This document shows, piece by piece, positions 1-64,000 of a DNA stretch of 64,000 nt. Source of the DNA: Patescibacteria group bacterium UBA1388 (GTDB lineage Bacteria > Patescibacteriota > Microgenomatia > UBA1400 > PJMF01). The stretch covers positions 36,279 to 100,278 of the forward strand of contig DBQS01000016.1 in NCBI GenBank assembly GCA_002305355.1, given 5' to 3'. The translations under genes and the position numbers were made by a program. The stretch's first letter is position 1, and each line of letters begins with the position of its first letter. Under the pieces are notes generated by a model that did no database searches, was not told the origin of the DNA, and worked only from the letters and a program-made list of their open reading frames with translations.

Positions 1-58
1 CGATCAGTATGCTCCCTTTTTGTTCATCAAATGTGGTTTTTTTACCAATTTTTTTCAT
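1..58 (-). CDS. Partial CDS (N-terminus only; the gene continues beyond the window start). Possible additional pseudopilin.
   Basis: ATG at 58-56 on the minus strand reads MKKIGKKTTFDEQKGSILI..., lying 3 nt downstream of the stop of the upstream pilin-like gene. Context suggests another prepilin-type protein, but the motif is incomplete. Confidence 0.3.
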   Translation of the reverse strand, partial: MKKIGKKTTFDEQKGSILI

Positions 59-61
59 TAT

Positions 62-571
62 TTATCTCATGCCGATTGTAGTTTGGAACTCTCTACTTTC
101 AAAACCTGTATTTTGGACAATCGGACTCGTGACGGTGTACGAAATTTTCAATGCATGTTTACCGCCAGGATTTCCGAGTCTTTGAATTGAAAAATTGCTA
201 ATTTGGGTATCGAAATTTAATGGCTGATGTTGATCCTCAACAATCAACACTAACTGGCCATCATCAACTACATAAGTATAATTAACGCCCTCAATGATTA
301 ACTTTGCGGTAGGGGAATTCTCTCCCAATAATAATGGCTGTACGATATTTGCAGATCTTTTGATGTCATAGGCTAAACGAGCAAGTATAAACTGACCGTC
401 ACGTTCAACTGCTGATAAAGCTTGACTTTGGCTTTTCGCTTCCAAGATTGATAGGAAAAGGGAGCTGAGTTGCACGAACATCAGTGACACCAACGCAAAA
501 TATAGCAAGAGCTCGATTAATGTATAACCTTGATTGAATCTCTTAATGATCTTTTGATTTGTTTTTATCAT
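62..571 (-). CDS. Type IV pilin-like / pseudopilin with a prepilin-type N-terminal cleavage-methylation domain.
   Basis: N-terminus ...RFNQG|YTLIELLLYFALVSLMF has Gly followed by (F/Y)TLIE and a hydrophobic helix, the class III signal. Confidence 0.7.
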   Translation of the reverse strand: MIKTNQKIIKRFNQGYTLIELLLYFALVSLMFVQLSSLFLSILEAKSQSQALSAVERDGQFILARLAYDIKRSANIVQPLLLGENSPTAKLIIEGVNYTYVVDDGQLVLIVEDQHQPLNFDTQISNFSIQRLGNPGGKHALKISYTVTSPIVQNTGFESREFQTTIGMR

Positions 572-624
572 GACTTAGCTGCTTACTATTCATTTTTTGT
601 TCATTCTCATTATCCGCTCAATTG

Positions 625-2607
625 CTATGGAGAGTAATTGACAGTGACTGAATCAATCACTGGGGTACTGGAGCTATCCGCCGTTTCTAAAAAAACTTTA
701 TACTTAAAACATCTGCCAGGGTTTTCATAACCAGAATCATCATCATTGATAGGAATTGGCCCTTCATCTGTAAAAAATGTGGAGCTGGTTCCATCGGGAC
801 CAACAAAGATATATGATGGCTCAACGCAATTTCCGTTGACCGCATCTGCTACGGCCACTTGAAATTTTGCGCTGGTTTGATTGGGTACCATCTTATTCAT
901 CATCACATAATTAAAGGCGGTGGCATAACCAGCATCAAGATATTGAGATTCATAAGTGCCGGTAGTTGCAAATGAATCTCCGGCCCCACCTTCAATAATC
1001 TTGAACTCTGAAGTACTATCTTTGCTAACAATGTAAGAGTATGCTTCGCCATCTTGCTCTAACACACCATCAACCCCATAAACACCGGTATCTAAGTTGA
1101 GGCTGCCACACATTGTTGGATGTGATTCGTCAGTGATATCTACCACTTGATACTCTTCACCTCCAGTGCCAACAATAATTAGTTTGTTCTCGGTCACGAG
1201 TGCCAAGTCCCTGGGATTCATACCATGAGTGTCATATGTCCCAATGAGCGGAAGTGATCCGGATTTGCTAGTGGTGTCAATGATAAATAATTCCCTCATA
1301 TCCCCTGCCTCATCAGTGATGAGATATGCTCTGGTGCCAGTTTCATTTACTTCCACATCCTTACCACGTCTACTATTGACATTTGCGTATCCAACTCTTG
1401 ACAAACTTCTCGGATTAGAAACATCAATTATTTGCATTTCCCTCAAGCCAAAATCAAGCGCCACATAAGCATAATTTCCCTTCACATCAATTCTATAACC
1501 AGTTGCTGGCCACAACAAATAAGGACTCAAGTTGATTGAGTCAAGTTCGGGCAAATTGCCAGACTTATTAGTCAAGTCTACAGTGTGCAACTTGGGACCA
1601 ATCACCATATATGCCACGTTCCCAGACACATGCACTCCTTGCGCAGATCCCCACCAGTAAGTGTCATTAAAAACTGCTACCTCTTGCCCTGTTTCAAGAT
1701 CAACAACCAATAAATCTTTCGAAACGTCACCAGTCGCAATGTAAGCATAATTTTCATCAATGAAAATGTCATTGGTGTCATATCCTGCGATTTGATTGGC
1801 AATACTCACGCCAGGAGGATCATTTTGATCAATATCCATTTCTACAAATACTCCACCAGTACCATCGGTACCGCTAAAAGCCTTACCCTCAATCGCCCTC
1901 ACCACTTTAGCACGCCCTGTGCCAGGTAGGTCTAACTCGGTTCTAATGTAGTCGCTTGGTTTACACCAATTCCCTTTTCCACCAGAACCCAAAATGATTT
2001 CTCCGCCTTGATTATTTACCACCGCTGTGCCACTAGTGAATCCCTCTAAAAAATCTGCTTCACTCGTTTCGATTAAAGACAGATTGTCCAAATATCTAGT
2101 CATATAAATTACAGATGAGATCTGTGATGAGCTGGGTTGTTCCCAACTAATTTGAATGTCAATTTTTTTGATAGATGGATCAATAGTCCCACCTTCAGCA
2201 ATAATGTTTTCTGTTTCATCACGCATCACATCTGAAATAGTAAGTGCTCTTGTGAAGAGACCAGTTGTTTCTTCACCAGCCATAAGCGTCCAAGTCGATT
2301 CAGTCACTACCGGATGATAAACACCATTCGTGGCAATTGACTCCCAACTAGATTCTCTAATCACACGTAAAGCCTCCACGGTTTCAATGAGCAAACCATG
2401 CGCCTGAATTCTGTTCTGTCTTTGAGCGGAGCCTTGTTGAGAAGTAATAATTGCTCCAATTAAAGCAGGCGTAATAATTGCCATCAGGGCCATCACAACC
2501 AAAATTTCAATCAACAGTTGTCCCGAACTAGCGTTCCAGCTCTTCACAAATATTTGCCTCTGACCAGATAATTTTTGCAGAAACTTTAGATTAATTTTTT
2601 TGCGCAT
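625..2607 (-). CDS. Large (660 aa) prepilin-type protein fused to an LVIVD-repeat beta-propeller. Putative minor pilin or tip adhesin.
   Basis: N-terminus SSG|QLLIEILVVMALMAII is a prepilin motif. The body carries repeated blocks such as GNYAYVALDFGLREMQIIDVSNPRSLSRVGY, NKLIIVGTGGEEYQVVDITDESHP and LLVVDLETGQE, typical of LVIVD repeats. Confidence 0.7.
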   Translation of the reverse strand: MRKKINLKFLQKLSGQRQIFVKSWNASSGQLLIEILVVMALMAIITPALIGAIITSQQGSAQRQNRIQAHGLLIETVEALRVIRESSWESIATNGVYHPVVTESTWTLMAGEETTGLFTRALTISDVMRDETENIIAEGGTIDPSIKKIDIQISWEQPSSSQISSVIYMTRYLDNLSLIETSEADFLEGFTSGTAVVNNQGGEIILGSGGKGNWCKPSDYIRTELDLPGTGRAKVVRAIEGKAFSGTDGTGGVFVEMDIDQNDPPGVSIANQIAGYDTNDIFIDENYAYIATGDVSKDLLVVDLETGQEVAVFNDTYWWGSAQGVHVSGNVAYMVIGPKLHTVDLTNKSGNLPELDSINLSPYLLWPATGYRIDVKGNYAYVALDFGLREMQIIDVSNPRSLSRVGYANVNSRRGKDVEVNETGTRAYLITDEAGDMRELFIIDTTSKSGSLPLIGTYDTHGMNPRDLALVTENKLIIVGTGGEEYQVVDITDESHPTMCGSLNLDTGVYGVDGVLEQDGEAYSYIVSKDSTSEFKIIEGGAGDSFATTGTYESQYLDAGYATAFNYVMMNKMVPNQTSAKFQVAVADAVNGNCVEPSYIFVGPDGTSSTFFTDEGPIPINDDDSGYENPGRCFKYKVFLETADSSSTPVIDSVTVNYSP

Positions 2608-3118
2608 GCATCGCTCCTAATTGGTTAATTTCGAAATCAACTCGATCCCCAGTTGTTGAATTTTCCAAACTAAATGTATCTAAATCAGATTGATAGTTCA
2701 TGACTTCACCGCTTAACGGTAAAAATATAATTTGTCTATCAGGTATCGTCACTTCCCTAAATCTGACATCCTGAGGCAATGTCGCCACCACATTGGCGGA
2801 GTCGCTAGCTTGGAAAGTATCACCTTGAAACAAAACATATTGATCATCTCCTAAATAAACACCCTGAGGTAGTGCCTCATCGAGATTTGAATAATTGCCT
2901 TGCATGGCCTGCATTTGTTGTCTTTTCAAGTCGGAAACAAACATTTGTTGATACTCGCTGAGATTTGTTTTCGGGATTAATCCTGACAAAGAAATGCTAG
3001 AAATTGCAAACACTACTGTAAATAAGGCAAGCACAACTAATATTTCAACGAGCGTCATGCCTTTATCTTCATAAAGAATCGATCTGTGCAACCAATCCTT
3101 ACTTTTCCTGTTCATCAT
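2591..3118 (-). CDS. Type IV pilin-like protein (prepilin-type N-terminus).
   Basis: DKG|MTLVEILVVLALFTVVFAI motif. The ATGATG start at 3118/3115 gives MMNRKSKDW...; the longer ORF-track start at 3268 overlaps the kinase gene and is unlikely. Confidence 0.65.
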   Translation of the reverse strand: MMNRKSKDWLHRSILYEDKGMTLVEILVVLALFTVVFAISSISLSGLIPKTNLSEYQQMFVSDLKRQQMQAMQGNYSNLDEALPQGVYLGDDQYVLFQGDTFQASDSANVVATLPQDVRFREVTIPDRQIIFLPLSGEVMNYQSDLDTFSLENSTTGDRVDFEINQLGAMHAQKN

Positions 3119-5339
3119 TTGGGTCTTTCTTAACACTTTTTTCTTCGTGACGTTTGCGTAATTTTTTGAGTCCTTCCTCAGAATACACCGGCACTGTAAA
3201 ACTGAAAGTGGAACCTTTGCCATGACCGTCCGATTCAACCCAAATTTTCCCTCCGTGCAACTCAACAATTGATTTGCTGATGTACAAACCTAATCCAGTG
3301 CCTTGAGCTGAATCTTTGTTCGAAATGTAAGATTCTTTGAGCATACCAAATTTTTTAAACAACTTTGAAATTTGATCCCTCGCCAAACCTACTCCGGTAT
3401 CAATGACGCTGATCGTCACAAATTGTTTGGAAGCAGTTAGACATACTCTGACCTTACCTTGAGGGGGTGTGAATTTGAGTGCATTACCTATTAAATTAGT
3501 CAATACTTCAGCAATTTTATCTCGGTCTGCCATCACATCTGGTAAATCAGACATTTTCTGATGTTTAGCGGTCGGACACTCAATAGTGACCTGCACGTGA
3601 TGCGCTTCAGATCGAGGTTGAAATTCACCGACAATTTGTGACACTAATTCACCAATTTTTAGTTGGGTAATATTCAAAATAATTCTTCCTGATTCAATTC
3701 GCGAAATGTTCAACAAATCATTGATCAATTGTGACATTCTGTTGGCAGAGGCATATGCCCTATCTAAATAAAACTTTTGCTTGCGTTGCAACCTACCACC
3801 CTTGCCCGCCAAAGTCATCCAAATATAATTTTTGATTGAAACCATGGGAGTCCGCAACTCGTGAGAAGCAATTGATACAAATTCATCTTTAAGCTTGTCT
3901 AACTCCTGCAATTTTTTATTGGCAGCCAGTAATTGACTAGTAGCTCGTTCAATTTCATCCTCAAGTGTTATATTGAACCTGCGAATTTCTTCATAAGCTT
4001 TAGCATTTTCAATAGCAACTGCTGCTTGAGAGGCAATGATGTTAACTAACTTGGAGTCTCGGCTTGAAAAAGGATCGCCAGACAATTTCCCTCCCAAAGT
4101 AATTAGGCCTATTGTTTGACCCTCCTTAATCATCTCGATCACTAATTCAAACTCATATTTTTTAAAAATGTTCTGTAATTTGTTGTTGCTCAATGATTCG
4201 TAAATCATTAATTCATTGGGATGTAAAAGTTCTCCAATCTCTTTTTCATCAAGAACAGGTGTTTCGTCATACCCTTCACTAACAACCTGATATATCCCAT
4301 TTTCTTCAATTAAAATAATCATCCCTCTGTGAATTTTCATATTTTGTAACATACGTTGCAACAACTTCCGACATAAATCTTCCAGCAAGAGAGTGGATGC
4401 CATAATTAAAGTTAACTGGTGAAGCAATTCTTCGAAATCATAATAATCCTGATAAAAAATTTGATCCGTTGTTTTCGTAAGGAATTTTTTGAGTGGTTGC
4501 AGCGTAAATCCCACAGCAATAGACAAAAACACGAATATACTTGCTAAACGCAAATCTAACAAACTACCGAAAATCAAATTTGAAAACAAAAATAGAAAAA
4601 TACTTTGGAAAGTTGCAAAAATAATCAAGACTAAAAAATAGGAGACAGTTCTCGCTAGGACTGGCCTGATGTCTAAAAGTTGGTAACGACCAATGGCTGC
4701 GGCAACGGCCCCTCCTCCCAACAATAAAAATAATGGTGACCAATCAACAAACCAGGTAATATGAAAAATGAGCGGCAAAATTACCGTTGATACCAGCATT
4801 AAAATAAAGCTAATTGAAATACCGACTGCAATTAATTGCAGTTGTTGTCGCAAATAACCTTTGCTTAAACGGTATTTCCTGAACAGACTTGCTACTCCTC
4901 CCAAGATTGCACCTATCTGCAGCATCATAAATGACAACACTGCGGAACCAGCTTCGATTTGTAAAGTACCTGCTTCAATCGTAACTCTAGAAAAAATTAA
5001 TCCCGAATAAGCAAGAACAAAATTGAGCAAAACCCACAAAAAAAGAACGATTTGGATTTTCAAATTAAAAAATATTTTTTGTGTGGGAAATACTTTCACA
5101 AAACAAAAAAAGAAGGGACCAGCTGGAATGGCTGAAAATAGTATCATTTTAGAAAAGAAATCAAGGCCCATTTGAGAATTGGTATGTAAAGCTAAATAAT
5201 TAAAAATTGGGTAAAGACTAATGCAAAATAAAAGAAAAGCAAAATAGATATGAGTACCACTTTTCCTATTTTTGAGAATAATAAACAAGCCCAGTACAAA
5301 ACTGATTAAAGCAGTCAAGATGGCGATAAATAATTCCAT
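3099..5339 (-). CDS. Sensor histidine kinase: polytopic N-terminal membrane domain, GAF-like domain, HisKA, HATPase_c.
   Basis: At least 8 predicted TM helices at the N-terminus. H-box FVSIASHELRTPMVSIKNY. G-boxes GTGLGLYISKSIVELHGGKIWVESDGHGKGSTFSF. Confidence 0.8.
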   Translation of the reverse strand: MELFIAILTALISFVLGLFIILKNRKSGTHIYFAFLLFCISLYPIFNYLALHTNSQMGLDFFSKMILFSAIPAGPFFFCFVKVFPTQKIFFNLKIQIVLFLWVLLNFVLAYSGLIFSRVTIEAGTLQIEAGSAVLSFMMLQIGAILGGVASLFRKYRLSKGYLRQQLQLIAVGISISFILMLVSTVILPLIFHITWFVDWSPLFLLLGGGAVAAAIGRYQLLDIRPVLARTVSYFLVLIIFATFQSIFLFLFSNLIFGSLLDLRLASIFVFLSIAVGFTLQPLKKFLTKTTDQIFYQDYYDFEELLHQLTLIMASTLLLEDLCRKLLQRMLQNMKIHRGMIILIEENGIYQVVSEGYDETPVLDEKEIGELLHPNELMIYESLSNNKLQNIFKKYEFELVIEMIKEGQTIGLITLGGKLSGDPFSSRDSKLVNIIASQAAVAIENAKAYEEIRRFNITLEDEIERATSQLLAANKKLQELDKLKDEFVSIASHELRTPMVSIKNYIWMTLAGKGGRLQRKQKFYLDRAYASANRMSQLINDLLNISRIESGRIILNITQLKIGELVSQIVGEFQPRSEAHHVQVTIECPTAKHQKMSDLPDVMADRDKIAEVLTNLIGNALKFTPPQGKVRVCLTASKQFVTISVIDTGVGLARDQISKLFKKFGMLKESYISNKDSAQGTGLGLYISKSIVELHGGKIWVESDGHGKGSTFSFTVPVYSEEGLKKLRKRHEEKSVKKDPNDEQEK

Positions 5340-5345
5340 GCAGTG

Positions 5346-6482
5346 CTAGGGCAAATTAATCGCCTCCAAAACACTTCTGCGTGGCGTGTGAATTTCCCTA
5401 TTTACACTATACCCTAATCGAAAAAACATGTGAGGAGTAAGTTTGGGAATCCTGAAAAACGATTGCAAAAACGCTGGGTAGTTTTTGTTTTCAACCAAAG
5501 CTGCCATCGGCGTAGTGCTGATTCCAAAGTTTCGACAAACCAAAGCAACTAATTGATAAGCAATACCAGCTTGAATCCATGCCAAAATATTATTCTCAGA
5601 GCTAGCTATTAATCCTAACGCTGGTGCTGACTGTAAATTTTTAGCATCTTTGATCGACTGTATTTTCAATGGAAAAGCAAAAAACCTAATCACTATTGGT
5701 CCTAACCAAGACATCAAAAGTGGTAAACCTGAAACAAAACCGGGCATACCATCCGCTTGCTGAGTGTTGTTCGCTCGCAACCACTGGCTTAATTCTCTTC
5801 TGAAATTCTGATTCGCAGACATTTCATATGCTGCCTTCTTGTAAAGCTGAGCCAGTGTTTTAATTGTATCCCCATTTGATATAATTTTTAACTGAGATTT
5901 CGTAAATAATCTTACATAGTTGTTGATTAAATTTACAACTTGATTGGGAACAGTTTGAGAAAGATATTTCCCCTTATCTGAAAAACGTTTATCAATATTC
6001 TCAAACAGCCTACCGAGTATCATTAGTTTGGATATTTGATGATCATCTGTTGGTTTTTGAAATGAAACTTGAATTAATAATTCAAATCTTTTAACCCATA
6101 GGTCATTAACATTTGAAAAACAATTTTTAGTCTTAGTGATTCCTTGAAAATAGTTATCTTGATTAATATTTGATCTTTTCCGGTGAATTTCATAGTCAAT
6201 TTGATAACCATATGCTGCAGCAGCAACTTGTAAGTTTGTGATCATACAGCCGAGACTTATAAAAACACCCCTGTCAATGGGATCCGCGGCTGGCAGACGC
6301 AACTGATAATTTGGAGAAATTGTTAACCCGCCATCATTGACCTTTAACTTCCAAGGCTGCGTATTATGAGTTGATGGGGCAAGGATGCCCGCTTTCAAAC
6401 TTTCAGACACTACAACTGCTAATGATTTGTTGGATTGCGGTTGACGTAAATGATGCCAAGCTGCGTAATTGTGCTTATGCAT
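5346..6482 (-). CDS. Nitroreductase-superfamily (FMN oxidoreductase fold) protein with a long internal insertion.
   Basis: N-terminal ...AGILAPSTHNTQPWKLKV matches the nitroreductase APSxxNxQPW motif. C-terminal ...FFRLGYSVNREIHTPRRS matches the RLGY...PRR end of the fold. About 180 aa of non-canonical sequence lie between them. Confidence 0.6.
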   Translation of the reverse strand: MHKHNYAAWHHLRQPQSNKSLAVVVSESLKAGILAPSTHNTQPWKLKVNDGGLTISPNYQLRLPAADPIDRGVFISLGCMITNLQVAAAAYGYQIDYEIHRKRSNINQDNYFQGITKTKNCFSNVNDLWVKRFELLIQVSFQKPTDDHQISKLMILGRLFENIDKRFSDKGKYLSQTVPNQVVNLINNYVRLFTKSQLKIISNGDTIKTLAQLYKKAAYEMSANQNFRRELSQWLRANNTQQADGMPGFVSGLPLLMSWLGPIVIRFFAFPLKIQSIKDAKNLQSAPALGLIASSENNILAWIQAGIAYQLVALVCRNFGISTTPMAALVENKNYPAFLQSFFRIPKLTPHMFFRLGYSVNREIHTPRRSVLEAINLP

Positions 6483-7586
6483 TTAATTTACCTCCATCAT
6501 ATCTTCAAGATCAAATATACTTGGAAAATGAATTTTCGTTTGCTGACTAACAACCTTTTTGCGCAGGGCAATTTGTCTAACTAAAAAGGCAGTGATACCT
6601 GCGCCAACTGTCACCGAACTATACAGTTGTGGTCTACCAACCAAAGTTATTCCCAACTGGGTAACTGAGCGCTTTGCTCTAAGCGGCACATTATTTTTAC
6701 CAACTAAAGTTACCGCCAACATTTTCCGTTCATCATCGCTTAATTTTTGATTGACTATTTTATTTAATAAGGCTGCTTTCACCCTGCCATGAAAAGGTTG
6801 CAAACTTTCTAAGTCGTAACGTTCAACATCGAACAATACCGAATCACCCAAATTAGTGCACATCAAGAGAGGCAAACGGTACTTTTTCGCCATTTGTCTT
6901 AACAGGACTTTCATCGGAAAGTCATCTATTGCATCAATAAGCAATTGCGGCCGATTCTTTTCCCTCATTAATTTTTCTATTAATGTTTGAGTGGCTCTTT
7001 TCCGAATCACATTTAACTTTAAAAAAGGATCAAGCTGATATAAATCTTGAGCAACCCGCTCTGCTTTTGACTGACCAATAGCAAAGATATCGACCGGTAC
7101 ACGATTTAAATTTGATATCGAAAAATAATCATCATCACAAATTGTCATCCTCTGTGAAAAACCGCACTGGATGATAGTTTTCGCAATCACCCCGCCAATA
7201 GACATCCCAAAAATTGCAATCGGAAAGTCACGGAGTTGCAGCTGTTCTTTTGCTGAAATGAGTTTTTGATTACGGTTGGTGCGCAAAGCAAAAAAATTAT
7301 GCTCTGTAAGTAAGTGTACGATGGCATTTCTCCATGGATAATAGACCCACACGCCAATAATTTGATCTTGTTCTTTATTATCAGCTAAAAATTCTTGCAA
7401 CTTGGCTTGATTGCTTGCCACAGATGGATTAGTTATTTCAAATAATTCCCGTAGTTGGTCTTGGTAGTGATCAATTTTATTAACTTGAGGATGATGAGCT
7501 AACCATCTTGATAAGTCTTTAGGAGAGTGCGAATCAGCAGAAATTATGAAAGGTGAATATTCTGACTTCATTTGCTCATTCATCAA
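6483..7586 (-). CDS. ThiF/MoeB/E1-like adenylyltransferase-family protein with an N-terminal extension.
   Basis: IAIFGMSIGGVIAKTIIQCGF (GxGxxG Rossmann loop) followed by ICDDDYFSISNLNRV (D.D.V..SNLNRQ-type motif). There is zero-nt spacing to the downstream gene. Confidence 0.65.
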   Translation of the reverse strand: MMNEQMKSEYSPFIISADSHSPKDLSRWLAHHPQVNKIDHYQDQLRELFEITNPSVASNQAKLQEFLADNKEQDQIIGVWVYYPWRNAIVHLLTEHNFFALRTNRNQKLISAKEQLQLRDFPIAIFGMSIGGVIAKTIIQCGFSQRMTICDDDYFSISNLNRVPVDIFAIGQSKAERVAQDLYQLDPFLKLNVIRKRATQTLIEKLMREKNRPQLLIDAIDDFPMKVLLRQMAKKYRLPLLMCTNLGDSVLFDVERYDLESLQPFHGRVKAALLNKIVNQKLSDDERKMLAVTLVGKNNVPLRAKRSVTQLGITLVGRPQLYSSVTVGAGITAFLVRQIALRKKVVSQQTKIHFPSIFDLEDMMEVN

Positions 7587-7589
7587 ACC

Positions 7590-9116
7590 TTACTTCTTAA
7601 TCCATCGTTGCTTAATAATGGGGTTAAAATATTTGGGATGATGGTGTTCCCAAAAAATCACATTTGGTTCGGCCCTGCCATTAATAGTTTCATAGGTTTT
7701 TCTGTATGGTGAATTTTCAACTTTTAAAATCTCAACCAGTGTTTTCGTTACAGATTTTTTCAGTGATTTTGAACTTTTAATACCACTCTTTAACTCGACG
7801 TTAATATCTAATCTTTGATTCTGATCCCGATCATATCTGACTTCCATAGTAAATCTGCCAGTAACTGCTACCTCTAATTCGGAACGAAGTAATGCCCTTC
7901 TAATTGTTTCCGGATAAATCGTGAAACCATAAAAACTAACCGAAAAATCTCGCCTTTCGTAAACATAAACAAATGGTAGCTGCCAAACGGTATGATCTAT
8001 TTTTTCTTGTTTCGCAAGCTTCAGCAAATCTGTGCCATGTTCTTCAAAATTTTTAATCATCCTTTCAAAGGAAATTACTCTACCCCTATCTTTCAAATCA
8101 TAGCGTGCAAGTGGCAAACCACTATAGGCAGAACAAATTAAATCACCATCATCATCTTCAAAATAAAACATGTCTGGGAAAAATTGGGTTAAGGTAGGAA
8201 CACGATAGATTTTGTTAAAAACTTGATCAAAAATTACTTTGTTCAGATAAGCCTTTCTTCTTGCCAAAATTGAAAGTGGTGTTTCATAAGACATCGTACC
8301 CATATCCACCGTACCATATTGATTTAAAGTGTGCGTGAAAATATTTTCTAAGCCAGTTGCTTTCGCCACATAATCTCGAAAAGACTCACTAAATACTTCC
8401 GCCGCAAAAATAAAACCAAGGTCATATTGTTTCCACTTCAAACCCTCTCGTTTTGCTTCATCTAAAGTATCTTTGAGAAATGGTCCATAACTCCCAATAA
8501 TGATTTGATCAAAATATGGACCCAAGCGTTTGACAGCCTTAATGATTTCTGTCGCACTCACACCGGGTGTAATCACACTTAATGGATACTGTCTACTATC
8601 AGCAATGTATTTAATGGCTTGATAAGTAAACAAGCCTCCAATCCACTGCCCCATCGGAAAACCAACGATGTAGAGCGTAGTTTTCTGATCAATTTGAAAG
8701 TTTGTGAGCAAATATAATTCTGCCATTGCTGCATACTGCCAATCTTGATCCCTTTCCCTCGGAAAATAAAACGGTTCACCAGTTGATCCAGTAGTTGATG
8801 CAATTACAACTGGCTTTGAAGATAACTTACCATCCCACGATAAGGCATCAAGAGGATATTGTCTTAAATATGAGTTCTTACTAACTGGGGGTACCTTTTT
8901 AAAATCGGCAATTGTATTAATTGTGTGCGGCCTAATCTTGTGTTTACGTAAAAAATCTCGATAAGCAGGCACACGTAATGCCATCTGCTGAAATAATTGT
9001 AAAACGCGTTTGTCGCCTCTTTTTTGCCAATAATATTCTGGATTGTGTTGTAATTTGTAAAGTAATTTATTTGGTTGTAAATAGCCAGACGCTATTAATG
9101 TCCTGTTATTCTTCAT
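7590..9116 (-). CDS. PaaK-like (phenylacetate-CoA ligase / F390-synthetase family) adenylate-forming enzyme.
   Basis: ADFKKVPPVSKNSYLRQYP...VIASTTGSTGEPFYFPRERDQD aligns with PaaK DLRKFPCTTKQDLRDNYP...IHASSGTTGKPTVVGYTQNDID. The P-loop reads TTGSTGEP, with Glu where PaaK has Lys. The ATG at 9116 overlaps the upstream stop by 11 nt. Confidence 0.65.
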   Translation of the reverse strand: MKNNRTLIASGYLQPNKLLYKLQHNPEYYWQKRGDKRVLQLFQQMALRVPAYRDFLRKHKIRPHTINTIADFKKVPPVSKNSYLRQYPLDALSWDGKLSSKPVVIASTTGSTGEPFYFPRERDQDWQYAAMAELYLLTNFQIDQKTTLYIVGFPMGQWIGGLFTYQAIKYIADSRQYPLSVITPGVSATEIIKAVKRLGPYFDQIIIGSYGPFLKDTLDEAKREGLKWKQYDLGFIFAAEVFSESFRDYVAKATGLENIFTHTLNQYGTVDMGTMSYETPLSILARRKAYLNKVIFDQVFNKIYRVPTLTQFFPDMFYFEDDDGDLICSAYSGLPLARYDLKDRGRVISFERMIKNFEEHGTDLLKLAKQEKIDHTVWQLPFVYVYERRDFSVSFYGFTIYPETIRRALLRSELEVAVTGRFTMEVRYDRDQNQRLDINVELKSGIKSSKSLKKSVTKTLVEILKVENSPYRKTYETINGRAEPNVIFWEHHHPKYFNPIIKQRWIKK

Positions 9117-10161
9117 AAGATTCAATCTTTTGCAGATTAATTTCATCGGCAATAATGTGTGGCGAGCGCCTGGTTTTGGCACTAAGCTTAAAAATCTGGT
9201 CAAGCTCAGTGGCAATTGCATCCAGCTTTTTCATCATTCTGCGATGACTACGACGTGGGAACTCATACTCATCAACAACACTCATTAAACCACCGGCATT
9301 GATAATGTAGTCTGGGGTATAAAGAATATGACGCTCAAAAAGTAGATCTCCCATTTCTGAGGATGACAACTGATTGTTGGCGCCACCCGCTACTAATTGA
9401 CACTGCAGTTGCTTAACTGTTTTTTGATTAATACTACCGTACATAGCACATGGCACAAATACATCTACTGGCAAAGTAGCAATCGCTTCAGGTTTTACCA
9501 ATTCCACACGAGGATAAATTTTTTTAATGTTGGAAGTCACACTTTCTAAAACATCAGTCGCATAAATTTTTTCTGCCTCTGAGTAAAGTTGGCTGAGAAC
9601 TCCTGATCCAATTTTTCCCAAACCCTGAATGGCAAAACTCCTCTGATGCATTTCGTCATCACCAAAAACATGTTTCAAGCCCACTTTTAAGCCTTTAATA
9701 ATACCTGCCACAGTGTACTTCACAGGGTCAATTTCTCCGCCCACAACGTGTGAACTCAATTTCTTCAATTGCCGTACTTGCTGCCGACTCATGCCAATAT
9801 CTGCCCCGGTAATGAACATCCCAGCCAATAAATTAATCTGCTCCGCGTATGCTGCGGCCATGCGTGCTGTAAATTCTTCTGGGTGAGCAATAATCACAGC
9901 TTTTGCGCCACCATAAGATAAATTTCCAGCAGCTGATTTAAAAGACATTGTTTTCGATAAACGTAATACATCCCTCAGGGCTTCGACACGACTTGCATAG
10001 GGATAAATTCTAGTTGCCCCAAAAGACTTAAGTTTTTTTGAGCCACGATGAATGGCAATAAATCCTTCTAATTGTTGAGACGGTTGATTAAAGTAATGCA
10101 CGACTCGGTGTTGGTCATATTCCTCAAGATCGAGATTTGCTGTCAAACTGTTTTTTTTCAT
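9106..10161 (-). CDS. Glu/Leu/Phe/Val dehydrogenase family (leucine/phenylalanine dehydrogenase-like, NAD-dependent).
   Basis: IAIHRGS...GATRIYPYASRVEALRDVLRLSKTMSFKSAAGNLSYGGAKAVII, IQGLGKIG, DVFVPCAMYG, LVAGGANNQL and YTPDYIINAGG align motif-for-motif with Bacillus LeuDH. Both catalytic Lys positions are present. Confidence 0.85.
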   Translation of the reverse strand: MKKNSLTANLDLEEYDQHRVVHYFNQPSQQLEGFIAIHRGSKKLKSFGATRIYPYASRVEALRDVLRLSKTMSFKSAAGNLSYGGAKAVIIAHPEEFTARMAAAYAEQINLLAGMFITGADIGMSRQQVRQLKKLSSHVVGGEIDPVKYTVAGIIKGLKVGLKHVFGDDEMHQRSFAIQGLGKIGSGVLSQLYSEAEKIYATDVLESVTSNIKKIYPRVELVKPEAIATLPVDVFVPCAMYGSINQKTVKQLQCQLVAGGANNQLSSSEMGDLLFERHILYTPDYIINAGGLMSVVDEYEFPRRSHRRMMKKLDAIATELDQIFKLSAKTRRSPHIIADEINLQKIESYEE

Positions 10162-10229
10162 AGGTATTGTTAAAAAGTTTGCGACAACGTTTACTTGCTT
10201 TTTCTACCCCTAATCAGTATGCTTGGCTC

Positions 10230-10691
10230 ATGAACACATCTATTGCAACTTCAAACCCAATCGATTCGCCTCAATCTGCCAATAACAGTTATCCTACTAC
10301 AAAAAATGCAAATAGCAAAAATGGGAAGAAAATTTTGATAGCAGATGACGAACAATATATTCGGGAACTTTATGAAGAAGTATTAAGCAGTGAAGGATAC
10401 TCTGTTGAGGGAGTTTCCGATGGTAAAACAGCTCTGGAAAAAATTTCAGAGGGAGGGTGGGATCTAATTACTCTTGATGTAATTATGCCCAAGCTCGATG
10501 GCTTGGGAATCCTTACAAAACTTGAGGAAACTCCACCAAAAAAGAAAAATGGACCAATCATTTTGCTTACTAGTCTTGCCAATGACCCCGCCGTTCTAGA
10601 AGCTCAAAAAAAAGGTGCCACTCAAGTCATCATCAAAACTGATATTACTCCTAAGCAGTTGGTGGATCTGGTTAAAAAACAGATTGGTTAA
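10230..10691 (+). CDS. Single-domain response regulator (CheY-like receiver).
   Basis: KKILIADDEQYIRELYEEVL...LITLDVIMPKLDG...KKGATQVIIK. The ORF track starts at TTG 10167; ATG 10230 is the more likely start. Confidence 0.7.
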   Translation: MNTSIATSNPIDSPQSANNSYPTTKNANSKNGKKILIADDEQYIRELYEEVLSSEGYSVEGVSDGKTALEKISEGGWDLITLDVIMPKLDGLGILTKLEETPPKKKNGPIILLTSLANDPAVLEAQKKGATQVIIKTDITPKQLVDLVKKQIG

Positions 10692-10771
10692 GTAACACTG
10701 ATTATTTTAAAAATTTTTGCTGGAAATTTGGTACACTCGCTAGCTTGCTATAAATCAAAGACAAACAAATC

Positions 10772-11827
10772 TTATCTCGCGCCTACTGAGCCAATCAAAC
10801 CATAAATTGGAGCGATGATCGCCATCATCATCCCTCCCACCGCCAGTCCCACAAAAACAAGCAAGAGCGGTTCTAGCATAGCTGTCATTTTCTTTACAGA
10901 CTTACTCACCTTATAATCCATATTCTCAGATACATTTTGCATTGCTTCCTCAAGCGTGCCACTCTTCTCACCAACTTCCATTAACTTAATCATAATGCCA
11001 GGAATAATGTTCTGCTTGCTTTGTAAACCATGAGAAAAAGGATGACCAGCAACAGCTTGCTCTCGAGCTTGATCCACCAAATCTCTGACTTCTTTTTTTA
11101 AAATTACCTCCTGAGCAAGTTCTAATGAGGTGGTGATAGGGATACCAGAAGAAAGAAGTAAATGTAAACTCCGACTAAATCTGGTGATATCGATTTCACG
11201 AATTAGCTTAGAAACTCCAGGAAATGAAAATGCTATTTGTAAGATAAACTCACGTTTGGTTTGATACAAAACAAAAATAATCATCACTAACAACGCTACA
11301 ATTCCGAGTACAATTTGCCAATTGCCAGTCAAAGCGTTGGAAGTAAAGATTAATGCTTTCGTCGCCATTGGAAGAGTGACATTCAACCTTGTAAATACAG
11401 TTGAAATACGAGGAATAACAAACAATAACATACCCAACAACACGCCAATAAAAACAATCATCACGACAATCGGATAAAACATGGCTGACTTCACACCGTC
11501 AATGAATTCCATTTCTTTTTTAATATTCCCCTGCAAATCGTACAATGTTTCTTCAAGTGTACCTGCTTCTTCAGCGGCTTTAATCAAACTCACTGTGACT
11601 TTGTCGAAAGTATAAGGATATCTAGAAAAAGAGTCGGAAATTTGTTTGCCTGCAGAAATATCTTCACGCAAGGACAGTAAAATCTTTCTTTGGTTTCCTT
11701 TTGCTTCTGCGAGCAACGAGTCGACTGTTTCTGAAATAGGGATACCAGCCGACAACATCGTTTTTAAATTAGCGATTAAGCTAATTTTTTCCTCTTGCGC
11801 TAATCTAACTCTGCCGAATCCAAACAT
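10772..11827 (-). CDS. pilC: Type IV pilus assembly platform protein PilC / GspF family.
   Basis: Polytopic protein with two GspF-type repeats (GTLEETLYDLQ ... MFYPIVVMIVFIGVLLGMLLFVIPR). Lies 3 nt downstream of pilB. Confidence 0.85.
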   Translation of the reverse strand: MFGFGRVRLAQEEKISLIANLKTMLSAGIPISETVDSLLAEAKGNQRKILLSLREDISAGKQISDSFSRYPYTFDKVTVSLIKAAEEAGTLEETLYDLQGNIKKEMEFIDGVKSAMFYPIVVMIVFIGVLLGMLLFVIPRISTVFTRLNVTLPMATKALIFTSNALTGNWQIVLGIVALLVMIIFVLYQTKREFILQIAFSFPGVSKLIREIDITRFSRSLHLLLSSGIPITTSLELAQEVILKKEVRDLVDQAREQAVAGHPFSHGLQSKQNIIPGIMIKLMEVGEKSGTLEEAMQNVSENMDYKVSKSVKKMTAMLEPLLLVFVGLAVGGMMMAIIAPIYGLIGSVGAR

Positions 11828-11830
11828 GCC

Positions 11831-13525
11831 CTACTCCATTTCAGTCTTGGTCACTCTTAATACTTCTTCAATCGTGGTCATGCCCTTAGTAATTTTTTCA
11901 ATTCCATCATCAAACATGCTAGTTAATCCCTCTTTGAGGGCTTGTTCACTTATCGCATCTGCATCTGCTTTTTTGGCAATTAATTCTCGCAAATCCTTGG
12001 AAACTTCCAGAACTTCATAAATTCCAATTCTGCCCTTATAACCAGTGTTATGACACACTCGGCACCCTTGACCTCGATAAACTCTAACTTCTTTTTTATC
12101 ACCTACGGGAATGTAGTGTTTATTAATCGTTTCGAGAGAAAGATATTTTTGCAACTCTGTCACTGGTATTGTTTCTGAAACTCGACAATGTGGGCAGATC
12201 CTTCTCACCAGTCTTTGAGCTACAATCACATGCACCGTACCAGCTACTAAAAATGGCTCAACCTTCATATCAAATAACCGAGGCAACGAGGAAACTGCAT
12301 TGTTCGTGTGCAAGGTTGAGAAAACAAGATGTCCAGTCAAAGCCGCATTGATCGCAATGGCAGCGGTCTCATTGTCCCTAATTTCTCCCACAAATATGTA
12401 ATCAGGATCCTGTCTTAATAGGGACCTCAGACCATTGGCAAAAGTTAAATTTGTTTTTTCATTGACTTGCACCTGATTAGCACCTTTAATCCTATACTCA
12501 ACTGGATCTTCAATACTGGTGAGATTAGTTTCCCGCGTGTTGATCGTTTTTAGAATTGAGTAAATAGTAGTCGTTTTTCCAGATCCAGTTGGGCCGGTCA
12601 CCAAAATCATGCCGTCAGTTCTGGCAGCTGCCTTTTTAATTTTTACCAAATCTGTTTCATTAATACCTAGCTCTTCCAAAGAATAAGACCTAGCTTGAGA
12701 TGTCAACAGTCTCATCACAACTTTTTCGCCTTCTGCAATGGGAATTATTGAAACACGCAAGTCCAGTCGCTCTCCGTTAATATCCATTTTAATTTTACCG
12801 TCTTGTGCCGCTAAGTGCTGATCAGTTCTTAAGCTTGATAAAACTTTAATTCTAGTCACAATTCTACCGAGCAAGTCTTTAGGCAGACTGGCAATGTCAT
12901 GTAAAATCCCGTCAATCCTAAATCTGACCAACACCTCATCTTCATTGGGTTCAATATGAATATCTGATGCATGCTCTAAATAAGCAGCTTTAATCACTTC
13001 ATCGACCAATTTTTTAACGGGTGGATCGTGAGCAACTGTGCGCATCACTCTTCCATCTGCTTCATTCAGTAACTTACTAAATATTTCCTGAAAATCGGTG
13101 TGATAATTTAATAAGGTTTGATTTAAATCTTGTTCAGTAGCAAAAAAGATTTTGACTTGTTTGCCTGTTTTTTGGGCTACTAGTTTGGGTAAAATTTGAT
13201 TCTTAAAATCGGCTGTGGCAATACTGACATACTTTTCATCTTCTGCAAAAGTCACCATTTTATGACGTTTTGCTACCTCCTCAGGCATAATGTTCATCGT
13301 TTCATCAGAAATATTTTGTTTACTCAATTCAACAAATGGCACTTTAATTACTTCGGCAACTAACTTTCCCATAGCCTGATCGGTGGTATATCCTTTTTCA
13401 ACCAAACCATCCCAAAGACTCACATCTGTCTCTTCTGCAAATTTAGCGATTTTTTTGAGATCTGTGCGGCTGATAATTTTTTTAGCCAACAACAAATTGC
13501 TGAGTTGGGCATCAGTGAGTTGCAT
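11831..13525 (-). CDS. pilB: Type IV pilus assembly ATPase PilB / GspE family.
   Basis: GspE N-terminal domain, Walker A GMILVTGPTGSGKTTT, Walker B/Asp box and the C-terminal CxxC...CxxC zinc tetrad (CPHCR...CRVCHNTG). Confidence 0.9.
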   Translation of the reverse strand: MQLTDAQLSNLLLAKKIISRTDLKKIAKFAEETDVSLWDGLVEKGYTTDQAMGKLVAEVIKVPFVELSKQNISDETMNIMPEEVAKRHKMVTFAEDEKYVSIATADFKNQILPKLVAQKTGKQVKIFFATEQDLNQTLLNYHTDFQEIFSKLLNEADGRVMRTVAHDPPVKKLVDEVIKAAYLEHASDIHIEPNEDEVLVRFRIDGILHDIASLPKDLLGRIVTRIKVLSSLRTDQHLAAQDGKIKMDINGERLDLRVSIIPIAEGEKVVMRLLTSQARSYSLEELGINETDLVKIKKAAARTDGMILVTGPTGSGKTTTIYSILKTINTRETNLTSIEDPVEYRIKGANQVQVNEKTNLTFANGLRSLLRQDPDYIFVGEIRDNETAAIAINAALTGHLVFSTLHTNNAVSSLPRLFDMKVEPFLVAGTVHVIVAQRLVRRICPHCRVSETIPVTELQKYLSLETINKHYIPVGDKKEVRVYRGQGCRVCHNTGYKGRIGIYEVLEVSKDLRELIAKKADADAISEQALKEGLTSMFDDGIEKITKGMTTIEEVLRVTKTEME

Positions 13526-13566
13526 ACTTTTATCATATACTAAAAATTAACTAAAATGAAACTTTT

Positions 13567-14643
13567 GTTAGTCGCACATACTTTTCGGAAAATTGGTTGT
13601 AATAAATTGCACTGGTGATTGATAATTTAGTGCCATATGTGGTCGCTTGGTGTTGTACCAAGCTAAGTACTTAGTTAGTTTAACTTGGAAAGTGTTTAAG
13701 TCATAGTAGATCTCATCATTTCTGTTAATAAACTCTTCTTGGATGGTTCTGTTAAATCTTTCAACAACACCATTAATTTTGGGTGATCTAGGATAAATAA
13801 ATTGATGTTTAATTTTTTGCTTCTCCAGATACTGGTGAAATGTTTTAAAAAATTCTGACCCGTTGTCTGTTTGGACTGTATAAACTTGATGAGGCAAAAT
13901 ATTTTGGAATTCCTGAAAAGTAATTTTAGCTTGCAAGCTAGAGAGAGTGCTAACTTTCCTGACATGAGCTAGCTTTGTAAAGATATCGATACAACACATG
14001 AAGTTGTGTCGAGTGTTGTCGATATACACCACCACAGAGTCCATTTCGATATATCCTGGTTTAGTAACCTTAGGAGATCTTCTTGATCTATCTTTAGATA
14101 ATTTATTCTTTCTCTTAACTCTTCTTGGTGGATCAAAGAATAAGTTTCTTCTCCTAATCACTTTAGAAATAGTTCGACTGCTAATTGAGGGTATATTAAG
14201 CTCACCAGCATATTCATCTAAAAAGATCTTGAGTTTTCTTTCTCCAATGTTGCCATGCTGCTCTCTAAACTCACGAATAAACTGAACTAATCTCCAATCA
14301 GTCGTCATCTGTCTAACTCTCTTGGGACGAGTCTTCTTAGGTACCAGTGATAACAGAGCTTTTCCAGATTCTTCATACTTTCTTTTCCAGTCATACAAGG
14401 TAGATTTGCCAATCTTGAATGCTTGAATAGCTGATTTGTAGCCATATTTGTAGTAGTGATCTAGCACGTGGAGTCTAAACTTGGCAGGATCTGATTTATC
14501 AAAGTTAAGTGAGTTTTCAAGTGTCTTCATCAACCAATCATACTGATTGTTATATGAAAACAACTCAATATTTCGTCTAATCCCAACTCCTTGTTTAACT
14601 TTCACGACTATCTTTCCATTCCGGAAAGTATCGTGCGACATTC
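13567..14643 (-). mobile_element. IS481-family-like insertion sequence (1077 bp) with imperfect terminal inverted repeats and a 7-bp target-site duplication, AACTTTT.
   Basis: IRL is GTTAGTCGCACATACTTTTCGGAA (13567-). IRR, as the reverse complement of 14620-14643, is GAATGTCGCACGATACTTTCCGGAA. AACTTTT occurs at 13560-13566 and again at 14644-14650. A single transposase ORF fills the element. Confidence 0.75.
13568..14641 (-). CDS. DDE transposase (rve integrase core) with an N-terminal HTH, IS481-like.
   Basis: YIEMDSVVVYID...VQTDNGSEFF...INGVVERFNRT forms the D, D, E triad of the rve domain. The start codon lies inside the IR. Confidence 0.85.
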   Translation of the reverse strand: MSHDTFRNGKIVVKVKQGVGIRRNIELFSYNNQYDWLMKTLENSLNFDKSDPAKFRLHVLDHYYKYGYKSAIQAFKIGKSTLYDWKRKYEESGKALLSLVPKKTRPKRVRQMTTDWRLVQFIREFREQHGNIGERKLKIFLDEYAGELNIPSISSRTISKVIRRRNLFFDPPRRVKRKNKLSKDRSRRSPKVTKPGYIEMDSVVVYIDNTRHNFMCCIDIFTKLAHVRKVSTLSSLQAKITFQEFQNILPHQVYTVQTDNGSEFFKTFHQYLEKQKIKHQFIYPRSPKINGVVERFNRTIQEEFINRNDEIYYDLNTFQVKLTKYLAWYNTKRPHMALNYQSPVQFITTNFPKSMCD

Positions 14644-15923
14644 AACTTTTTATCACCCAAAAATCCAGTTACTTCTGGTCTAATTATTTCTTTTTGAATT
14701 AACAAACCAGACGTCACGGTAAACAATCCATAACGATCATTCAAAGTATCAACTGCCTGAGAGATTTGTTCTTGTTGCCACCAACCCGGAAACCAGCAGT
14801 CTTGAATTTCAGACCATGGTTTGAGCAAAGACACGCCAACGTGCAATCTAATCACTGGAAATTGATTTCGCCAATTGGGGTATAACTGATACTTAATTAA
14901 ATCAAACATTTCGCTGACGTGTCGAACATAATATTTCAGGGTAAGATGATCTGCCCAAAACTGATGATTGCCAGCCAATGAACAAAAAACCAAACGACCC
15001 GCCAACTTCATTTTACGTAATTTATAAATTACTTCCTCTGAAAGATTATAAAGTGTGGACATAATCAAATCTTGGCTGCTGCTCAACCTGTATCCAGTGA
15101 TTGAGCGACTGACACTTTTCATGTAGGGTAAGTCATTTGCCAAGCGTTTTAAAAACAGCGGTTCTTCACCACGACCCATTTTACGCAGTTCATCACTCCA
15201 AAAAGGACCAAACATCGATCTTAAAACTTCAGTGGGAATAAAATTAATTTGATAAGGTACAGTTACTCCAATTCTGCCAAGACGCTTCGCTAAACGTGGA
15301 CCAATTCCGCAAACGTCTTTAAACTGAGTTTGAGCTAATATAAGCGCTTTGTTTGCTGCTGTAACTTGCCGCACGCTACCCTTTGGCGCAGTTTCACCAA
15401 CCATTTTAGCTAAAAATCGATTCTCCGCGATCCCAATATTGCAGGTCACCCACTCTCCTAAAATTGATTTAACTTTATCTTGAATTTTCAAGGCAAAATT
15501 ATATGGTGAATCGTATAATTTTTGAATCTGAGCATAATCAATAAAAACTTCATCTAAAGAAAATACTTCTGTGCTGGGACTAAGCTGATCAAACAACTCC
15601 TTCAAGCGCTTGGTAGCCGAGAAATACATTTCAAAAGCGGCTGGCATCTCAACTAAGTCAGGAGCAAGCTGGTATGCCTCTGCTAAAGAACAACCGGTAC
15701 CAATACCTTTTAATTTTGCCTCTTTGGAAGCAGCAATCACACAACTTCTACCCAATTCTTTTACAACCACCACCGGCTTATTGCGCAAAGCGGGTGTTTC
15801 CTGTTGGAGAAGGGTGGCAAAGTAAGAATTAATATCAATGTGCAGTACAACTTGTTGTTTCAGATGGTTAAGTTCATTCACACCATACCTCCGCCAATTC
15901 CCACACCTCTTCACTCCGGTCAA
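14595..15923 (-). CDS. Y-family DNA polymerase (DinB/UmuC-like translesion polymerase). The 3' end was rewritten by the IS insertion.
   Basis: VVLHIDINSYFA and SLDEVFIDY match the DinB HVDMDCFFA and SLDEAYLD motifs. The last 16 codons (LNVARYFPEWKDSRES) are encoded by the IS terminus; the pre-insertion reading would end ...GDKKFHFS*. Confidence 0.8.
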   Translation of the reverse strand: MTGVKRCGNWRRYGVNELNHLKQQVVLHIDINSYFATLLQQETPALRNKPVVVVKELGRSCVIAASKEAKLKGIGTGCSLAEAYQLAPDLVEMPAAFEMYFSATKRLKELFDQLSPSTEVFSLDEVFIDYAQIQKLYDSPYNFALKIQDKVKSILGEWVTCNIGIAENRFLAKMVGETAPKGSVRQVTAANKALILAQTQFKDVCGIGPRLAKRLGRIGVTVPYQINFIPTEVLRSMFGPFWSDELRKMGRGEEPLFLKRLANDLPYMKSVSRSITGYRLSSSQDLIMSTLYNLSEEVIYKLRKMKLAGRLVFCSLAGNHQFWADHLTLKYYVRHVSEMFDLIKYQLYPNWRNQFPVIRLHVGVSLLKPWSEIQDCWFPGWWQQEQISQAVDTLNDRYGLFTVTSGLLIQKEIIRPEVTGFLGDKKLNVARYFPEWKDSRES

Positions 15924-16119
15924 AAATTAAACGATAATTATTACCCTGTGACATGACCGAGTATTGACGTTTGCTGATTTGGCTATCACGAATTTCCGAA
16001 ATAAAAGTTACCCTATCCACTGCATAAATCCTTCCTTGCCACTCAAATTTTCTAGGAATAAAATGGGCTTTTTTATAGACACCAACCACATTAATCCGCT
16101 CGCCAATAACCTGGTACAT
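15874..16119 (-). CDS. Hypothetical 81-aa protein immediately upstream of, and overlapping, the Y-family polymerase gene.
   Basis: ORF only. Position suggests a co-transcribed accessory gene (YolD-like is speculative). Confidence 0.3.
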   Translation of the reverse strand: MYQVIGERINVVGVYKKAHFIPRKFEWQGRIYAVDRVTFISEIRDSQISKRQYSVMSQGNNYRLIFDRSEEVWELAEVWCE

Positions 16120-16386
16120 ATCAATTTTCTTTCTTCAATCTGTTGAACGTATTTGTCAAAAGAGTAGAAAAAAACCCGAATATTAGCAAGAGGTATAAAT
16201 AGATCATTCATAACCAAATGCGTGGGTTTTCTTCGGTAAAAATTAAATAAAATCACGATTCTTTAGCAGATTACTTCCATAGATAGTCGTCCAAAAAATA
16301 ATCCGCTTTTATAAACAATTCCTCTCTTAATATATAAACCTAATCTACAAGTCTAGAGAAGATACCGTAAACAGCGCGTCAATTTC

Positions 16387-16416
16387 TTACAAAACACTTA
16401 CTGAAGCTGATACAAT
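16387..16416 (+). promoter_or_regulatory. Candidate sigma70-type promoter with extended -10 (TTACAA-18-TGaTACAAT) for the ccdA-like gene. Implies a leaderless or near-leaderless transcript.
   Basis: TTACAA at 16387-16392 and TGATACAAT at 16408-16416. The ATG lies at 16423, 7 nt after the -10. Confidence 0.3.
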
Positions 16417-16422
16417 GAAGAA

Positions 16423-17175
16423 ATGCTTACTTTCCCACTTGATGGTTCGCACGTTAATTTGAGCATTGCTTTTGTGGCTGGTTTCGTTACTTTTTTCGCA
16501 TCTTGTTTGCTGCCTCTAATACCCACCTATTTAGCTTATTTATCTGGAATTGCAATTAATGACCAATTAGACCAGTCAACTAAACCTAAGCGCTGGCTAA
16601 TAATCAAAGCCGCGGTGTTGTTTGTGTTAGGTTTTGTCACCATTTTCACAATCTTGGGTCTGGCTTTAATCGGCATTCAAACATGTACTAATGGCTATCG
16701 GGCAATAATGCAACGCTTGGCTGGTCTGTTATTCATAATTTTGGGTTTATTTATGTTAGGTATTTTTCGATTACCTTGGTTCAATCAAGATCATCGGTTA
16801 TCAATTCACCAAACTATTACTAAACATAAAAACTTGCATGCGCTAGCAATGGGAGTGGCATTTGGGTTTGGTTGGACACCCTGCATTGGACCAGTATTAG
16901 CAGTAATTTTATTTTGGGCCAGTCAGAGTACTTCACAATGGCAAGGCATCCTTCTTTTGGTTACCTATGGTTTAGGCTTGGGTTTGCCCTTTATTTTGAT
17001 CGCGGCAGCATTTGAAAAAGTATTCCCATTTATTAAAAAATCACGTCAACTGAGCTATTACTTGAACATTGTCGCCGCCATCATCATTGTCCTCGTGGGG
17101 GGATTATTACTCACAAATCAATTTCATGCTTTTTCTGGTTATCTACTAAAAGCCCTCAAATTATCTAGTCTTTAA
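16423..17175 (+). CDS. ccdA: CcdA/DsbD-family thiol-disulfide transporter (cytochrome c biogenesis-type).
   Basis: Six TM helices with Cys in TM1 (FFASCLLPLIPTY) and the conserved GWTPCIGPVLA motif. Confidence 0.7.
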   Translation: MLTFPLDGSHVNLSIAFVAGFVTFFASCLLPLIPTYLAYLSGIAINDQLDQSTKPKRWLIIKAAVLFVLGFVTIFTILGLALIGIQTCTNGYRAIMQRLAGLLFIILGLFMLGIFRLPWFNQDHRLSIHQTITKHKNLHALAMGVAFGFGWTPCIGPVLAVILFWASQSTSQWQGILLLVTYGLGLGLPFILIAAAFEKVFPFIKKSRQLSYYLNIVAAIIIVLVGGLLLTNQFHAFSGYLLKALKLSSL

Positions 17176-17266
17176 ATCTAAGCAAACAATGTCACTGGGT
17201 AACGAAACAATACGAATCTACCTTTCAAAAGTGTGGTGATAGTAAAAATGTTACATTTAGCACTCG

Positions 17267-17295
17267 TTGACATTATTTGCCAATTTTGCTACTAT
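17267..17295 (+). promoter_or_regulatory. Sigma70-like promoter TTGACA-17-TACTAT upstream of the Hsp20 gene. A strong SD (AAAGGAGAGG) follows at 17331-17340.
   Basis: TTGACA at 17267-17272, a 17-nt spacer, TACTAT at 17290-17295, then the ATG at 17344. Confidence 0.5.
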
Positions 17296-17343
17296 TTAGC
17301 CAAGTAGTAAGTTGATCGCTGTCAAAGCGGGAAAGGAGAGGTC

Positions 17344-17766
17344 ATGTCAATCATTCGGTGGAATCCTGCGATTAGCGCGCTCGGTCGTTGGCCCAACATC
17401 TGGGATGAAGAAGATTTTCCAACCTTCAACAGAGCGAATAATCTTGATGTATACGAAACTCAAGACGAAGTTGTAGTGAAAGCAAACGTAGCGGGAGTTC
17501 CAGCAGAGAAAGTAGATGTCACTTATGACAAAGGCGTGCTATGGATTCAAGCCAATGCTGAAGAATCATCTGAAGAAGACAAAAAGCATTACAGTCGTTC
17601 TTCATGGAGCTATTCTTACAAAGTAGCCGTACCAGGTGAAATTGATGAGAATCTTGACCCAGCTGCGGAAGTTGAGGATGGAGTGATTAAAGTCACATTT
17701 AAAAAATCGCCAGCTTCAAAACCCAAAAAGTTGCAGGTCTCACAAAAAGGAAAAAGCAAGTCTTGA
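17344..17766 (+). CDS. Small heat-shock protein (Hsp20/alpha-crystallin family).
   Basis: Alpha-crystallin domain LDVYETQDEVVVKANVAGVPAEKVDVTYDKGVLWIQA...GVIKVTFKK. Confidence 0.85.
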   Translation: MSIIRWNPAISALGRWPNIWDEEDFPTFNRANNLDVYETQDEVVVKANVAGVPAEKVDVTYDKGVLWIQANAEESSEEDKKHYSRSSWSYSYKVAVPGEIDENLDPAAEVEDGVIKVTFKKSPASKPKKLQVSQKGKSKS

Positions 17767-17785
17767 TATCAAGACTTGCTTTTTT
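17756..17785 (+). terminator. Rho-independent terminator for the Hsp20 gene.
   Basis: Perfect 11-bp stem GCAAGTCTTGA / TCAAGACTTGC with a 2-nt loop, followed by TTTTTT (17780-17785). The stem overlaps the stop codon. Confidence 0.7.
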
Positions 17786-17831
17786 AAAACCGTTACGCAA
17801 CATGATCAGCTGCTGTAAGTTTGGTTGTGTT

Positions 17832-18341
17832 TTACTCAGTTGCTAAAGTCCCAATTTGATATTTCGGTAAAAATGATCGGGCAATATCGGAATGAGGTTC
17901 ACCGTCCTTTGGTCGTTGATTGAAAATAGAAGTAGCATCTGTGCCACAACCTTCCAGTATTGCTGCTCCACCTGGATGACTTTGTGACTCAATAAAAGGA
18001 GTGACATCATAGACTTGACCCTCTATCACCAACCAACAATCAGTCGCGGTAGCGTGTGCTGCAACTTCTGAATAACTATAAAACTCACCCTCTGTTTCAT
18101 CATTTCCCATCTCCTCACCTGCAATTGTGTTCACATCATCGGTTCGCCCTTCAACTCCCTGACCCAGATCTAAGTTCTCCAGATCAGTCTCACTCTCTTG
18201 TTGATTAAAATTATCAGCAGCTTGTTCCTGAATACTCACATTTTCCGGAGGAGCTAACTGATTAGGTTGACCTTGACAAGCCGTCAACAACAATCCCGCG
18301 CTGAAAAACAGCATGCTTACTCTCAATATCTTGAAATTCAT
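17832..18341 (-). CDS. Lipoprotein with a C-terminal cytochrome b5-like heme-binding domain.
   Basis: Signal plus lipobox ...AGLLLTAC|QG. C-terminal CWLVIEGQVYDVTPFIESQSHPGGAAILEGCGTDATSIF carries the HPGG motif of b5-like domains. Confidence 0.6.
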   Translation of the reverse strand: MNFKILRVSMLFFSAGLLLTACQGQPNQLAPPENVSIQEQAADNFNQQESETDLENLDLGQGVEGRTDDVNTIAGEEMGNDETEGEFYSYSEVAAHATATDCWLVIEGQVYDVTPFIESQSHPGGAAILEGCGTDATSIFNQRPKDGEPHSDIARSFLPKYQIGTLATE

Positions 18342-18485
18342 AACATCTTTCTAAGTGTCTAATTGTTAATAAGACGCACTTTATCAAAAATAAATTTTTT
18401 GACAAGCGGTTTGATGCGATGAAGTATTCTCTTGCATCACCACAAAAATTAGCACTTATAATATGCTTTGACCATTGCTCTGACT

Positions 18486-19616
18486 ATGAACAAAAACCGT
18501 TTTCAAATTTTAATCACCGTCTTAAGCTTGTTCATATTTTTACTGGTTGTCTCAGTATCCGCTTTCTTATGGATCAGTTATCAAAGAACAATTGTCATTG
18601 CCTCTCCCAGCCCGCAACCTTCGCCATTATCGGCAATAAATCTGCCCACCCCTACCCCTGATCCGCTCGCTGCTTTTGGCTTACTGCTACTCGGTTACGG
18701 CGGAAGTGGACACGATGGTGGGAGTCTCACTGACACCATCATGCTCGCTTGGATAAATCCAAAAATTAAAAATGTGCATCTCATCTCAATTCCTAGAGAC
18801 GTGTGGGTCACTTTACCAATCACAGATCAAAGTGGTGAACCACTTTCTGAAAAGATCAATGCCGTCTATGCAATTGGTAATGATCTCAATCAATATCCCT
18901 ACCGTCCACCAGAATACTCAGCAACTGGTGCCGGTGGCCAATTAGTGATGAAGATTGTGCAGGATATTACTGGTCTACCAGTCAAATACTTCATTGCTCT
19001 TGATTTCAAAGGCTTTGAAAAGGCAATTGATCAATTGGGAGGCATCGACGTCGCTTTGCGGACTGGATTTGACGATCCATTTTATCCAATAGCAGGCAAG
19101 GAAAATGATACTTGTGAACACACTGAAGATGATATTGCCGCCCTCACTGCTACTCTAAGTGGGGAAAAATTAGACCAAATGTTTCCATGCCGATACGAAC
19201 ATCTTTACTTTGACGCGGGACAACATCATCTTGATGGTGAAACCGCCTTGAAATTTGTTCGTTCCAGACATTCTAGTCAAGCTGGTAGTGATTTTGCCAG
19301 AGCTGAAAGACAACAACTGGTTTTACAAACTATTAAACAAAAAGTGCTCTCTTTGCGGATAATTCCAAAAATTATTCCCCTCATCAATCAACTCTCATAT
19401 CACCTGCAAACTAATATTGATGCCTCCACCATTTCTCAATATAGTTCAGAGTTAAATGATTTGAATTCTTTTCAGATTCAGACTTTGGTACTTTCTGAAC
19501 AAAATGTATTACAAGCCAGTCGAAATAATCGCGGTCAATACGTACTACTCCCAAAATCTGAAAGCAGCTGGCAAGAAGTCCATACTTTTTTAAAAACCAA
19601 CATTAAAGATAAATAA
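18486..19616 (+). CDS. LytR-CpsA-Psr (LCP) family cell-envelope phosphotransferase.
   Basis: N-terminal TM anchor, then LLLLGYGGSGHDGGSLTDTIMLAWINP...ISIPRDVWV, the LCP core motifs. An alternative TTG start lies at 18468. Confidence 0.8.
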   Translation: MNKNRFQILITVLSLFIFLLVVSVSAFLWISYQRTIVIASPSPQPSPLSAINLPTPTPDPLAAFGLLLLGYGGSGHDGGSLTDTIMLAWINPKIKNVHLISIPRDVWVTLPITDQSGEPLSEKINAVYAIGNDLNQYPYRPPEYSATGAGGQLVMKIVQDITGLPVKYFIALDFKGFEKAIDQLGGIDVALRTGFDDPFYPIAGKENDTCEHTEDDIAALTATLSGEKLDQMFPCRYEHLYFDAGQHHLDGETALKFVRSRHSSQAGSDFARAERQQLVLQTIKQKVLSLRIIPKIIPLINQLSYHLQTNIDASTISQYSSELNDLNSFQIQTLVLSEQNVLQASRNNRGQYVLLPKSESSWQEVHTFLKTNIKDK

Positions 19617-19623
19617 CTGAAAT

Positions 19624-19642
19624 CATGAGGATCATCCTCATG
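19624..19642 (+). terminator. Hairpin (9-bp perfect stem CATGAGGAT / ATCCTCATG) directly after the LCP gene stop. Weak T-tract.
   Basis: Seen at 19624-19642, followed by CTTATTGCTCGTTTG. Confidence 0.35.
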
Positions 19643-19775
19643 CTTATTGCTCGTTTGCCCTTGATGAGCGTTAAAAAATTTGCTCATCGTAGTTATCTAT
19701 GATAAACTTCCAACAGCATGATTGATTAATAGCCCCATATATCAAAAAATACACACTAACTTCAGCTATATCTAA

Positions 19776-20486
19776 ATGGCAACATCACGCATTACCCTTT
19801 CACAAAAAAAACGTACTTTAAGATTCATTCACACCATTGGTCACGAGTTGAAACAACCTTTGAGTTTAATTAAGGCATATACTTACTACTTACGCAAATA
19901 CTTACCCAAAGATGAACAAGCTCAGCAGTATCCAATTAAAATCAGTCGTCAAGTGGACTTGCTGACTACAATGCTGAATGACATTGTGGAAACCTCAAAG
20001 CTCTCAATTAAAGAAATGAAGTTGTCTAAACAAAAGATTGAGTTAGGAAAGTTTGTCAAAAACCAAATTGCAGATCTTAGGTCTGCTTACCCCACCCGCA
20101 ATATTCAACTCGTGATAAAACATCATCCCAATTATATTCTGGGAGACAAGATGCGCTTGAGACAAGTAATCATGAATTTATTGACTAATGCACTTTCTTA
20201 TTCGAAGGCAGAGGATTCCATTCTTATTTCAATCAAACCAAGCCGCAAAACGATTCAACTGTCCATTACTGATCACGGCGTGGGAATTCACCAATCACAA
20301 TTAAAACATATTTTCGAACCTTACTACCGAACTGATGAATCTAAAAAAAGAGGAATTAAAGGCTTGGGATTAGGACTCGCAATCGTCAAAGAAATACTAA
20401 GGTTACACCAAGCCAAAATATCTGTCCAAAGTCAATTAAAGCGGGGCACGACATTTACAATCCGTTTTCCAAAAATAAGCATCTAA
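19776..20486 (+). CDS. Cytoplasmic sensor-less histidine kinase (HisKA + HATPase_c only).
   Basis: H-box IGHELKQPLSLIKAY. G-boxes GLGLGLAIVKEILRLHQAKISVQSQLKRGTTFTIRFP. No TM or sensor domain. Confidence 0.75.
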   Translation: MATSRITLSQKKRTLRFIHTIGHELKQPLSLIKAYTYYLRKYLPKDEQAQQYPIKISRQVDLLTTMLNDIVETSKLSIKEMKLSKQKIELGKFVKNQIADLRSAYPTRNIQLVIKHHPNYILGDKMRLRQVIMNLLTNALSYSKAEDSILISIKPSRKTIQLSITDHGVGIHQSQLKHIFEPYYRTDESKKRGIKGLGLGLAIVKEILRLHQAKISVQSQLKRGTTFTIRFPKISI

Positions 20487-20495
20487 CATCAACGA

Positions 20496-21173
20496 CTAGT
20501 CTGGCGGCGTCTGTATCATGTAACCAAAACCTCTGATTGATTTCAAGTATTTCTTGTGTTCATTTTCAATTTTTTTTCTTAAATATCCAACGTATACATC
20601 AACCACTCTTGTTTCTATATCTGGGTTACTATTCCAGATTCTAGACAAAATCATTTCCCTGCTTAACACCTTGTCGGGATTGGACATAAAATATTCAAGT
20701 AACTTAAATTCTTGAGCGGTCAAACTTATCGCCTTGCCCGCTTGAGTTACCTGATGAGTTGTGAGATTTAAAATTAAATCACCGACACGCAATTGTTGCA
20801 CAATTTTACCCCCTGAACGTAAACGAGCTTTGATGCGAGCGAGCAATACTTCTGGCACAATCGGTTTTGGAATGTAATCGTCTGCGCCCAAGTTTAAACC
20901 TTGGGCAATATCTTGCGGTGAACCCTCCGCAGTAATCATGATAACCTGAATTTGCGGATCATGAGCTTTGATTTTTTGACAAATTGTCCGTCCATCTAAA
21001 TCTGGCAAATTCAAATCTAGTAAGACTATTTCAGGACTGACTTTTTCAACGGAATTTAAGCCACTTAATCCCCGATAATCTACAAAAACCTGAAAACCTT
21101 CATCAACCAAAACATCTTTGATATAGTTGGCCATTTCCTGCTCATCTTCAATCACTTGAATAATACTATTCAT
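20496..21173 (-). CDS. OmpR-family response regulator (receiver + winged-helix DNA-binding domain).
   Basis: IVLLDLNLPDLDG ... LSRIWNSNPDIETRVVDVYVGYLRKKI...IRGFGY. Confidence 0.85.
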   Translation of the reverse strand: MNSIIQVIEDEQEMANYIKDVLVDEGFQVFVDYRGLSGLNSVEKVSPEIVLLDLNLPDLDGRTICQKIKAHDPQIQVIMITAEGSPQDIAQGLNLGADDYIPKPIVPEVLLARIKARLRSGGKIVQQLRVGDLILNLTTHQVTQAGKAISLTAQEFKLLEYFMSNPDKVLSREMILSRIWNSNPDIETRVVDVYVGYLRKKIENEHKKYLKSIRGFGYMIQTPPD

Positions 21174-21303
21174 ACGCCTCTCATCTACCTGCTGCTAGTT
21201 CTGTAATTATGCTTTAGTTCTCTTGATCAAAATTTTGAGGATTAGTATAGCATCTTTCCAGGTACTTATTTCACTAATATAATCAAACTAAATCGCACAC
21301 TAA

Positions 21304-21783
21304 TCATTCGGATCTCACACTAACTCTCTGGACGATCGGTATTGATGCCTCGGTATAACACGCCTTAATTTCAATCAGCTGGGGGTTAATTGCTCGAATC
21401 ACATAACCCGTTCGCTCAATTCCGGGTGCTTCTGTATCAACAGGTAAAGTTATATTTTTATCTAAAATATCAGCCAAGTTTAAACATTGAGTATGACCTA
21501 CCTGACAATGATTAGTATGCAAATTACATCCTTCTTGGCTAGTACCCAGCTGTTGCCACGAATCAGAAATCAGGGTGAGATGATCCTGGTCCAGATAATG
21601 ATTGATCGTGCTCGCTAAACTGGTTACCGCTACTTGCCGAATTTGGTCAGAATTTTGTGCAACTTTCTCGTGAGGATTGACCTTGTCGAGCAATAAAAAA
21701 AATGATCCTCCCACCAAAATGAAGCCTGCCAGCAAAGCTATCACAAGTAATGATAATCCATTAGACACATTAATAACTAACAA
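21304..21783 (-). CDS. Hypothetical membrane-anchored protein.
   Basis: N-terminal TM (LSLLVIALLAGFILVGGSFFLLL). No recognised domain. Confidence 0.35.
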   Translation of the reverse strand: MLVINVSNGLSLLVIALLAGFILVGGSFFLLLDKVNPHEKVAQNSDQIRQVAVTSLASTINHYLDQDHLTLISDSWQQLGTSQEGCNLHTNHCQVGHTQCLNLADILDKNITLPVDTEAPGIERTGYVIRAINPQLIEIKACYTEASIPIVQRVSVRSE

Positions 21784-21841
21784 GTACTACTTCTAGGATA
21801 TCAAGAAATATCAATCAAAACATCTAGAAGATTCGGAAACC

Positions 21842-22159
21842 CTAATCTTCCTGTAGTTTGCCTTGGAAAAAAGAAAACAACTGCTTACCCATATACTCTT
21901 GCCAAGACAAGGCAGGATCGTCAATTGGATACTCTTCGTCGAGATCAAGTAATATTTTTTTTAGTTCGTCTGGTTGGGGTTTAAATCCTAATAACTCTGG
22001 TAAATCAGACACATCGAGTAACCATCTCGTATACCATGTCTGCCAATGGTCACCTTTCCCATCACTGCCCGGATGAATACCTCGATAAGATTCGTAAGTT
22101 TGGGCGAAGAGATGGACAAAATCAGCTTCTGTTGACATTATTCTCCAATCTCCTGACAC
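21842..22159 (-). CDS. Hypothetical protein (105 aa).
   Basis: ORF only. Confidence 0.3.
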   Translation of the reverse strand: MSGDWRIMSTEADFVHLFAQTYESYRGIHPGSDGKGDHWQTWYTRWLLDVSDLPELLGFKPQPDELKKILLDLDEEYPIDDPALSWQEYMGKQLFSFFQGKLQED

Positions 22160-22433
22160 TTTGAGTCGGATGCTACTGGTAAGTAATTTTACTATAACAT
22201 TAATCTCAAAATTATTTCTATCATCATTTGCTCTATACAGGCATTAAATATTATTAACTAATTTTCTTTGCATCTGAATAATCTTCAACCGGCGTCACTA
22301 CCAGTAAAGTCTGGAACATCAAATTTCCATCGACGTGGTTGCTCTTACAATATTCTTACTCAATCTTACCGCTCCTGTCACTTTTCGGAAGTAGTCTCAA
22401 CCAACAGTAAAAAGTGAACAGTTCAAAAGGAGT

Positions 22434-22616
22434 ATGATGACAAAATCAGCAGGCAGAGATAGTAAAGGCAGATTTGTAACTGGATCAGAAGTGGCCAAAA
22501 TGGCTGGCAGAAAAGGGGGTAAGGCCGCTCAAAAAACCGGCAGAGCTCATCCTTTGACAAATAAAGAAAGAGCAAAAGGTGGTGAAAATTCTCACGTTAT
22601 TCCAAGTATGATGTAG
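22434..22616 (+). CDS. KGG-repeat general stress protein (YciG/Con-10-like).
   Basis: GRKGGKAAQKTG ... AKGGENSH repeats. Strong SD AAAAGGAG lies 7 nt upstream. Confidence 0.55.
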   Translation: MMTKSAGRDSKGRFVTGSEVAKMAGRKGGKAAQKTGRAHPLTNKERAKGGENSHVIPSMM

Positions 22617-22635
22617 CGGTTGAAAATCATTCGTT

Positions 22636-23112
22636 CTATGAACTTACAAAAGCTCCCTTTGGGGAGCTTTTTGGTGGAAGATGAGCATAAAGATCTTCAA
22701 TCAGTTGCTCGCTGGTACGAAGAGCATGGTCTAGGTATTTTTGATCTTGGTGATTAATATTAATCGTCACCTTGAAACTACCGATTGGATATTTCCACCA
22801 ATTCCACTCAGTACATCCCTCAAATTCTGCATCATCAGTCTTTGCTTTTAGCTGACATAATTGATCGATGACTAAGTGTTCAAATAAATGACCCATTTCA
22901 GTCTGCTTCACTTCCTCAGAAAATGTAAGGTTTTCATCATTAAAGCAAGTTGTCTCTAACACTGATGGCTGACGAACCTGTAAAAAATGATACATTTCTG
23001 GAAAACATGTCGTCGACCAACATGCTTTGGGAAAATTCATAATCAAGTCTGCATGCTGATGATGTATGAGCGTTTGATATTGAAAATTGGCAGATTGATA
23101 GTTTCTCATCAT
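22636..23112 (-). CDS. Hypothetical protein (158 aa).
   Basis: ORF only. Confidence 0.3.
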   Translation of the reverse strand: MMRNYQSANFQYQTLIHHQHADLIMNFPKACWSTTCFPEMYHFLQVRQPSVLETTCFNDENLTFSEEVKQTEMGHLFEHLVIDQLCQLKAKTDDAEFEGCTEWNWWKYPIGSFKVTININHQDQKYLDHALRTSEQLIEDLYAHLPPKSSPKGAFVSS

Positions 23113-23339
23113 ATTTTTACTTAATTTTTACAAATTTCTTACAATGTCTGATACCATGACAGATGCATTTACATACTGCAAGCCGCTAGCATCATTCCTA
23201 ACTGATGCTAGTGAAGCTGTTTGCAACCTTATAGTGCTAGGGAAAACACAAGTCCCATTCGGAATACAATCAGAATGCCATAAGTAATAGTCTGGTAATA
23301 AATGACCTAAATGATGAAAAGCCATATATAATACGGATT

Positions 23340-25376
23340 ATGAGCAGTAATCAATCTTCGTCTGCTCAATTTCGCGGACAACATTTGCTGCCATCTGCCG
23401 TCTCACCAACGACAAAGATGGTATCTTTTTTGAATCTCGTCCATCAGGAATTATCTTCTTCTCTTGATTATGAGAAAACTATTCAAAGACTCGGAAAATT
23501 GGCTGTGCCAGTTTTGGCAGATTTGTTTATGATTGATGCGCTCAACGATGAGGGCCGAATTGAAACGCTTGCCATTTTTAACCAAGATCAAAAATCACTT
23601 CAAATCGCACTTCAGTTGAGGAAAGAGCAACCTATTAGTTTAAAAGCTACTCACGGAATTGGCAAGGTTCTTCGTACTGGTTTGGCAGAATTTTTTCCAA
23701 ACTTAGAACCGGAAGTCATAAAAAAACTTTATCCCAAATCGTCTCATTTTCGGGCAGCCATTGCCACAAAACCACTTTCAATGATCATCACTCCGGTTAA
23801 AACTAGAAATAAGATATTTGGCGCTTTTACGTTTGTCACCAACCAACAATCAAACAGAAAATACTCCCATATCGATTTATCTATTGCTCAGGATTTTGCC
23901 CATAGTGCCGCCCTAGCGCTCCACAACGCATATCTATTTTCCGAAACTCAACAAGTTAGCCTCCGTTATGAGCATTTGTTTCGTGGTATTAATGAAGCAG
24001 TCATAATTTTAAATAACAAAGGCAAGATTATTGATGCGAACCCAACTGCTCAAAAAATGTTGAGTGTCTCCGAACGAGATTTTGGTAATCAGAGCTTAAA
24101 TCAATTTTGTTCACACAAAAATCAACCACATCCCACAATCTTCAGTCAATTGCAAAACCATCGTACTTGGCAAACTGAACTCTATTTAAGATCGAAAAAT
24201 AAACAACTATTTTATGTTGAGCTACGAGCACAAAAAATCTTACTTCCCAAAGAAACAATCTATTCAGTTGTCCTTCATGATTTGACCGAGAGTAAGCGGA
24301 CATTTGAAACCAATGCCCGGTTGGCTGCGATCATTGCTTCGTCAGATGAAGCAATTATTGGTTTGAGCTTGTCTCACACCGTAACAAGCTGGAACAAAGG
24401 CGCTGAAAAAACTTTCGGTTATTTAGCTTCAGAAGTAATCGGGAAACAAATAAATTTTATTTATCCCAAACACCTCCAACATGAACTACTGCATTTTTCA
24501 AAAATCGTTAAAGATGGACAAAGTATCGATCACTTTCAAACGCAAAGACTACATAAGAATGGCAAATTAATTGATATTTCAATTAGTATTTCTCCCATTA
24601 GAGATGCTAATGGCCAAATTATCGGCACATCAACTATTTCTCGCGATATCACCGAAAGACTTAAAATAGAAAAGAGAAAAGATGAATTCTTGAGTGTGGC
24701 AAGCCATGAATTAAAAACACCAATTACTAGTATTAAAGCCTATGCCCAAATTTTGGAAAAATACTTCATCGATCAAGATAAGTCAAAATGTATGGTCATT
24801 AGCAAGAAAATGAACCGCCAAATTGACCGTTTATCCCAGCTAGTCTACGACTTGTTAGACATCTCAAAAATTGAACTTGGTCAAATGCAACTTAATTATG
24901 AAAAAGTATGTTTGTACGATTTACTGAAAGAAGCGGTGGCAGATATGCAAGCCTTTGCAAAACAACGCATCACGTTGGTTGGCCGCAGATATGCTCCTAT
25001 TTGTGCTGACGCTTACCGAGTGGACCAAGTGATGATTAATTTACTCACAAATGCAATCAAGTACTCTCCTTCTTCGAAAGAAATTAAAGTTTCTCAAAAA
25101 AAAATTGGTCGGCAACTCCAAGTTAGCATTCAAGATTTCGGTATTGGCATTGATCCTAAACATTTTGATCAAATATTCAGTAGATTTTATAGGATTGAAG
25201 GTAAAGACTCGGATAGCTACGGTGGTTTGGGATTAGGCTTATATATTTCCCATCAAATTATTCAACGCCATGGCGGTAGTATGTGGGTAGAGAGTAGCCT
25301 GGGCAAAGGTTCAACTTTCTATTTCACACTGCAAATCGATAAAAAATGCGAGGAATTGAAAGACAATCAAAAATGA
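23340..25376 (+). CDS. Cytoplasmic sensor histidine kinase with GAF and PAS domains.
   Basis: PAS block TSWNKGAEKTFGYLASEVIGKQINFIY. H-box FLSVASHELKTPITSIKAYAQIL. HATPase GGLGLGLYISHQIIQRHGGSMWVESSLGKGSTFYF. Confidence 0.8.
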   Translation: MSSNQSSSAQFRGQHLLPSAVSPTTKMVSFLNLVHQELSSSLDYEKTIQRLGKLAVPVLADLFMIDALNDEGRIETLAIFNQDQKSLQIALQLRKEQPISLKATHGIGKVLRTGLAEFFPNLEPEVIKKLYPKSSHFRAAIATKPLSMIITPVKTRNKIFGAFTFVTNQQSNRKYSHIDLSIAQDFAHSAALALHNAYLFSETQQVSLRYEHLFRGINEAVIILNNKGKIIDANPTAQKMLSVSERDFGNQSLNQFCSHKNQPHPTIFSQLQNHRTWQTELYLRSKNKQLFYVELRAQKILLPKETIYSVVLHDLTESKRTFETNARLAAIIASSDEAIIGLSLSHTVTSWNKGAEKTFGYLASEVIGKQINFIYPKHLQHELLHFSKIVKDGQSIDHFQTQRLHKNGKLIDISISISPIRDANGQIIGTSTISRDITERLKIEKRKDEFLSVASHELKTPITSIKAYAQILEKYFIDQDKSKCMVISKKMNRQIDRLSQLVYDLLDISKIELGQMQLNYEKVCLYDLLKEAVADMQAFAKQRITLVGRRYAPICADAYRVDQVMINLLTNAIKYSPSSKEIKVSQKKIGRQLQVSIQDFGIGIDPKHFDQIFSRFYRIEGKDSDSYGGLGLGLYISHQIIQRHGGSMWVESSLGKGSTFYFTLQIDKKCEELKDNQK

Positions 25377-25792
25377 TCAACAAGAATCGAGAAAATCACC
25401 AGACTGTTTGGGTAGTCGACGATGATCAAGGTATTCTTGACGTGGTGAAAATTATATTTGAACAGGAATGTTTTCCAGGCAAATATTTTAGTGATCCTAA
25501 ACTGATGCAAGCAGAAATATCTCGGGGAAACCGGCCAAGCCTGTTGTTGCTTGATGTGTTTATGCGAGGTGTCAATGGCGTTAATATTGCGCTAAACTTA
25601 AAAAATCAGTGTCAAACGAAGCACATTCCAATTATCTTGCTGACTGCCGATCTCGATGCTGCTGAAAAAGCGAAACAAGCAAAAGTGGAAGGATTCTTAA
25701 CCAAGCCCTTTGACATCGCAGAATTATTAGCTGTCGTAAAAAAGTATGTCGTCATTGATCACCCAGGTCATGATCTACATCCTAACCCATAA
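25373..25792 (+). CDS. Single-domain response regulator (receiver), translationally coupled to the upstream kinase by an ATGA overlap.
   Basis: VWVVDDDQGILD...LLLDVFMRGVNG...ILLTADLD...GFLTKPF. The ATG at 25373 overlaps the kinase TGA at 25374-25376. Confidence 0.7.
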   Translation: MINKNRENHQTVWVVDDDQGILDVVKIIFEQECFPGKYFSDPKLMQAEISRGNRPSLLLLDVFMRGVNGVNIALNLKNQCQTKHIPIILLTADLDAAEKAKQAKVEGFLTKPFDIAELLAVVKKYVVIDHPGHDLHPNP

Positions 25793-26668
25793 GATAAAAC
25801 TTCTCCACAAAACCAATATCACCATCAATCCCAACATAATTCGCCAATTTGTACAAAAGAAGAGCGCTTCTACCAATAAAGCAGTCCATAAACCACCATA
25901 TTTTTTAAAGTACTCAAACCGACTTTTCCGATAAATTTTATTAAGATCTGATGATACCTGTATGTCTTCTTTTTTTTGATCATGGATCACTATTGCTTCC
26001 GGTAAGATGACCAGCTTTAAACCTGCTCGGCTAATCCTCCTCCCGAAGTCCCACTCCTCAAAATAAAGAAAGAAGCGAGCATCAAAGCGTCCCAGCGTAT
26101 GAAACAATTCCCGGCCAATCATCATGGCACATCCGGGAATAGCTGCCAATTTGGCTGAATCAAACCCGTCAATATTTGCCAGATAATGTCGACGTGCTAC
26201 CGGGTTTTGTGGCCACAAGCGATGTATGCTGGTGTGGCTCATCAAATAAGTCCAGATTGTAAGCGGACCACTACCTTGATAAATATATTCTTGGCCATTT
26301 GTGTGTAAAAGTGTTGGCGCGACTGCTCCCACATGAGAATGCTTGCTTAGATAATTACTCAACTGGCTAACGATGTCCGTTTTTACAATTACGTCTGGGT
26401 TTAAAAATAATAAATACTTGCCTGCTGCATGATCCGCTCCTAAATTATTGCCTCCCCCATAACCCAAATTTTGACCAGCAACCAAATAAGTAATGCTCTT
26501 TCTACCTCTTAATTGATCTGCCAATATCTCGTTGCCTTCATTGTCCACAATGATGATTTCGTAGTTTTCAATTGCGCACTTTTCTCGAATAGAATTCAAA
26601 CAACGATGCAACTGCTGTGCACTGCGATAATTCACGATGATAATTGAAACGAGAGGTAAACCAGACAT
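25775..26668 (-). CDS. Family 2 glycosyltransferase (GT-A fold).
   Basis: VSIIIVNYRS...IIIVDNEGNE...FLNPDV. Confidence 0.75.
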   Translation of the reverse strand: MSGLPLVSIIIVNYRSAQQLHRCLNSIREKCAIENYEIIIVDNEGNEILADQLRGRKSITYLVAGQNLGYGGGNNLGADHAAGKYLLFLNPDVIVKTDIVSQLSNYLSKHSHVGAVAPTLLHTNGQEYIYQGSGPLTIWTYLMSHTSIHRLWPQNPVARRHYLANIDGFDSAKLAAIPGCAMMIGRELFHTLGRFDARFFLYFEEWDFGRRISRAGLKLVILPEAIVIHDQKKEDIQVSSDLNKIYRKSRFEYFKKYGGLWTALLVEALFFCTNWRIMLGLMVILVLWRSFILWVRM

Positions 26669-26739
26669 TTACTTATTCTACTGCAAATCAAAATAGGGTG
26701 CGATCAGCTCATTAAATTGTTATATACTTAACAGCAATC

Positions 26740-28737
26740 ATGTTAAAACAAGGATTGCGAAAATGTTGGATGGTGATGGGGTTTATTTTACTGTCCTCAC
26801 TATCCTTCACATTCTTTACATTCTTTACAACGCAAAGTGTCGCTGCCAAATCATATCAGATCGATCGAGTTGAAATCACGGCACAAATCCGAGCTGATGG
26901 TAGTATGGCAGTTGAAGAAACGCGCACATACTCATTTGACGACAATTTTACTTTTGCCTATATTAAAAAAAATATTGTGCCGGATCAATCGAAATCTCCA
27001 GATAGAACCGAGCCATATCAGTTGAGCAATTTTGAAGTTTGCGATCAAAATACATGTTATCAACAATTAGCAGATGAGCAAATTGCGGCGGCCGATGTCG
27101 ATCGGCCGCCGCAAACCTTTTATGTACAAAACCAAGGCAACCAATACTACATAAAATGGTTTTATCGCTCCAGTCAAACCGAAGAATTTACACTTCGCTA
27201 CATAATCAGCAATGCCGTAACAATCCATCAAGATGTAGCTGAATTGTATTGGCAGTGGATTGGGGACGAGTGGGAAGTACCTCAATCCCATGTCACAGTT
27301 CAAGTTACTCTCCCTCCCAACATTCCCGGAGATGCGATTCAAGCGTGGGCACATGGACCACTAACTGGTATAGTCGCAATTCCTGACAATAATACCGTCA
27401 CCTTTGAAGCTCCGCGAGTAAAGGTGGGTGAGTTTTTTGAAGGCCGCATCATCCTTCCAAAAGATAATTTTACTGCCGGTGTTATTGGTGAGGGTTCCTC
27501 AGATAGCATTAAACAACAAGAAGCAGAATTTATTGCCCAAACTCAGCGAGATTTGGAAAAGAAAAATTTAATTGCAAGTGCGATTTCAATTTTTAGCCTA
27601 GTTGTCTTGGGTGGGATCATATTCAATTTTTATTGGGTAATTAAACGATTTTATCTACTTGGCAAAGATCTGCAGCTGCCGCAAGTTTCACTATCTGGTA
27701 AACTCTGGGAACCACCGAGCGAAATTGATTCTGCCCAGGTAGATCAACTGCTTTCTGGCAGCCAAAGCCTTACTCCCAAAGCATTTACGGCCACGATTTT
27801 ATCACTTATCCACAAACGAGTTTATAAAATGAGGCGGAGTGATCAAAAACAAGGTCTACTATTTAAAAAATTCAATTATTATCTAGAAAAACAAAGTCAT
27901 CAACAACAGAATTTATCGCAAATTGAAAAGGCAGTCTCTTCATTTTTGGAAAAGATAGGCACTAAATCAATCAAGTTTCAGGGACAGGCGGAAGAAGTGT
28001 TGCCACTTGAAGAAATCAGCAAATGGACGAGAACTCACCGTTCAACTGCTTATCATTTCTTTAAAAATTTGGAAAAAATTACTCACCAAAAAAACCTTAA
28101 GGAAGGTTACTTCGATCAAGCTGCAGATAAGTACAGTAAAAATTATTACACGGTGGTGTACTTCTTTTTACTAGGGGCAGCCCAATTTATGATGTTGATG
28201 AAAGTCAGCGATGTAATAGTAAACACCCCACTCTTATCAATCGGTTTGCTGGCAACTCCTATCGGCATAGTGCTTGCTATCATTGGCATCGTAGTCAATA
28301 TGATTTTCTTATCCCAAGGTCAAAAAAGAACAACTTTGGGTGCTAAAGAGGCAGCAAGTTGGAAAGCCTTTAAAAAACATATGGAAGATTACAAAAAAAC
28401 AGCCAACTACCCAATCGATTCAATTATTTTGTGGGAAAAATATTTAGTTTATGGTACTGTGCTGGGAGTTTCAAAAAAAGCACTCTCTCAACTACCAGTG
28501 TCATTTACTCCAGAAGATACACAGGTTGCCACAACTTATTGGGCTGGTAGCACAGATGGAGCTTCAAGCGATTTTTCTAGTTCGATTGCCGACATTTCAA
28601 GTGGGATTTCCGATGCTCTCAGCAGCATATCGTCTGCAGCTAGCTCATCCTATGGTGCCTCTGGCTCTGGCTCATCTGGTGGCGCTTCAGGCGGCGGTGG
28701 AGGCGGCGGTGGAGGCGGAGGCGGTGGAGCAGGCTAA
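26740..28737 (+). CDS. DUF2207-like membrane protein with a signal peptide, C-terminal TM helices and a Gly/Ser-rich tail.
   Basis: Architecture: N-terminal signal, about 230-aa extracytoplasmic domain, TM helices, then SGSGSSGGASGGGGGGGGGGGGGAG. Assigned by architecture only. Confidence 0.5.
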   Translation: MLKQGLRKCWMVMGFILLSSLSFTFFTFFTTQSVAAKSYQIDRVEITAQIRADGSMAVEETRTYSFDDNFTFAYIKKNIVPDQSKSPDRTEPYQLSNFEVCDQNTCYQQLADEQIAAADVDRPPQTFYVQNQGNQYYIKWFYRSSQTEEFTLRYIISNAVTIHQDVAELYWQWIGDEWEVPQSHVTVQVTLPPNIPGDAIQAWAHGPLTGIVAIPDNNTVTFEAPRVKVGEFFEGRIILPKDNFTAGVIGEGSSDSIKQQEAEFIAQTQRDLEKKNLIASAISIFSLVVLGGIIFNFYWVIKRFYLLGKDLQLPQVSLSGKLWEPPSEIDSAQVDQLLSGSQSLTPKAFTATILSLIHKRVYKMRRSDQKQGLLFKKFNYYLEKQSHQQQNLSQIEKAVSSFLEKIGTKSIKFQGQAEEVLPLEEISKWTRTHRSTAYHFFKNLEKITHQKNLKEGYFDQAADKYSKNYYTVVYFFLLGAAQFMMLMKVSDVIVNTPLLSIGLLATPIGIVLAIIGIVVNMIFLSQGQKRTTLGAKEAASWKAFKKHMEDYKKTANYPIDSIILWEKYLVYGTVLGVSKKALSQLPVSFTPEDTQVATTYWAGSTDGASSDFSSSIADISSGISDALSSISSAASSSYGASGSGSSGGASGGGGGGGGGGGGGAG

Positions 28738-28881
28738 AGACTGAAGTGAATTTTCTCCCAATCTTAGGTTGCAAAAATATTTGATATTTATTTCAGTTCT
28801 ATTAGTACATTTATCTATTAGTAAATTTATATTCGCTCTCCAACTCATAACCACTGATTATTGGTTAAAAATAGTCGCGCA

Positions 28882-29598
28882 TCACTCCGACTCACACTTA
28901 AGAATAAAGTCATTATTATTTGGGGTATCTAAATTTGGCATAAGTTGACAAGTTTCAGCAACAACCTGACTTTCCAAAGTTGCTTGAGCTCCATGGGTAT
29001 TGACTGGCTCAGTTTGCTTAGGAATTAGCTGCAAATCCTTTGAAATAAAATCCGCATTAGCATGATTAAACTCTTGCTGAGTTGTTGGCTCCATCGGAAT
29101 TAAATTATCCCCTATCGTCTTTTTATCACTAGTAGAGTTATTAATCTGCAAATTTGAATCTGTAGTATCTGGGAGGCGCTTATTCATTTGGTTTAGAGAA
29201 GGGTTTGAAAAATGAATACGGAGGTCTTGATGAGATGACAATTGACTCCATAGTTCTCGGCTTACATCTCCCAAGTAGTATGCTCCAACTTCGTCATAAT
29301 GGGCGGGATCAAGTACATCAAAAACGCAGTAAGGGCCAAATTTTTGACCATTGCTATCTTCAAGCGTCACCCACTCTCCCACATAATCCATCTTTAACGC
29401 TACATGGGCATGTTGAGCACAATTTTCGTCGATCTGCCCCCATGCCAATCGCTGCTCAATCGTCGCTCTCCGGGGATGTTCATTATAAGGCGTAACATAA
29501 CCATCAAGCGGTTGTGACTCACGCAACTCCGCAGCCGACGCTGGTGTTCCGACAAGCCAAGTCAGTAATGCTACTGCCCAGATGCCACTCTTGATCAT
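28882..29598 (-). CDS. Secreted hypothetical protein.
   Basis: Likely start MIKSGIWAVALLTWLVGTPASAAE (signal peptide). ATG at 29598. Confidence 0.4.
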   Translation of the reverse strand: MIKSGIWAVALLTWLVGTPASAAELRESQPLDGYVTPYNEHPRRATIEQRLAWGQIDENCAQHAHVALKMDYVGEWVTLEDSNGQKFGPYCVFDVLDPAHYDEVGAYYLGDVSRELWSQLSSHQDLRIHFSNPSLNQMNKRLPDTTDSNLQINNSTSDKKTIGDNLIPMEPTTQQEFNHANADFISKDLQLIPKQTEPVNTHGAQATLESQVVAETCQLMPNLDTPNNNDFILKCESE

Positions 29599-29742
29599 AC
29601 GAATCGCTTTTTCTTGATCAAGTTTGTTCTGATGATTTTCTCTGCCCAGCAGCTCATTAAAAAACATAAAGACAAAGTATACCCAGATAGCAAAAAATGA
29701 CAACCCAAAGGATTATTGTTTCCGTTAAATTATTGCTGTTTT

Positions 29743-31383
29743 CTAATACTCAGAAAGCCGATAAAGACAATCGCTTTCATGACAAGCAACCAGTTGCAAC
29801 TCTGGAGTATTTTTCACAGCTAAGCGAATCAATTCTGGATCATGCGCTCTCACGTCAACATAACTCCATCGATCGTCAAACATTTGTTGATATTCTCCAT
29901 AATGAATCAAGACTAATTCCACTTGATTATTTTTTAATATTTCGACGCTGTGAGCGTTAGGAAAATCTTTGTATAGAGCCTGAATTTCTATGATACGCTG
30001 AGGAGGAACTAAGCCACTAACACCATTAAATAACTTTTTTCCATGCTTTACCTGATAAAGTAATCTTTCATCTGCAACATTGCTATATGGTGTCATATCC
30101 CAAAGATATATCGGCAGTTCAATCAGCACTGCTCCCTCTGCCTCCCTAACGTGGTGATATATATCTGGCACGTCAGTTTGAATCTGAAAAAATGGCATCT
30201 GCTGAGAACTGTAAATCAACATCATCATCGCTCCACCAAACAAACAACACCTCATCCATGCTGTTTTCATACATGAATTATTGACCAATGAACCCAATAT
30301 CAAAGCAGCCCCAAAGTTGAATAGTATACTCCACCTTGTGACCGCCCGAAAAGCATTCGCTCCAGGCAAAATGTAGTACACAATTGCATAAGGCAGTGGG
30401 ATCGGAAAACCTAATGGCTTCCAAGTTTCCTCTCCAATTTTAATGACTGGTCCTAACATAAAAATCAAGCCAAAGACCATCATCCAGATTAAGGATGAGT
30501 GGGAGATCACTAAGCGGTGACGATGATAAGATTCTGTTGCATAAAATGACAATATACCTAGCAAAAAAAATAGCAGTATCAAGTCAAATTTAAACAATCT
30601 TTCCAAACCGTAAGCCGAGTGAGCAGTATCCCTGATGGTTCTGACTAGATTGAGCTCATGTGCGGTAAAAACATATGGCAGATAAAAAATGACTGATACG
30701 AAAATTAGTAGTAGCAGGTGACTCACAAAAATCTTATTCTTCATACACTGCCGCCACCAGCCTTGTCCAATAATTAAAGTTGCAGCAATCGCCACAAGAA
30801 AATATGCCGTCATCGGATCATTCAATGCCTGATAGAGATATGACAAACAAAAACCAATTAAATATCGATATTTATTGTTATTAACATATTTCATCAAAAA
30901 ATATATTCCCAAAGGAATACCAGCTACCAAAAAACTTTGTAAATGAACAGCAAATTCTAGGCGCAGGTACGAAAATGCAAACAAAAAAGCAGTTGCATAT
31001 ACAGCAAGCTTTTTACCATAAAGTTCTCTTGCTAAAATAAACATTGCTAAAAAAGTAAACACAGATCCACTCAACAAATGAATATTAAGATTCAAAATTA
31101 ATTGATCTGACAGTGCCCCTAACGGAAGATCCAGAATTGCTGTCGAGAGGAATGGCACTGAGTAGGTGAGCGTGTTTGCGTATGGGTAAAAAAACGGTAG
31201 ATTATATAAATTTTCATTAGCAACTAAACTTTGACCAACTTGATAAATCAACCAAGCAATTAATGGTCCATCATTGGGGGAGGTGGTGACAGATGAAAAA
31301 TTACCTAGCAGAGGAAAGAAGATCGTTAAAGTGATCATGACGCCAAATAAAGAAGGATAAAATAAACTCTGCCAGAATTTCAT
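29743..31383 (-). CDS. Polytopic membrane protein (about 12 TM), possibly a GT-C-type glycosyltransferase/oligosaccharyltransferase-like.
   Basis: Hydrophobicity pattern only. Confidence 0.35.
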   Translation of the reverse strand: MKFWQSLFYPSLFGVMITLTIFFPLLGNFSSVTTSPNDGPLIAWLIYQVGQSLVANENLYNLPFFYPYANTLTYSVPFLSTAILDLPLGALSDQLILNLNIHLLSGSVFTFLAMFILARELYGKKLAVYATAFLFAFSYLRLEFAVHLQSFLVAGIPLGIYFLMKYVNNNKYRYLIGFCLSYLYQALNDPMTAYFLVAIAATLIIGQGWWRQCMKNKIFVSHLLLLIFVSVIFYLPYVFTAHELNLVRTIRDTAHSAYGLERLFKFDLILLFFLLGILSFYATESYHRHRLVISHSSLIWMMVFGLIFMLGPVIKIGEETWKPLGFPIPLPYAIVYYILPGANAFRAVTRWSILFNFGAALILGSLVNNSCMKTAWMRCCLFGGAMMMLIYSSQQMPFFQIQTDVPDIYHHVREAEGAVLIELPIYLWDMTPYSNVADERLLYQVKHGKKLFNGVSGLVPPQRIIEIQALYKDFPNAHSVEILKNNQVELVLIHYGEYQQMFDDRWSYVDVRAHDPELIRLAVKNTPELQLVACHESDCLYRLSEY

Positions 31384-31486
31384 GTCTCCGATTGTAAACT
31401 ACCAATCAAAGCGTCTACCAGAATAGTTGCTTTTCAACCCCACTTCATTTACTATTAGCACATAATATATTGATATATTATTTTTT

Positions 31487-32533
31487 ATGACAAAATGGTT
31501 TAAAGAACACATCCCAACCTTGACAATACTAGGATTGCTCGTTGCAACCGCTCTCACCATGATTATTTTCGGAGATCCTCAACCTCTTGAAAAAGCAGTA
31601 ATTTCAGGATCAATTAACTTAAACGGAATTGATTCAAAAATTGCATTAAACAAAGGTAATCTCGTACTTATGCAAAGGCAGCATGGTCAATCGGATTTTG
31701 TAACAACCAATCTCATAATGCCTTTGGCCGATGAACAAACCTGGAGTTGGACTGAAGCTAAATCTGGCGTGACATATGACCTGCAATCCGACCTCTTTTT
31801 TAATGGGCAGCATGTTGCATCCAGCAATATTCTGACAGTTACCGCCCCGGCAACAGATCAAGTATTTACCTTTAACATTCAGTCGCTCAATTTAGCTGAA
31901 GATGTTATTCCTGAAACAAAGGCAATAATTACAGGCAAAGTTTTCATCGACGGCTTCATACCCGATGCAGCTACGATCTCAATTTTTGCGTCTGGTCAAA
32001 GTTTGCAGGATACTGAACAAGTTATCACCAATCTACCTGCCCAAGCGATCACTGATTTTGCATGGGAAGGTGCTTTGTCCGGTCAAGAATATCAATTGGA
32101 AGCACGGTTAATTGATGCAGATGGCACTCCAATTGGCACTTCACGGAAATATACTTTGGTTGCTCCAGCCAAATCAGAAATCTTACAACTGAGCTCTCAA
32201 GCCACTCCGCTACTGTTAGAAGAGACATCTCAAACAGCCTCAATTTCTGGCGAAGTACACATCTCAGGACCACTCACTGCCAACAGTAGCGTGCTACTGT
32301 TGCAACGAACCATCGGTGATTCCAATTTTACTGCCTTTGACAGATTAAATCCAACGGTTCAGCTTGATTGGACATTGCCAAATTTAACACCTGGACAAAA
32401 GTTGGAAATTACCGCGGTAATGCAAGTTAATGAACAAAATACAGCAACGGGAGAAATTATCACCCCAACAGCTCCCGCCTCAAACCAAATAATTAATCTC
32501 GACACAGGTCTGAACTTGTCTAATCCTCTTTAG
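31487..32533 (+). CDS. N-terminally anchored extracytoplasmic hypothetical protein.
   Basis: TM LTILGLLVATALTMIIF, then a Thr/Ser-rich beta-type sequence. Confidence 0.35.
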   Translation: MTKWFKEHIPTLTILGLLVATALTMIIFGDPQPLEKAVISGSINLNGIDSKIALNKGNLVLMQRQHGQSDFVTTNLIMPLADEQTWSWTEAKSGVTYDLQSDLFFNGQHVASSNILTVTAPATDQVFTFNIQSLNLAEDVIPETKAIITGKVFIDGFIPDAATISIFASGQSLQDTEQVITNLPAQAITDFAWEGALSGQEYQLEARLIDADGTPIGTSRKYTLVAPAKSEILQLSSQATPLLLEETSQTASISGEVHISGPLTANSSVLLLQRTIGDSNFTAFDRLNPTVQLDWTLPNLTPGQKLEITAVMQVNEQNTATGEIITPTAPASNQIINLDTGLNLSNPL

Positions 32534-32805
32534 CAAGCAAAAGACATTTGTGAAAACATGATTCACCATGAGCGTCACTATTTGAAATAGAGATCTCTAA
32601 AAAGCAATCCACGCAATCAACACTGACCGCTCAACAATATCCTGCCTCATCAATGAACCTCCCAAGGGAAACAATCAGCAACTCAATATGAATAACAACC
32701 ACCACTAGTATCTGGCTGTTGACCTTTCACTAATCTAAATCGAAATCCCAATCTTAACCAATGTATGCCTGGCTTTAGGTCATAGCTGTAATATAGTGAG
32801 TTCTC

Positions 32806-33378
32806 TTAACTCAATTTCTTGAGCCGCTTGGGTCGGGGAAAGCTAAAAAGACGTAACAACCGAAAACCTAAGGCAGTTGTAAAAATTCCATGGGTGAGAA
32901 TTATTAATCCCATCATCCCAACAGAAAGTGTAAGTGACAATTGAAAGTGACTGAACAACAAGAATGATAGTAGTAGCAAGACCAGTGCGTGGAATTTTAA
33001 TATTAATTCACCTTCAAATTTTGCGTTACCTGTTTGAAGTGAGATGAAAAGGTTGCAAATTCCCACTGTTAAAATCCAACTCGCCATCACAAAAATTAAT
33101 CCGGCCAATGTAATTTGAGGAAAGAAAACAATTAAGCACCCAGCCATTAAGGCAATCATTCCCTGGCAGAAAAATGTCCACCAAGCATCATCTTTTTGTT
33201 CCTCCACAAGAACCAAAATTGTTAATATTGCCGCTTCCAGTAAAAAGTAAAAACCGAGAATAGTCATTAAAACTCTCATCGCTTTATCAGGGTTTGCCAT
33301 CAAAATCAAACCTGCGAATAGTGTCACCAAGCCTCTCGTCACGATTAGCCATTTTTGATGAACATAGTTGTCCCACAT
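32806..33378 (-). CDS. DUF308/HdeD-like small multi-TM membrane protein.
   Basis: Repeated G(x)nL/F TM hairpins (LVTLFAGLILMANP..., MTILGFYFLLEAA). Paralogous to the next gene. Confidence 0.45.
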   Translation of the reverse strand: MWDNYVHQKWLIVTRGLVTLFAGLILMANPDKAMRVLMTILGFYFLLEAAILTILVLVEEQKDDAWWTFFCQGMIALMAGCLIVFFPQITLAGLIFVMASWILTVGICNLFISLQTGNAKFEGELILKFHALVLLLLSFLLFSHFQLSLTLSVGMMGLIILTHGIFTTALGFRLLRLFSFPRPKRLKKLS

Positions 33379-33453
33379 CGTATGAACTCCTCTCTAATTG
33401 TATCTCGCCTTATCACTTGACATGTTTTTCTCTTACCCCATCACTAAATACGA

Positions 33454-34089
33454 TCACACGTGCGGCATTGTTCGCACTCGCAAAGACATAATCACCATTC
33501 CAATACCACCTATCAAGGTTAAAATGGATACTGCAAACACCATCGTGACAAACTTGGCAGCAATGGGCATACCCAATAGCACAATTCCCAAAATTAAATA
33601 CAAAATGCCAGCTAAAAAGTAACTCCAAGACCAATCATAACCAAATTTTTCTGTAGATTGATTGCCAATAAATATCTTTAACACCCCATTTCCCAATAAA
33701 ACCAAAGCAATCAGCCAATTCATGACGGTTGGTGTGAGCATGCCCACAAAAATCGCGTTGTTCATGATTCCCAAACCAGTAATCATACTTAATACTCCAC
33801 CAAATAAACTCATCCCTTTCAACTCTAGAAATAGATTGGAAAAGATGATCACTAAATCAATCAAGCCTACTACCAACCAATAAAATCCTAAGACTGTCAC
33901 CAAGGCAGTCGGAGTTTCCACCGCCCCAAAGATAAGCATTATTCCAGTCAAAACAGTTATGATTCCTTGAATTAATAACAACCACCAACTATTTGAAAGT
34001 GTTTGTAATGCTGCTTGTTTGTTAGTTTTTTTTGACCGAACAGATCTTGGCATATGGAAATCCTTTCCGATTAGTTTTGTGAATATCAT
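33454..34089 (-). CDS. DUF308/HdeD-like small multi-TM membrane protein (paralog).
   Basis: LLLIQGIITVLTGIMLIFGA..., VLGFYWLVVGLIDLV. Confidence 0.45.
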   Translation of the reverse strand: MIFTKLIGKDFHMPRSVRSKKTNKQAALQTLSNSWWLLLIQGIITVLTGIMLIFGAVETPTALVTVLGFYWLVVGLIDLVIIFSNLFLELKGMSLFGGVLSMITGLGIMNNAIFVGMLTPTVMNWLIALVLLGNGVLKIFIGNQSTEKFGYDWSWSYFLAGILYLILGIVLLGMPIAAKFVTMVFAVSILTLIGGIGMVIMSLRVRTMPHV

Positions 34090-34245
34090 GAGTGGTGAGC
34101 GGTTTGATATTAATTGAAGTTAATTATAAACATTAATATCTATTTGTCATTATTATGATATCTTATCAACTGCCTGTCTAAAAACTTGCACAAACTCCAC
34201 ACAATGTCATTAGGAAAAAATAAAAATTTGAGAAAAAAAGAATTA

Positions 34246-35978
34246 TTATTTGCAAAAAATAGCTAACTTATTAGTATCCCTCAAAACCGTTTGCCACTCA
34301 TTCAGATCAATAACTTGAGCCACAACGTGCACCGTAGTCGGATCATAATATTTGATCGCCAACTGGGGTGGGATCTGATCACCAGGACCCGCAATATACA
34401 GCGTTTTTGTATCAGACAGCTGTTGAGTACAAATGATATCCCTTGGTTCTAAATCACCAAATTCATATTTATCAAGCTTGGTCGGATGCTGAAAACCTGC
34501 TTGATCAGGTTCTGGAAATACTACAACTTGTCGATACCATGCGGGATTAAGTTGCCCATACCAGGCAAGAGCAATATGAGCATCAGGAAAATGTTGATGG
34601 AAATAAATTCGTTGATAATTGTCGCTGATTTCCAAGACATCAATGACTGCTTGTTTTGGTAAGGGGTATGATCGCCAACTATACTGTACTGGATAAATTA
34701 CCCAATAACTAACTAAAAATCTGGCAGTTATAATAAGTGTTGCCACGAGAAAGAACGTGGCGACTGATTTATCATGTGTCTTTTTACTGACCCACTTCCA
34801 ACTAGCAAATAATCCCATCCCAATAATAATGGCTGCAAAAGGCATTAAAGCTGCGCCTCTAATCACTTGCGGAGGACCTGCTAAGCTGCTTGGAATTACC
34901 GCTAAAATCCACATAATCATAAACATTAGCCATGTCGGTTGGGCCCTTTTTCGCCATATAAAAACCATGCCTATCACGTAAAACGGGTAGAGAATCCATA
35001 TAAATTCACCCCACCCAGGCATTGAAGTATAAACCAAATCAGATCCTCCTCCATCAAAAAATAAAAATGTGGGTAAAATAAAATGGGCATGATGAGACAC
35101 TATTTTCTCTAGATATGTCAGTGGCTTATTAAATAGCAACTTACACAACAAGCTTAATCGAGGGTCAACAATGAAACAATTAGCTCTTTGTTCATTAACA
35201 GTCATGGTTACTCCCTGGTCTGAGAAGATTGAAACTTGATTAAATCTGGCGGTACCTGCAGGAGATAATACTTGCGTCAAAAGAGGAAGTACAAGTAAAC
35301 AAAAAATAAGAACAGCCAGCAAAAAGCTTTTTCTCGGTAATTTATACTTCCAAATAATTACCCCAACCACTAGTCCAAACAAGGGCACCAACATCCGGAA
35401 CGCTACATAACTGTAAACTGCTCCTGCCAACGACATTCCTAATACCCATACCCAAATTTTTTTAGCATTGGGGTTTTGAATAATTTTGACAGCCGCCAAA
35501 ACCCCAAACAGAAAAAATGCTGTTGCTAAATGAGATTCAATTGCTAATCGAGAAAGATGAATTGGCCATGGAGAAATGGCAACTACTATACTAGCTAATA
35601 AGCTTGCCAATCGTTTGTTAGTTAAAACATACGTCAGCTAATAACTAGCAATGATAATCAATATACCAGCCAAGAGGGAAGGTATTTTGAGTGCCAAATC
35701 ATTCACTCCAAACATAACAAAGCTGATTACTGTCAGATAGATATAAGCCGGCAACTTATAATCACCAAATGCTTTAAATAAACGAGCGGAAATTTTTCTC
35801 CCCATTCATCTTGGCCGGTATTCAAAATCGAAAATGCGTTGTACGCAATGCTCATTTCATCATGCACCAACACCAACTTATCAAGATTAACTATTCTGAA
35901 AAATAAACTAATAGACACAATCAACACTAAAGTTAAAACATGCCAGTTATTCATGATGTATTGATGAAACCGCCGCAT
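34246..35978 (-). pseudogene. Disrupted GT-C family (ArnT/PMT-like, GT39/83-type) membrane glycosyltransferase. One -1 frameshift at a homopolymer plus one in-frame TAG.
   Basis: N-terminal fragment MRRFHQYIMNNWHVLTL...HDEMSIAYNAFSILNTGQDEWGEKFPL ends at TGA 35733-35735. The protein continues in another frame as ARLFKAFGDYKLPAYIYLTVISFVMFG...IIIASY. Adding one T to the T5 run at 35793-35797 restores the frame. TAG at 35638-35640 then separates the 454-aa C-terminal ORF. Confidence 0.5.
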
Positions 35979-36118
35979 AATATTGCATTCCAAGTAAATT
36001 GAAAAGTATTTCGCTAAAAAAAGTTTACATCGCTTTTCAAAATTTATAATTCGAATAATTATGGTCAGGTGCGATGCTTTGACAGTTGCCACCCTCAAAT
36101 TCGTAGTCTTGATTGTTG

Positions 36119-37924
36119 CTACATCCGCTGCGGCACCTCTATCCCTAATAATTCCAGTCCTAAACGGAGCACCCGTCCAAAAGCAGTCGTCAGAACAAGT
36201 CTGGCAGTGGTTTGAGCCCGATCATCAGTCACGATCTGCACCGAGTGATAAAATCTGGTGAAATTTTTCGCCAAGTCATAGAGATAAATTGCCAATCCTG
36301 AAGGGTTATAATTGGCCGCTGCTTGCTCAATCGATTCCGGAAATTTGGCCAAAGACAGGACCAACTGAAACTCCTCTTCTGTACCTAGCTCCAGGTGATC
36401 AAAATCCGGTTGAAAAATGTGCTCATCAAACTGACCTTTTTGCAGTAGTGATTGAGATCTGGCATAAGCATATTGTAAGTAAGCAGCACTATTTCCTTCT
36501 AAAGAGATAATCTTATCCCAATCAAAAGTAATGGTGCGACCCGGATCACCTGATAAATCTGTCCACTTGATGGCACCAATCGCCACTTGGTGAATTAATC
36601 GCTCTTTATCTTCAACGTTCTCAACCCGAGTTCTTTCTTCAACCAACTTGGTCGCCCGCTTAATGGCTTCATCGATCACCTCATCAAGCATCACCACCCG
36701 TCCTTTTCTAGTAGACATCTTGCCATCGGGCAATCTGATCATGCCAAATGAAACATGTTTCATTTGCGCAGGCTCAGCATAGCCCAACCGATGCATGATC
36801 TCAAAAAGTTGTTTTAAGTATAAGTTTTGGTCATTACCCACTACATAAATTAAATGATCAGCGCGTAATTCGGTGAGACGATATTTAGCAGTCGCGATAT
36901 CCCGCGTCATATAAATTGTGGCACCGTCAGATTTTTGAATAATGCTTGTCCCCAACCCCACATCTTCAAGATTAATCACGACTGCGCCTTCACTTTCCTG
37001 CGCGACACCCTTCTGATATGCCTCGTGAATGATTTCCTGGAGCATAGGTTCGTAAAAACTCTCACCAAGTGCCAAATCAAACTTGACACCAAGCCGGTCA
37101 TAAGTTTTCTGAAAATCAGCTAAAGACCAGTCCACTATCTGTTGCCAGCGTTTGCGAGCTGTTTTATCACCCTCTTCTAATCTTTTAAACCATGCGCGGC
37201 CGGCGGCTTTGATTTTTGCCGCTTGTTTGGTCGCTTCATCTAGGTCTTGATGAACATAATATTCTGACTGCGGATCGCCGGCCGCACTTACTTTGACATA
37301 CAATTTTTGCAACTCTGGAATAGGATCTTTGGCAATCTGCGCCTCATCCCCCCACAGCTCAATCGCCGCTAACAAGTGGCCAAACTGAGTACCCCAATCG
37401 CCAAGATGATTATCCTTGACCACTTCATACCCCAACTTCAAATAAATTTTAGCAAGTGCATCACCAATGATCGTTGATCGCAAATGACCTACACTCATCC
37501 GTTTGGCAATATTGGGCGAAGACATATCGATCACCACTTTGTGAGGCTGCGCTAAACTGTTGGCGCCGTAATCATCAGCCTGTTGCCAAATTTGCTGCAA
37601 AACCCGATTGGTGAACTGGGTTTTTTTTAAACTGACGTTAATATAAGCACCGACTGCAAAATAATGGTCAACCAAACTGCTTGATTCCACCATAAGCTTC
37701 TTCGTTAAACTGTCCGCGATCGCGGCTGGATCAGCGTGCAATTCTTGGCTAAAAATGCCACAATGGAAACCTAAATCTCCCACTTCAGTGGCTGGCACAC
37801 TAATAATCGGCACTTTGTTAGCTAATTCAGGTGAAATCCCACTGCGCTGCAATGCAGCTCGAATCTCGTCTTTAATTTTTGCTAATACTGGCTGATTTGG
37901 TGAATCGTGAGCTATGTTTAACAT
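36119..37924 (-). CDS. argS: Arginine--tRNA ligase.
   Basis: Class I aaRS with HIGH-like region, KMSTRKG (KMSKS-type) motif, anticodon-binding DALR C-terminal domain ending ...VPQRM. Length 601 aa. Confidence 0.9.
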   Translation of the reverse strand: MLNIAHDSPNQPVLAKIKDEIRAALQRSGISPELANKVPIISVPATEVGDLGFHCGIFSQELHADPAAIADSLTKKLMVESSSLVDHYFAVGAYINVSLKKTQFTNRVLQQIWQQADDYGANSLAQPHKVVIDMSSPNIAKRMSVGHLRSTIIGDALAKIYLKLGYEVVKDNHLGDWGTQFGHLLAAIELWGDEAQIAKDPIPELQKLYVKVSAAGDPQSEYYVHQDLDEATKQAAKIKAAGRAWFKRLEEGDKTARKRWQQIVDWSLADFQKTYDRLGVKFDLALGESFYEPMLQEIIHEAYQKGVAQESEGAVVINLEDVGLGTSIIQKSDGATIYMTRDIATAKYRLTELRADHLIYVVGNDQNLYLKQLFEIMHRLGYAEPAQMKHVSFGMIRLPDGKMSTRKGRVVMLDEVIDEAIKRATKLVEERTRVENVEDKERLIHQVAIGAIKWTDLSGDPGRTITFDWDKIISLEGNSAAYLQYAYARSQSLLQKGQFDEHIFQPDFDHLELGTEEEFQLVLSLAKFPESIEQAAANYNPSGLAIYLYDLAKNFTRFYHSVQIVTDDRAQTTARLVLTTAFGRVLRLGLELLGIEVPQRM

Positions 37925-38305
37925 ACTGGGAATTATAAACTAACAATTATCAGCCTCATTCCTACTGTATAGGTCACCCATATTCCGGAAGATGTTTGAA
38001 CCTAAACACCAGGCAATTGGTTGTCATTAATTATCAGTCCTAACTTGACTAGGTTGTCAACGAATGCTAACCATTGCTGAAAATTTTGACATATACTCAG
38101 TATACCCATGAATCAGTAGAAAAGTGAGTGGGGAGATTGCATGATTAGGATTGCTGTTTTTTTTGATAAATTTTTTATTTCACAATCTAAAAAAGAAGTT
38201 AAATTGTATTGAGAGATGAAATGTTGAAATATGGTGGATGAAATGTAGTAATTAATATGTGTTACACTTCTTCCATAATTTTCATTCTCTAAAGCAAAAC
38301 CAGCT

Positions 38306-38773
38306 ATGACCACAAAAAAAGCATTTACCATTCCGCTCACAAAACAAGCCTTGCGTCAATTTCAAAAGCAACTTTCTAAACTAAAAAATGAAAGAGTTGA
38401 AGTCATGGCACGACTCAAAACTGCCAGAGAAATGGGCGATCTATCAGAAAATGGCGCCTACAAGTATGCCAAGTTTGAGTTGAGTTCGATTGGTAGACAA
38501 ATGAGGGAACTGCAGCACATTCTAGATCAAGCCGTTGTCACCACCAAGCAGATTAATGGTCAGGTTGGTTTTGGCAGCGTGGTTGAGCTGGAACGAAATG
38601 GAGTTAGAACCACCTACCAGATGGTAAGTGGCTATGAATCAGACCTTAGTCAACATAGGTTGTCGATTGAGAGTCCTCTCGGTCAAGCCTTATTAAACAG
38701 ACGAGTTGGTAAAAAGGTGATTGTCAACGCTCCAGTTGGTCAGCTAGAATACACAATTGTTAGTATTGATTGA
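38306..38773 (+). CDS. greA: Transcription elongation factor GreA.
   Basis: N-terminal coiled coil with ...AREMGDLSENGAYKYAKFELSSIGRQMRELQ. C-terminal FKBP-like fold VGKKVIVNAPVGQLEYTIVSI. Length 155 aa. Confidence 0.85.
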   Translation: MTTKKAFTIPLTKQALRQFQKQLSKLKNERVEVMARLKTAREMGDLSENGAYKYAKFELSSIGRQMRELQHILDQAVVTTKQINGQVGFGSVVELERNGVRTTYQMVSGYESDLSQHRLSIESPLGQALLNRRVGKKVIVNAPVGQLEYTIVSID

Positions 38774-38782
38774 AAATTTATT

Positions 38783-39082
38783 GTGCCAATCCCAAAATAC
38801 CTGCGTTTCCATCAACTGATGATGGAACAAAACGCCACACTTTTCGCCAAATTCAAACCCATTCATGATGGATTTGCAGCTTCACCCGATGAGTGGGCGG
38901 TACAGTTTCATAGTGTGGGAAGAGATGTCACAGACGTGTGCCGAGATTGGGAAAGAAGATTATGCTATGGATCTGAAAAAGGGCAATACGCTAAATTTTC
39001 CTATAAATTATCTGATAAATTTTGGGGAGAAATTAAAAAAGATTTTCCGTTGATTGAACAAGTGGGGTTAATCAAATCTTGA
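38783..39082 (+). CDS. Hypothetical protein (99 aa).
   Basis: ORF only. Confidence 0.3.
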   Translation: MPIPKYLRFHQLMMEQNATLFAKFKPIHDGFAASPDEWAVQFHSVGRDVTDVCRDWERRLCYGSEKGQYAKFSYKLSDKFWGEIKKDFPLIEQVGLIKS

Positions 39083-39239
39083 CCACATCGTGACCAACAG
39101 CAACTCACTAGTAATCAAATAAATACCAAAAAAACTAAACAGAAAGTCAATTCTGAAACTGAACCATTGTAGCTGGCATTGTATAACTTTACCCGATTAT
39201 TCGCGGAAAACAATGGTGCGTATATGACTCGTTTATATA

Positions 39240-39270
39240 AAAAAATAACCCCCCGCTTTCTTGCGGGGGG
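39240..39270 (-). terminator. Rho-independent terminator with a poly-C/poly-G stem (CCCCCCGC-TTTCTT-GCGGGGGG), T-tract on the minus strand.
   Basis: Stem at 39248-39269. The minus-strand reading is followed by TTATTTTTTT. Lies 65 nt downstream of the 39334 gene stop. Confidence 0.6.
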
Positions 39271-39333
39271 TTTCAAGTTTAGAGCCGAGTCTGTCCTCTC
39301 AGCCCTCTTACTTGATACTCACACCATTATTTC

Positions 39334-39897
39334 TTAATTTGAAAAACCATGCATCCGCAGCATCTCTGCCGGCATTTCACTTCTTAAATCTTCATCATTT
39401 GCACCAGCTATGTCTTTGTGAAAACCACAACCGTACCATTTGCCACCATATTTTCCTGGACCAAAATGCAAAGCTGCTATGTCAATACCATTTTCCTCTG
39501 CCCAGGTCACCATTTCATCATGCTGCGCTTGCATGATAGCAACCCGATCCTCGAAAGACATATCTTTTAATTCTTCCCTCATATCTTGATAAATCTGCTG
39601 ATTTTCCTGATGCTTAGCCAAAATTAATTGTTTTTGATTTTCCGTGATTAGACCAGCGACAACTGCTTCTTGTAATTCATCTTCATAGCGTGCCTGTATT
39701 TGTTGCTGCCTCTCCTCACGCAATTCATCAAATACTACTTGTACCTCTTGTTCGTCTTTGCCAAATTTGTCTGCCAATCTCCTGACTAAAGTATCTTCAT
39801 CAGCTCCAAAACCAAAAGCATCTGCCCGATCAGTTGCTAAAATCATAATTCCAACTAAAAAAATAAATGTAGGAATAAGTAAAATGCGTTTTTTCAT
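39334..39897 (-). CDS. Secreted helical protein, possibly LTXXQ/Spy-CpxP-like.
   Basis: Signal peptide, charged helical body, one [LI]TxxQ motif (GLITENQKQ). Located downstream of a response regulator-histidine kinase (RR-HK) pair. Confidence 0.35.
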   Translation of the reverse strand: MKKRILLIPTFIFLVGIMILATDRADAFGFGADEDTLVRRLADKFGKDEQEVQVVFDELREERQQQIQARYEDELQEAVVAGLITENQKQLILAKHQENQQIYQDMREELKDMSFEDRVAIMQAQHDEMVTWAEENGIDIAALHFGPGKYGGKWYGCGFHKDIAGANDEDLRSEMPAEMLRMHGFSN

Positions 39898-39974
39898 ATA
39901 GAGCAGTAATTGATAATTATTTAAATATAACGTACCAAATTGAGAAAATCTTGAAAACTAATTACACTCATCTC

Positions 39975-40997
39975 TCAACCTTTTGATGGTAACCAGACAG
40001 AAAAAGTGCTGCCTTTGCGTACTGCTGACGTGACCATAATTTGACCGCCATGTTGGTCAACGATTTTTTGAGCCACCGATAAACCAAGTCCATACCCATG
40101 GTGTTGATAATTGCCACGAGTTTGATCTGCCCGATAAAACCTTTCAAAAATATGAGGGAGATCTCGGTGGGAGATTCCGCTTCCAAAATCTGTCACTTCT
40201 AACAAAACTTGGTTTTTTCGTTTATTGAGCTTAACTTTGATCACCGACCTTTTCGGGCTATACTTTAATGCATTATCAAGCAAAATTAGCACTAAATCTA
40301 AAAGTGCTCCTTCATCACCCCATACCCAATATTTAGTTTTCCCCTTTTCCAGTTGAATCGTGATCTCTTTTTTTTGGGCAGTGGCTTCCAAATATTCCAT
40401 ACCCCTAGTCACAATCTTTGTTAGGTTAAGCGGTTTTTTAATTAGCTGTTGATCTGTGACTTTTGCCAACCTTAATAAACTCTGACTGAGTGACTCCAGG
40501 CTTGTGACATCCTCTAAATTTTCCTTCAAAATTTTTTTCGTTTTTTTATCAAGTGCCCGATCCATTAAATTGACTTCAAGCGATGTTTTTAAGGCTGTGA
40601 TTGGAGTTTTCAATTCATGAGCTGCGTCGCCAATAAAGCGTTTTTGTTCCTCATGGATTTCTTCAATTGGCTTGAGTGTTTTGCCACTCAGAAAATACCC
40701 CGCTGCAGCAAAAAAAACAATAATAATTAAATTTATAATGATAAGCTGACCAGCAATTTGACTTTGAGCATTTCTTAAATCCTGAGGTGTAATTCTCCTC
40801 CCAAATCCTGGCCTACTTTGCAATCCAACTCCAGGCCATTCTTGCTGCAAGCGTTGTTCTATTCTGATATATTCTTGCTCTAAAACCGATGAAACGCGCA
40901 CATAAATCACGCCACTTAAAGAAGAAGTTATCAAAACGATGATCAGTAAGTACCACAGCGTTAATCTAATGCGAGCTGAAGCGAACATATCCGCCAT
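39975..40997 (-). CDS. Membrane sensor histidine kinase (2 TM, HisKA, HATPase_c).
   Basis: H-box IGDAAHELKTPITALKTSLEV. G-boxes GYGLGLSVAQKIVDQHGGQIMVTSAVRKGSTFSVWLP. Confidence 0.8.
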   Translation of the reverse strand: MADMFASARIRLTLWYLLIIVLITSSLSGVIYVRVSSVLEQEYIRIEQRLQQEWPGVGLQSRPGFGRRITPQDLRNAQSQIAGQLIIINLIIIVFFAAAGYFLSGKTLKPIEEIHEEQKRFIGDAAHELKTPITALKTSLEVNLMDRALDKKTKKILKENLEDVTSLESLSQSLLRLAKVTDQQLIKKPLNLTKIVTRGMEYLEATAQKKEITIQLEKGKTKYWVWGDEGALLDLVLILLDNALKYSPKRSVIKVKLNKRKNQVLLEVTDFGSGISHRDLPHIFERFYRADQTRGNYQHHGYGLGLSVAQKIVDQHGGQIMVTSAVRKGSTFSVWLPSKG

Positions 40998-40998
40998 A

Positions 40999-41679
40999 TT
41001 AATCAGTCACTCCAAACTTGTAACCAAATCCACGAACCGTGTGAATTAAGGGCTTTTCCTTCGGAAAAGCCCGATCTATTTTATTTCTCAAATAACCAAT
41101 GTAAACCTGAGCGGTGTTAGGTAAAACATCACTATCATAACTCCATACCTGCTCTGTGAGCTGATCCTTGGAAAGCACTTGTCCTTCATGCCTCATTAAA
41201 AATTCCAACAGCGCAAATTCTTTACGAGATAAAGAGATCGATTTGCCTGTTCTAGTTACCGCAAAACTTGTAGGATTAAGTTGCAGTGAACCAGACTGTA
41301 AAACTTCATTGACTTGTTTCTGTGGCCTTCTCGAAAGCGCCCGCACTCTGGCTAAGAGCTCGGTAAAAGCAAAAGGTTTGCCCAAATAATCGTCCGCCCC
41401 AGCATCCAAACCTTCTACCCGATCCTCGAGTTGAGTCTTGGCGGTCAACATTAAAATTGGCGTGTGATTACCAGCTGTTCTTAACTGCCGACAGATCTCC
41501 ATACCTGTCATGCTAGGTAACATTCTGTCCAAAATAATCACGTCATACTTTTCACCATCCGCCAAATCAAAACCTGTCGCTCCATCATAGGCCACATCCA
41601 CTATATAAGATTTAACTTCCAAACCTTTTTTGATGTAATTCGCAATTCGGTGTTCATCTTCAATTACCAAAATTTTCAT
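40999..41679 (-). CDS. OmpR-family response regulator.
   Basis: KILVIEDEHRIANYI...VIILDRMLPSMTG...VRGFGYKF. Lies 1 nt upstream of the kinase. Confidence 0.85.
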   Translation of the reverse strand: MKILVIEDEHRIANYIKKGLEVKSYIVDVAYDGATGFDLADGEKYDVIILDRMLPSMTGMEICRQLRTAGNHTPILMLTAKTQLEDRVEGLDAGADDYLGKPFAFTELLARVRALSRRPQKQVNEVLQSGSLQLNPTSFAVTRTGKSISLSRKEFALLEFLMRHEGQVLSKDQLTEQVWSYDSDVLPNTAQVYIGYLRNKIDRAFPKEKPLIHTVRGFGYKFGVTD

Positions 41680-41907
41680 TTCTTAGGTATTATAAACTCT
41701 TTCTTGAGAATAAGTTGAAAATTTTCACATATAAATAGTTTTTATTACCGAGGAATATCCTAGTACTATTATTCTACATTTCATCATGAAATCTTTTGAA
41801 AGATATCAAACTAACTTTTTAAATGTGAATTTTTAATTGTTTAAAGCAGTAATTTTTTTCAGCGTGAATCGGAATATAATAATCCAGTAGTTCAGTATTA
41901 TTATATT

Positions 41908-42546
41908 GTGGCCACCACTCAAACAGACCTCCAATTTAAATTTGTTGAGCAATATATCAAACCTGTCACTGATGATACTCGCCTCAGACAAGCATTTCTT
42001 ACAACGCCGCGTACCTTGTTTGTGCCAAAACAATATCGCTCTCAAGCTTACCAGGACCATGCTATCCCACTTGATCACAACCAATCCATCAGTCAACCCA
42101 GTTTAGTTGCGTTGATGATCGACCTTTGTCAGTTAAAATCTGAACACAAAGTGTTGGAAATTGGCACGGGTTCTGGTTATCAAACCGCTCTCCTTTCCAA
42201 GTTAGTGCGAGCAGTTTATTCAATCGAAATTCATCCAAAACTAGCAGCATCCGCCCAAAGAAAATTGCATAGTTTAAAAATTTTGAACGCACATATTATC
42301 GTCGGTAATGGTCAATTTGGGTATTCTGTCCAAGCTCCATACGACGCCATCATTGTGACTGCGAGTGGCAAAAAATTGCCACCTGCATTAGTTGCACAAT
42401 TAGCACCAAACGGCTTGATTGTTTTTCCTCTTAAACATGATGATGGCAAAGAATATTTGTACCGTGGAATTAAGAAAAATGGCTTAGAGTTGCAATTGAT
42501 TGAACCTGTTAGATTCGTGCCGTTAATTAATTCTAAAAGAGACTGA
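41908..42546 (+). CDS. pcm: Protein-L-isoaspartate O-methyltransferase.
   Basis: PRTLFVP ... VLEIGTGSGYQTALLSKLV (SAM motif I) ... YDAIIVTAS. Length 212 aa. Confidence 0.85.
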   Translation: MATTQTDLQFKFVEQYIKPVTDDTRLRQAFLTTPRTLFVPKQYRSQAYQDHAIPLDHNQSISQPSLVALMIDLCQLKSEHKVLEIGTGSGYQTALLSKLVRAVYSIEIHPKLAASAQRKLHSLKILNAHIIVGNGQFGYSVQAPYDAIIVTASGKKLPPALVAQLAPNGLIVFPLKHDDGKEYLYRGIKKNGLELQLIEPVRFVPLINSKRD

Positions 42547-42654
42547 CATAGGTTGACGGCGTGATAATTAATCGACAGTTTCTAACCTAAGTAGAACAGG
42601 ATACTCAAAACTTAGCTAAAAAATGGCAAAACAAAGCAAATACTGAGAATTAAC

Positions 42655-43599
42655 TTATATCCTAATCAATTGATATTCCAGCGAACCCAAACCAATTCGA
42701 TTCGCATATGCAAAAATACCGTAATCGTTGAACGGTCTTTTACCTTCTCTTTTTTCCAACAGATCAAAACAGGCTTTGTCAATTGCCACAGGATCTGTTG
42801 AAGCCAACAAACCTAGATCATCATAAATAAGTGGCATTGGTTCACCATCACAATCACAATTAGCAGTAATATTGATCGCAAAATTTAAATAAATATATTT
42901 TTGGCCATGCACTGCTGCTAAAGCATATTCTGCCACTCTCTCAGCAAATGTTTGACCATAATAAACATAATCATCATTCCAAATTTGGGAGCTACCAGTA
43001 GGCACTTGACTCGCTTTTGCCCAGTCAATTCTTTCTGTGACAGGGATTTCTACCTTGGCATGCGCCTCAGTTTTTCCACGACCAGACGCAAAACCAATTC
43101 CCAGTTGTTTGATTGCCCCGCCAAACCCAGTCATGATGTGCCCCTTAAAGTGACTCATCGCCAACACCTGATTTTGATCGGATAAACCTGCGGCAATCTT
43201 GCAGGTCTTGAAATGCTTGCCATTTCTTATCGATACCTCCACGTGGTCAAAACCGTCTTCGCCGTCAGCTATCTTGGCAGGAATATCTGTAAAGCCATGA
43301 TCTTTTAACACTTGCAAGTGTTTGTCTTCGGTTGAACGAATTCCAGCAGCGGTATTAGTTTCAATGTAGTACGGCTTAATTTCTTGATCTAATAAGTGGT
43401 CGATCAGATCTGAGTATGTCTGTGGTCTGGTAAATGTAGTATTTCCTGGTTCTCCTGAATGAATTTTGATGGGTAAATTTTTTTGTAAACTGAGTTGTTC
43501 ACTCTCGACTAGTTTTTTGAAAATTTGCAGCGTACCGGCTGCTAAAGCATCTGGATTAGTGAGCTTCTTGGCTGAAAGAAAGTAAACATTAGTCATCAT
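42655..43599 (-). CDS. Hypothetical protein, possibly DUF362-like.
   Basis: The start was moved to ATGATG at 43599/43596, because the ORF-track start overlaps the terminator hairpin. Family assignment is weak. Confidence 0.35.
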   Translation of the reverse strand: MMTNVYFLSAKKLTNPDALAAGTLQIFKKLVESEQLSLQKNLPIKIHSGEPGNTTFTRPQTYSDLIDHLLDQEIKPYYIETNTAAGIRSTEDKHLQVLKDHGFTDIPAKIADGEDGFDHVEVSIRNGKHFKTCKIAAGLSDQNQVLAMSHFKGHIMTGFGGAIKQLGIGFASGRGKTEAHAKVEIPVTERIDWAKASQVPTGSSQIWNDDYVYYGQTFAERVAEYALAAVHGQKYIYLNFAINITANCDCDGEPMPLIYDDLGLLASTDPVAIDKACFDLLEKREGKRPFNDYGIFAYANRIGLGSLEYQLIRI

Positions 43600-43649
43600 A
43601 GTGGGCAGTCTAACATACTTTATTGACTCAATAAATATAAAATTCAGCA

Positions 43650-43673
43650 CCCCCCCCGCCTTTGGCGGGGGGG
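43650..43673 (-). terminator. Rho-independent terminator with a poly-C/poly-G stem (CCCCCCCGCC-TTT-GGCGGGGGGG).
   Basis: The minus-strand reading is followed by a T-rich CTGAATTTTATATTTAT. Lies downstream of the 43734 gene. Confidence 0.5.
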
Positions 43674-43733
43674 TAGGAATCAGTCTTCAGATATGGTCCC
43701 AATAAGGGTTACACTGTTAAGTAAATAGTATTC

Positions 43734-44153
43734 TTATTGTTGCCATCTACCCATACCACTACCCTGATTTTTACCTTGACCAGTGCCATTTTGTCCACTG
43801 TTCTGATCACCAGCTTGACCGGCACCGTTTCTCAAGCCCAAACCGAGCTCAGTGCGAATTTGCTTCGCTCCTTCAACATCACCGGCTGCTGCTAAACGAT
43901 GCGCTTCAGCAAAGCGAGGAAAGTTTTCCTCATTGACCATCTGCGTCACTCGACCCTTACCAGCCATCAATTCTGACCAAGCTTGATAGTCGTTGTTTTC
44001 AAAAGCTGCCAGCATGGCTGCATGTCTTTCTTCAGTATGATTGGGACCCTGTACACTGGGATCTCCCTGATAAGCTGCTGCTGCTCCAGAACCCATAGTC
44101 AAGCCTCCAAGCATTACGGCGGCGGCTATTAAACCGATGTATTGTTTCTTCAT
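43734..44153 (-). CDS. Small secreted helical protein with a Gly/Gln-rich C-terminus.
   Basis: Signal MKKQYIGLIAAAVMLGGLTMGSGAAAA. Confidence 0.4.
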   Translation of the reverse strand: MKKQYIGLIAAAVMLGGLTMGSGAAAAYQGDPSVQGPNHTEERHAAMLAAFENNDYQAWSELMAGKGRVTQMVNEENFPRFAEAHRLAAAGDVEGAKQIRTELGLGLRNGAGQAGDQNSGQNGTGQGKNQGSGMGRWQQ

Positions 44154-44476
44154 TTGCTCCTCCTTTCAAAAGGATAAATTGATAACGAGGCAGATCATAA
44201 CGTTAGCTGTTGAAAAGTTAATGAAGATTTGTTGAGTGAACGATGAGAAATCTGCAATCCTTAACTTAGCTTGATCATTGCTTGACAAAATATTGAACAT
44301 GCATCATCTTTATTCAATCCAACACCGAGCTCAAATATATCTGTCATCGGATGAAAACTATAATTATAGGAAAATTTGACATTATCGTTTAGTGCGCAAT
44401 TTGTGAGCAGGCTAATTGATTCGCTTCCTTGAGATTTTCAGTACAAAATTTATTTTTAACCACCCGCGTTAGATCG

Positions 44477-45274
44477 TCACTCAACCATGCTTTCAAATTT
44501 TTTATTGAAAGTTGTCAATATTTGCGTGAATGTTACTTCAAATTCTTCAGCAGTTAATGAACTTGAAAAATGATGCCCATCTCTTTGTCCATCAGAAAAA
44601 CTCAAATTATCCATCAGATTATTTGGTCCACGGAAAATATCCACGTCAAATGTGATTTCATATCCATGCTCCCAATCTTCACGATCTGTCCTAATTGAAA
44701 CTGAATTATCTGGATTATCTTCTGGAATTAGATCAATTTTCATTCTCGCTTGGGCAGTTTCTGCCACGTTGATTGGCTGTCTATCATTTTTGATTTCAAT
44801 GGGCATTACATATTTTTTAGGTCTAACTAAAATTCTGATCATCCGATATTTACTGCTACCCAAAGTAATATTTTCCGCATAATAAGCACTAATCATATCC
44901 CCAAGTTCTGCGTGTTTCATTTCAAGCTTTTTATTTTTGGTCAAAGGCACTAAATTTTCGGTAAGAGACCTACATACTCCAGCAATCGTCTCAACCCGTC
45001 TTAACACGAATTCGTAGTTCTTAGAATTCAACCGAGCTGGATCTCGTGCAATTTGATAAGAATATTCTGCAATTGAAGACAATGTCAGCATCAATGCATC
45101 CCATACTGTGTTAGCGGCGAGCTTATCTTTTTCAGCAGAATTAAGACCAATGTCTGGAAATAATAAAACTGCATTGTCTTCTTCGCCTGTGTTGCAATAA
45201 CGTTTGATATTTCTCATTACTTTTTCCAATTCTGGAATGTTTTTGGCTATTTCACTGTCGTTTTCTAACATCAC
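44477..45274 (-). CDS. Hypothetical cytoplasmic protein (265 aa).
   Basis: ORF only. Adjacent to the IS-terminus remnants. Confidence 0.35.
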   Translation of the reverse strand: MMLENDSEIAKNIPELEKVMRNIKRYCNTGEEDNAVLLFPDIGLNSAEKDKLAANTVWDALMLTLSSIAEYSYQIARDPARLNSKNYEFVLRRVETIAGVCRSLTENLVPLTKNKKLEMKHAELGDMISAYYAENITLGSSKYRMIRILVRPKKYVMPIEIKNDRQPINVAETAQARMKIDLIPEDNPDNSVSIRTDREDWEHGYEITFDVDIFRGPNNLMDNLSFSDGQRDGHHFSSSLTAEEFEVTFTQILTTFNKKFESMVE

Positions 45275-45404
45275 TTTTATCCGATCTATATATACAACTG
45301 GTGTTAATACTGAAATTAGTTTATCACGACTAATGCAACAACCATCAACAGCAATATGTCATACTGTTAGACACCAGCATCATGAATGAGCGTACTGTAA
45401 AAGA

Positions 45405-45788
45405 CTAATGATGGTGCTCTTCTTCAGCGGCCATAGCTTCATCGCGAGTGGCATGAATCGTGCCAGCGGGATGATTTGGCGGAGAATAAAGCGTGTACAG
45501 CTTCAAGTCATTGCTGCCAGTATTAGTTAGATTGTGCTCACTCCCCGCTGGCACAACTACCGCTGATCCATCTTTGATAGCAAACGTTTCACCATCAATC
45601 AACACTTCTCCCTCACCTTCATCAACTCTAAAAAATTGATCAACATGGTCGTGGACTTCTTTACCAATGTCTTCTCCTGGCTTTAAACTCATCAACACCA
45701 GTTGAGTGTGCTCACCGGTAAAAATCACTTCGCGAAAATTAAAATTTTCTTTAGTCAATTTTTCAATATCATCTACAAAACCTTTCAT
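45405..45788 (-). CDS. Cupin-domain protein.
   Basis: Two-motif cupin pattern G(x)5HxH...: GEDIGKEVHDHVDQFFRV ... VVPAGSEHNLTNTG. Confidence 0.65.
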   Translation of the reverse strand: MKGFVDDIEKLTKENFNFREVIFTGEHTQLVLMSLKPGEDIGKEVHDHVDQFFRVDEGEGEVLIDGETFAIKDGSAVVVPAGSEHNLTNTGSNDLKLYTLYSPPNHPAGTIHATRDEAMAAEEEHHH

Positions 45789-45843
45789 CCTATCCTCCTT
45801 TCAAAAGATATTAAATATATATACTGGTTTCATTATATACCCG

Positions 45844-45956
45844 CTTTCACGACTACCTTTCCATTCCGGAATGTATCGTGCCCAATTCATCATCGAAATG
45901 TATTGTGCAATATTTACAACTGCTGAGATCATTTACATTCCGAAAAGTATCGCGCC
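45844..45956. repeat. Two direct copies of IS-terminus-like sequence, related to the right end of the 13567-14643 IS.
   Basis: 45844-45882 CTTTCACGACTACCTTTCCATTCCGGAATGTATCGTGCC matches 14602-14640 with 3-4 mismatches. 45932-45956 TTTACATTCCGAAAAGTATCGCGCC is a second copy in the same orientation. Confidence 0.5.
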
Positions 45957-46060
45957 TCGTACTCAATATGTCCATTCCACCATAACAAAGCATGTCTTTC
46001 CAAGTAAATCTAGTTTCTAATTTTCCCTTTTGCAAAAATTTATTGTAGGATGGATACAAT

Positions 46061-46948
46061 ATGGCAAATCATCATCCCACCCAACCAAATCCTGTCCCAG
46101 ACAATACAACTGTCAATCAGTCAATGCCAACAACTGCTCAGTCAGCTCAAACCAACCCCGTTGCACCACCCAACCAAGCTGCTCAACCCCTACAAACTAC
46201 ACCTAAGCCCAGCCAACCTACCCCCAACCAACCAGCACCCGCCCAATCTCAGACAACAGCAACTCCTACTCTCTCCACAGACAACATCGCACCCGCTGTT
46301 TATGGTCAAAAACCCAGTTCAAAAAATAAACTTGCCATCATGCTAATCATCTTTGTGTTTCTGGCAGCTCTCGCTGCCGGTGTCTATTTTATGTTTGGCG
46401 AACAACTCATCGATCAATTTACCCCAGCCCCTTCTGAACCAGAGCGAGAGGTATTTGTTGATCCTCTGCTCGATATGCCGGGCGCAACTTCTGGTAGTTA
46501 TATGTTAGATAATGATCCTACTGTGATCTATGAAGAGGACCCTGCGATTACCGAACCAACAACTTCTCAAGATGACGGGCAACTTTCCACTACAAAACCT
46601 AGTGCCACTCCAACTTCTCTCTCAGAAGCTAACGAATTGTCATTGCCAAAATACACCAACTCAACATATGGTTTTGAGGTTTCCTACCCAGACTCATATC
46701 AGCTGATGACCGATAGTGAAAATCTTTATGGACACCCGAATGGCGTGGCGCTACTGTATAAAGGCGGCCAAGCCTACGACATTGTCATTGAAGTATGGGA
46801 TACTGAGGCTGAATATCAAGCTGCCTATGTGGGCAGAGCCAACGACCTGAAAGTTATTCAAAATCAAGGCAAATTTATCACCATTCTCAACAACACCCAA
46901 GAACCAGATAATCAGGCAATTATTGATTCATTCAAATTGGTAAATTAA
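46061..46948 (+). CDS. Membrane-anchored protein with a Pro/Gln/Thr-rich low-complexity N-terminus and a C-terminal extracytoplasmic domain.
   Basis: PQ-rich 90 aa, TM LAIMLIIFVFLAALAAGVYFMF, then a C-terminal domain. Confidence 0.4.
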   Translation: MANHHPTQPNPVPDNTTVNQSMPTTAQSAQTNPVAPPNQAAQPLQTTPKPSQPTPNQPAPAQSQTTATPTLSTDNIAPAVYGQKPSSKNKLAIMLIIFVFLAALAAGVYFMFGEQLIDQFTPAPSEPEREVFVDPLLDMPGATSGSYMLDNDPTVIYEEDPAITEPTTSQDDGQLSTTKPSATPTSLSEANELSLPKYTNSTYGFEVSYPDSYQLMTDSENLYGHPNGVALLYKGGQAYDIVIEVWDTEAEYQAAYVGRANDLKVIQNQGKFITILNNTQEPDNQAIIDSFKLVN

Positions 46949-47180
46949 TTTTTTTACTTATTTAACCTTTTGTTGTTTGCCCGATCGATTGGCTCTTAAT
47001 TCAACAACTGCTGATCAACATCATGCTCAATGTTATCATCGTTTAGATAAAATTTTGTTTTCCCCAATTTTGTCAACAAGTTGAATTTTCACACGCCAAA
47101 ACAGCAATGGTTAGGTTTTATCCCTTGCTGGTTTCAGAAACTTAACAACAAGCTCTGGCTCATATGAATAATAACTTGAG

Positions 47181-47849
47181 CTAACTTGAGGTAGTCACGC
47201 TTTTGAAACTGAGTAACTTTGTTTCTTTAATCTTAGTCGATCTCACAAACAATAGACCGGCCATGAAACAATGAATCAAAAATTCTGATACAGGATATAA
47301 AGCTGTCAAAATTGAGTAATTTTCTAAAGAAACAATTATTAAGGCAAACCTCAATATGTTCATCCTAAAAAACAATTGCGTTTCCGTATGTGGCTGCGAC
47401 CAAGATTTTCTTATTGTCGGACCATATGCCAACAAATTAGTCAGTGTGATCAGGATGGCAGACACTATCGGCTGCTTTGCAACTAACCATAATATTAACG
47501 CCAAAATTGTTAATCCAAAAAATAATTTATCCATCAAGGTAGCTGTTTGATTATTCCAATTTTTTAAGCTTAAAAAAAACACTGTGACAATCAACATCGC
47601 CGCTACAAACGTTGCCGTACTTCCAAAACCCGCTCCACCTCGAACCTGGAGTGCAAAAGCAATGAGAGTAATAAAGCCAAATAGAAACCAACTGTAAATG
47701 TGAGGTTTTGTTTTCCCTTTGATAATGTCTAGAATATAGGGAAAATAGCTGACAATTGTTATAAAAACTGCCACAACACCAAGTACTGTCTTGATATTTA
47801 TCACAGATGATATTTTACACCTCGACTGAATGATTTGATACCGCTCCAC
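47181..47849 (-). CDS. Six to seven-TM membrane protein, possibly PQ-loop/SemiSWEET-like with an internal duplication.
   Basis: Two similar halves (YFPYILDIIKGKTKPH / YGPTIRKSWSQPH). Weak. Confidence 0.3.
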   Translation of the reverse strand: MERYQIIQSRCKISSVINIKTVLGVVAVFITIVSYFPYILDIIKGKTKPHIYSWFLFGFITLIAFALQVRGGAGFGSTATFVAAMLIVTVFFLSLKNWNNQTATLMDKLFFGLTILALILWLVAKQPIVSAILITLTNLLAYGPTIRKSWSQPHTETQLFFRMNILRFALIIVSLENYSILTALYPVSEFLIHCFMAGLLFVRSTKIKETKLLSFKSVTTSS

Positions 47850-48070
47850 AGATGACCTGATGGAGAAGTACTCCTAGTACGATATTGACAGTATGTGATA
47901 CTGATCTATCGCAACTTGTTGAATGAATTTGCTTTATCAATGTACTCAATAATTACTATTCCCGCCTGGATTATTATCAAGTTGAGTATGATGATTTTGC
48001 GACATAAAATACCACGCACGTTAAGTATCCACTGATTGTGCAATGTCCCAAATAGTTATATGATCACAAT

Positions 48071-48571
48071 ATGACAGATACATCAGAAACACCTTCTAAA
48101 GAAGATCAAAAAAATTCCCCAAAAGAATCATCAAGGTTTAAAAAAATCAGAGGAAATCACAAATTCCGGATTGGCTTGATCGTTTTCTTGATGGCCATCG
48201 TGGTGATCATGTTTATTTTCTGGCAAAAAGCTAGAATTGCTTTGGTCATCGTTTTCATTACTTTGCTAGCAGCCCTTGGTTTGGAAGTTTCCCAAAATGA
48301 CTGGGATTTGGGTAAGTTGTGGGAAACAGGTTCATTTCAAGAATCAAAAATTGCTCGTGATGAAGCGGGTAATGTCCTTTATGATATGTTTGGTAACATC
48401 ACCACCGATTCCAGCGTAGGCAAAAAAGCTGATGAATACAATTGTAGTGATTTTGAAACGCAACCAGCAGCGCAAGCATTCTTTGAAAAAGTGGGTGGTG
48501 TTGGCAATGATGTCAATCGATTAGACGGTGATAAAGACGGTGAAGCATGCGAATCGCTGCCAAAAAACTAA
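48071..48571 (+). CDS. Membrane-anchored protein with a C-terminal Excalibur calcium-binding domain.
   Basis: [14 protein letters not shown]...[11 protein letters not shown] matches the Excalibur signature DxDxDGxxCE. Confidence 0.55.
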
Positions 48572-48616
48572 TTTTCAATCAACAATAATTACAGATTGCG
48601 ATGTTTTTAAATTATA

Positions 48617-49021
48617 CTAATTAATGTCGTGCTTCCAAAAAATAGCAGTCAAATTAACTCCACCGTTTGCGGCCTTAATTGCTTTTCTCAGTTCGTATTG
48701 ACTAATGCTACCATCAAGTGGCTCTTGATCTGGAATATTACCAGTATAATAACTTTCTAAAACCGGTAAAGCGCGCTCATCACCCAACTGACTGAGTCCC
48801 CAAATTGCATCATTTCTAGCCTTATATCCCCGTTCCTCGTCCTGTAATTGAGCAATTAAAGCAGTTGTACAATCTCCTTGATATTCCCATTGGGCAGTTT
48901 TGCACAAATTTTTCATGGAATAGCCAATCCAAGTTGCCCCAATCACAAACACGAGCATGATGAGACTTAGACCCACCGCTCCCAACCAGAGCAACAAATT
49001 GATTGATGTCTTAATTTTCAT
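48617..49021 (-). CDS. N-terminally anchored protein with HEAT/PBS-lyase-like repeats.
   Basis: NDAIWGLSQLGDERALPVLESYY resembles the PBS-lyase HEAT repeat. ATGA overlap with the upstream XRE gene. Confidence 0.4.
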   Translation of the reverse strand: MKIKTSINLLLWLGAVGLSLIMLVFVIGATWIGYSMKNLCKTAQWEYQGDCTTALIAQLQDEERGYKARNDAIWGLSQLGDERALPVLESYYTGNIPDQEPLDGSISQYELRKAIKAANGGVNLTAIFWKHDIN

Positions 49022-49194
49022 TGATCCCTTTCCTTACTAGTCACAAAAATGTCATCAACTTTTACATCAAAAAAATTTGCCATTTTGAAAGCCAAGCCCA
49101 AAGAAGGCAAATATTTATTGGCTTCAATGGCAATCACTGTCTGGCGAGAAACATCCAGCTTTTCAGCTAGCTGTTCCTGCGTCAGATCATACAT
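49018..49194 (-). CDS. XRE-family helix-turn-helix transcriptional regulator (small, about 58 aa).
   Basis: MYDLTQEQLAEKLDVSRQTVIAIEANKYLPSLGLAFKMANFFDVKVDDIF. Confidence 0.75.
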   Translation of the reverse strand: MYDLTQEQLAEKLDVSRQTVIAIEANKYLPSLGLAFKMANFFDVKVDDIFVTSKERDQ

Positions 49195-49213
49195 GGCGCG
49201 ATAAATTTTTAAT

Positions 49214-49639
49214 TTATTTTTGATCAGATTTTCCTCCAAATTTTTTCTGCAACCAATAATAACTAAGGGCAAATATCACAATTAACAAGAGTGTTAGGTA
49301 AGCCAGAATCATACCAATTGATTCAATGTATAAAAATTCTCCTTTGGCAAATACTGGAAAAACGTCTCCGTGAGAAGGAATTAAAAGCAGCAATGCACAG
49401 ATTGCGACAGTTGGGGCAAAGATGGCATAAGTGGTGTGAGCCGCTTTCTCTCTAATACTTTGCTCACGCTCATCAATAGCGAGCTTGGCTTGAGATTGGA
49501 CCGTCATTAAAAAAATGATTGCTGTTAGCACTCCCACAACTGCCAGCAAGTACAATTTTAACCAGAGCGCAACTACTACAATCGTAATAATAAACAAAAG
49601 GGCTGCCGCCCTAAGAAGGTGATAATTTCTTTTATTCAT
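49214..49639 (-). CDS. Small 3-4 TM membrane protein, partner of the XRE regulator.
   Basis: Hydrophobic helices. Positioned in the same operon as the XRE gene. Confidence 0.4.
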   Translation of the reverse strand: MNKRNYHLLRAAALLFIITIVVVALWLKLYLLAVVGVLTAIIFLMTVQSQAKLAIDEREQSIREKAAHTTYAIFAPTVAICALLLLIPSHGDVFPVFAKGEFLYIESIGMILAYLTLLLIVIFALSYYWLQKKFGGKSDQK

Positions 49640-49739
49640 AGCTTCATTGTAAATTATATATTACATAATGTCAAGTTTAATTTACATTAGTAGTTTAAAT
49701 CCGCAATACTTGATAGAATGATGAAAGATTAAAACTCAT

Positions 49740-50696
49740 ATGCCTAAAAAAATTCCCGTGACGATATTTACTGGCTTTCTTGGTTCAGGTAAGACCACCA
49801 TCATTCTGAATCTGATTGACTATCTGCAAAGCATTGGCCAACAAGTGGTTTACATCAAGAATGAGATTGGTACGACTGATATTGATGCAGAAATTGTGAG
49901 TGAAAAACAAATCCAGACTAAAAAGCTTCTCAATGGATGCGTTTATCACACTTTGGTTGGTCCGATTACCAATGCTGTGAATGATTTGATCGAGAAATTC
50001 AACCCTGACCGCATAATTATTGAGACCGCAGGTACAGATGAAACCTCCAATCCGATTGTTTTGGGAATTAATATCAGCAGCCATCCCAGGTTGGTCAGAG
50101 ATGGAATCATTACTGTGATTGATGTGGTTAACTTTAATAACTATAAGTACCTGGATGATTATAACCGCGATCAATCAAATTTTATTGATTTAATTGTGTT
50201 TAATAAAGTTGAGTTGGTTGACGAAGATCGAAAAAGGGCAGTTGTTGCATATGTGAGGGAGTTTAACGAACGTTCACCCATTGTAGAAGCACCAGAAGGA
50301 AAACTTAATCCTCATCTTGCATTTGGCATGAATCTTCCAACGGAGGACGATCAAACTCAAGATAAAAACAAAGTAAATCATTTTAAAAAAGATCATATCA
50401 ACACCTTTACTTATACATCCCATCATACTTTTGATGAGAAAAAACTAGAAAATGCATTTCGAAATTTTCCCAAAAATGTAATTCGTTACAAAGGTTATAT
50501 TAAAACCACCCAGGGCATGAAAATAATCAATGGTGTTTATAATAGATTCGATTGGCTGGCGCCGTCCGATCAAACTGAGGTGAACACGACACGACTTGTT
50601 ATTATCGGATATGAAGTTAAAGACAGTCGACTAGATATGATCAATCAATTGGATAGCTGTGCTGTGACAATGCAAGATGAAAGGCAACTGAAATGA
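49740..50696 (+). CDS. CobW/COG0523-family G3E P-loop GTPase (putative metallochaperone).
   Basis: VTIFTGFLGSGKTTIILNLI Walker A at the N-terminus. CobW_N then CobW_C layout. Confidence 0.8.
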   Translation: MPKKIPVTIFTGFLGSGKTTIILNLIDYLQSIGQQVVYIKNEIGTTDIDAEIVSEKQIQTKKLLNGCVYHTLVGPITNAVNDLIEKFNPDRIIIETAGTDETSNPIVLGINISSHPRLVRDGIITVIDVVNFNNYKYLDDYNRDQSNFIDLIVFNKVELVDEDRKRAVVAYVREFNERSPIVEAPEGKLNPHLAFGMNLPTEDDQTQDKNKVNHFKKDHINTFTYTSHHTFDEKKLENAFRNFPKNVIRYKGYIKTTQGMKIINGVYNRFDWLAPSDQTEVNTTRLVIIGYEVKDSRLDMINQLDSCAVTMQDERQLK

Positions 50697-50830
50697 AGTG
50701 GAATCATTAAAAATTTTGTCTAGCCGATTATTTATTTCAGTTGTACCTGAAATTTTAGCTAAGCATGTGAAGTCTGAAAGATCAGGGTTTTCTTGTTATT
50801 TTAAAATTACAAATTATTTGCAAAATAAAT

Positions 50831-51052
50831 ATGGAGATCATTGCTTTAGTCCATCCCCGTTCAAAAAAAGAAAAAGTGGAAAGCCTGGGTAATAATCACT
50901 TTAAAGTCTATGTCACTGCCCCACCTACTGATGGGAAAGCCAACCAGGCAGTGTTGGTTATTTTAGCAAAATATTTAAATATCAAGAAAAGCCAAATTGC
51001 ATTGGTGCGAGGCGAGAAATCCAAGCGAAAAGTTTTTGAGGTTCAACCCTGA
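50831..51052 (+). CDS. YggU/DUF167 (UPF0235) family small protein.
   Basis: VHPRSKKEKVESLGNNHFKVYVTAPPTDGKANQAVLVILAKYLNIKKSQIALVRGEKSKRK. Confidence 0.6.
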   Translation: MEIIALVHPRSKKEKVESLGNNHFKVYVTAPPTDGKANQAVLVILAKYLNIKKSQIALVRGEKSKRKVFEVQP

Positions 51053-51185
51053 TAATTTTGATTGTGAGTGGTCAATAAAAATTTTGAAGGTGACTTAAAA
51101 ATACTACAAACATATTGCTTAACCAATAGTCAGCAAATGACTCGCAAATATCCATTTCTTGTTTCAGCTGGCTTGAACAAGAAAT

Positions 51186-53660
51186 CTAGATCAAGAGTGT
51201 CCCTCCTGCACCAACTTCAGTACGCAACAACGCATCCGCGACTTTATCAATTACGATTTGATTAATCGCTCTTTCCAGATGCCTCGCGCCAAATTCCTTG
51301 CTATAACCAGCTTGATACACTTGCTGAAATGTCTGATCACTAATCTGTAAAGTGATACCTTTTTCCTGTAACATTTTCTGGGAAAATATTCGGAGTTTAC
51401 GTTTGGCAATTTCTACAACATCTTCATATGAAAGTGGATGATACAACACAACACCATCAAAACGATTGACAAATTCTGGTCGTAAAATATCTTGCTGCAC
51501 CAAATAAGCAATCATCTCCTCAACTGATATCTCATTAGATAAATTTTGATACAGATAGTCACTCCCTGCATTAGAAGTCGCCACTACTACTGTGTGCTTG
51601 AAAGAAATATTTTCTCCTTTGCCATTGGTTAAATACCCTTCATCAAAAATTGTCATCAGTGCTAATTGGACTGAACGATGAGCTTTTTCAATTTCATCAA
51701 GCAACACTACTGAGTAAGGCTGTTTGTGGACTGCTTCTGTCAAAGCGCCTGCTGTGGGGTTGGTAGTTGAGCCAATCAAAGCTTCCAAACTCGCCTCTGT
51801 CACAAACTGCGCGCAATCAATTCTCACCAAGTGGTTGAGGTTGCCAAAAAATACTTTCGCCAGGGTTTTAGCAGTCTCCGTTTTACCCACACCAGTTGCC
51901 CCTAAAAAAAGAAAGGCGCCCATCGTCTTTTCTCTACCAGATAATTCCAAATTTGCCCTTTTGAGTGCACTGGATAATTGTTGAATGGCGTGCTTCTGAC
52001 CAACAATGGTTGCCGCTAAAGTTTCTTCTAACCTCGATAATTTGTCCTTTTGCTCGACCGTCAGCTCACCAATCATGCTATTGGTCTGTTTGGAAAAGAG
52101 AGCGTGCACATCTGCCTCGGTTACCACTTGATTTTGACTATACTTGGCAACCAACTCTAAAGCTCTCACCGAACTAGACGGTTGAGGTAAATTTGGATAT
52201 ACATAACTGGCATATTTTTCAATTTCTTTGATAGCAAAGAAAGTGAAGTATTTTTGCTTTGATTCAAATGAGGTAAGTAGATTGAGCAGCAGTTTGATTG
52301 TCTCTTCTCTACTCGAAGGCAACAGATCAATCGTATGCACCGAGGACAAAAATAAATTATCTTGTCTAATAACGTCCTTAAAATTGGTTTGGGTAGCTGT
52401 CATTAAAATCTTGACTTTATAGCGACCACTGACGCTACTTAAAACTGTGCTCAGGTTAGTTCCTTTTTGAGTGTTTTGTAAATAACGATCAACGTTGGCG
52501 ATCACCAAAATAATATTACCAGCGTGATGAGCTTCCGCTAAAACTTTTTCAAAAATGAAGTTTTTTGATTCTGCACTTTCAGAAGCCGATAAAGCCGCAT
52601 CTACATCCAACAACATCACCCGGTGGTCAGCTAGTTCAGGTGTAGTTTTCCCATCATAAATTCTTTTTGCTAAGAATTGCACCAGAGTCATCTTACCTGT
52701 GCCAGGAGCACCGCTCACCAGCACACTACTCACTGATGAACGTGAAAAAATTTGTTCAACCTGAGTGGTGACCTCTTGATGGATATCAAATTGCAACTGA
52801 TCAATACCCATGCTGGCTACATCGGTTGCGTACCGATCAATGGTTGGTGTATAACCAAATGCCCAATCTTTCCCGATCGATCTGGACTCACTCAATTTAC
52901 GAACCGTCCAAAATTGTTTGTCGTGATATTTTTTGATTTCATCTTCAATCACCCAGTTGCAAAGAAGCTGACAATCATGAATTGATAAACGGTGAGTGAT
53001 CAATAATTGCGAGTGCTCTTCTCGTGCTAACTCCTTAAATAAGATAGCAACCAACAACGATGATTTAGTATAAAACTGTTTGACTTGGGCATCATCCATA
53101 GGCTGCAACAAAGTAGTTGCACCGTTGCCCAACAATGTAAAAATTTTTTCTCGATCAGCAGTCTCAAATCTCAATCTCAAAAAGATTTCTCTGACTCGCG
53201 CATCATTTTGCATCGCGCTCACTAATAATCTTGGAGAACGTTGATATGATTTGTAAAGTTTGGGCAAGTGCGGGTGAGTTGCCGAAAACAAATAATAGTA
53301 CAAAGGAAAGTACACAAAGGTAATCGCCCAGACCGTGACTAACCCTAACCACACCACAATGAACATTGCCATCATCATGAGTCCCCAAAAAATGGTCGCC
53401 GACCGGATAATTGCGCCCATCATCGCGCTAACTGCATTATAAGAAAAGACGTCAAACATATCCTCAAAATCTAGTCCTTTTCTGGTACGCACCCGCATCA
53501 AGCGTTTCCAGGGAGCAAACAAGGTTTTGGCATGACGTGTAATGCCATACAGGTTCCAAAAATAGTAAAGATAATTGCGGAGAATTAACCACAGAAACGC
53601 AAGACCATCAACCAAGTACCACTGGAACGCCCGGGAAATAAACGGCATATCATTCATCAT
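51186..53660 (-). CDS. Hsp100/Clp-family double AAA+ ATPase with an N-terminal membrane anchor and a degenerate D1 Walker B.
   Basis: N-terminal TM helices (residues about 60-120). D1 Walker A SGAPGTGKMT, but the Walker B position reads IILVIANVDRY with no DE. D2 Walker A LGATGVGKTE, Walker B VVLLDEIEKAH, sensor VVATSNAGS. No ClpN domain and no IGF/IGL ClpP loop seen. Confidence 0.7.
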   Translation of the reverse strand: MMNDMPFISRAFQWYLVDGLAFLWLILRNYLYYFWNLYGITRHAKTLFAPWKRLMRVRTRKGLDFEDMFDVFSYNAVSAMMGAIIRSATIFWGLMMMAMFIVVWLGLVTVWAITFVYFPLYYYLFSATHPHLPKLYKSYQRSPRLLVSAMQNDARVREIFLRLRFETADREKIFTLLGNGATTLLQPMDDAQVKQFYTKSSLLVAILFKELAREEHSQLLITHRLSIHDCQLLCNWVIEDEIKKYHDKQFWTVRKLSESRSIGKDWAFGYTPTIDRYATDVASMGIDQLQFDIHQEVTTQVEQIFSRSSVSSVLVSGAPGTGKMTLVQFLAKRIYDGKTTPELADHRVMLLDVDAALSASESAESKNFIFEKVLAEAHHAGNIILVIANVDRYLQNTQKGTNLSTVLSSVSGRYKVKILMTATQTNFKDVIRQDNLFLSSVHTIDLLPSSREETIKLLLNLLTSFESKQKYFTFFAIKEIEKYASYVYPNLPQPSSSVRALELVAKYSQNQVVTEADVHALFSKQTNSMIGELTVEQKDKLSRLEETLAATIVGQKHAIQQLSSALKRANLELSGREKTMGAFLFLGATGVGKTETAKTLAKVFFGNLNHLVRIDCAQFVTEASLEALIGSTTNPTAGALTEAVHKQPYSVVLLDEIEKAHRSVQLALMTIFDEGYLTNGKGENISFKHTVVVATSNAGSDYLYQNLSNEISVEEMIAYLVQQDILRPEFVNRFDGVVLYHPLSYEDVVEIAKRKLRIFSQKMLQEKGITLQISDQTFQQVYQAGYSKEFGARHLERAINQIVIDKVADALLRTEVGAGGTLLI

Positions 53661-53724
53661 AGCAGATAGGGAACTAGAAATAATCTTCTAAAATTAATCT
53701 CTCAGAGTCCAGTTGCTGTCCAGT

Positions 53725-54210
53725 CTATTGAGGATCAGCTAAATTTTCAAGCAGTGTACTTTTTGGCTGCCCAAGCCGCCGATAAGTCAGGTCGATAGCA
53801 AACTTTCCCGCCAACATCGCCATAATTATGAGTACTAAACCAATAAAACCACTTATTTCTACGTCTTTACCAAAAATAAAGTCCAACACAGCCAGGAAAA
53901 CAAACTTAGAAAAAAACATCACTAGCCAAACGCTCAACACTAGCCACACTTTAGCCGCTTTACCATTTTTACTTTTGAAGTATTTAGCAATTTTTTTCTT
54001 CAACTCTAGGGTTAAGTAAGTCAAGATCTGCATCACCACCGCAACCATAAACGTGGTAGAGTAAGAAGTTGTGTTTAAAATGTCAGTGTAGTCATTAAAA
54101 AATCCCAATACTACTGCATAAACTAGTACTCCTAGCACCATTTGCAGAAATAAATCCTGCTTAGGAGTAGTAACAGATTTTAGAGTGGAAGCAGACTTGG
54201 GTTTGGTCAT
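53725..54210 (-). CDS. Small four-TM membrane protein.
   Basis: Hydrophobicity. Sits between the giant HD protein and the Clp-like gene. Confidence 0.4.
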   Translation of the reverse strand: MTKPKSASTLKSVTTPKQDLFLQMVLGVLVYAVVLGFFNDYTDILNTTSYSTTFMVAVVMQILTYLTLELKKKIAKYFKSKNGKAAKVWLVLSVWLVMFFSKFVFLAVLDFIFGKDVEISGFIGLVLIIMAMLAGKFAIDLTYRRLGQPKSTLLENLADPQ

Positions 54211-54302
54211 AATGAGTGATTATATAGCAAAACTGAAAATTTGGCTGATTTTGTTATCATTGAATCACAATTGTTCAGGCGAGTAGGAGATCTAATTAAT
54301 CA

Positions 54303-57300
54303 TTAAATGCGCTCTATAGCTTCGACCAACTTATCAAATTTTGGCTGGTATTTTTCACTGAAAGTCACCGGCGGCTTTCCTTGTGAGTTGCCAAATTGAA
54401 AAATATAACCCAAATTGTTTTTGTCTTTTCGTCCAGACGCATCGGCGGTATAACTGCCAGCATCACTGCTGTAATAAATCCTAATGAGTTCTAACACTTC
54501 TCTGGGTTGTGTTCGAAGTGTTTTAGCCAAACTTTTAATTTTTCGAACAGCTTTTTCTAGAGAGCCCTCAATTGTGGCAGTCACAAAATACTCACCCAAG
54601 ATATCCTGATCCACTACCGCCATTAATTTTTCCGATTCTTTAGGAGATAAACCGCAGGCCGGAAGAGCAAATTGTAGAATTTTTTTTGAGTACTCGTGTT
54701 GTTCAAATTTTTTGCCATCTTTTGCAGCCAATGATTTACCAATGTCATGGAGTGCCAATAAAATTCGGAAGTTGTCTTTGGTAATTGCACTCAAGTCATA
54801 GTCATTCGCAAAGTACTTTTCAAATTGTGCCATAACCATTAGGGTGTGCTCACGCAATGTGTATTTTTCGCTCACTCCAGAATCAAGCGTATATAGTGCC
54901 TTCATATACGGACAACTTTCAAATGCCTGAATTAATTGGTCTGGCGAAAATTGGCTTACGGTCAAGCAACTGTTAATTAGCTGAGAATCTATTTGGTTGC
55001 TTTGATAATCTTCAATGAAAAATTGCACTCTGCCATTTATGTCACAAACTGGAATATAAAAACCATTGTTGGCAATTTGAAAATAAAGTTGCTGTAGCTG
55101 CAAATCAGTCAAGTTGCCGTTGATCACAATCGCATCGATCTCTGTCGCGGCAATACCTGTCCGCACTCCATAGTGTCTCTGACCCAATAAACGTGACGGA
55201 ATTAATTCGTATCTATCTTTTCTTTTTCTTCTAAAATCTCCTTCTGGTTTAGTGTTATTTTTAAAGGAGAGATAAAACTGTTCCCTATCCCTAATTACAA
55301 AAGATACTCCACCATAATGATTATCTATAATACCCTGCAGATCTACTTCATGCTCATCTCCTTGTAAGTCTGAAGGTAAAATTCTAAAAAAATCTGCGTC
55401 ATAGGGGGTTCTATCTGAGTTAGCGGTATCACCCTCGGAACCAAGAAACTCCCTTGACTTAAAGCCGGTTTGTAATATGGAGTGACAATTATCAATATTG
55501 ACGGCTTTGATCAGATCACCAGCTGCAAAATTTAGTGTCCGATGACGATCGTCTCTGTTTTCAAATTGACTTTCAGCACTTGATCCTTGCTTACTCAACA
55601 GCTGCAAGGAACTAAGATTCCTTTCATGAGCTAATAATTTAACCTCATTCATCCTACTCAGAATCTCCTCAATCGTGCCATATCCGGCAGTAGAAAAGTA
55701 TTTTTCAACCAGATAATCTACTATGTTTGCGTCAGCAGATCCCACTAATTCTATTAATTGACGATATTGATCACTCAAAGGTAAATTTTTTTGAGGTACA
55801 TTATTTTTGGGATTCTTAATATCGTGGGATAGAATTGCTTTGATTTGTTGAAAGAAACTGTCTAATATAGTCGCCTCTTCCTCACTTACACCTTGAAATT
55901 CCGATGCACGAGCGCGATCTAATATGGCTTGATTTTCTCGCATCTCGGTTAGAAAAGACATTAGACTTTGATCCGCTGAATCAATGGCAATGTGTAGTAA
56001 ATCTCTCCAAAAAACCATTTTCACCACGTCAACATTGGATAGACTTTGCTCAGTTACAGTTCCCGATTCAATTAACTGATCAACATTTTCCGCGAGCATT
56101 CTTAAAAATGGGCTTAAATTTGCCTCACTCCCCCTACTCTTCAACTCTTTCCAAAATCTTGTCTCTCTGAAAATTGTGCCAGTCTGGAAATACAATCTCT
56201 CAAACACTAAATATTGCCTCACAAAAAGTGGTACATTATTGGCAATAAATATTTCTCCAATCTCTTTTGCAGCTTGCTTGGCTTGTTCTAAGGACAGCGG
56301 CAATAATTGTGGCAGCAATTCTTTGGAAAATATCTCAAGGTCTGGAATGCCTAATGATGAGATGTAATCATCAATATCCATGGCTTTCATGATATCGTCT
56401 ACACTCTTTAGACCAATACTGCTTAAGGTTAAATAAAGTCCTATTGATCTATTCTTTGATTTGTTAACAAATCTTTCATCAGCTTTGTATATTTTTAGCA
56501 TTTCTATAATCTGAGCAGCATTATTGCCGTCAAATAATTTAACCAATGCCAGTTGGATATAAGCATTAAATTCAAGAAAGTCGCGACTAGTCATCGTGTC
56601 TCTAAGAAAATCAACACACGCAAATGGATCTAGATCATCACACATATGTTCAATCGCGAACTTGACCCTATTAGTGAGTTCTCTATAAGCTGACGAGTTG
56701 ATCAGATTGCACGCAGTTTGTGCAGTTTTGATATCTACACCACGATTTATCAAACTATAAAGTGGTAGTGAATCCTTAAAAAATGATGAATTTCTCAAAA
56801 TAGAATTAATCTGTTTGGCGATAATTACATATTCACCGATTTGACCTGCTTTTTTATCCGGAATGATTGAATTTATCAAGCCTTTCTGGATAATCGTTTC
56901 AAAAGATGCAAATTCCTGGGCGTGTGACAATAGTGCGTCACAGATCTCCTTATTACTTAACAACCCTAAATATTTTTTGTATTCTTCCATGTTAAGCTGA
57001 TCACCCTTAGCAAATAAACTTGGATCAAGAAAATACTGTTCGAAATAATGCTCATCGTTTTCATCCCTGATCAACTCGACATAGAGTGAGAGAATCTCAT
57101 TCAGCTCATCTATTTGAACATGATAAAGAGTAATCAACTTAATCAACGCATCTACACCAAGATAGGAAAGATATTTAAAAGCCTTGTGTTCATAGATTTT
57201 ATCTTCAAACAAAAAGTGGATTAATAAATCCACCTCTTCTTGATAAGGTTTGCTTGTAAAGTAATCCACCAAAAATCTCCGAACATTGGTGCTCAAGCTA

Positions 57301-57533
57301 GCTAGCTGGGGATGAGTTAGTAATCGGACTACAAAATCATAAAGATCAGGATTTTCCAGATTCTTGATTTCCAACATACTCTTAATCTTTGGGTCGAGTT
57401 GTTGCTCCAGCTCTGCCAGTGGTGCATTATTATCTGAGATGGGATCAATAACTTCTTCAAGATCATGCTCTATTGATGTGGGTGGCAACTCAGCAACTGG
57501 TGATGCCAATTTATCTAATTCTGCTTCACTCAT
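54303..57533 (-). CDS. Giant (1076 aa) uncharacterised protein: a long alpha-helical repeat-like N-terminal region and a C-terminal HD-type phosphohydrolase domain.
   Basis: C-terminal H...HD...H...D motif set: LREHTLMV, LALHDIGK, FEQHEYS, AVVDQDILGEY. No P-loop. The central region carries HYGGVSFVIRD with no clear family. Confidence 0.55.
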   Translation of the reverse strand: MSEAELDKLASPVAELPPTSIEHDLEEVIDPISDNNAPLAELEQQLDPKIKSMLEIKNLENPDLYDFVVRLLTHPQLASLSTNVRRFLVDYFTSKPYQEEVDLLIHFLFEDKIYEHKAFKYLSYLGVDALIKLITLYHVQIDELNEILSLYVELIRDENDEHYFEQYFLDPSLFAKGDQLNMEEYKKYLGLLSNKEICDALLSHAQEFASFETIIQKGLINSIIPDKKAGQIGEYVIIAKQINSILRNSSFFKDSLPLYSLINRGVDIKTAQTACNLINSSAYRELTNRVKFAIEHMCDDLDPFACVDFLRDTMTSRDFLEFNAYIQLALVKLFDGNNAAQIIEMLKIYKADERFVNKSKNRSIGLYLTLSSIGLKSVDDIMKAMDIDDYISSLGIPDLEIFSKELLPQLLPLSLEQAKQAAKEIGEIFIANNVPLFVRQYLVFERLYFQTGTIFRETRFWKELKSRGSEANLSPFLRMLAENVDQLIESGTVTEQSLSNVDVVKMVFWRDLLHIAIDSADQSLMSFLTEMRENQAILDRARASEFQGVSEEEATILDSFFQQIKAILSHDIKNPKNNVPQKNLPLSDQYRQLIELVGSADANIVDYLVEKYFSTAGYGTIEEILSRMNEVKLLAHERNLSSLQLLSKQGSSAESQFENRDDRHRTLNFAAGDLIKAVNIDNCHSILQTGFKSREFLGSEGDTANSDRTPYDADFFRILPSDLQGDEHEVDLQGIIDNHYGGVSFVIRDREQFYLSFKNNTKPEGDFRRKRKDRYELIPSRLLGQRHYGVRTGIAATEIDAIVINGNLTDLQLQQLYFQIANNGFYIPVCDINGRVQFFIEDYQSNQIDSQLINSCLTVSQFSPDQLIQAFESCPYMKALYTLDSGVSEKYTLREHTLMVMAQFEKYFANDYDLSAITKDNFRILLALHDIGKSLAAKDGKKFEQHEYSKKILQFALPACGLSPKESEKLMAVVDQDILGEYFVTATIEGSLEKAVRKIKSLAKTLRTQPREVLELIRIYYSSDAGSYTADASGRKDKNNLGYIFQFGNSQGKPPVTFSEKYQPKFDKLVEAIERI

Positions 57534-57801
57534 AGAGTCATCTTAGCAGATACAAGTAGGGGGATTCTAGATCTGCTTGACCAAGATTGGAAGTTTTAAG
57601 TTTTGTCTGGAGTAGTCAATCTAGCACAGAAAAACCTTTGCTCACCAAATTCTCTTAATAAATTATTAACTGCTACTTATTGCTTTTATAATCAATTCTC
57701 AATGATTATCTAGTTGCAGTCATCATAATTTTTTGCAATTGTATTGCAGCCAACTGGTAGTCTATGATTGAAATTGATATTAAGTTAGGTTTTTCATCCA
57801 T

Positions 57802-58785
57802 ATGGCCCAAACAAATGAGACAATACCTTTAGAAATTTTAGCAAGCGAAGAGATTCCATCTATTAATTCTAATGGTCGTCTAAGAAGAGTGGGCATGAGA
57901 ATTTTTCGAAAAGGCGCTGAGATATTAACTAACATGCCCGGTAGTGAAAATTTTGTTCCTTACTTAAGATTGGCTGCTTCTGAAACACTTTGTCGCTTTC
58001 AGTACGGACGGGGAGACATGCCTCTGGTAGTGGGTATAGAAACCACATCCATATGCAATCGAAAATGTTCTTACTGCACGCAAAACAACCCTGAATTTAG
58101 AGATAAACACCCTACTAAATACATGAGTGCAGATTTATATACGAAAATTATTCAAGAATTGGCGGAATTTCAAAGAACATTTGATAAGAAAGGGTTTTGT
58201 GGAACATTGCATTTAAACGGTTTTGGAGAACCTTTGAAAGATCCAAGCATTATCAGCAGAGTTGAGGAGGCAAGAAACGCACTAGCAGAAGCAAGAATTG
58301 GTTTTTATTCAAATGGTGATTTACTCACTGAAGACAAATATCTGCAACTACGCGCCGCTGGCATTGACGAGATTTTAATAACTCCCCATGGTGGTCAACA
58401 TCCAAAAAAATTAGTTTCCCTAGCAACAAAATATAAGCAAGATCGCATCATTACCTTGCTGCCTCCTTTAGTGACATATTCTAACCGTGGGGGCGAGGTT
58501 GAATTAGGCGATAAAACCCAACAATCCCCTGTCCGTCATTGCATTCATCCAACTTATGCATTAGAGATAACCTCGAATGGAGTGGCAATTTATTGTGCAA
58601 ACGACTCAATGTTAAGAAGACCCAGAGGAAATGTGGCAGAGTCTTCAATAATGAGTATTTGGGATGATCCAACTTATGTGAAATTAAGACGCGATTTAAG
58701 ACGCGGCAATATTGACCGGCTGCCGGATGTTTGCCTAGCTTGCAGAACCAATGGTTCTAATCCATCAGCAAACAATAATGCTTAA
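57802..58785 (+). CDS. Radical SAM enzyme with a C-terminal SPASM/twitch-like Cys-rich domain and an N-terminal extension of about 75 aa.
   Basis: CNRKCSYC (CxxxCxxC) at residues about 85-92. C-terminal C...P...LEITSNGVAIYC and DVCLAC. Confidence 0.75.
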   Translation: MAQTNETIPLEILASEEIPSINSNGRLRRVGMRIFRKGAEILTNMPGSENFVPYLRLAASETLCRFQYGRGDMPLVVGIETTSICNRKCSYCTQNNPEFRDKHPTKYMSADLYTKIIQELAEFQRTFDKKGFCGTLHLNGFGEPLKDPSIISRVEEARNALAEARIGFYSNGDLLTEDKYLQLRAAGIDEILITPHGGQHPKKLVSLATKYKQDRIITLLPPLVTYSNRGGEVELGDKTQQSPVRHCIHPTYALEITSNGVAIYCANDSMLRRPRGNVAESSIMSIWDDPTYVKLRRDLRRGNIDRLPDVCLACRTNGSNPSANNNA

Positions 58786-58808
58786 ACCAATTAAAACTTC
58801 TTAGAACG

Positions 58809-59384
58809 TTATCCGCATCTTTTTGAAATGCTGATAAATATATAGAGTAAAGCGAAAAATAAAATCGTCCAACTGAGAATAAACAAAATCAACTTCGGTG
58901 CAAGCAACACAGGAACCAACCAAACCACACTCACGATGGCTAGAGTAAATATTGATAAATAAACTAAGCTAATAAATATTACACTTTGCCTTAATTTAAG
59001 ACGTGATTGATTTTTCCAAATCCTTTTAAATAAAACCTGGGCCAAAAACCCAACCCCGGCCAACACTACCAAGACTATCAGCACCTGGATAAAACTAGTG
59101 TTTGGTACGAGTTGACCAACAATCAACAGCTCTACTGCTTGATATGGTTGTGCCAATAATATTTGTTTTTGATTGATTGTACTAGAAATATTCTCATGAT
59201 TCATACTCAGGGCAATTAGGCCGACCGGCAATGCTGATAAAATCAATAGATTAAAAATCAATAATCCCAGCAAGGTGTGAAGACAGTAATCAAGCAAAAT
59301 TTTGATGATTTGATGTACTATTTTTGGGCAAGAGAGAATTTTTGAATAATTTTTGCTTTTTTTCACTTCTTGATTATAGAACAA
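58809..59384 (-). CDS. Multi-TM membrane protein.
   Basis: Hydrophobicity only. Confidence 0.35.
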   Translation of the reverse strand: MFYNQEVKKSKNYSKILSCPKIVHQIIKILLDYCLHTLLGLLIFNLLILSALPVGLIALSMNHENISSTINQKQILLAQPYQAVELLIVGQLVPNTSFIQVLIVLVVLAGVGFLAQVLFKRIWKNQSRLKLRQSVIFISLVYLSIFTLAIVSVVWLVPVLLAPKLILFILSWTILFFALLYIFISISKRCG

Positions 59385-59493
59385 TTTTTGGGGATTTTTA
59401 AAATGTAAATTTAAATCTCGCTTCTTTATTGCATGCTAAATAATTTGAAATCAAATTTATGATCAGGTTTGAATCCATAAGTTATAATAACAT

Positions 59494-60966
59494 ATGCAAA
59501 AAGAACGACTTTCAAGAAGAGATTTTCTAAAACTGGCAGCAGTCCCAATCGGAGTAGCTATTCTCGGAATTGAAGACTGTCAAAATTTGCATGCAGAAAG
59601 TTCTCCCGATCAACTAATCACCCCCGAATCAACGGATGGCTCCTACTGGCCATCGATGTACGATGTTGGTTATTGGGATGTTGTGAAGAATCAAAGCTAT
59701 TACTACAAAATGGGAGAAGTAATCCAAAAAATTAAGTATAGCCACAACGTCACAGCTGTTGGTTTTGGTTTTGAAACGCATATCCCAATTGGTAAAGACA
59801 AGCGTGTAGGCCCCAACTCAAATACTGTTAGTGAAGACTGGTTTTCATCAACGCCAGAAGGATCATATCAATTTAGATATCAAGATTTTATGACAACTTA
59901 TGGGGAATATATGGAGTATCTATATAATCTCTCTACTAATGAGGGTTTTAATGATTTTAAGATCAATATTGAATATCGAGTAATTCAACATCTTGATCCA
60001 AGTGTCATGATGTGTGTATTAAGCGATTTAACCGACGCAATTACCTGTAATTCAAATAATTATTCACTAACACTCGTTAATATCAATTACCTATTAAATC
60101 CTCTGAACAACTCAAATGAAAATAAGCTGATTGATGGTGAAATACTTCGATTTGCACTTACCCATGAATTTTTGCATTCTACCCGTGACTTGAATGGATA
60201 TGTTAGGTCATATATGGATGAGGCGTTCGCTGATGCATTTGCTATTGATTACTACACCGCCCATCCGCTTACACCACTCTATGACAAACAAAAAGTGATC
60301 TCAATAATCAGGACTAATAGGGCAAAGTTATTCTTTGATCGTCGACAAATCAGCAATAAAGCATCAGAAGGTTACGAACACTCTGCCTTGGTTTCACAAC
60401 TGATGAGAAAATATCAATACAACTGGCAGCAAGTCTTTGCAAATCTTAAAGCCAGCAGATGTCACTTATTTCGATTATCCTATGACGAGATACTGCAAAT
60501 AATTTTCCCCAATATTGATCTTGAAGAAGCCTATGTCCAATATTTGGGGCAAGCCTTGCTAGATCCTGGTGTTGGAGACGCAGATTTGTTTGATCACGTT
60601 AGACAGATGCGGCAAGACAACATTAATTTACTGGAAATAGGTTTCCCAGACCAAACATTCACTCTTCAGCCGGGAGAATTCAAATATATTGCTTTTGATA
60701 CAACAAGTATTAGGGGTGATTTCACACCCCAGTTGAAAGTGACCGATGAATTGCTGGCAGGCATGTTGATAGAAGATGAACAACGCATTGTTAGAGTACA
60801 TAATGGCACACTTTTCCGTGAAAAAGATGAGGGCAGACACGTGGGTTTTGTGATCTATAATCATGGTGAGTCTGACGGCACTGTTGTCATGACGGCATTT
60901 GATTTAAGATCATTAACAGAAAGAACTCATTTGCCAAATATTTTAAATAGCTCCTCTCCATTTTGA
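59494..60966 (+). CDS. Tat-signal exported protein with an HExxH motif (putative zinc metallopeptidase).
   Basis: N-terminus MQKERLSRRDFLKLAAVPIGVAILGI is a consensus twin-arginine motif (SRRxFLK). Internal FALTHEFLHSTRD has HExxH. Confidence 0.5.
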   Translation: MQKERLSRRDFLKLAAVPIGVAILGIEDCQNLHAESSPDQLITPESTDGSYWPSMYDVGYWDVVKNQSYYYKMGEVIQKIKYSHNVTAVGFGFETHIPIGKDKRVGPNSNTVSEDWFSSTPEGSYQFRYQDFMTTYGEYMEYLYNLSTNEGFNDFKINIEYRVIQHLDPSVMMCVLSDLTDAITCNSNNYSLTLVNINYLLNPLNNSNENKLIDGEILRFALTHEFLHSTRDLNGYVRSYMDEAFADAFAIDYYTAHPLTPLYDKQKVISIIRTNRAKLFFDRRQISNKASEGYEHSALVSQLMRKYQYNWQQVFANLKASRCHLFRLSYDEILQIIFPNIDLEEAYVQYLGQALLDPGVGDADLFDHVRQMRQDNINLLEIGFPDQTFTLQPGEFKYIAFDTTSIRGDFTPQLKVTDELLAGMLIEDEQRIVRVHNGTLFREKDEGRHVGFVIYNHGESDGTVVMTAFDLRSLTERTHLPNILNSSSPF

Positions 60967-61403
60967 AAATCAATTTGTCGTTTTTCTTGAATTTTTTTTG
61001 CTATCACAGCCGGCAAAATAACCAAAGACAAAAGTACAAAGAACCAAGTATCACCTCGCCAAAAATAGTAAGTTTGCAGCACTTCCGTCAAATTGAGATG
61101 ACGAATAAACACATTCATCCCCGTTTCAAACACTATCGTCATTATCATCCATATCAATCCTACAAAATAAAGATCCCGTGAACGGTAATTTTGATGCACA
61201 TTTTTTAGAAATGCGTATATCGCCAGTGCAAATAATAGTATTGCAGTTAATGAACTAATTTGATGAGCCCAAATGCCAATTATCGGTTCAAGTAGAGGTT
61301 TATAAGTTGTCTCTCTAATAACTGCATTGACCAGTGCCATTGATAGCAATATGAACCAGAAAGCAATTGATTTTAAATAAAAGCGATTCATTTTGATTAT
61401 CAT
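60927..61403 (-). CDS. Four-TM membrane protein.
   Basis: Hydrophobicity only. Confidence 0.35.
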   Translation of the reverse strand: MIIKMNRFYLKSIAFWFILLSMALVNAVIRETTYKPLLEPIIGIWAHQISSLTAILLFALAIYAFLKNVHQNYRSRDLYFVGLIWMIMTIVFETGMNVFIRHLNLTEVLQTYYFWRGDTWFFVLLSLVILPAVIAKKIQEKRQIDFQNGEELFKIFGK

Positions 61404-61596
61404 GTCAATGGTATTATCTAGTTTTTAAACAAAAATAAACACTCTCTAATTGTAAGACTGTAAAAATTTAACATACTTTCAATCAGCATAAAATAGTGGT
61501 TGTTATGATTAATGACATAATGCGCCATGTCAGTCACCTTAATGTGACAAAGATCACTTCAACACCTATAATCAGCTTCATCATTCATCTATAGCA

Positions 61597-62259
61597 ATGT
61601 CAAAACAAACTTCTCAACCCGTGATTAAATTTGCAGATGTTTCGCTGCAGTTTAGTCACAAAGAAATTTTTGATCACCTTAATTTGACTATCAATTCAGG
61701 AGAAAAATTGGTGATTTTTGGTAAGTCAGGGATTGGCAAAAGTTCCTTGCTCAAACTAATTTTGGGGTTCGTCAGACCAGACTCTGGCGATGTCTATATC
61801 TTGGATAAGAAAGTTTGTTCCAATCATATTAACTGGGTAAGAACCAAAGTGGCATACGTTGACCAAGATGTGATGATTGGCGAAGGGCAAGTTGAAGATT
61901 TAATCAATGAGTATTTTTCTTTTCAAGCCAATCAGCAGCTAACTGTGAGCCGAAAGAAGGTCCTCTCTCTCATGACTGAGTTTGAATTACCCTCAACCCT
62001 GCTTCAACAAAATATTCAAGAACTGTCTGGAGGAGAAAGACAGCGGCTAGCTTTGGTGATTGCTTTATTGCTAAAAAGACCAATTATTTTACTAGATGAA
62101 GTCACAGCATCACTTGATCCGACTTCCAAAAAAATTGTGATTGCCAATCTATTAAAACAGAAAGACCTGACTGCCATCATCGTCACCCATGATCAAGAAT
62201 GGAAAAAACTGCCCCAAGTAAAATTATTTGATTTTAAGGATCAGAAATGGATACGATAG
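61597..62259 (+). CDS. ABC transporter ATP-binding protein (YbbL/FetA-like).
   Basis: Walker A GKSGIGKSSLLKLILG, signature LSGGERQRLALVIALL, Walker B ILLDEVTASLD. Confidence 0.8.
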   Translation: MSKQTSQPVIKFADVSLQFSHKEIFDHLNLTINSGEKLVIFGKSGIGKSSLLKLILGFVRPDSGDVYILDKKVCSNHINWVRTKVAYVDQDVMIGEGQVEDLINEYFSFQANQQLTVSRKKVLSLMTEFELPSTLLQQNIQELSGGERQRLALVIALLLKRPIILLDEVTASLDPTSKKIVIANLLKQKDLTAIIVTHDQEWKKLPQVKLFDFKDQKWIR

Positions 62260-63029
62260 ATATTTCGGTGCTAGGATTGATTGCTGCCTTTGCACTAATT
62301 ATTCCCACCTTGCTTGCTGATCAATATTTTCAGCTAGGCTTGCGGCGAGACTCGTTGACCTCAATTGCCAAAATGTCACTCCAACTAATGTTGGTTGGCT
62401 TTTTTTTGGAGTATATATTTCAGCAAAACAGCTGGTGGTTAAATTTGACTTGGTTTGCCTTAATGGTAGGTACAGCAGTTTTTTCTACCGTTGATAGAGC
62501 AAAAATTGATTTAAAACCCATCTGGTGGCTAATTTTGATTACATTTGCAATTCCTACTCTGCTAGTCTTGATTTACTTCAATTCTTTCATCATCCGGCTA
62601 GATTACTTATTTGATGCTAGGTATTTAATCGCATTAGGCGGTATGTTGCTTGGCAACGTTTTGAGCACCAACATTGTAGCAATCAATAATTTCTTTCAAA
62701 ATATCAAAGATCAACAGAAATATTATTTATATAGATTGGCGATGGGAGCAACGCGCAAAGAAGCTTTAGCGCCCTTTTTTAAACAGAGCGTGCAACTCGC
62801 CATCTCACCCAGCCTCGCCAAGACCGCCACGATTGGGATTGTGTCGCTTCCTGGCATGATGAGCGGCCAAATAATTGCTGGCTCATCTCCTAGTACTGCG
62901 ATTAAATATCAAATTGCCATCATGATTGCAATTTATGTGGCGAGCATGTTGAGCGTGATTATGACGATTCTATTGACCAGCTGGAAAAGTTTTGACGGCT
63001 GCGGAATGCTAAAACAAAGTCGCACTTAA
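62247..63029 (+). CDS. ABC exporter permease, YbbM/FetB (UPF0014)-like. Overlaps the ATPase gene by 13 nt.
   Basis: About 260 aa with 7-8 TM helices. Matches the YbbM-type size and pairing. Confidence 0.6.
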   Translation: MDTIDISVLGLIAAFALIIPTLLADQYFQLGLRRDSLTSIAKMSLQLMLVGFFLEYIFQQNSWWLNLTWFALMVGTAVFSTVDRAKIDLKPIWWLILITFAIPTLLVLIYFNSFIIRLDYLFDARYLIALGGMLLGNVLSTNIVAINNFFQNIKDQQKYYLYRLAMGATRKEALAPFFKQSVQLAISPSLAKTATIGIVSLPGMMSGQIIAGSSPSTAIKYQIAIMIAIYVASMLSVIMTILLTSWKSFDGCGMLKQSRT

Positions 63030-63168
63030 AATTTTAATCCTATTTTTTTCGGGCAGTATTCTTAGATTTTTTTTCTAGTAATATCTCAGGACTCATTTGA
63101 GTAATATGAAGAATGAGGGGTATCAGTACGACCGCTCCCGTTACAATCAAACCAATTATGAGTTGAAA

Positions 63169-64000
63169 TCATAAGCTGATATATTCTTTTGCGGCCGGCA
63201 CACTAAAATCATCTTTCACATCAGTCAATACTGTTGGCCAATTAGGTAAATCTGCTGGTAAATCTCCGTTGGTGTGAGTAATAACATAAACAAATTCATT
63301 ATTACGAGTCAATTCTTCCATCCCCATCATTTCTATTTCGTCAAAATTATCGTAAACATCAGGCGGATATAAATTTATCACCCAAACCATACTTTCTTCA
63401 TCAGCGCAAGCAGCTGGATTCTGTGGCTCAGTCTCAAAGCTGGCACCTTGATCTAAGCTATAACAATAACCATAACTGGGATACTCACCCTCTAGATGCA
63501 ACGGGCGTTGTTTAATTAGTCTAAAAACAGGATCATCCAAATAATAACTAAAACTATTGGCTGTATCCGAAGAATTTGCAACGTAAATTTTTCCTGGTCT
63601 GTCAACGTCATTTGCACCAGCGCTTGGCGCAGTGCTCATCTCTGTATCAGGAGCAGATTTTAATGCTACAGTTTGCAAACCAATAACTTTGTCTTCCCAT
63701 AGAGTAGCGTTGAGCAGATCATCGTAGCTGACAAATAATTGTATATCTTCACTAACATCTTGATCAATTTCTGCTTCAAAAGAAGGTTCTCTACCTAGTA
63801 ATTGATTAAGTTGCTCTAAAGAAGTAGCTGCATAAAAATCCTTAGGTTCCAAATTAAGATAAATCCCATTTTCTAGTTCTACGTCAAAATTAAAGTGTTG
63901 CCGAGCTACAAAGTCACCGTCTTGAAACACAAAAATTTCATCTAAATAGATATATTTCCAATTCTCCAAAATCTGGTCATTATCTTTGGCAATAGTAAAG
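63169..64000 (-). CDS. Acidic hypothetical protein, N-terminally truncated by the window edge.
   Basis: The reading frame stays open upstream of the TTG at 63969 through to position 64000. Confidence 0.4.
   Translation of the reverse strand, partial: FTIAKDNDQILENWKYIYLDEIFVFQDGDFVARQHFNFDVELENGIYLNLEPKDFYAATSLEQLNQLLGREPSFEAEIDQDVSEDIQLFVSYDDLLNATLWEDKVIGLQTVALKSAPDTEMSTAPSAGANDVDRPGKIYVANSSDTANSFSYYLDDPVFRLIKQRPLHLEGEYPSYGYCYSLDQGASFETEPQNPAACADEESMVWVINLYPPDVYDNFDEIEMMGMEELTRNNEFVYVITHTNGDLPADLPNWPTVLTDVKDDFSVPAAKEYISL

What the first reader, a model, noticed from the sequence alone, without database searches (positions are those of the whole stretch)
13560..14650. Compact IS481-like IS with 7-bp target-site duplication inserted into the 3' end of a Y-family polymerase gene, 35 bp upstream of pilB
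The element (13567-14643) is delimited by imperfect IRs and flanked by AACTTTT on both sides. Its single transposase ORF spans nearly the whole element.
- The insertion replaced the native last five codons of the Y-family polymerase (reconstructed ...GDKKFHFS*) with 16 IS-encoded residues.
- It moved the polymerase stop from about 25 nt to about 1.1 kb away from the pilB start.
- Possible polar or promoter effects on pilB-pilC expression follow from this.
Basis: seen in the sequence. Interest (0 to 1): 0.55.

Follow-up and report, generated by a model that had tools for sequence, protein, structure and literature searches.

The report
Insertion sequence that lands beside promoters
A small jumping gene (IS481-like) has recently landed in the last four codons of a repair-polymerase gene just ahead of the pilus gene pilB, and it and its relatives sit 5 bp upstream of an ordinary bacterial promoter in most of the 12 sites examined, which hints at a new kind of target choice.

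Summary
The insertion is real. The window with the element and one repeat copy removed aligns without gaps to an IS-free contig from a close strain (5504 nt, 99.1%).

Corrections:
- The element is 1079 bp (13566-14644, minus strand), with TG...CA tips and about 27-nt imperfect inverted repeats.
- The target-site duplication is 5 bp (ACTTT), not 7. Seven independent pairs in this clade are all 5 bp.
- The transposase most likely starts at GTG 14605 (345 aa, D189/D247/E282). The ATG at 14641 is not conserved.
- It is best called IS481-like. The IS481 model is the top hit at 158.8 bits, below NCBI's cut-off of 224, and identity to annotated IS481 transposases is about 32%.
- Copies 99.3-100% identical lie at three other loci, so transposition was recent.

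Unexpected result: across 12 independent insertion sites, the DNA after the stop-codon end reads 5-bp duplication, TTGnnn, 17 nt, TATAAT. The promoter score peaks sharply at that register; the other end shows nothing. One such promoter lies 11 nt before a tmRNA gene.

In the window this motif is the candidate pilB promoter (TTCATT-17-TATGAT), which is left intact. Strong polarity on pilB is therefore unlikely, while the polymerase loses a conserved C-terminal motif. Promoter targeting is inferred from only 12 sites.

The parts
13566..14644 (-). Complete IS481-like insertion sequence, 1079 bp. In transposase orientation it reads 5'-TGAATGTCGCAC...GTGCGACTAACA-3'.
   Evidence: The ends were fixed by alignment to a 99.8% identical copy in another context (L001) and by five diverged relatives, four of them also exactly 1079 bp and one (L039) 1082 bp. 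An empty site is present in L008.
14645..14649 (.). Target-site duplication, copy next to the transposase-start end (ACTTT on the plus strand, AAAGT in gene orientation).
   Evidence: The empty site L008 carries a single AAAGT.
13561..13565 (.). Target-site duplication, copy next to the transposase-stop end (ACTTT on the plus strand).
   Evidence: Seven independent duplication pairs in the clade are all 5 bp.
14618..14644 (-). Left inverted repeat (IRL, transposase-start end): TGAATGTCGCACGATACTTTCCGGAAT. It contains an inward-facing -10-like GATACT at element positions 13-18.
   Evidence: Inverted-repeat alignment. The inner box co-varies between the two ends across relatives (GTCGCAC at both ends in the window and L033; AAGGCAC at both ends in L039).
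13566..13592 (-). Right inverted repeat (IRR, transposase-stop end). Its reverse complement is TGTTAGTCGCACATACTTTTCGGAAAA. It contains the TAA stop codon (13568-13570) and the terminal hexamer CTAACA.
   Evidence: The stop codon lies inside the terminal TAACA in all relatives.
13568..14605 (-). Transposase gene, 345 aa from GTG 14605: N-terminal helix-turn-helix domains plus an rve DDE core (D189, D247, E282; spacing 58 and 35). The frame stays open upstream to ATG 14641 (357 aa).
   Evidence: Pfam and NCBIfam hits. The DDE residues are invariant in 121 sequences. Codon 13 is GTG, TTG or ATG in every relative and is preceded by GGAAAG/GGAAGG. The tip codon is ATA in three of five relatives. 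Serine (TCA/AGC) and arginine (CGT/AGA) codon swaps in codons 18-23 show the region is coding.
14595..15881 (-). Y-family (DinB-like) DNA polymerase gene, IS-modified allele of 428 aa. The native last four residues FHFS are replaced by 16 residues, the first spanning the junction and the rest IS-encoded. Its stop codon lies 6 nt past the transposase GTG.
   Evidence: IMS and IMS_C domains. The start was set by homology to P0121. The native C-terminal motif PEVTG[FY]LGD..[FY]x[FL] is present in nearly all of 120 homologues.
13532..13560 (-). Candidate pilB core promoter, left intact by the insertion: -35 TTCATT (13555-13560), 17-nt spacer, -10 TATGAT (13532-13537), then 6 nt to the ATG at 13525.
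   Evidence: Read from the sequence and scored (8 of 12, below the 9 of 12 threshold of the scan tool). Both hexamers are unchanged in L009/L010, where the spacer and leader differ. It has the same register as the promoter motifs at 11 other insertion sites.
11831..13525 (-). pilB (type IV pilus assembly ATPase), intact, 564 aa.
   Evidence: TIGR02538 at 513 bits and Pfam T2SSE. Same length in the IS-free L008 and L009.
10772..11827 (-). pilC (T2SSF platform protein), intact, 351 aa.
   Evidence: Pfam T2SSF. Same synteny in L009.
45844..45962 (-). Three degenerate, directly repeated relics of the transposase-start end of a related IS, upstream of a cupin gene. The best relic covers the first 46 nt of the element, 40/45 identical over the terminal 45 nt.
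   Evidence: blastn, sequence. The region is identical in four related contigs, so it is old and fixed.

Best explanation
This is a recently transposed copy of a 1079-bp IS481-like insertion sequence from a clade common in Microgenomates-type (candidate phyla radiation, CPR) bacteria.

Shown by the data:
- The element has TG...CA tips, imperfect inverted repeats of about 27 nt, and one DDE transposase gene that fills it.
- It makes 5-bp target-site duplications.
- A close strain has the empty site.
- Near-identical copies lie at other loci.

Inferred, by analogy with the IS3 and IS481 families:
- The helix-turn-helix part of the transposase binds the GTCGCAC...ATACTTT(C/T)CGGAA boxes of both repeats.
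- The DDE core cleaves at the CA-3' tips and joins them to target phosphates 5 bp apart.
- The element probably moves by copy-out-paste-in through a circle. The joined ends would then read CTAACA-N17-GATACT, a transient promoter for the gene that starts at GTG, 39 nt inside the element.

Inferred from 12 sites, with about 0.6 probability: target choice is promoter-directed.
- The element inserts in one orientation, with its stop-codon end 5 bp upstream of the -35 hexamer of a sigma-70-type promoter.
- In promoter coordinates the staggered cuts fall at roughly -41 and -36.
- The most likely cue is RNA polymerase holoenzyme bound at the promoter, or the DNA bend it makes there. Plain sequence read-out seems less likely, because sites with a poor -35 but a good or extended -10 keep the same register.

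Applied to the window:
- The pilB promoter's -35 overlaps the last codons of the polymerase gene. Aiming at pilB's promoter therefore cost the polymerase its conserved C-terminal tetrapeptide.
- pilB's core promoter was left intact.
- In the chromosome the transposase is probably expressed only by read-through from the polymerase gene. That gene's new stop codon lies 6 nt past the transposase GTG, which would allow translational coupling.
For: Identity and recency:
- Empty site: 5504 nt, 99.11% identical, no gaps.
- The native polymerase allele ends GDKKFHFS.
- A second copy in another context differs at 2 of 1079 positions.
- Further copies are 100% identical over 782 nt (L011, L013) and 99.3% over 564 nt (L012).
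- 1599 homologues were found, many on contigs of about 1.08 kb, as expected for collapsed repeats.

Family:
- IS481 model E=2e-46 with full-length coverage, against IS3 at E=6e-32.
- rve, rve_3 and HTH_28 domains.
- About 32% identity to proteins annotated as IS481 family or ISKpn28.
- DD(35)E residues invariant.

Ends and duplication:
- Seven 5-bp pairs: AAAGT, CTTAG, AAAAG, ACAGC, ATCTC, GCTTC, ATAAT.
- The inverted repeats co-vary between ends across relatives.

Start codon.

Promoter register:
- TTG at positions +6 to +8 in 7 of 12 sites (background 2.6%, p about 6e-9).
- A -10 match of at least 5 of 6 at 16-18 nt spacing in 8 of 12 sites (background 1.7%).
- A combined score of at least 9 of 12 in 6 of 12 sites (background 0.19%).
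- The mean score peaks at offset 5 (8.3, against about 4.4 at other offsets); the other end of the IS is flat.
- The fixed-register consensus is N5-TTGnnn-N17-TATAAT.
- The independent scan tool places promoters starting exactly 6 nt after the IS end in L033, L014 and L017.
- The L033 promoter lies 11 nt upstream of the mature 5' end of a tmRNA gene.
- The pilB hexamers are conserved in IS-free relatives about 80% identical in DNA across this locus.

Precedent and background:
- The related IS1202 family inserts in one orientation, with a 5-bp duplication, 5 bp from the XerC site (PMC10132070).
- A junction promoter is the usual arrangement in copy-out-paste-in elements (bioRxiv 10.1101/2022.12.17.520857).
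Against: - Only 12 insertion sites from six related elements were available. I first noticed the TTG bias by eye; the -10 test, the register test and the tmRNA test came afterwards and examine other positions.
- The window's own site is one of the weaker ones (-35 matches 3 of 6, total 8 of 12, below the scan tool's threshold).
- Three sites (L023, L036, L039) score best at offset 4 or 6-7, not 5.
- No transcription start sites are mapped for these organisms.
- The transposase has no recognisable extra domain and no sigma region 4 similarity, so the contact with RNA polymerase is pure inference.
- Circle formation and the junction promoter are analogies and were not observed.
- The IS481 score is below NCBI's curated cut-off.
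Confidence: 0.62

Rival explanations
1. It is an ordinary IS481-like element with only a short sequence preference (N5 followed by T or TTG). In the gene-dense genomes of these bacteria, purifying selection removes insertions everywhere except just upstream of promoters. The promoter pattern is then survivorship, not targeting.
For: - TTG is the strongest single signal (7 of 12 sites).
- These genomes are compact, and most sites lie in short intergenic regions (gene tables).
- Insertion sequences in general persist mainly in intergenic regions, and IS481 members are often juxtaposed to coding sequences (PMC13548323).
Against: - Selection alone does not fix a single-nucleotide register. Any position between the upstream gene and the -35 would be tolerated.
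- Among the five sites without TTG, three (window, L023, L035) still carry a -10 match of at least 5 of 6 at the right spacing (chance 1.7% each).
- The window insertion was not harmless. It removed a C-terminal motif conserved in nearly all of 120 polymerase homologues, which suggests position was dictated by the promoter rather than by neutrality.
- Orientation is the same at 12 of 12 sites.
Confidence: 0.25
2. The transposase targets sequences that mimic its own end, as reported for IS911 without OrfA and for IS30. The T-TGA after the duplication resembles the TGAAT tip of the left repeat, so an insertion recreates an end-to-end junction, and the link to promoters is incidental.
For: - Four of 12 sites read TTGA after the duplication, and the element's tip is TGAAT.
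- Three tandem relics of the same end lie together at 45844-45962, as repeated insertion next to an existing end might produce.
Against: - The second conserved block, TATAAT 17 nt downstream, has no counterpart in the inverted repeat, where GATACT lies 6 nt from the tip hexamer.
- The spacing from the IS end to TGA would be 6 nt, not the 5 nt expected for a junction.
- Sites without TGA keep the -10 register.
Confidence: 0.08
3. It is not a real insertion: either an assembly chimera that joins a repeat to this locus, or a native polymerase C-terminal extension that merely resembles an IS end.
For: Short-read assemblies do make chimeric joins across this repeat. In L015 and L035-L037 the two flanks belong to different insertions.
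Against: - Both junctions lie in one contig with a matching 5-bp duplication.
- Removing the element restores a gapless 5504-nt match to an independent assembly.
- None of the 120 polymerase homologues has the extension.
Confidence: 0.02

Closest known systems
IS481 family (for example IS481 of Bordetella pertussis, ISKpn28)
   Same: - About 1 kb long, with a single transposase gene and no frameshift.
- N-terminal helix-turn-helix plus an rve DD(35)E core.
- TG(T)...CA tips and a short duplication within the family's 2-15 bp range (PMC10045372).
- The IS481 model is the best HMM hit, with full-length coverage.
- The nearest annotated proteins are IS481 family.
   Different: - Only about 32% identity to annotated members.
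- The score is below NCBI's curated cut-off (158.8 against 224).
- The duplication is 5 bp, whereas most IS481 members make 6 bp.
- The left tip is TGA rather than TGT.
- The clade is seen mainly in CPR metagenome contigs.
- It has an apparent promoter-register target preference, for which I found no report in this family.
IS1202 family, ISAjo2/ISAba32 group ('dif site hunters')
   Same: - DDE transposase distantly related to IS481 and IS3, with TGT...ACA tips.
- 5-bp duplication, always the same orientation, and placed 5 bp from a protein-binding site (PMC10132070; bioRxiv 10.1101/2022.12.17.520857).
- This is the same geometry as seen here: IS end, 5-bp duplication, then the recognised motif.
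   Different: - IS1202 elements are about 1.5 kb, with transposases of 441-457 aa that carry extra C-terminal domains. This element is 1079 bp with a 345-aa protein.
- Their target is the XerC side of dif/pdif sites, not promoters.
- No notable HMM similarity (ISNCY_2 model at 19 bits).
IS3 family (IS911, IS2, IS150): copy-out-paste-in with a junction promoter
   Same: - Related DDE core; the IS3 model is the second-best hit (111 bits).
- TG...CA tips.
- An outward -35-like hexamer at the right tip and an inward -10-like hexamer in the left repeat. Joined with a 5-bp spacer they would sit 17 nt apart.
   Different: - There is no OrfA/OrfB arrangement and no programmed -1 frameshift.
- Circles were not observed here.
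Ty3 retrotransposon and other integrases tethered to the transcription machinery (own knowledge)
   Same: An RNase-H-fold integrase places the element at a fixed distance from a transcription initiation complex. The promoter stays usable and the element gains a safe site.
   Different: Those are eukaryotic retroelements with known protein tethers (TFIIIB and others). Here the tether is hypothetical, the host is bacterial, and the polymerase would be the sigma-70 holoenzyme.

Membership tests
IS481 family | Transposase groups with IS481-family transposases | tested here: inconclusive
   NF033577 is the best hit (E=2e-46, 158.8 bits, model positions 16-283 of 284) and beats IS3 (111 bits), but it is below the curated cut-off of 224. 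The best annotated relatives are IS481 family at 31-33% identity. ISfinder could not be queried.
IS481 family | Single transposase ORF without programmed frameshift; helix-turn-helix plus DDE (rve) core | tested here: met
   One uninterrupted ORF, 13568-14605 or 13568-14641. HTH_28, rve and rve_3 domains. D189, D247 and E282 are invariant.
IS481 family | Length about 1-1.3 kb, terminal inverted repeats beginning TGT (TG...CA) | tested here: met
   1079 bp. The right repeat begins TGTTAG and the left TGAATG; 22 of about 27 positions match. The TGT rule is taken from bioRxiv 10.1101/2022.12.17.520857.
IS481 family | Short target-site duplication (2-15 bp, mostly 6 bp) | tested here: met
   5 bp in seven independent pairs. 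The range is from PMC10045372.
IS3 family | Two overlapping ORFs (OrfA and OrfB) joined by a -1 frameshift | tested here: not met
   A single continuous ORF. The IS3 model scores lower than IS481 and below its cut-off (111 against 160).
IS1202 family | Element of about 1.5 kb with a transposase of 441-457 aa carrying beta-barrel and C-terminal domains | tested here: not met
   1079 bp and 345 aa, with no additional domains. Only the insertion geometry is shared (PMC10132070).
Sigma-70-type promoter (as the target) | -35 and -10 hexamers 16-18 nt apart, upstream of a transcribed gene | tested here: met
   Nine of 12 sites score at least 8 of 12 at the same register. The tool finds hits in L033, L014 and L017. 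In L033 the motif lies 11 nt before the tmRNA 5' end.
Sigma-70-type promoter (as the target) | Experimentally mapped transcription start 6-8 nt after the -10 | not testable with these tools
   No transcript data are available for these uncultured organisms.
Y-family DNA polymerase (DinB-like) | IMS catalytic domain with conserved acidic residues, plus the little-finger domain | tested here: met
   PF00817 at 116 bits and PF11799. HIDINSYF and SLDEVF motifs are present. The Pol IV subfamily models score below their cut-offs.

The most novel reading that the evidence does not exclude
This IS clade finds its targets through RNA polymerase holoenzyme bound at promoters, or through the DNA bend it makes just upstream of the -35. 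It would insert at about -41/-36 in a fixed orientation. That would make it a bacterial counterpart of Ty3-type tethered integration and a 'promoter hunter' alongside the known dif, res and attTn7 hunters.
Probability: 0.3. Interest if true: 0.85.

Novelty: new variant of a known kind. Interest (0 to 1): 0.55.

Why it matters
As a plain IS insertion this is routine. It does show that small CPR genomes carry active insertion sequences, and it gives exact ends, duplication length and start codon for a large, apparently undescribed IS481-like clade.

The register result could matter more if it holds. A minimal 345-aa DDE transposase that places DNA at a fixed distance and orientation from ordinary promoters would be a new class of target choice in bacteria. 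It would explain how an IS can persist in very gene-dense genomes. It would also give a promoter annotation for uncultured lineages for free, since every insertion marks a promoter. It might be usable for promoter-proximal DNA delivery.

For this locus, it changes the expected phenotype. The polymerase loses a conserved C-terminal motif, at the position where Pol IV carries its clamp-binding motif (own knowledge). pilB-pilC should still be expressed.

Tried and rejected
- Exact-protein look-ups of the 357-aa and 345-aa transposase and of PilB found nothing. The source genome is therefore not in that index.
- Viral-contig scans gave nothing useful.
- The 7-bp duplication model is rejected (TCTTAGT against ACTTAGT in L001; CACAGCT against AACAGCT in L017). 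The 6-bp model is rejected by L039 (ATAATT against ATAATG).
- ATG 14641 as the start codon is rejected. It is ATA in three of five relatives, and it would lie inside the spacer of the predicted junction promoter.
- A search for sigma-70 region 4 similarity in the N-terminus of the transposase found none.
- A test for enrichment of leaderless-type promoters at gene starts in the window was inconclusive: 11 ORFs, against 6-10 at shifted registers. The 'leaderless pilB' idea is only a possibility.
- No promoter-like or terminator-like site lies inside the IS on the gene strand. An outward IS promoter driving pilB is therefore not supported.
- Literature searches for an IS that targets promoters, or for IS481-like elements in CPR bacteria, found no precedent. 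This does not prove that none exists.
- The 'Pseudomonadales' label of L012 was considered as evidence of cross-phylum transfer and set aside. The flank has 45% G+C and encodes large surface proteins typical of CPR bacteria.
Full report
**Observation.**
- AACTTTT occurs at 13560-13566 and 14644-14650, with imperfect inverted repeats just inside.
- One minus-strand ORF (13568-14641) fills the interval.
- The upstream Y-family polymerase ORF runs 16 codons into the element, ending ...GDKK-LNVARYFPEWKDSRES*.
- pilB (11831-13525) and pilC (10772-11827) follow on the same strand.
- The element has 35.5% G+C, against 38.5% for the window. It is the only full copy in the 64 kb.

**Proof of insertion.**
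- The best polymerase homologue, P0121 (97% identical), is 416 aa and ends ...GFLGDKKFHFS.
- Its contig L008 carries HSP20, DsbD, a small ORF, the polymerase, then 21 nt, then pilB and pilC, with no IS.
- The window with the element and one repeat copy deleted aligns to L008 over all 5504 nt at 99.11% without a gap.
- More distant relatives (L009 and L010, polymerase 85% identical) have the same IS-free arrangement.
- The insertion is therefore real and polymorphic among close strains.

**Exact ends and duplication.**
- A copy differing at 2 of 1079 positions lies between ribosomal-protein and thrS genes on a 108-kb contig (L001).
- Two other loci hold 100% identical (782 nt; L011 and L013 are the same sequence) and 99.3% identical (564 nt; L012) partial copies.
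- In transposase orientation, similarity between the window and L001 begins at TGAATGTCGCAC and ends at GTGCGACTAACA.
- The leading T is preceded by T, G, G, T or C at five independent sites, so it belongs to the element.
- The element is thus 13566-14644 (1079 bp, TG...CA). The duplication is AAAGT (ACTTT on the plus strand, at 13561-13565 and 14645-14649).
- Related elements 70-77% identical give further pairs: CTTAG, AAAAG, ACAGC, ATCTC, GCTTC and ATAAT. Four of these elements are also exactly 1079 bp.
- A 7-bp model fails in L001 and L017, and a 6-bp model fails in L039.
- The two repeats match at 22 of about 27 positions. Their inner box changes in parallel at both ends across relatives (GTCGCAC or AAGGCAC), as expected for a transposase-binding site.

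**The transposase.**
- Pfam finds HTH_28, rve and rve_3 domains.
- NCBIfam ranks IS481 first (158.8 bits, E=2e-46, full-length coverage), ahead of IS3 (111 bits). Both are below their curated cut-offs.
- The closest annotated proteins in plasmids are IS481 family or ISKpn28 at 31-33% identity.
- The catalytic residues D201, D259 and E294 (357-aa numbering; D189, D247 and E282 in the 345-aa protein) are invariant, with 58 and 35 residue spacing.
- The ATG at element positions 4-6 is ATA in three of five relatives.
- Codon 13 is always a start codon (GTG, TTG or ATG) and is preceded by GGAAAG or GGAAGG.
- Serine (TCA/AGC) and arginine (CGT/AGA) codon switches in codons 18-23 show protein-level constraint from there on.
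- The likely product is therefore 345 aa, from GTG 14605.
- The TAA stop lies inside the terminal TAACA in every relative.
- 'IS481-like' is justified. Strict membership is not shown.

**Abundance.** The family has 1599 homologues at E<=1e-10, many on contigs of 1.07-1.7 kb, the signature of a collapsed repeat. The few named sources are Microgenomates or Woesebacteria.

**Unexpected target pattern.**
- I listed the DNA beyond the stop-codon end for 12 independent sites: the window, L001, L002, L014, L015, L017, L023, L033, L035, L036, L037 and L039.
- TTG follows the 5-bp duplication in 7 of 12 sites (background 2.6%, p about 6e-9).
- If that hexamer is a -35, a -10 should follow 16-18 nt later. 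It does: TATAAT three times, and CATAAT, TAAAAT, TATCAT, TATGAT and TATACT once each.
- Eight of 12 sites match at least 5 of 6 positions there (background 1.7%). Six of 12 reach at least 9 of 12 overall (background 0.19%).
- Scanning all offsets from 0 to 30, the mean score is 8.3 at offset 5 and about 4.4 elsewhere. Nine of 12 sites peak exactly at offset 5. The flank at the other end of the IS is flat.
- With no spacer freedom the consensus is N5-TTGnnn-N17-TATAAT.
- The independent scan tool reports promoters beginning exactly 6 nt after the IS end in L033 (TTGAGA-17-TATAAT, 11 of 12, with TGn), L014 (TTGACA-17-CATAAT, 11 of 12) and L017.
- In L033 the -10 ends 11 nt before the mature 5' end of a tmRNA gene, which needs a promoter exactly there.
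- Sites with a poor -35 (L023, L035, L039) carry TGn-extended -10 elements at the usual register.
- Orientation is the same at 12 of 12 sites.

**Reading of the window.**
- After the duplication (13561-13565) come TTCATT (13555-13560), 17 nt, TATGAT (13532-13537), 6 nt, and the pilB ATG (13525).
- Both hexamers are unchanged in L009 and L010, although the spacer and leader differ.
- This site scores 8 of 12, below the scan tool's threshold, and is one of the weaker ones.
- The -35 overlaps the last codons of the polymerase gene. An insertion 5 bp upstream of it therefore removes FHFS from the polymerase.
- That tetrapeptide is part of a motif, PEVTG[FY]LGD..[FY]x[FL], present in nearly all of 120 homologues down to 49% identity.
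- It sits where bacterial Pol IV carries its beta-clamp-binding motif (own knowledge), so the polymerase may be impaired in vivo although its catalytic domains are intact.
- pilB and pilC are intact and keep their core promoter. No terminator-like or promoter-like site lies inside the IS on that strand. Strong polarity on pilB is therefore unlikely.
- The new polymerase stop (14595-14597) lies 6 nt past the transposase GTG. This would let read-through transcripts and terminating ribosomes feed transposase synthesis (inference).

**Mechanism.**
- *Shown:* a DDE element with TG...CA tips, 5-bp staggered target joining, recent mobility and a strongly non-random target context.
- *Inferred by analogy with IS3 and IS481:* copy-out-paste-in through a circle. 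Joining the ends with a 5-bp spacer would place CTAACA (TTAACA or ATAACA in relatives) 17 nt from the conserved GATACT of the left repeat. This is the classic junction-promoter layout (bioRxiv 10.1101/2022.12.17.520857), and it would start transcription just upstream of the GTG.
- *Inferred from the 12 sites:* promoter-directed targeting. A complex bound by RNA polymerase, or its bend just upstream of the -35, is the most economical cue, because poor-(-35) sites keep the register.
- *Rivals:*
  - A short TTG preference plus purifying selection. This is weakened by the register at non-TTG sites, by the fixed orientation and by the damaging position in the window.
  - Targeting of sequences that mimic the element's own end. 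This is weakened by the -10 block, which has no counterpart in the repeat.

**Comparison and novelty.**
- The element is a new, diverged member of the IS481 kind.
- The insertion geometry (one orientation, 5-bp duplication, IS end 5 bp from a recognised site) is that of the related IS1202 'dif hunters' (PMC10132070), but the target class differs.
- Searches of the paper library found no IS reported to home to promoters, and none describing this clade in CPR bacteria.
- A recent survey notes only that IS481 elements are often juxtaposed to coding sequences (PMC13548323).
- I therefore rate it a new variant of a known kind. The IS diagnosis has high confidence; promoter targeting has moderate confidence.

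**Caveats.**
- There are 12 sites from six related elements.
- Several flanks come from assemblies that are chimeric across the repeat.
- One element (L002) lacks a duplication.
- No transcript data exist for these organisms.
- All look-up and scan quotas that could have added sites were exhausted.

Noticed in passing
window 45844-45962: There are three directly repeated, degenerate relics of the transposase-start end of a related IS. The best covers the first 46 nt of the element (40/45 identical over the terminal 45 nt) and includes the GTG start. They lie between a cupin gene (45405-45788, minus strand) and an ORF at 46061 (plus strand). The region is identical in four related contigs (L043, L044, L046, L047), so it is old and fixed. 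Why three ends lie in tandem is unexplained.
   Followed up: partly
window 15874-16119 (minus strand): An 81-aa ORF overlaps the polymerase start by 8 nt and is syntenic in L008 and L009. It gives a weak DUF6504 hit (22.8 bits, just under the cut-off of 24.2). It may be a partner of this Y-family polymerase.
   Followed up: partly
window 14650-14700 and homologues P0121-P0240: The Y-family polymerases of this group share a strongly conserved extreme C-terminus, PEVTG[FY]LGD[KRQ]x[FY][QH][FL]. Longer variants end QLSRLD or QLGRLG, which resembles a beta-clamp-binding motif. I found no annotation for it.
   Followed up: partly
L012 (CAZKSJ010000005.1): A 99.3% identical IS copy lies at the end of a contig from a genome bin labelled 'uncultured Pseudomonadales'. 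The flank has 45% G+C and encodes a 1400-aa surface protein ending in a peptidase-like region. This looks like a CPR contig that was mis-binned rather than cross-phylum transfer.
   Followed up: partly
L011 4670-5451 = L013 11787-12568: This IS copy is 100% identical to the window over positions 1-782, then breaks off at ...CAGACAA into unrelated sequence. It is either a truncated copy or an assembly break. The same sequence appears in a Woesebacteria genome bin and in an activated-sludge contig.
   Followed up: no
L002-L007: A related element (76% identical) is flanked by ACTAC and AGACC, with no duplication, consistently in six samples. This suggests a rearrangement between two copies or an adjacent deletion. 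Its downstream flank still carries TTGCTG-17-TATAAT at the usual register.
   Followed up: no
window 13525-13560; 49639; 59366; L023 2418-2460: Several genes have a -10-like hexamer ending exactly 6 nt before the start codon: pilB, an ORF starting at 49639 (TTGACA-17-TACAAT), an ORF starting at 59366, and the lipase gene in L023. This hints at leaderless mRNAs. An enrichment test in the window was inconclusive.
   Followed up: partly
L014 498-1376 and 1420-2498: Two unrelated rve-type IS elements (25% identical transposases) lie head to head about 40 nt apart, upstream of rho.
   Followed up: no

Follow-up and report, generated by a model that had tools for sequence, protein, structure and literature searches.

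On the minus strand of the 64-kb stretch of DNA analysed here (the window) lies an open and intact reading frame of 824 aa, stop included. Its likely start is Met5, at nt 53648, which is the start position of most homologues, and the 90% cluster containing this protein (the query) also holds members of 820 aa. From the N- to the C-terminus, the product consists of a membrane module, a putative, diverged Clp_N-like domain, a first AAA+ module (D1), a short connector, a second AAA+ module (D2) and a D2-small domain (Table 1), an architecture shared by relatives at 86%, 77% and 56% identity. Pfam recognises AAA_2 and ClpB_D2-small in the sequence, the best PDB sequence matches are ClpB and ClpC, and D1 aligns to the D1 of ClpB, giving the two tandem AAA+ modules of a class-1 protein. 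The AF2 model has a pLDDT of 93.7 and a pTM of 0.88, and in Foldseek it matches the ClpC and ClpB bodies with a TM-score of about 0.8, normalised by target. At the same time, the query falls far under every NCBIfam equivalog cut-off, scoring 298.6 bits against 1232.1 for ClpB/Hsp104 (TIGR03346), 262.4 against 993.15 for ClpA (TIGR02639) and 228.3 against 884.95 for ClpV/TssH (TIGR03345), and no T6SS genes were found among the window ORFs scanned. Overall, we consider it almost certain that the ORF is an intact gene, and that it encodes a member of a large, uncharacterised class-1 (two-ring) Hsp100/Clp AAA+ subfamily.

Table 1. Features of the ORF and its product, in order from the N-terminus; coordinates are positions in the window.
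Feature	Coordinates	Strand	Basis or remark
Whole ORF	51186..53660	(-)	824 aa; likely true start Met5, nt 53648
Helix 1, amphipathic (aa 7-37)	53550..53642	(-)	AF2 helix; conserved W14, N29, F38
Signature loop TLFAPWKR (aa 46-53)	53502..53525	(-)	P50, W51 conserved in at least 90% of 113 members
Amphipathic helix (aa 65-86)	53403..53468	(-)	Conserved polar face N75, S78, R79-equivalent, G82, R86
Uncharged apolar membrane segment (aa 87-127)	53280..53402	(-)	Kyte-Doolittle and family comparison
Eight-helix domain (aa 132-248), strongly diverged Clp_N-like	52917..53267	(-)	hhalign
Linker motif GKDWAFGYTPTIDRYATD (aa 263-280)	52821..52874	(-)	Family consensus IGxxWxYGYTPxLDxxxxDL
D1 AAA+ module (aa 294-510)	52131..52781	(-)	ClpB D1 alignment to aa 294-466; AF2 AAA+ fold
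D1 P-loop GAPGTGKMT	52686..52712	(-)	Met324 in place of Walker A Thr/Ser
D1 pore-1 loop position LSASESAE	52569..52592	(-)	Canonical AG(A/S)KYRGE
D1 Walker B position IILVI-AN-VD	52488..52514	(-)	Canonical hhhhDE
D1 arginine-finger position LFLSSVH	52335..52355	(-)	Canonical ALERRFQ
Short D1-D2 connector (aa 494-541; P494..L541)	52038..52181	(-)	48 aa
D2 AAA+ module (aa 545-740)	51441..52028	(-)	Pfam AAA_2, E 1e-40
D2 Walker A GATGVGKTE	51876-51902	(-)	Canonical
D2 pore-1 loop GSTTNPTAG	51747..51773	(-)	GYVG lost via 4-residue deletion
D2 Walker B LLDEIE	51687-51710	(-)	Canonical
D2 sensor-1 TSNA	51567-51578	(-)	Canonical
Position of ClpA/ClpC/ClpX ClpP-docking IGF/LGF loop	51477..51572	(-)	No such tripeptide
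D2 Arg finger R733	51456-51479	(-)	Canonical
ClpB_D2-small domain (aa 743-822)	51195..51434	(-)	Pfam PF10431, E 1.4e-14
D2 sensor-2 GAR (R793)	51282-51290	(-)	R793 conserved in 101/102 members

Motif frequencies were counted on 102 family members, and conservation of the N-terminal module on 113. This module, for which Pfam has no family, opens with an amphipathic helix that has a family mean hydropathy of about 0.6 and carries K/R at positions 21, 25 and 28. In the second amphipathic helix, position 86 is Arg in 111/113 members and K/R in all 113, while G82 is kept in 111 and N75 in 102 of the 113. There follow 41 residues without a charge (Kyte-Doolittle maximum 2.39), laid out as some 24 residues, then W111 and P119, then a short apolar arm; the family median for the uncharged stretch is 38 residues in proteins that fuse module and ATPase, as here, and 41 where the two are split between genes. 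All the hallmarks of the CPR subfamily module (TLFxPWKR, the N-x2-S-R-x2-G-x3-R helix and the apolar segment of about 40 residues) are present in the query. The apolar segment probably enters the membrane as a tight hairpin or a re-entrant anchor. In the AF2 model, aa 65-128 form a single straight, unbroken helix, at odds with a hairpin; we tentatively favour the hairpin, with both ends cytoplasmic, to which the positive-inside rule and the split/fused comparison point. The N-terminal transmembrane anchor proposed by the first-pass annotation is borne out, in that the uncharged segment sits within a conserved module and is more than merely amphipathic, and the conservation of this segment supports a predicted membrane association of the protein.

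Beyond the membrane module, the eight-helix domain has no match to Pfam Clp_N; hhalign aligns it with canonical Clp N-domains over 90 columns (aa 142-234; probability 87.6%, E 3.5e-6), Foldseek matches it weakly to the PfHsp101 N-domain, and in shorter family members it is partly deleted. Within the linker motif G269 and T271 are almost invariant, and its C-terminal half corresponds to the canonical Clp 'LxxYxxDLT' motif.

D1 keeps the AAA+ fold, but its catalytic motifs are degenerate: in place of the GK[ST], hhhhDE and arginine fingers of a competent ring, the query has GKM, VIAN and LSSV. The GxxGxGKxT described earlier for this ring is there to the letter, yet it does not make a canonical Walker A, a methionine standing where Thr or Ser should follow the lysine. 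Across the family, the lysine position itself is K in 62 members and R in 39, and the next residue is S/T in only 8/102. The absence of Walker B acids, also described earlier, is confirmed: phmmer and MAFFT agree in aligning ClpB 'FIDELH' to 'VIANVD', A388 and N389 come directly after strand 383-387 in the AF2 model, and no alternative DE pair was found at this position, where only 10/102 members have the canonical one. S-E-S-A occupies the place of the canonical KYRG in the pore loop (Tyr in 0/102 members), and both arginine fingers are missing from the query, with Arg at the first position in 5/102. The first-pass annotation had overlooked the losses of the Walker A threonine, the pore tyrosine and both arginine fingers in D1.

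D2, in agreement with its earlier description as canonical, has every catalytic motif in place, and the Walker A lysine, the DE pair, the sensor-1 asparagine, R733 (101/102) and R793 are each kept in 101-102 of the 102 members. Because these residues are conserved to this degree and D1 is degenerate family-wide, the motifs support D2 as the sole source of power. The D2 pore loop reads G-STTNPTA-G where the canonical sequence is G-APPGYVGYEEG-G, and it is 9 residues long in 78/102 members versus 13 in ClpC and ClpA. It is hypervariable (2.4-3.7 bits per column; 2.7% aromatic) and among the least conserved parts of D2; a Phe or Tyr stands close to where the loop begins in about 18/102 members, and 3/49 split-type proteins retain 'GY'. 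Aromatic pore-1 loops, KYRG in D1 and GYVG in D2, are absent from the query. The loss of GYVG had likewise escaped the earlier annotation.

The Walker A lysines of the two rings, K323 and K593, lie 270 residues apart, the ClpA-like spacing reported previously. The connector measures 48-56 aa in 101/102 members and 60 in one, as compared with 111 in ClpC and 84 in ClpA, and such a short connector means that there is no M-domain; the query, at 48 aa, falls below the 111 of ClpC and the still longer connector of ClpB, and it lacks the ClpB/Hsp104 M-domain. No [ILVMF]G[FLIM] tripeptide occurs between sensor-1 and the PEF motif of the query, and a ClpP-type tripeptide is found in only 2/102 members, while in the same alignment the controls show LGF in ClpC and IGF in ClpA. 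Thus the earlier failure to find a ClpP-docking IGF/IGL loop applies to 100/102 relatives as well, and because the loop is missing throughout, the sequences support a non-proteolytic, ClpP-independent function. No ClpP gene is encoded within the window.

A profile search with the N-terminal module returned 1143 clusters at 50% identity (E<=1e-10), the best 150 of which are mostly 715-900 aa long, and a scan of species-representative genomes with nothing but the TLFAPWKR peptide yielded 91 confirmed loci. The loci that are named to lineage belong to Gottesman-, Woese-, Ames-, Moran-, Portnoy-, Nealson-, Zambryski-, Kaiser- and Berkelbacteria and to Saccharibacteria. Family members also occur in some MAGs labelled Gammaproteobacteria, Pseudomonadales or Bdellovibrionales, labels that we suspect to be wrong. 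The ArgRS encoded in the window is closest to Patescibacteria proteins. We are highly confident that the subfamily, among the genomes sampled here, is confined to lineages of the Patescibacteria (CPR). GYVG, KYRG, the D1 DE pair, RR and IGF are all missing from every membrane-type relative, whereas nearly all soluble relatives have them; the full motif combination is not a product of chance, because it recurs in every membrane-type relative and no soluble Clp protein that was retrieved shows it.

Module and ATPase are fused in 27/84 loci, the query being of this type. In 46/84 loci they are split: a gene of about 125 aa encoding the module lies directly upstream of a Clp-like gene, which it abuts or overlaps, and the Clp-like ATPase, with the same motif pattern as the fused proteins, has a two-helix membrane hairpin of its own. 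The fusion is a natural 'Rosetta stone' connecting the two parts, because those 46 other loci encode the membrane part in an upstream ORF of its own. That module and ATPase make up one functional unit, fused here and encoded elsewhere by two adjacent, often overlapping genes, we regard as an evenly balanced proposition. No conserved gene neighbours that would indicate a client or pathway were found.

Fitness data are available for a probable counterpart in Southlakia epibionticum. The Tn-seq tables for this organism (Tables S1 and S2 of PMC10633639) list SEML1_0701 (127 aa), which overlaps SEML1_0700 (860 aa), an AAA_2 plus D2-small protein, and these two are probably a family pair, matched by annotation and architecture only. 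In the tables both genes are called NE, NE, GD, with parallel read depletion, and a canonical ClpC and a ClpP also encoded by Southlakia are both listed as non-essential (PMC10633639). As tabulated, then, the probable pair can be lost at the cost of no more than a mild, late and concordant fitness defect.

Comparison with known systems places the query near, and yet apart from, several of them. With ClpB, ClpC and ClpA it shares tandem AAA+ modules, an AAA_2-type D2 with all its catalytic residues, the D2-small domain, the linker motif, a putative Clp_N-like N-domain and a superposable body; it differs in its N-terminal membrane module, in a D1 without Walker A Thr, Walker B DE, Arg fingers and pore Tyr, and in a D2 pore loop shorn of GYVG. 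ClpB and ClpC have an M-domain, and ClpA and ClpC an IGF/LGF loop, where the query has neither. In the type-II AAA+ machine Pex1/Pex6, the D1 ring is catalytically dead and the D2 ring active; a small ATPase-binding protein, the tail-anchored Pex15/Pex26, holds the machine at the membrane, an arrangement that parallels the split form of a 125-aa membrane protein plus an ATPase. However, Pex1/Pex6 belongs to another AAA clade, is eukaryotic, has ATPases that are themselves soluble, and keeps aromatics in its D2 pore loops, which thread Pex5. In the PTEX machinery of Plasmodium, HSP101-EXP2, a ClpB-type Hsp100 without ClpP is coupled to a membrane-embedded partner, but HSP101 still has pore tyrosines and an insertion resembling an M-domain, and EXP2, the pore protein, is not related to the module described here.

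Msp1/ATAD1 and FtsH use an N-terminal anchor to set a hexameric AAA+ ring on the cytoplasmic membrane face, as is proposed for the query. They differ in having a single AAA module and aromatic pore loops and in lying outside the Clp clade, FtsH additionally carrying a protease domain; the query has a predicted N-terminal anchor (an uncharged segment of 38-41 residues that is conserved in the family) and lacks the aromatic pore loop. Torsin with LAP1/LULL1 (PMC5425593) resembles the query in being a Clp-D2-related AAA+ protein without aromatic pore-loop residues, membrane-associated through an N-terminal hydrophobic segment, and in including a catalytically inactive AAA-like component, which in Torsin is the LAP1/LULL1 partner; its action is apparently not threading. 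Torsin, however, is a single ring module, is ER-luminal and has no arginine finger of its own, the partner providing it, whereas the two modules of the query lie in cis and its D2 finger, R733, is conserved, so that it is not of the Torsin type. ClpI of Actinomycetota (PMC10149685) is a recently recognised extra double-ring Clp class that includes sub-classes without the LGF motif, but according to the abstract of that paper, which mentions no membrane module, its ATPase modules and translocation motifs are intact and its M-domain is of ClpC length.

Overall, we infer from the motifs, at about even confidence, a non-canonical machine in which D2 alone powers remodelling or switching at the membrane. 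The protein would form a hexamer on the cytoplasmic membrane face, anchored by six copies of the module, with D1 as a structural or assembly ring only, which may still bind a ligand since its P-loop glycines are conserved. D2, with every catalytic residue, would be the sole ATP-hydrolysing motor; ClpP docking would be lost with the IGF loop, and ClpB-style coupling to DnaK with the M-domain. The ATP-driven movements of D2 would probably not serve processive, tyrosine-gripped threading, because neither pore-1 loop has an aromatic residue and both are short, polar and hypervariable; these movements would probably be relayed to the membrane module or to clients near the membrane, or act on them. 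Thus the protein probably acts on or through its membrane module and not by classical tyrosine-driven threading, although the loss of the pore-loop aromatics, while it argues against the canonical mechanism, could allow a weaker or different grip on substrate.

The first-pass annotation had proposed a non-proteolytic, D2-powered unfoldase or extractase at the membrane. All but the last element of this description stands; the unfoldase/extractase part does not, given two pore-1 loops without aromatics. On that model, the protein would be a classical threading machine like Msp1/ATAD1 or the FtsH ATPase, pulling membrane or membrane-proximal proteins through its axial pore by D2 alone. The tether, the intact D2 motor, an intersubunit arginine finger that implies a ring, the ClpC/ClpB-like two-ring body, the putative substrate or adaptor domain and the minority of members with an aromatic in or near the D2 loop are all in its favour, and we consider it unlikely but a serious contender. 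In ClpB, Y251 and Y653, and in ClpX, Y153, are required for function, yet neither pore-1 loop here has the aromatic-hydrophobic pair of known threading Hsp100s, and the D2 loop is both 4 residues shorter and poorly conserved, the opposite of what a substrate-gripping element should be. The same lack of aromatics weighs against polypeptide threading by a PTEX-like translocon motor, a hexamer sitting under a pore made of its own membrane helices (12 when fused, more when split) that would drive protein or other polymer export or import across the CPR membrane. Such a motor would fit the obligatory tie of the module to the ATPase, fused or in the adjacent gene, the extra 2-TM hairpin of split-type ATPases, the weak structural match of the N-domain to PfHsp101 and the restriction of the family, in the genomes sampled here, to CPR lineages, whose cultivated members are described as host-dependent epibionts (PMC10633639). 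However, no secretion-system neighbours were seen and the probable Southlakia pair is dispensable with its mild, late defect in the Tn-seq tables, and we assign this motor a low probability. More speculative than firm, and improbable to a somewhat lesser degree, is a broader Patescibacteria-specific, ATP-driven membrane machine in which threading has been abandoned and a dedicated module of 12 to about 24 transmembrane helices per hexamer gates, assembles or powers envelope transport or remodelling, for example by moving proteins, lipids or further material derived from the host through the membrane, or inside it, in these ultra-small, host-dependent bacteria.

A membrane-bound pseudo-unfoldase that does little mechanical work, its ATP state controlling the assembly or recruitment of partners as a nucleotide-dependent scaffold or switch, would account for a D1 that is already a pseudo-ATPase, for degenerate pore loops and for a confidently predicted domain arrangement (pTM 0.88). 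We think this about as improbable as the translocon motor: the D2 Walker B glutamate, sensor-1 asparagine, arginine finger and sensor-2 arginine are kept in 101-102/102 members, and the conservation of these hydrolysis-specific residues implies selection for turnover, beyond binding alone. A ClpP partner that docks through a non-canonical surface, making a membrane-bound protease, is very improbable; the saccharibacterium Southlakia does have a ClpP, but its canonical ClpC can serve that protease, the query lacks the docking loop that the controls have, the window encodes no ClpP, and feeding a protease without pore tyrosines would be inefficient. As for a frameshift-fused ORF or a decaying ClpC copy, the degenerate D1 motifs and the separate membrane ORFs of other genomes might suggest one, but the chance is negligible. 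The 824-codon frame is open, the relatives at the three identity levels given above share the architecture, D2 is invariant in its catalytic residues and the AF2 model is very confident. Fusion recurs in 27 independent loci and about 100 full-length representatives, so that an artefactual join, which the earlier annotation had raised, is rejected and a pseudogene is effectively refuted.

Hand-over-hand threading of polypeptides by pore-loop tyrosines is exemplified in textbooks by the Hsp100/Clp machines. By its motifs, the protein described here is a new, uncharacterised class-1 variant, predicted to be tethered to the membrane, to work without ClpP or an M-domain and to draw its power from D2 only. 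The strongly conserved branch to which it belongs, with more than 1100 clusters (50% identity), has kept a fully competent D2 but no longer has pore tyrosines in either ring, an M-domain or a ClpP loop, and it has gained an obligate membrane partner. Either threading works without aromatic paddles or the scaffold has been re-used for non-threading work at the membrane, and both alternatives bear on AAA+ mechanism. A widespread two-component module of Patescibacteria, encoded by one or two genes, is now defined that current annotation masks as a 'Clp protease ATP-binding subunit' plus a 'hypothetical protein'. Southlakia epibionticum is genetically tractable and its probable pair shows a mild concordant defect, which makes the question directly testable.

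Overall, we regard the protein encoded at 51186..53660 (-) as a new and uncharacterised Hsp100/Clp variant, widespread across Patescibacteria lineages, with a class-1 Clp fold in which the first AAA+ ring (D1) is dead and the second (D2) intact, without an M-domain, a ClpP loop or aromatic pore loops, and with a conserved N-terminal membrane module that is genetically coupled to the ATPase. The gene is one open frame of 824 codons, and its true start is probably nt 53648 (Met5), where most homologues begin. Outside D2, Pfam gives nothing but weak generic P-loop matches at aa 295-420 and no match at aa 1-290, and the top NCBIfam models (ClpB, ClpA, ClpG/K and ClpV) all score far under their cut-offs, 298.6 against 1232.1 in the case of ClpB. 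Our literature search found no description of a membrane-module Clp-like subfamily; ClpI of Actinomycetota was considered as a match and set aside, since, as far as its published description goes (PMC10149685), it has intact motifs of its own and an M-domain, unlike the present family.

The first-pass annotation had described a membrane segment, a ClpA-like Walker A spacing with no M-domain, a D1 without its Walker B acidic residues, a canonical D2 and no ClpP loop, and all of these observations hold. Residues 87-127 form a run of 41 without charge; K323 and K593 lie 270 residues apart, with a D1-D2 connector of 48 aa, where a ClpC has 111 and a ClpA 84; 'VIANVD' stands opposite ClpB 'FIDELH' in both phmmer and MAFFT alignments, directly after β-strand 383-387 of the AF2 model; D2 has every canonical motif; and no [ILV]G[FL] tripeptide is found where the ClpA/ClpC controls of the same alignment show IGF/LGF. 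Judged from sequence, D1 is more thoroughly inactivated than the missing Walker B implied: its P-loop is GAPGTGK-M-T, with Met in place of the Mg-coordinating Thr/Ser after the lysine, its pore-1 loop is SASESAE (canonically AGxKYRGE), and the double arginine finger position reads LFLSSVH (canonically ALERRFQ). The D2 pore-1 loop, between H624-629 and H639-646 of the model, is G-STTNPTA-G versus the canonical G-[AS]PPGYVGYEEG-G, four residues including GYVG being deleted. With KYRG replaced in D1 and GYVG lost from D2, both rings are without the aromatic paddle that grips and translocates polypeptides in Hsp100/Clp proteins (Y251/Y653 in ClpB, Y153 in ClpX).

These departures are properties of a family. 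The first homology search returned close relatives at 86% and 56% identity together with a more distant set from Patescibacteria MAGs (Gottesmanbacteria, 'Patescibacteria group') at roughly 30%. Among its 34 proteins, all those with an N-terminal hydrophobic region lack GYVG, KYRG, the D1 DE-H motif and RR, and the single IGF-type tripeptide among them is a chance regex match outside the docking-loop position; the soluble proteins carry the GYVG, KYRG, DE-H, RR and IGF-type motifs in nearly all cases. When a profile built from the first 292 aa was run exhaustively against 1.84 billion cluster representatives, 1843 of them matched at E<=1e-3 and 1143 at E<=1e-10. Lengths of 715-900 aa prevail among the top 150, which indicates fusion of the module to a Clp body; a word-indexed search of proteins with the N-terminal profile returned three matches only, all small stand-alone module proteins. 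Of 102 full-length representatives, 62 have K and 39 have R at the D1 Walker A Lys position and just eight have S/T directly after it; the canonical D1 Walker B DE pair survives in 10, the first D1 Arg finger in five and the pore Tyr in none. The Walker A lysine is absent from all 10 members with a canonical DE pair, Arg being the sole frequent alternative at that position, so no sampled member has a fully canonical D1.

The AF2 model built on a 113-sequence family alignment is confident (pLDDT 93.7, pTM 0.88), and over some 570 residues its body fits ClpC, ClpC1 and ClpB chains with a target-normalised TM-score of about 0.8. At the N-terminus it places a helix (7-37), a short helix (40-45), a conserved loop, a long helix (65-128) and an eight-helix domain (aa 132-248), which profile-profile comparison identifies as a putative diverged Clp_N domain (probability 87.6%, E 3.5e-6). 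Modelled alone, the N-terminal 262 aa reach a pLDDT of 92 and have no significant Foldseek match in the PDB (best E = 4), and the membrane module is therefore without a solved analogue.

Column statistics from the family-wide alignment define the module more closely. Helix 1 (aa 7-37; W14, N29, F38) is amphipathic; with its hydropathy averaging about 0.6 and K/R/N at conserved positions, we reject it as a transmembrane helix. It is followed by a basic, strongly conserved loop, T46-L-F-x-P50-W51-K-R53, by a second amphipathic helix with a conserved polar face (N75, S78, R79, G82, R86), and by an uncharged stretch in which about 24 residues lead up to a conserved Trp (W111) and then Pro (P119), with 15-18 more apolar residues after them. 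The flank N-terminal to this stretch is strongly basic (about six K/R per sequence, including the invariant R86), the module proteins encoded as separate genes stop about one residue or less past it, and the ATPase must be cytoplasmic; from these points we consider it probable that the N-terminus is cytoplasmic and that the stretch enters the membrane as a tight hairpin or re-entrant anchor, reaches the far interface at W111 and turns back to the cytoplasm. AF2, which does not take the membrane into account, models aa 65-128 as a single straight helix and is less confident beyond residue 110.

The coupling of module and ATPase is seen most directly in the genomes. A scan with five sequences sharing the peptide TLFAPWKR, one genome per species, yielded 91 confirmed loci; 80 were retained, and ORFs were called there, at three additional loci and in the window. 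The two parts are fused, as here, at 27 loci and split into adjoining genes at 46, 11 others being truncated or unclear. Titles among the fused loci include Gottesman-, Woese-, Ames-, Moran- and Portnoybacteria, and those among the split loci Saccharibacteria, Berkel-, Zambryski-, Nealson- and Kaiserbacteria and Paceibacterota. At split loci an ORF of about 120-135 aa comprises exactly the module and ends at the apolar stretch. Directly after it, in many cases with the two genes sharing 4 nt, comes a Clp-like ORF that measures about 790-860 aa when read from its first in-frame ATG and carries its own N-terminal two-helix hydrophobic hairpin. These ATPases, the P0016/P0024 group of the first search, match the fused ones in their degenerate D1, intact D2 and absent GYVG. 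Such natural fission and fusion is strong genomic evidence that module and ATPase act together. The earlier caveat that a frameshift might have joined a separate membrane ORF to the ATPase is right insofar as the module is a separate gene in other lineages; as an artefact reading of the present gene it is excluded by fusion at 27 independent loci. Eleven loci (L005, L010, L014-L016, L018, L026, L035, L039, L042 and L004) come from TPA-assembled MAGs labelled 'uncultured Gammaproteobacteria', 'Pseudomonadales' or 'Bdellovibrionales', labels that look wrong because all other carriers named to lineage are Patescibacteria.

Tables S1 and S2 (Tn-seq and annotation) of Wang et al. (Cell 2023; PMC10633639) contain a gene pair of split architecture in Southlakia epibionticum: SEML1_0701, a hypothetical protein of 127 aa, overlaps SEML1_0700, an 'AAA family ATPase' of 860 aa in which AAA_2 spans 544-706 and ClpB_D2-small 713-792, with only weak D1 matches and, in that annotation, no Clp_N or UVR domain. 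This architecture suggests orthology with our family, and would place a probable member pair in a genetically tractable organism. In the same tables both genes are called NE, NE, GD over three passages, their normalised reads drop in parallel (4124 -> 2517 -> 1638 and 258 -> 157 -> 51), 'is Patescibacteria enriched' is 0 for both, and the canonical ClpC SEML1_0512 (Clp_N x2, UVR) and ClpP SEML1_0493 are both non-essential. If the orthology is true, these data would mean that the family is no substitute for ClpC/ClpP, that it is dispensable yet adds to fitness, and that module gene and ATPase gene behave alike.

As to mechanism, the D2 Walker A Lys, DE pair, sensor-1 Asn, Arg finger R733 and sensor-2 R793 are each kept in 101-102 of the 102 representatives. 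Conservation of the intersubunit Arg finger and sensor-2 suggests a hexamer, presumably at the cytoplasmic face of the membrane, in which D1 would serve as a structural ring and D2 as the sole motor. ATP-driven D2 motions may then work on or via the membrane module, or on membrane-proximal clients, in a non-canonical manner and not by processive tyrosine-gripped threading, a reading to which we give about an even chance. The first-pass annotation, sound in its observations, is borne out only in part in its interpretation: a non-proteolytic, D2-powered action at the membrane is supported, but the unfoldase or extractase it proposed, which would have to thread its clients, is just one possibility, and a rather doubtful one. 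The intact D2 and the membrane module are what such a machine would have; the D2 pore loop has nine residues, not 13, in 78 of the 102 representatives, the columns between its two invariant glycines have entropies of 2.4-3.7 bits, and its composition across the family is S/P/G/E/T/N-rich with an aromatic share of 2.7%.

Three other readings are less likely than the threading extractase. That module and ATPase form a PTEX-like translocon would accord with their coupling, and that the protein is a nucleotide-controlled scaffold would accord with its pore loops; set beside the same pore loops and the near-invariant D2 catalytic residues respectively, both seem to us improbable. A non-canonical ClpP partner would bypass the missing docking loop, and this we find very improbable; tblastn of the window with an E. 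coli ClpP sequence found no ClpP, nor did Pfam scans of 50 window ORFs, and the 64 kb contain no gene for ClpP, ClpX, Lon or FtsH.

No gene neighbourhood is conserved across the family loci (coordinates for the window are in the table). The 161-aa and 1076-aa genes upstream recur in the same order only at the locus of a 77%-identical relative (L004) and are absent from that of the 56% relative (L001). The convergent ORF of about 73 aa has homologues at L004, there downstream of the Clp-like gene, and at a further locus, L043. An FtsQ-like POTRA gene (POTRA_1, E 2e-4) directly precedes the module gene in eight split loci (L030, L050, L054, L055, L056, L059, L067 and L075), with a Dus-like gene downstream and serS, dprA and topA further upstream as judged from the sequences; it appears to sit in a housekeeping block (topA, dprA, serS, dus), and we take it as probable lineage-specific synteny, not as a sign of a division cluster. 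An apparent 89-aa 'family' in 30 loci was rejected as an antisense shadow ORF inside D2.

Features of the Clp-like protein and of the surrounding window
Feature	Position	Strand	Remarks
AAA_2	protein aa 579-735		Pfam, E 1e-40, strong
ClpB_D2-small	protein aa 743-822		Pfam
Weak sigma-70-like site	53750-53722		just upstream of the Clp-like ORF
161-aa hydrophobic protein and 1076-aa protein	within 53725-57533	-	directly upstream of the Clp-like gene; no Pfam match
ORF of ~73 aa	50831-51052	+	convergent with the Clp-like gene; putatively DUF167/YggU-like
Nitroreductase/SagB-like protein	5346-6482	-	
ThiF-family protein	6483-7586	-	
543-aa protein	7590-9221	-	no Pfam match
Glu/Leu dehydrogenase-like ORF	9106-10161		overlaps the 543-aa gene by 116 nt as called
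Type IV pilus / T2SS genes	within 10772-14641	-	PilC-like T2SSF; PilB-like T2SSE with MshEN domain
rve-family transposase	13568-14641		immediately beside the type IV pilus / T2SS genes
Radical-SAM plus SPASM-domain enzyme	57802-58785	+	
Unannotated ORF, 191 aa	58809-59384		adjoins the radical-SAM gene
Unannotated ORF, 490 aa	59494-60966		adjoins the radical-SAM gene
Four histidine kinases (one 7TM-GAF, one PAS-rich) and two OmpR-type response regulators	3099-5339, 19776-21173, 23340-25376, 39975-41679		

The window has a GC content of about 38% and no tRNA or Rfam matches, and the named nearest relatives of its ArgRS are Pace-, Davies-, Ames- and Woesebacteria (38-52% identity). The three adjacent genes at 5346-9221 (-), SagB-like, ThiF-family and 543-aa, resemble a peptide-modification (RiPP-type) cluster, and the density of two-component genes seems high for a presumed small Patescibacteria genome.
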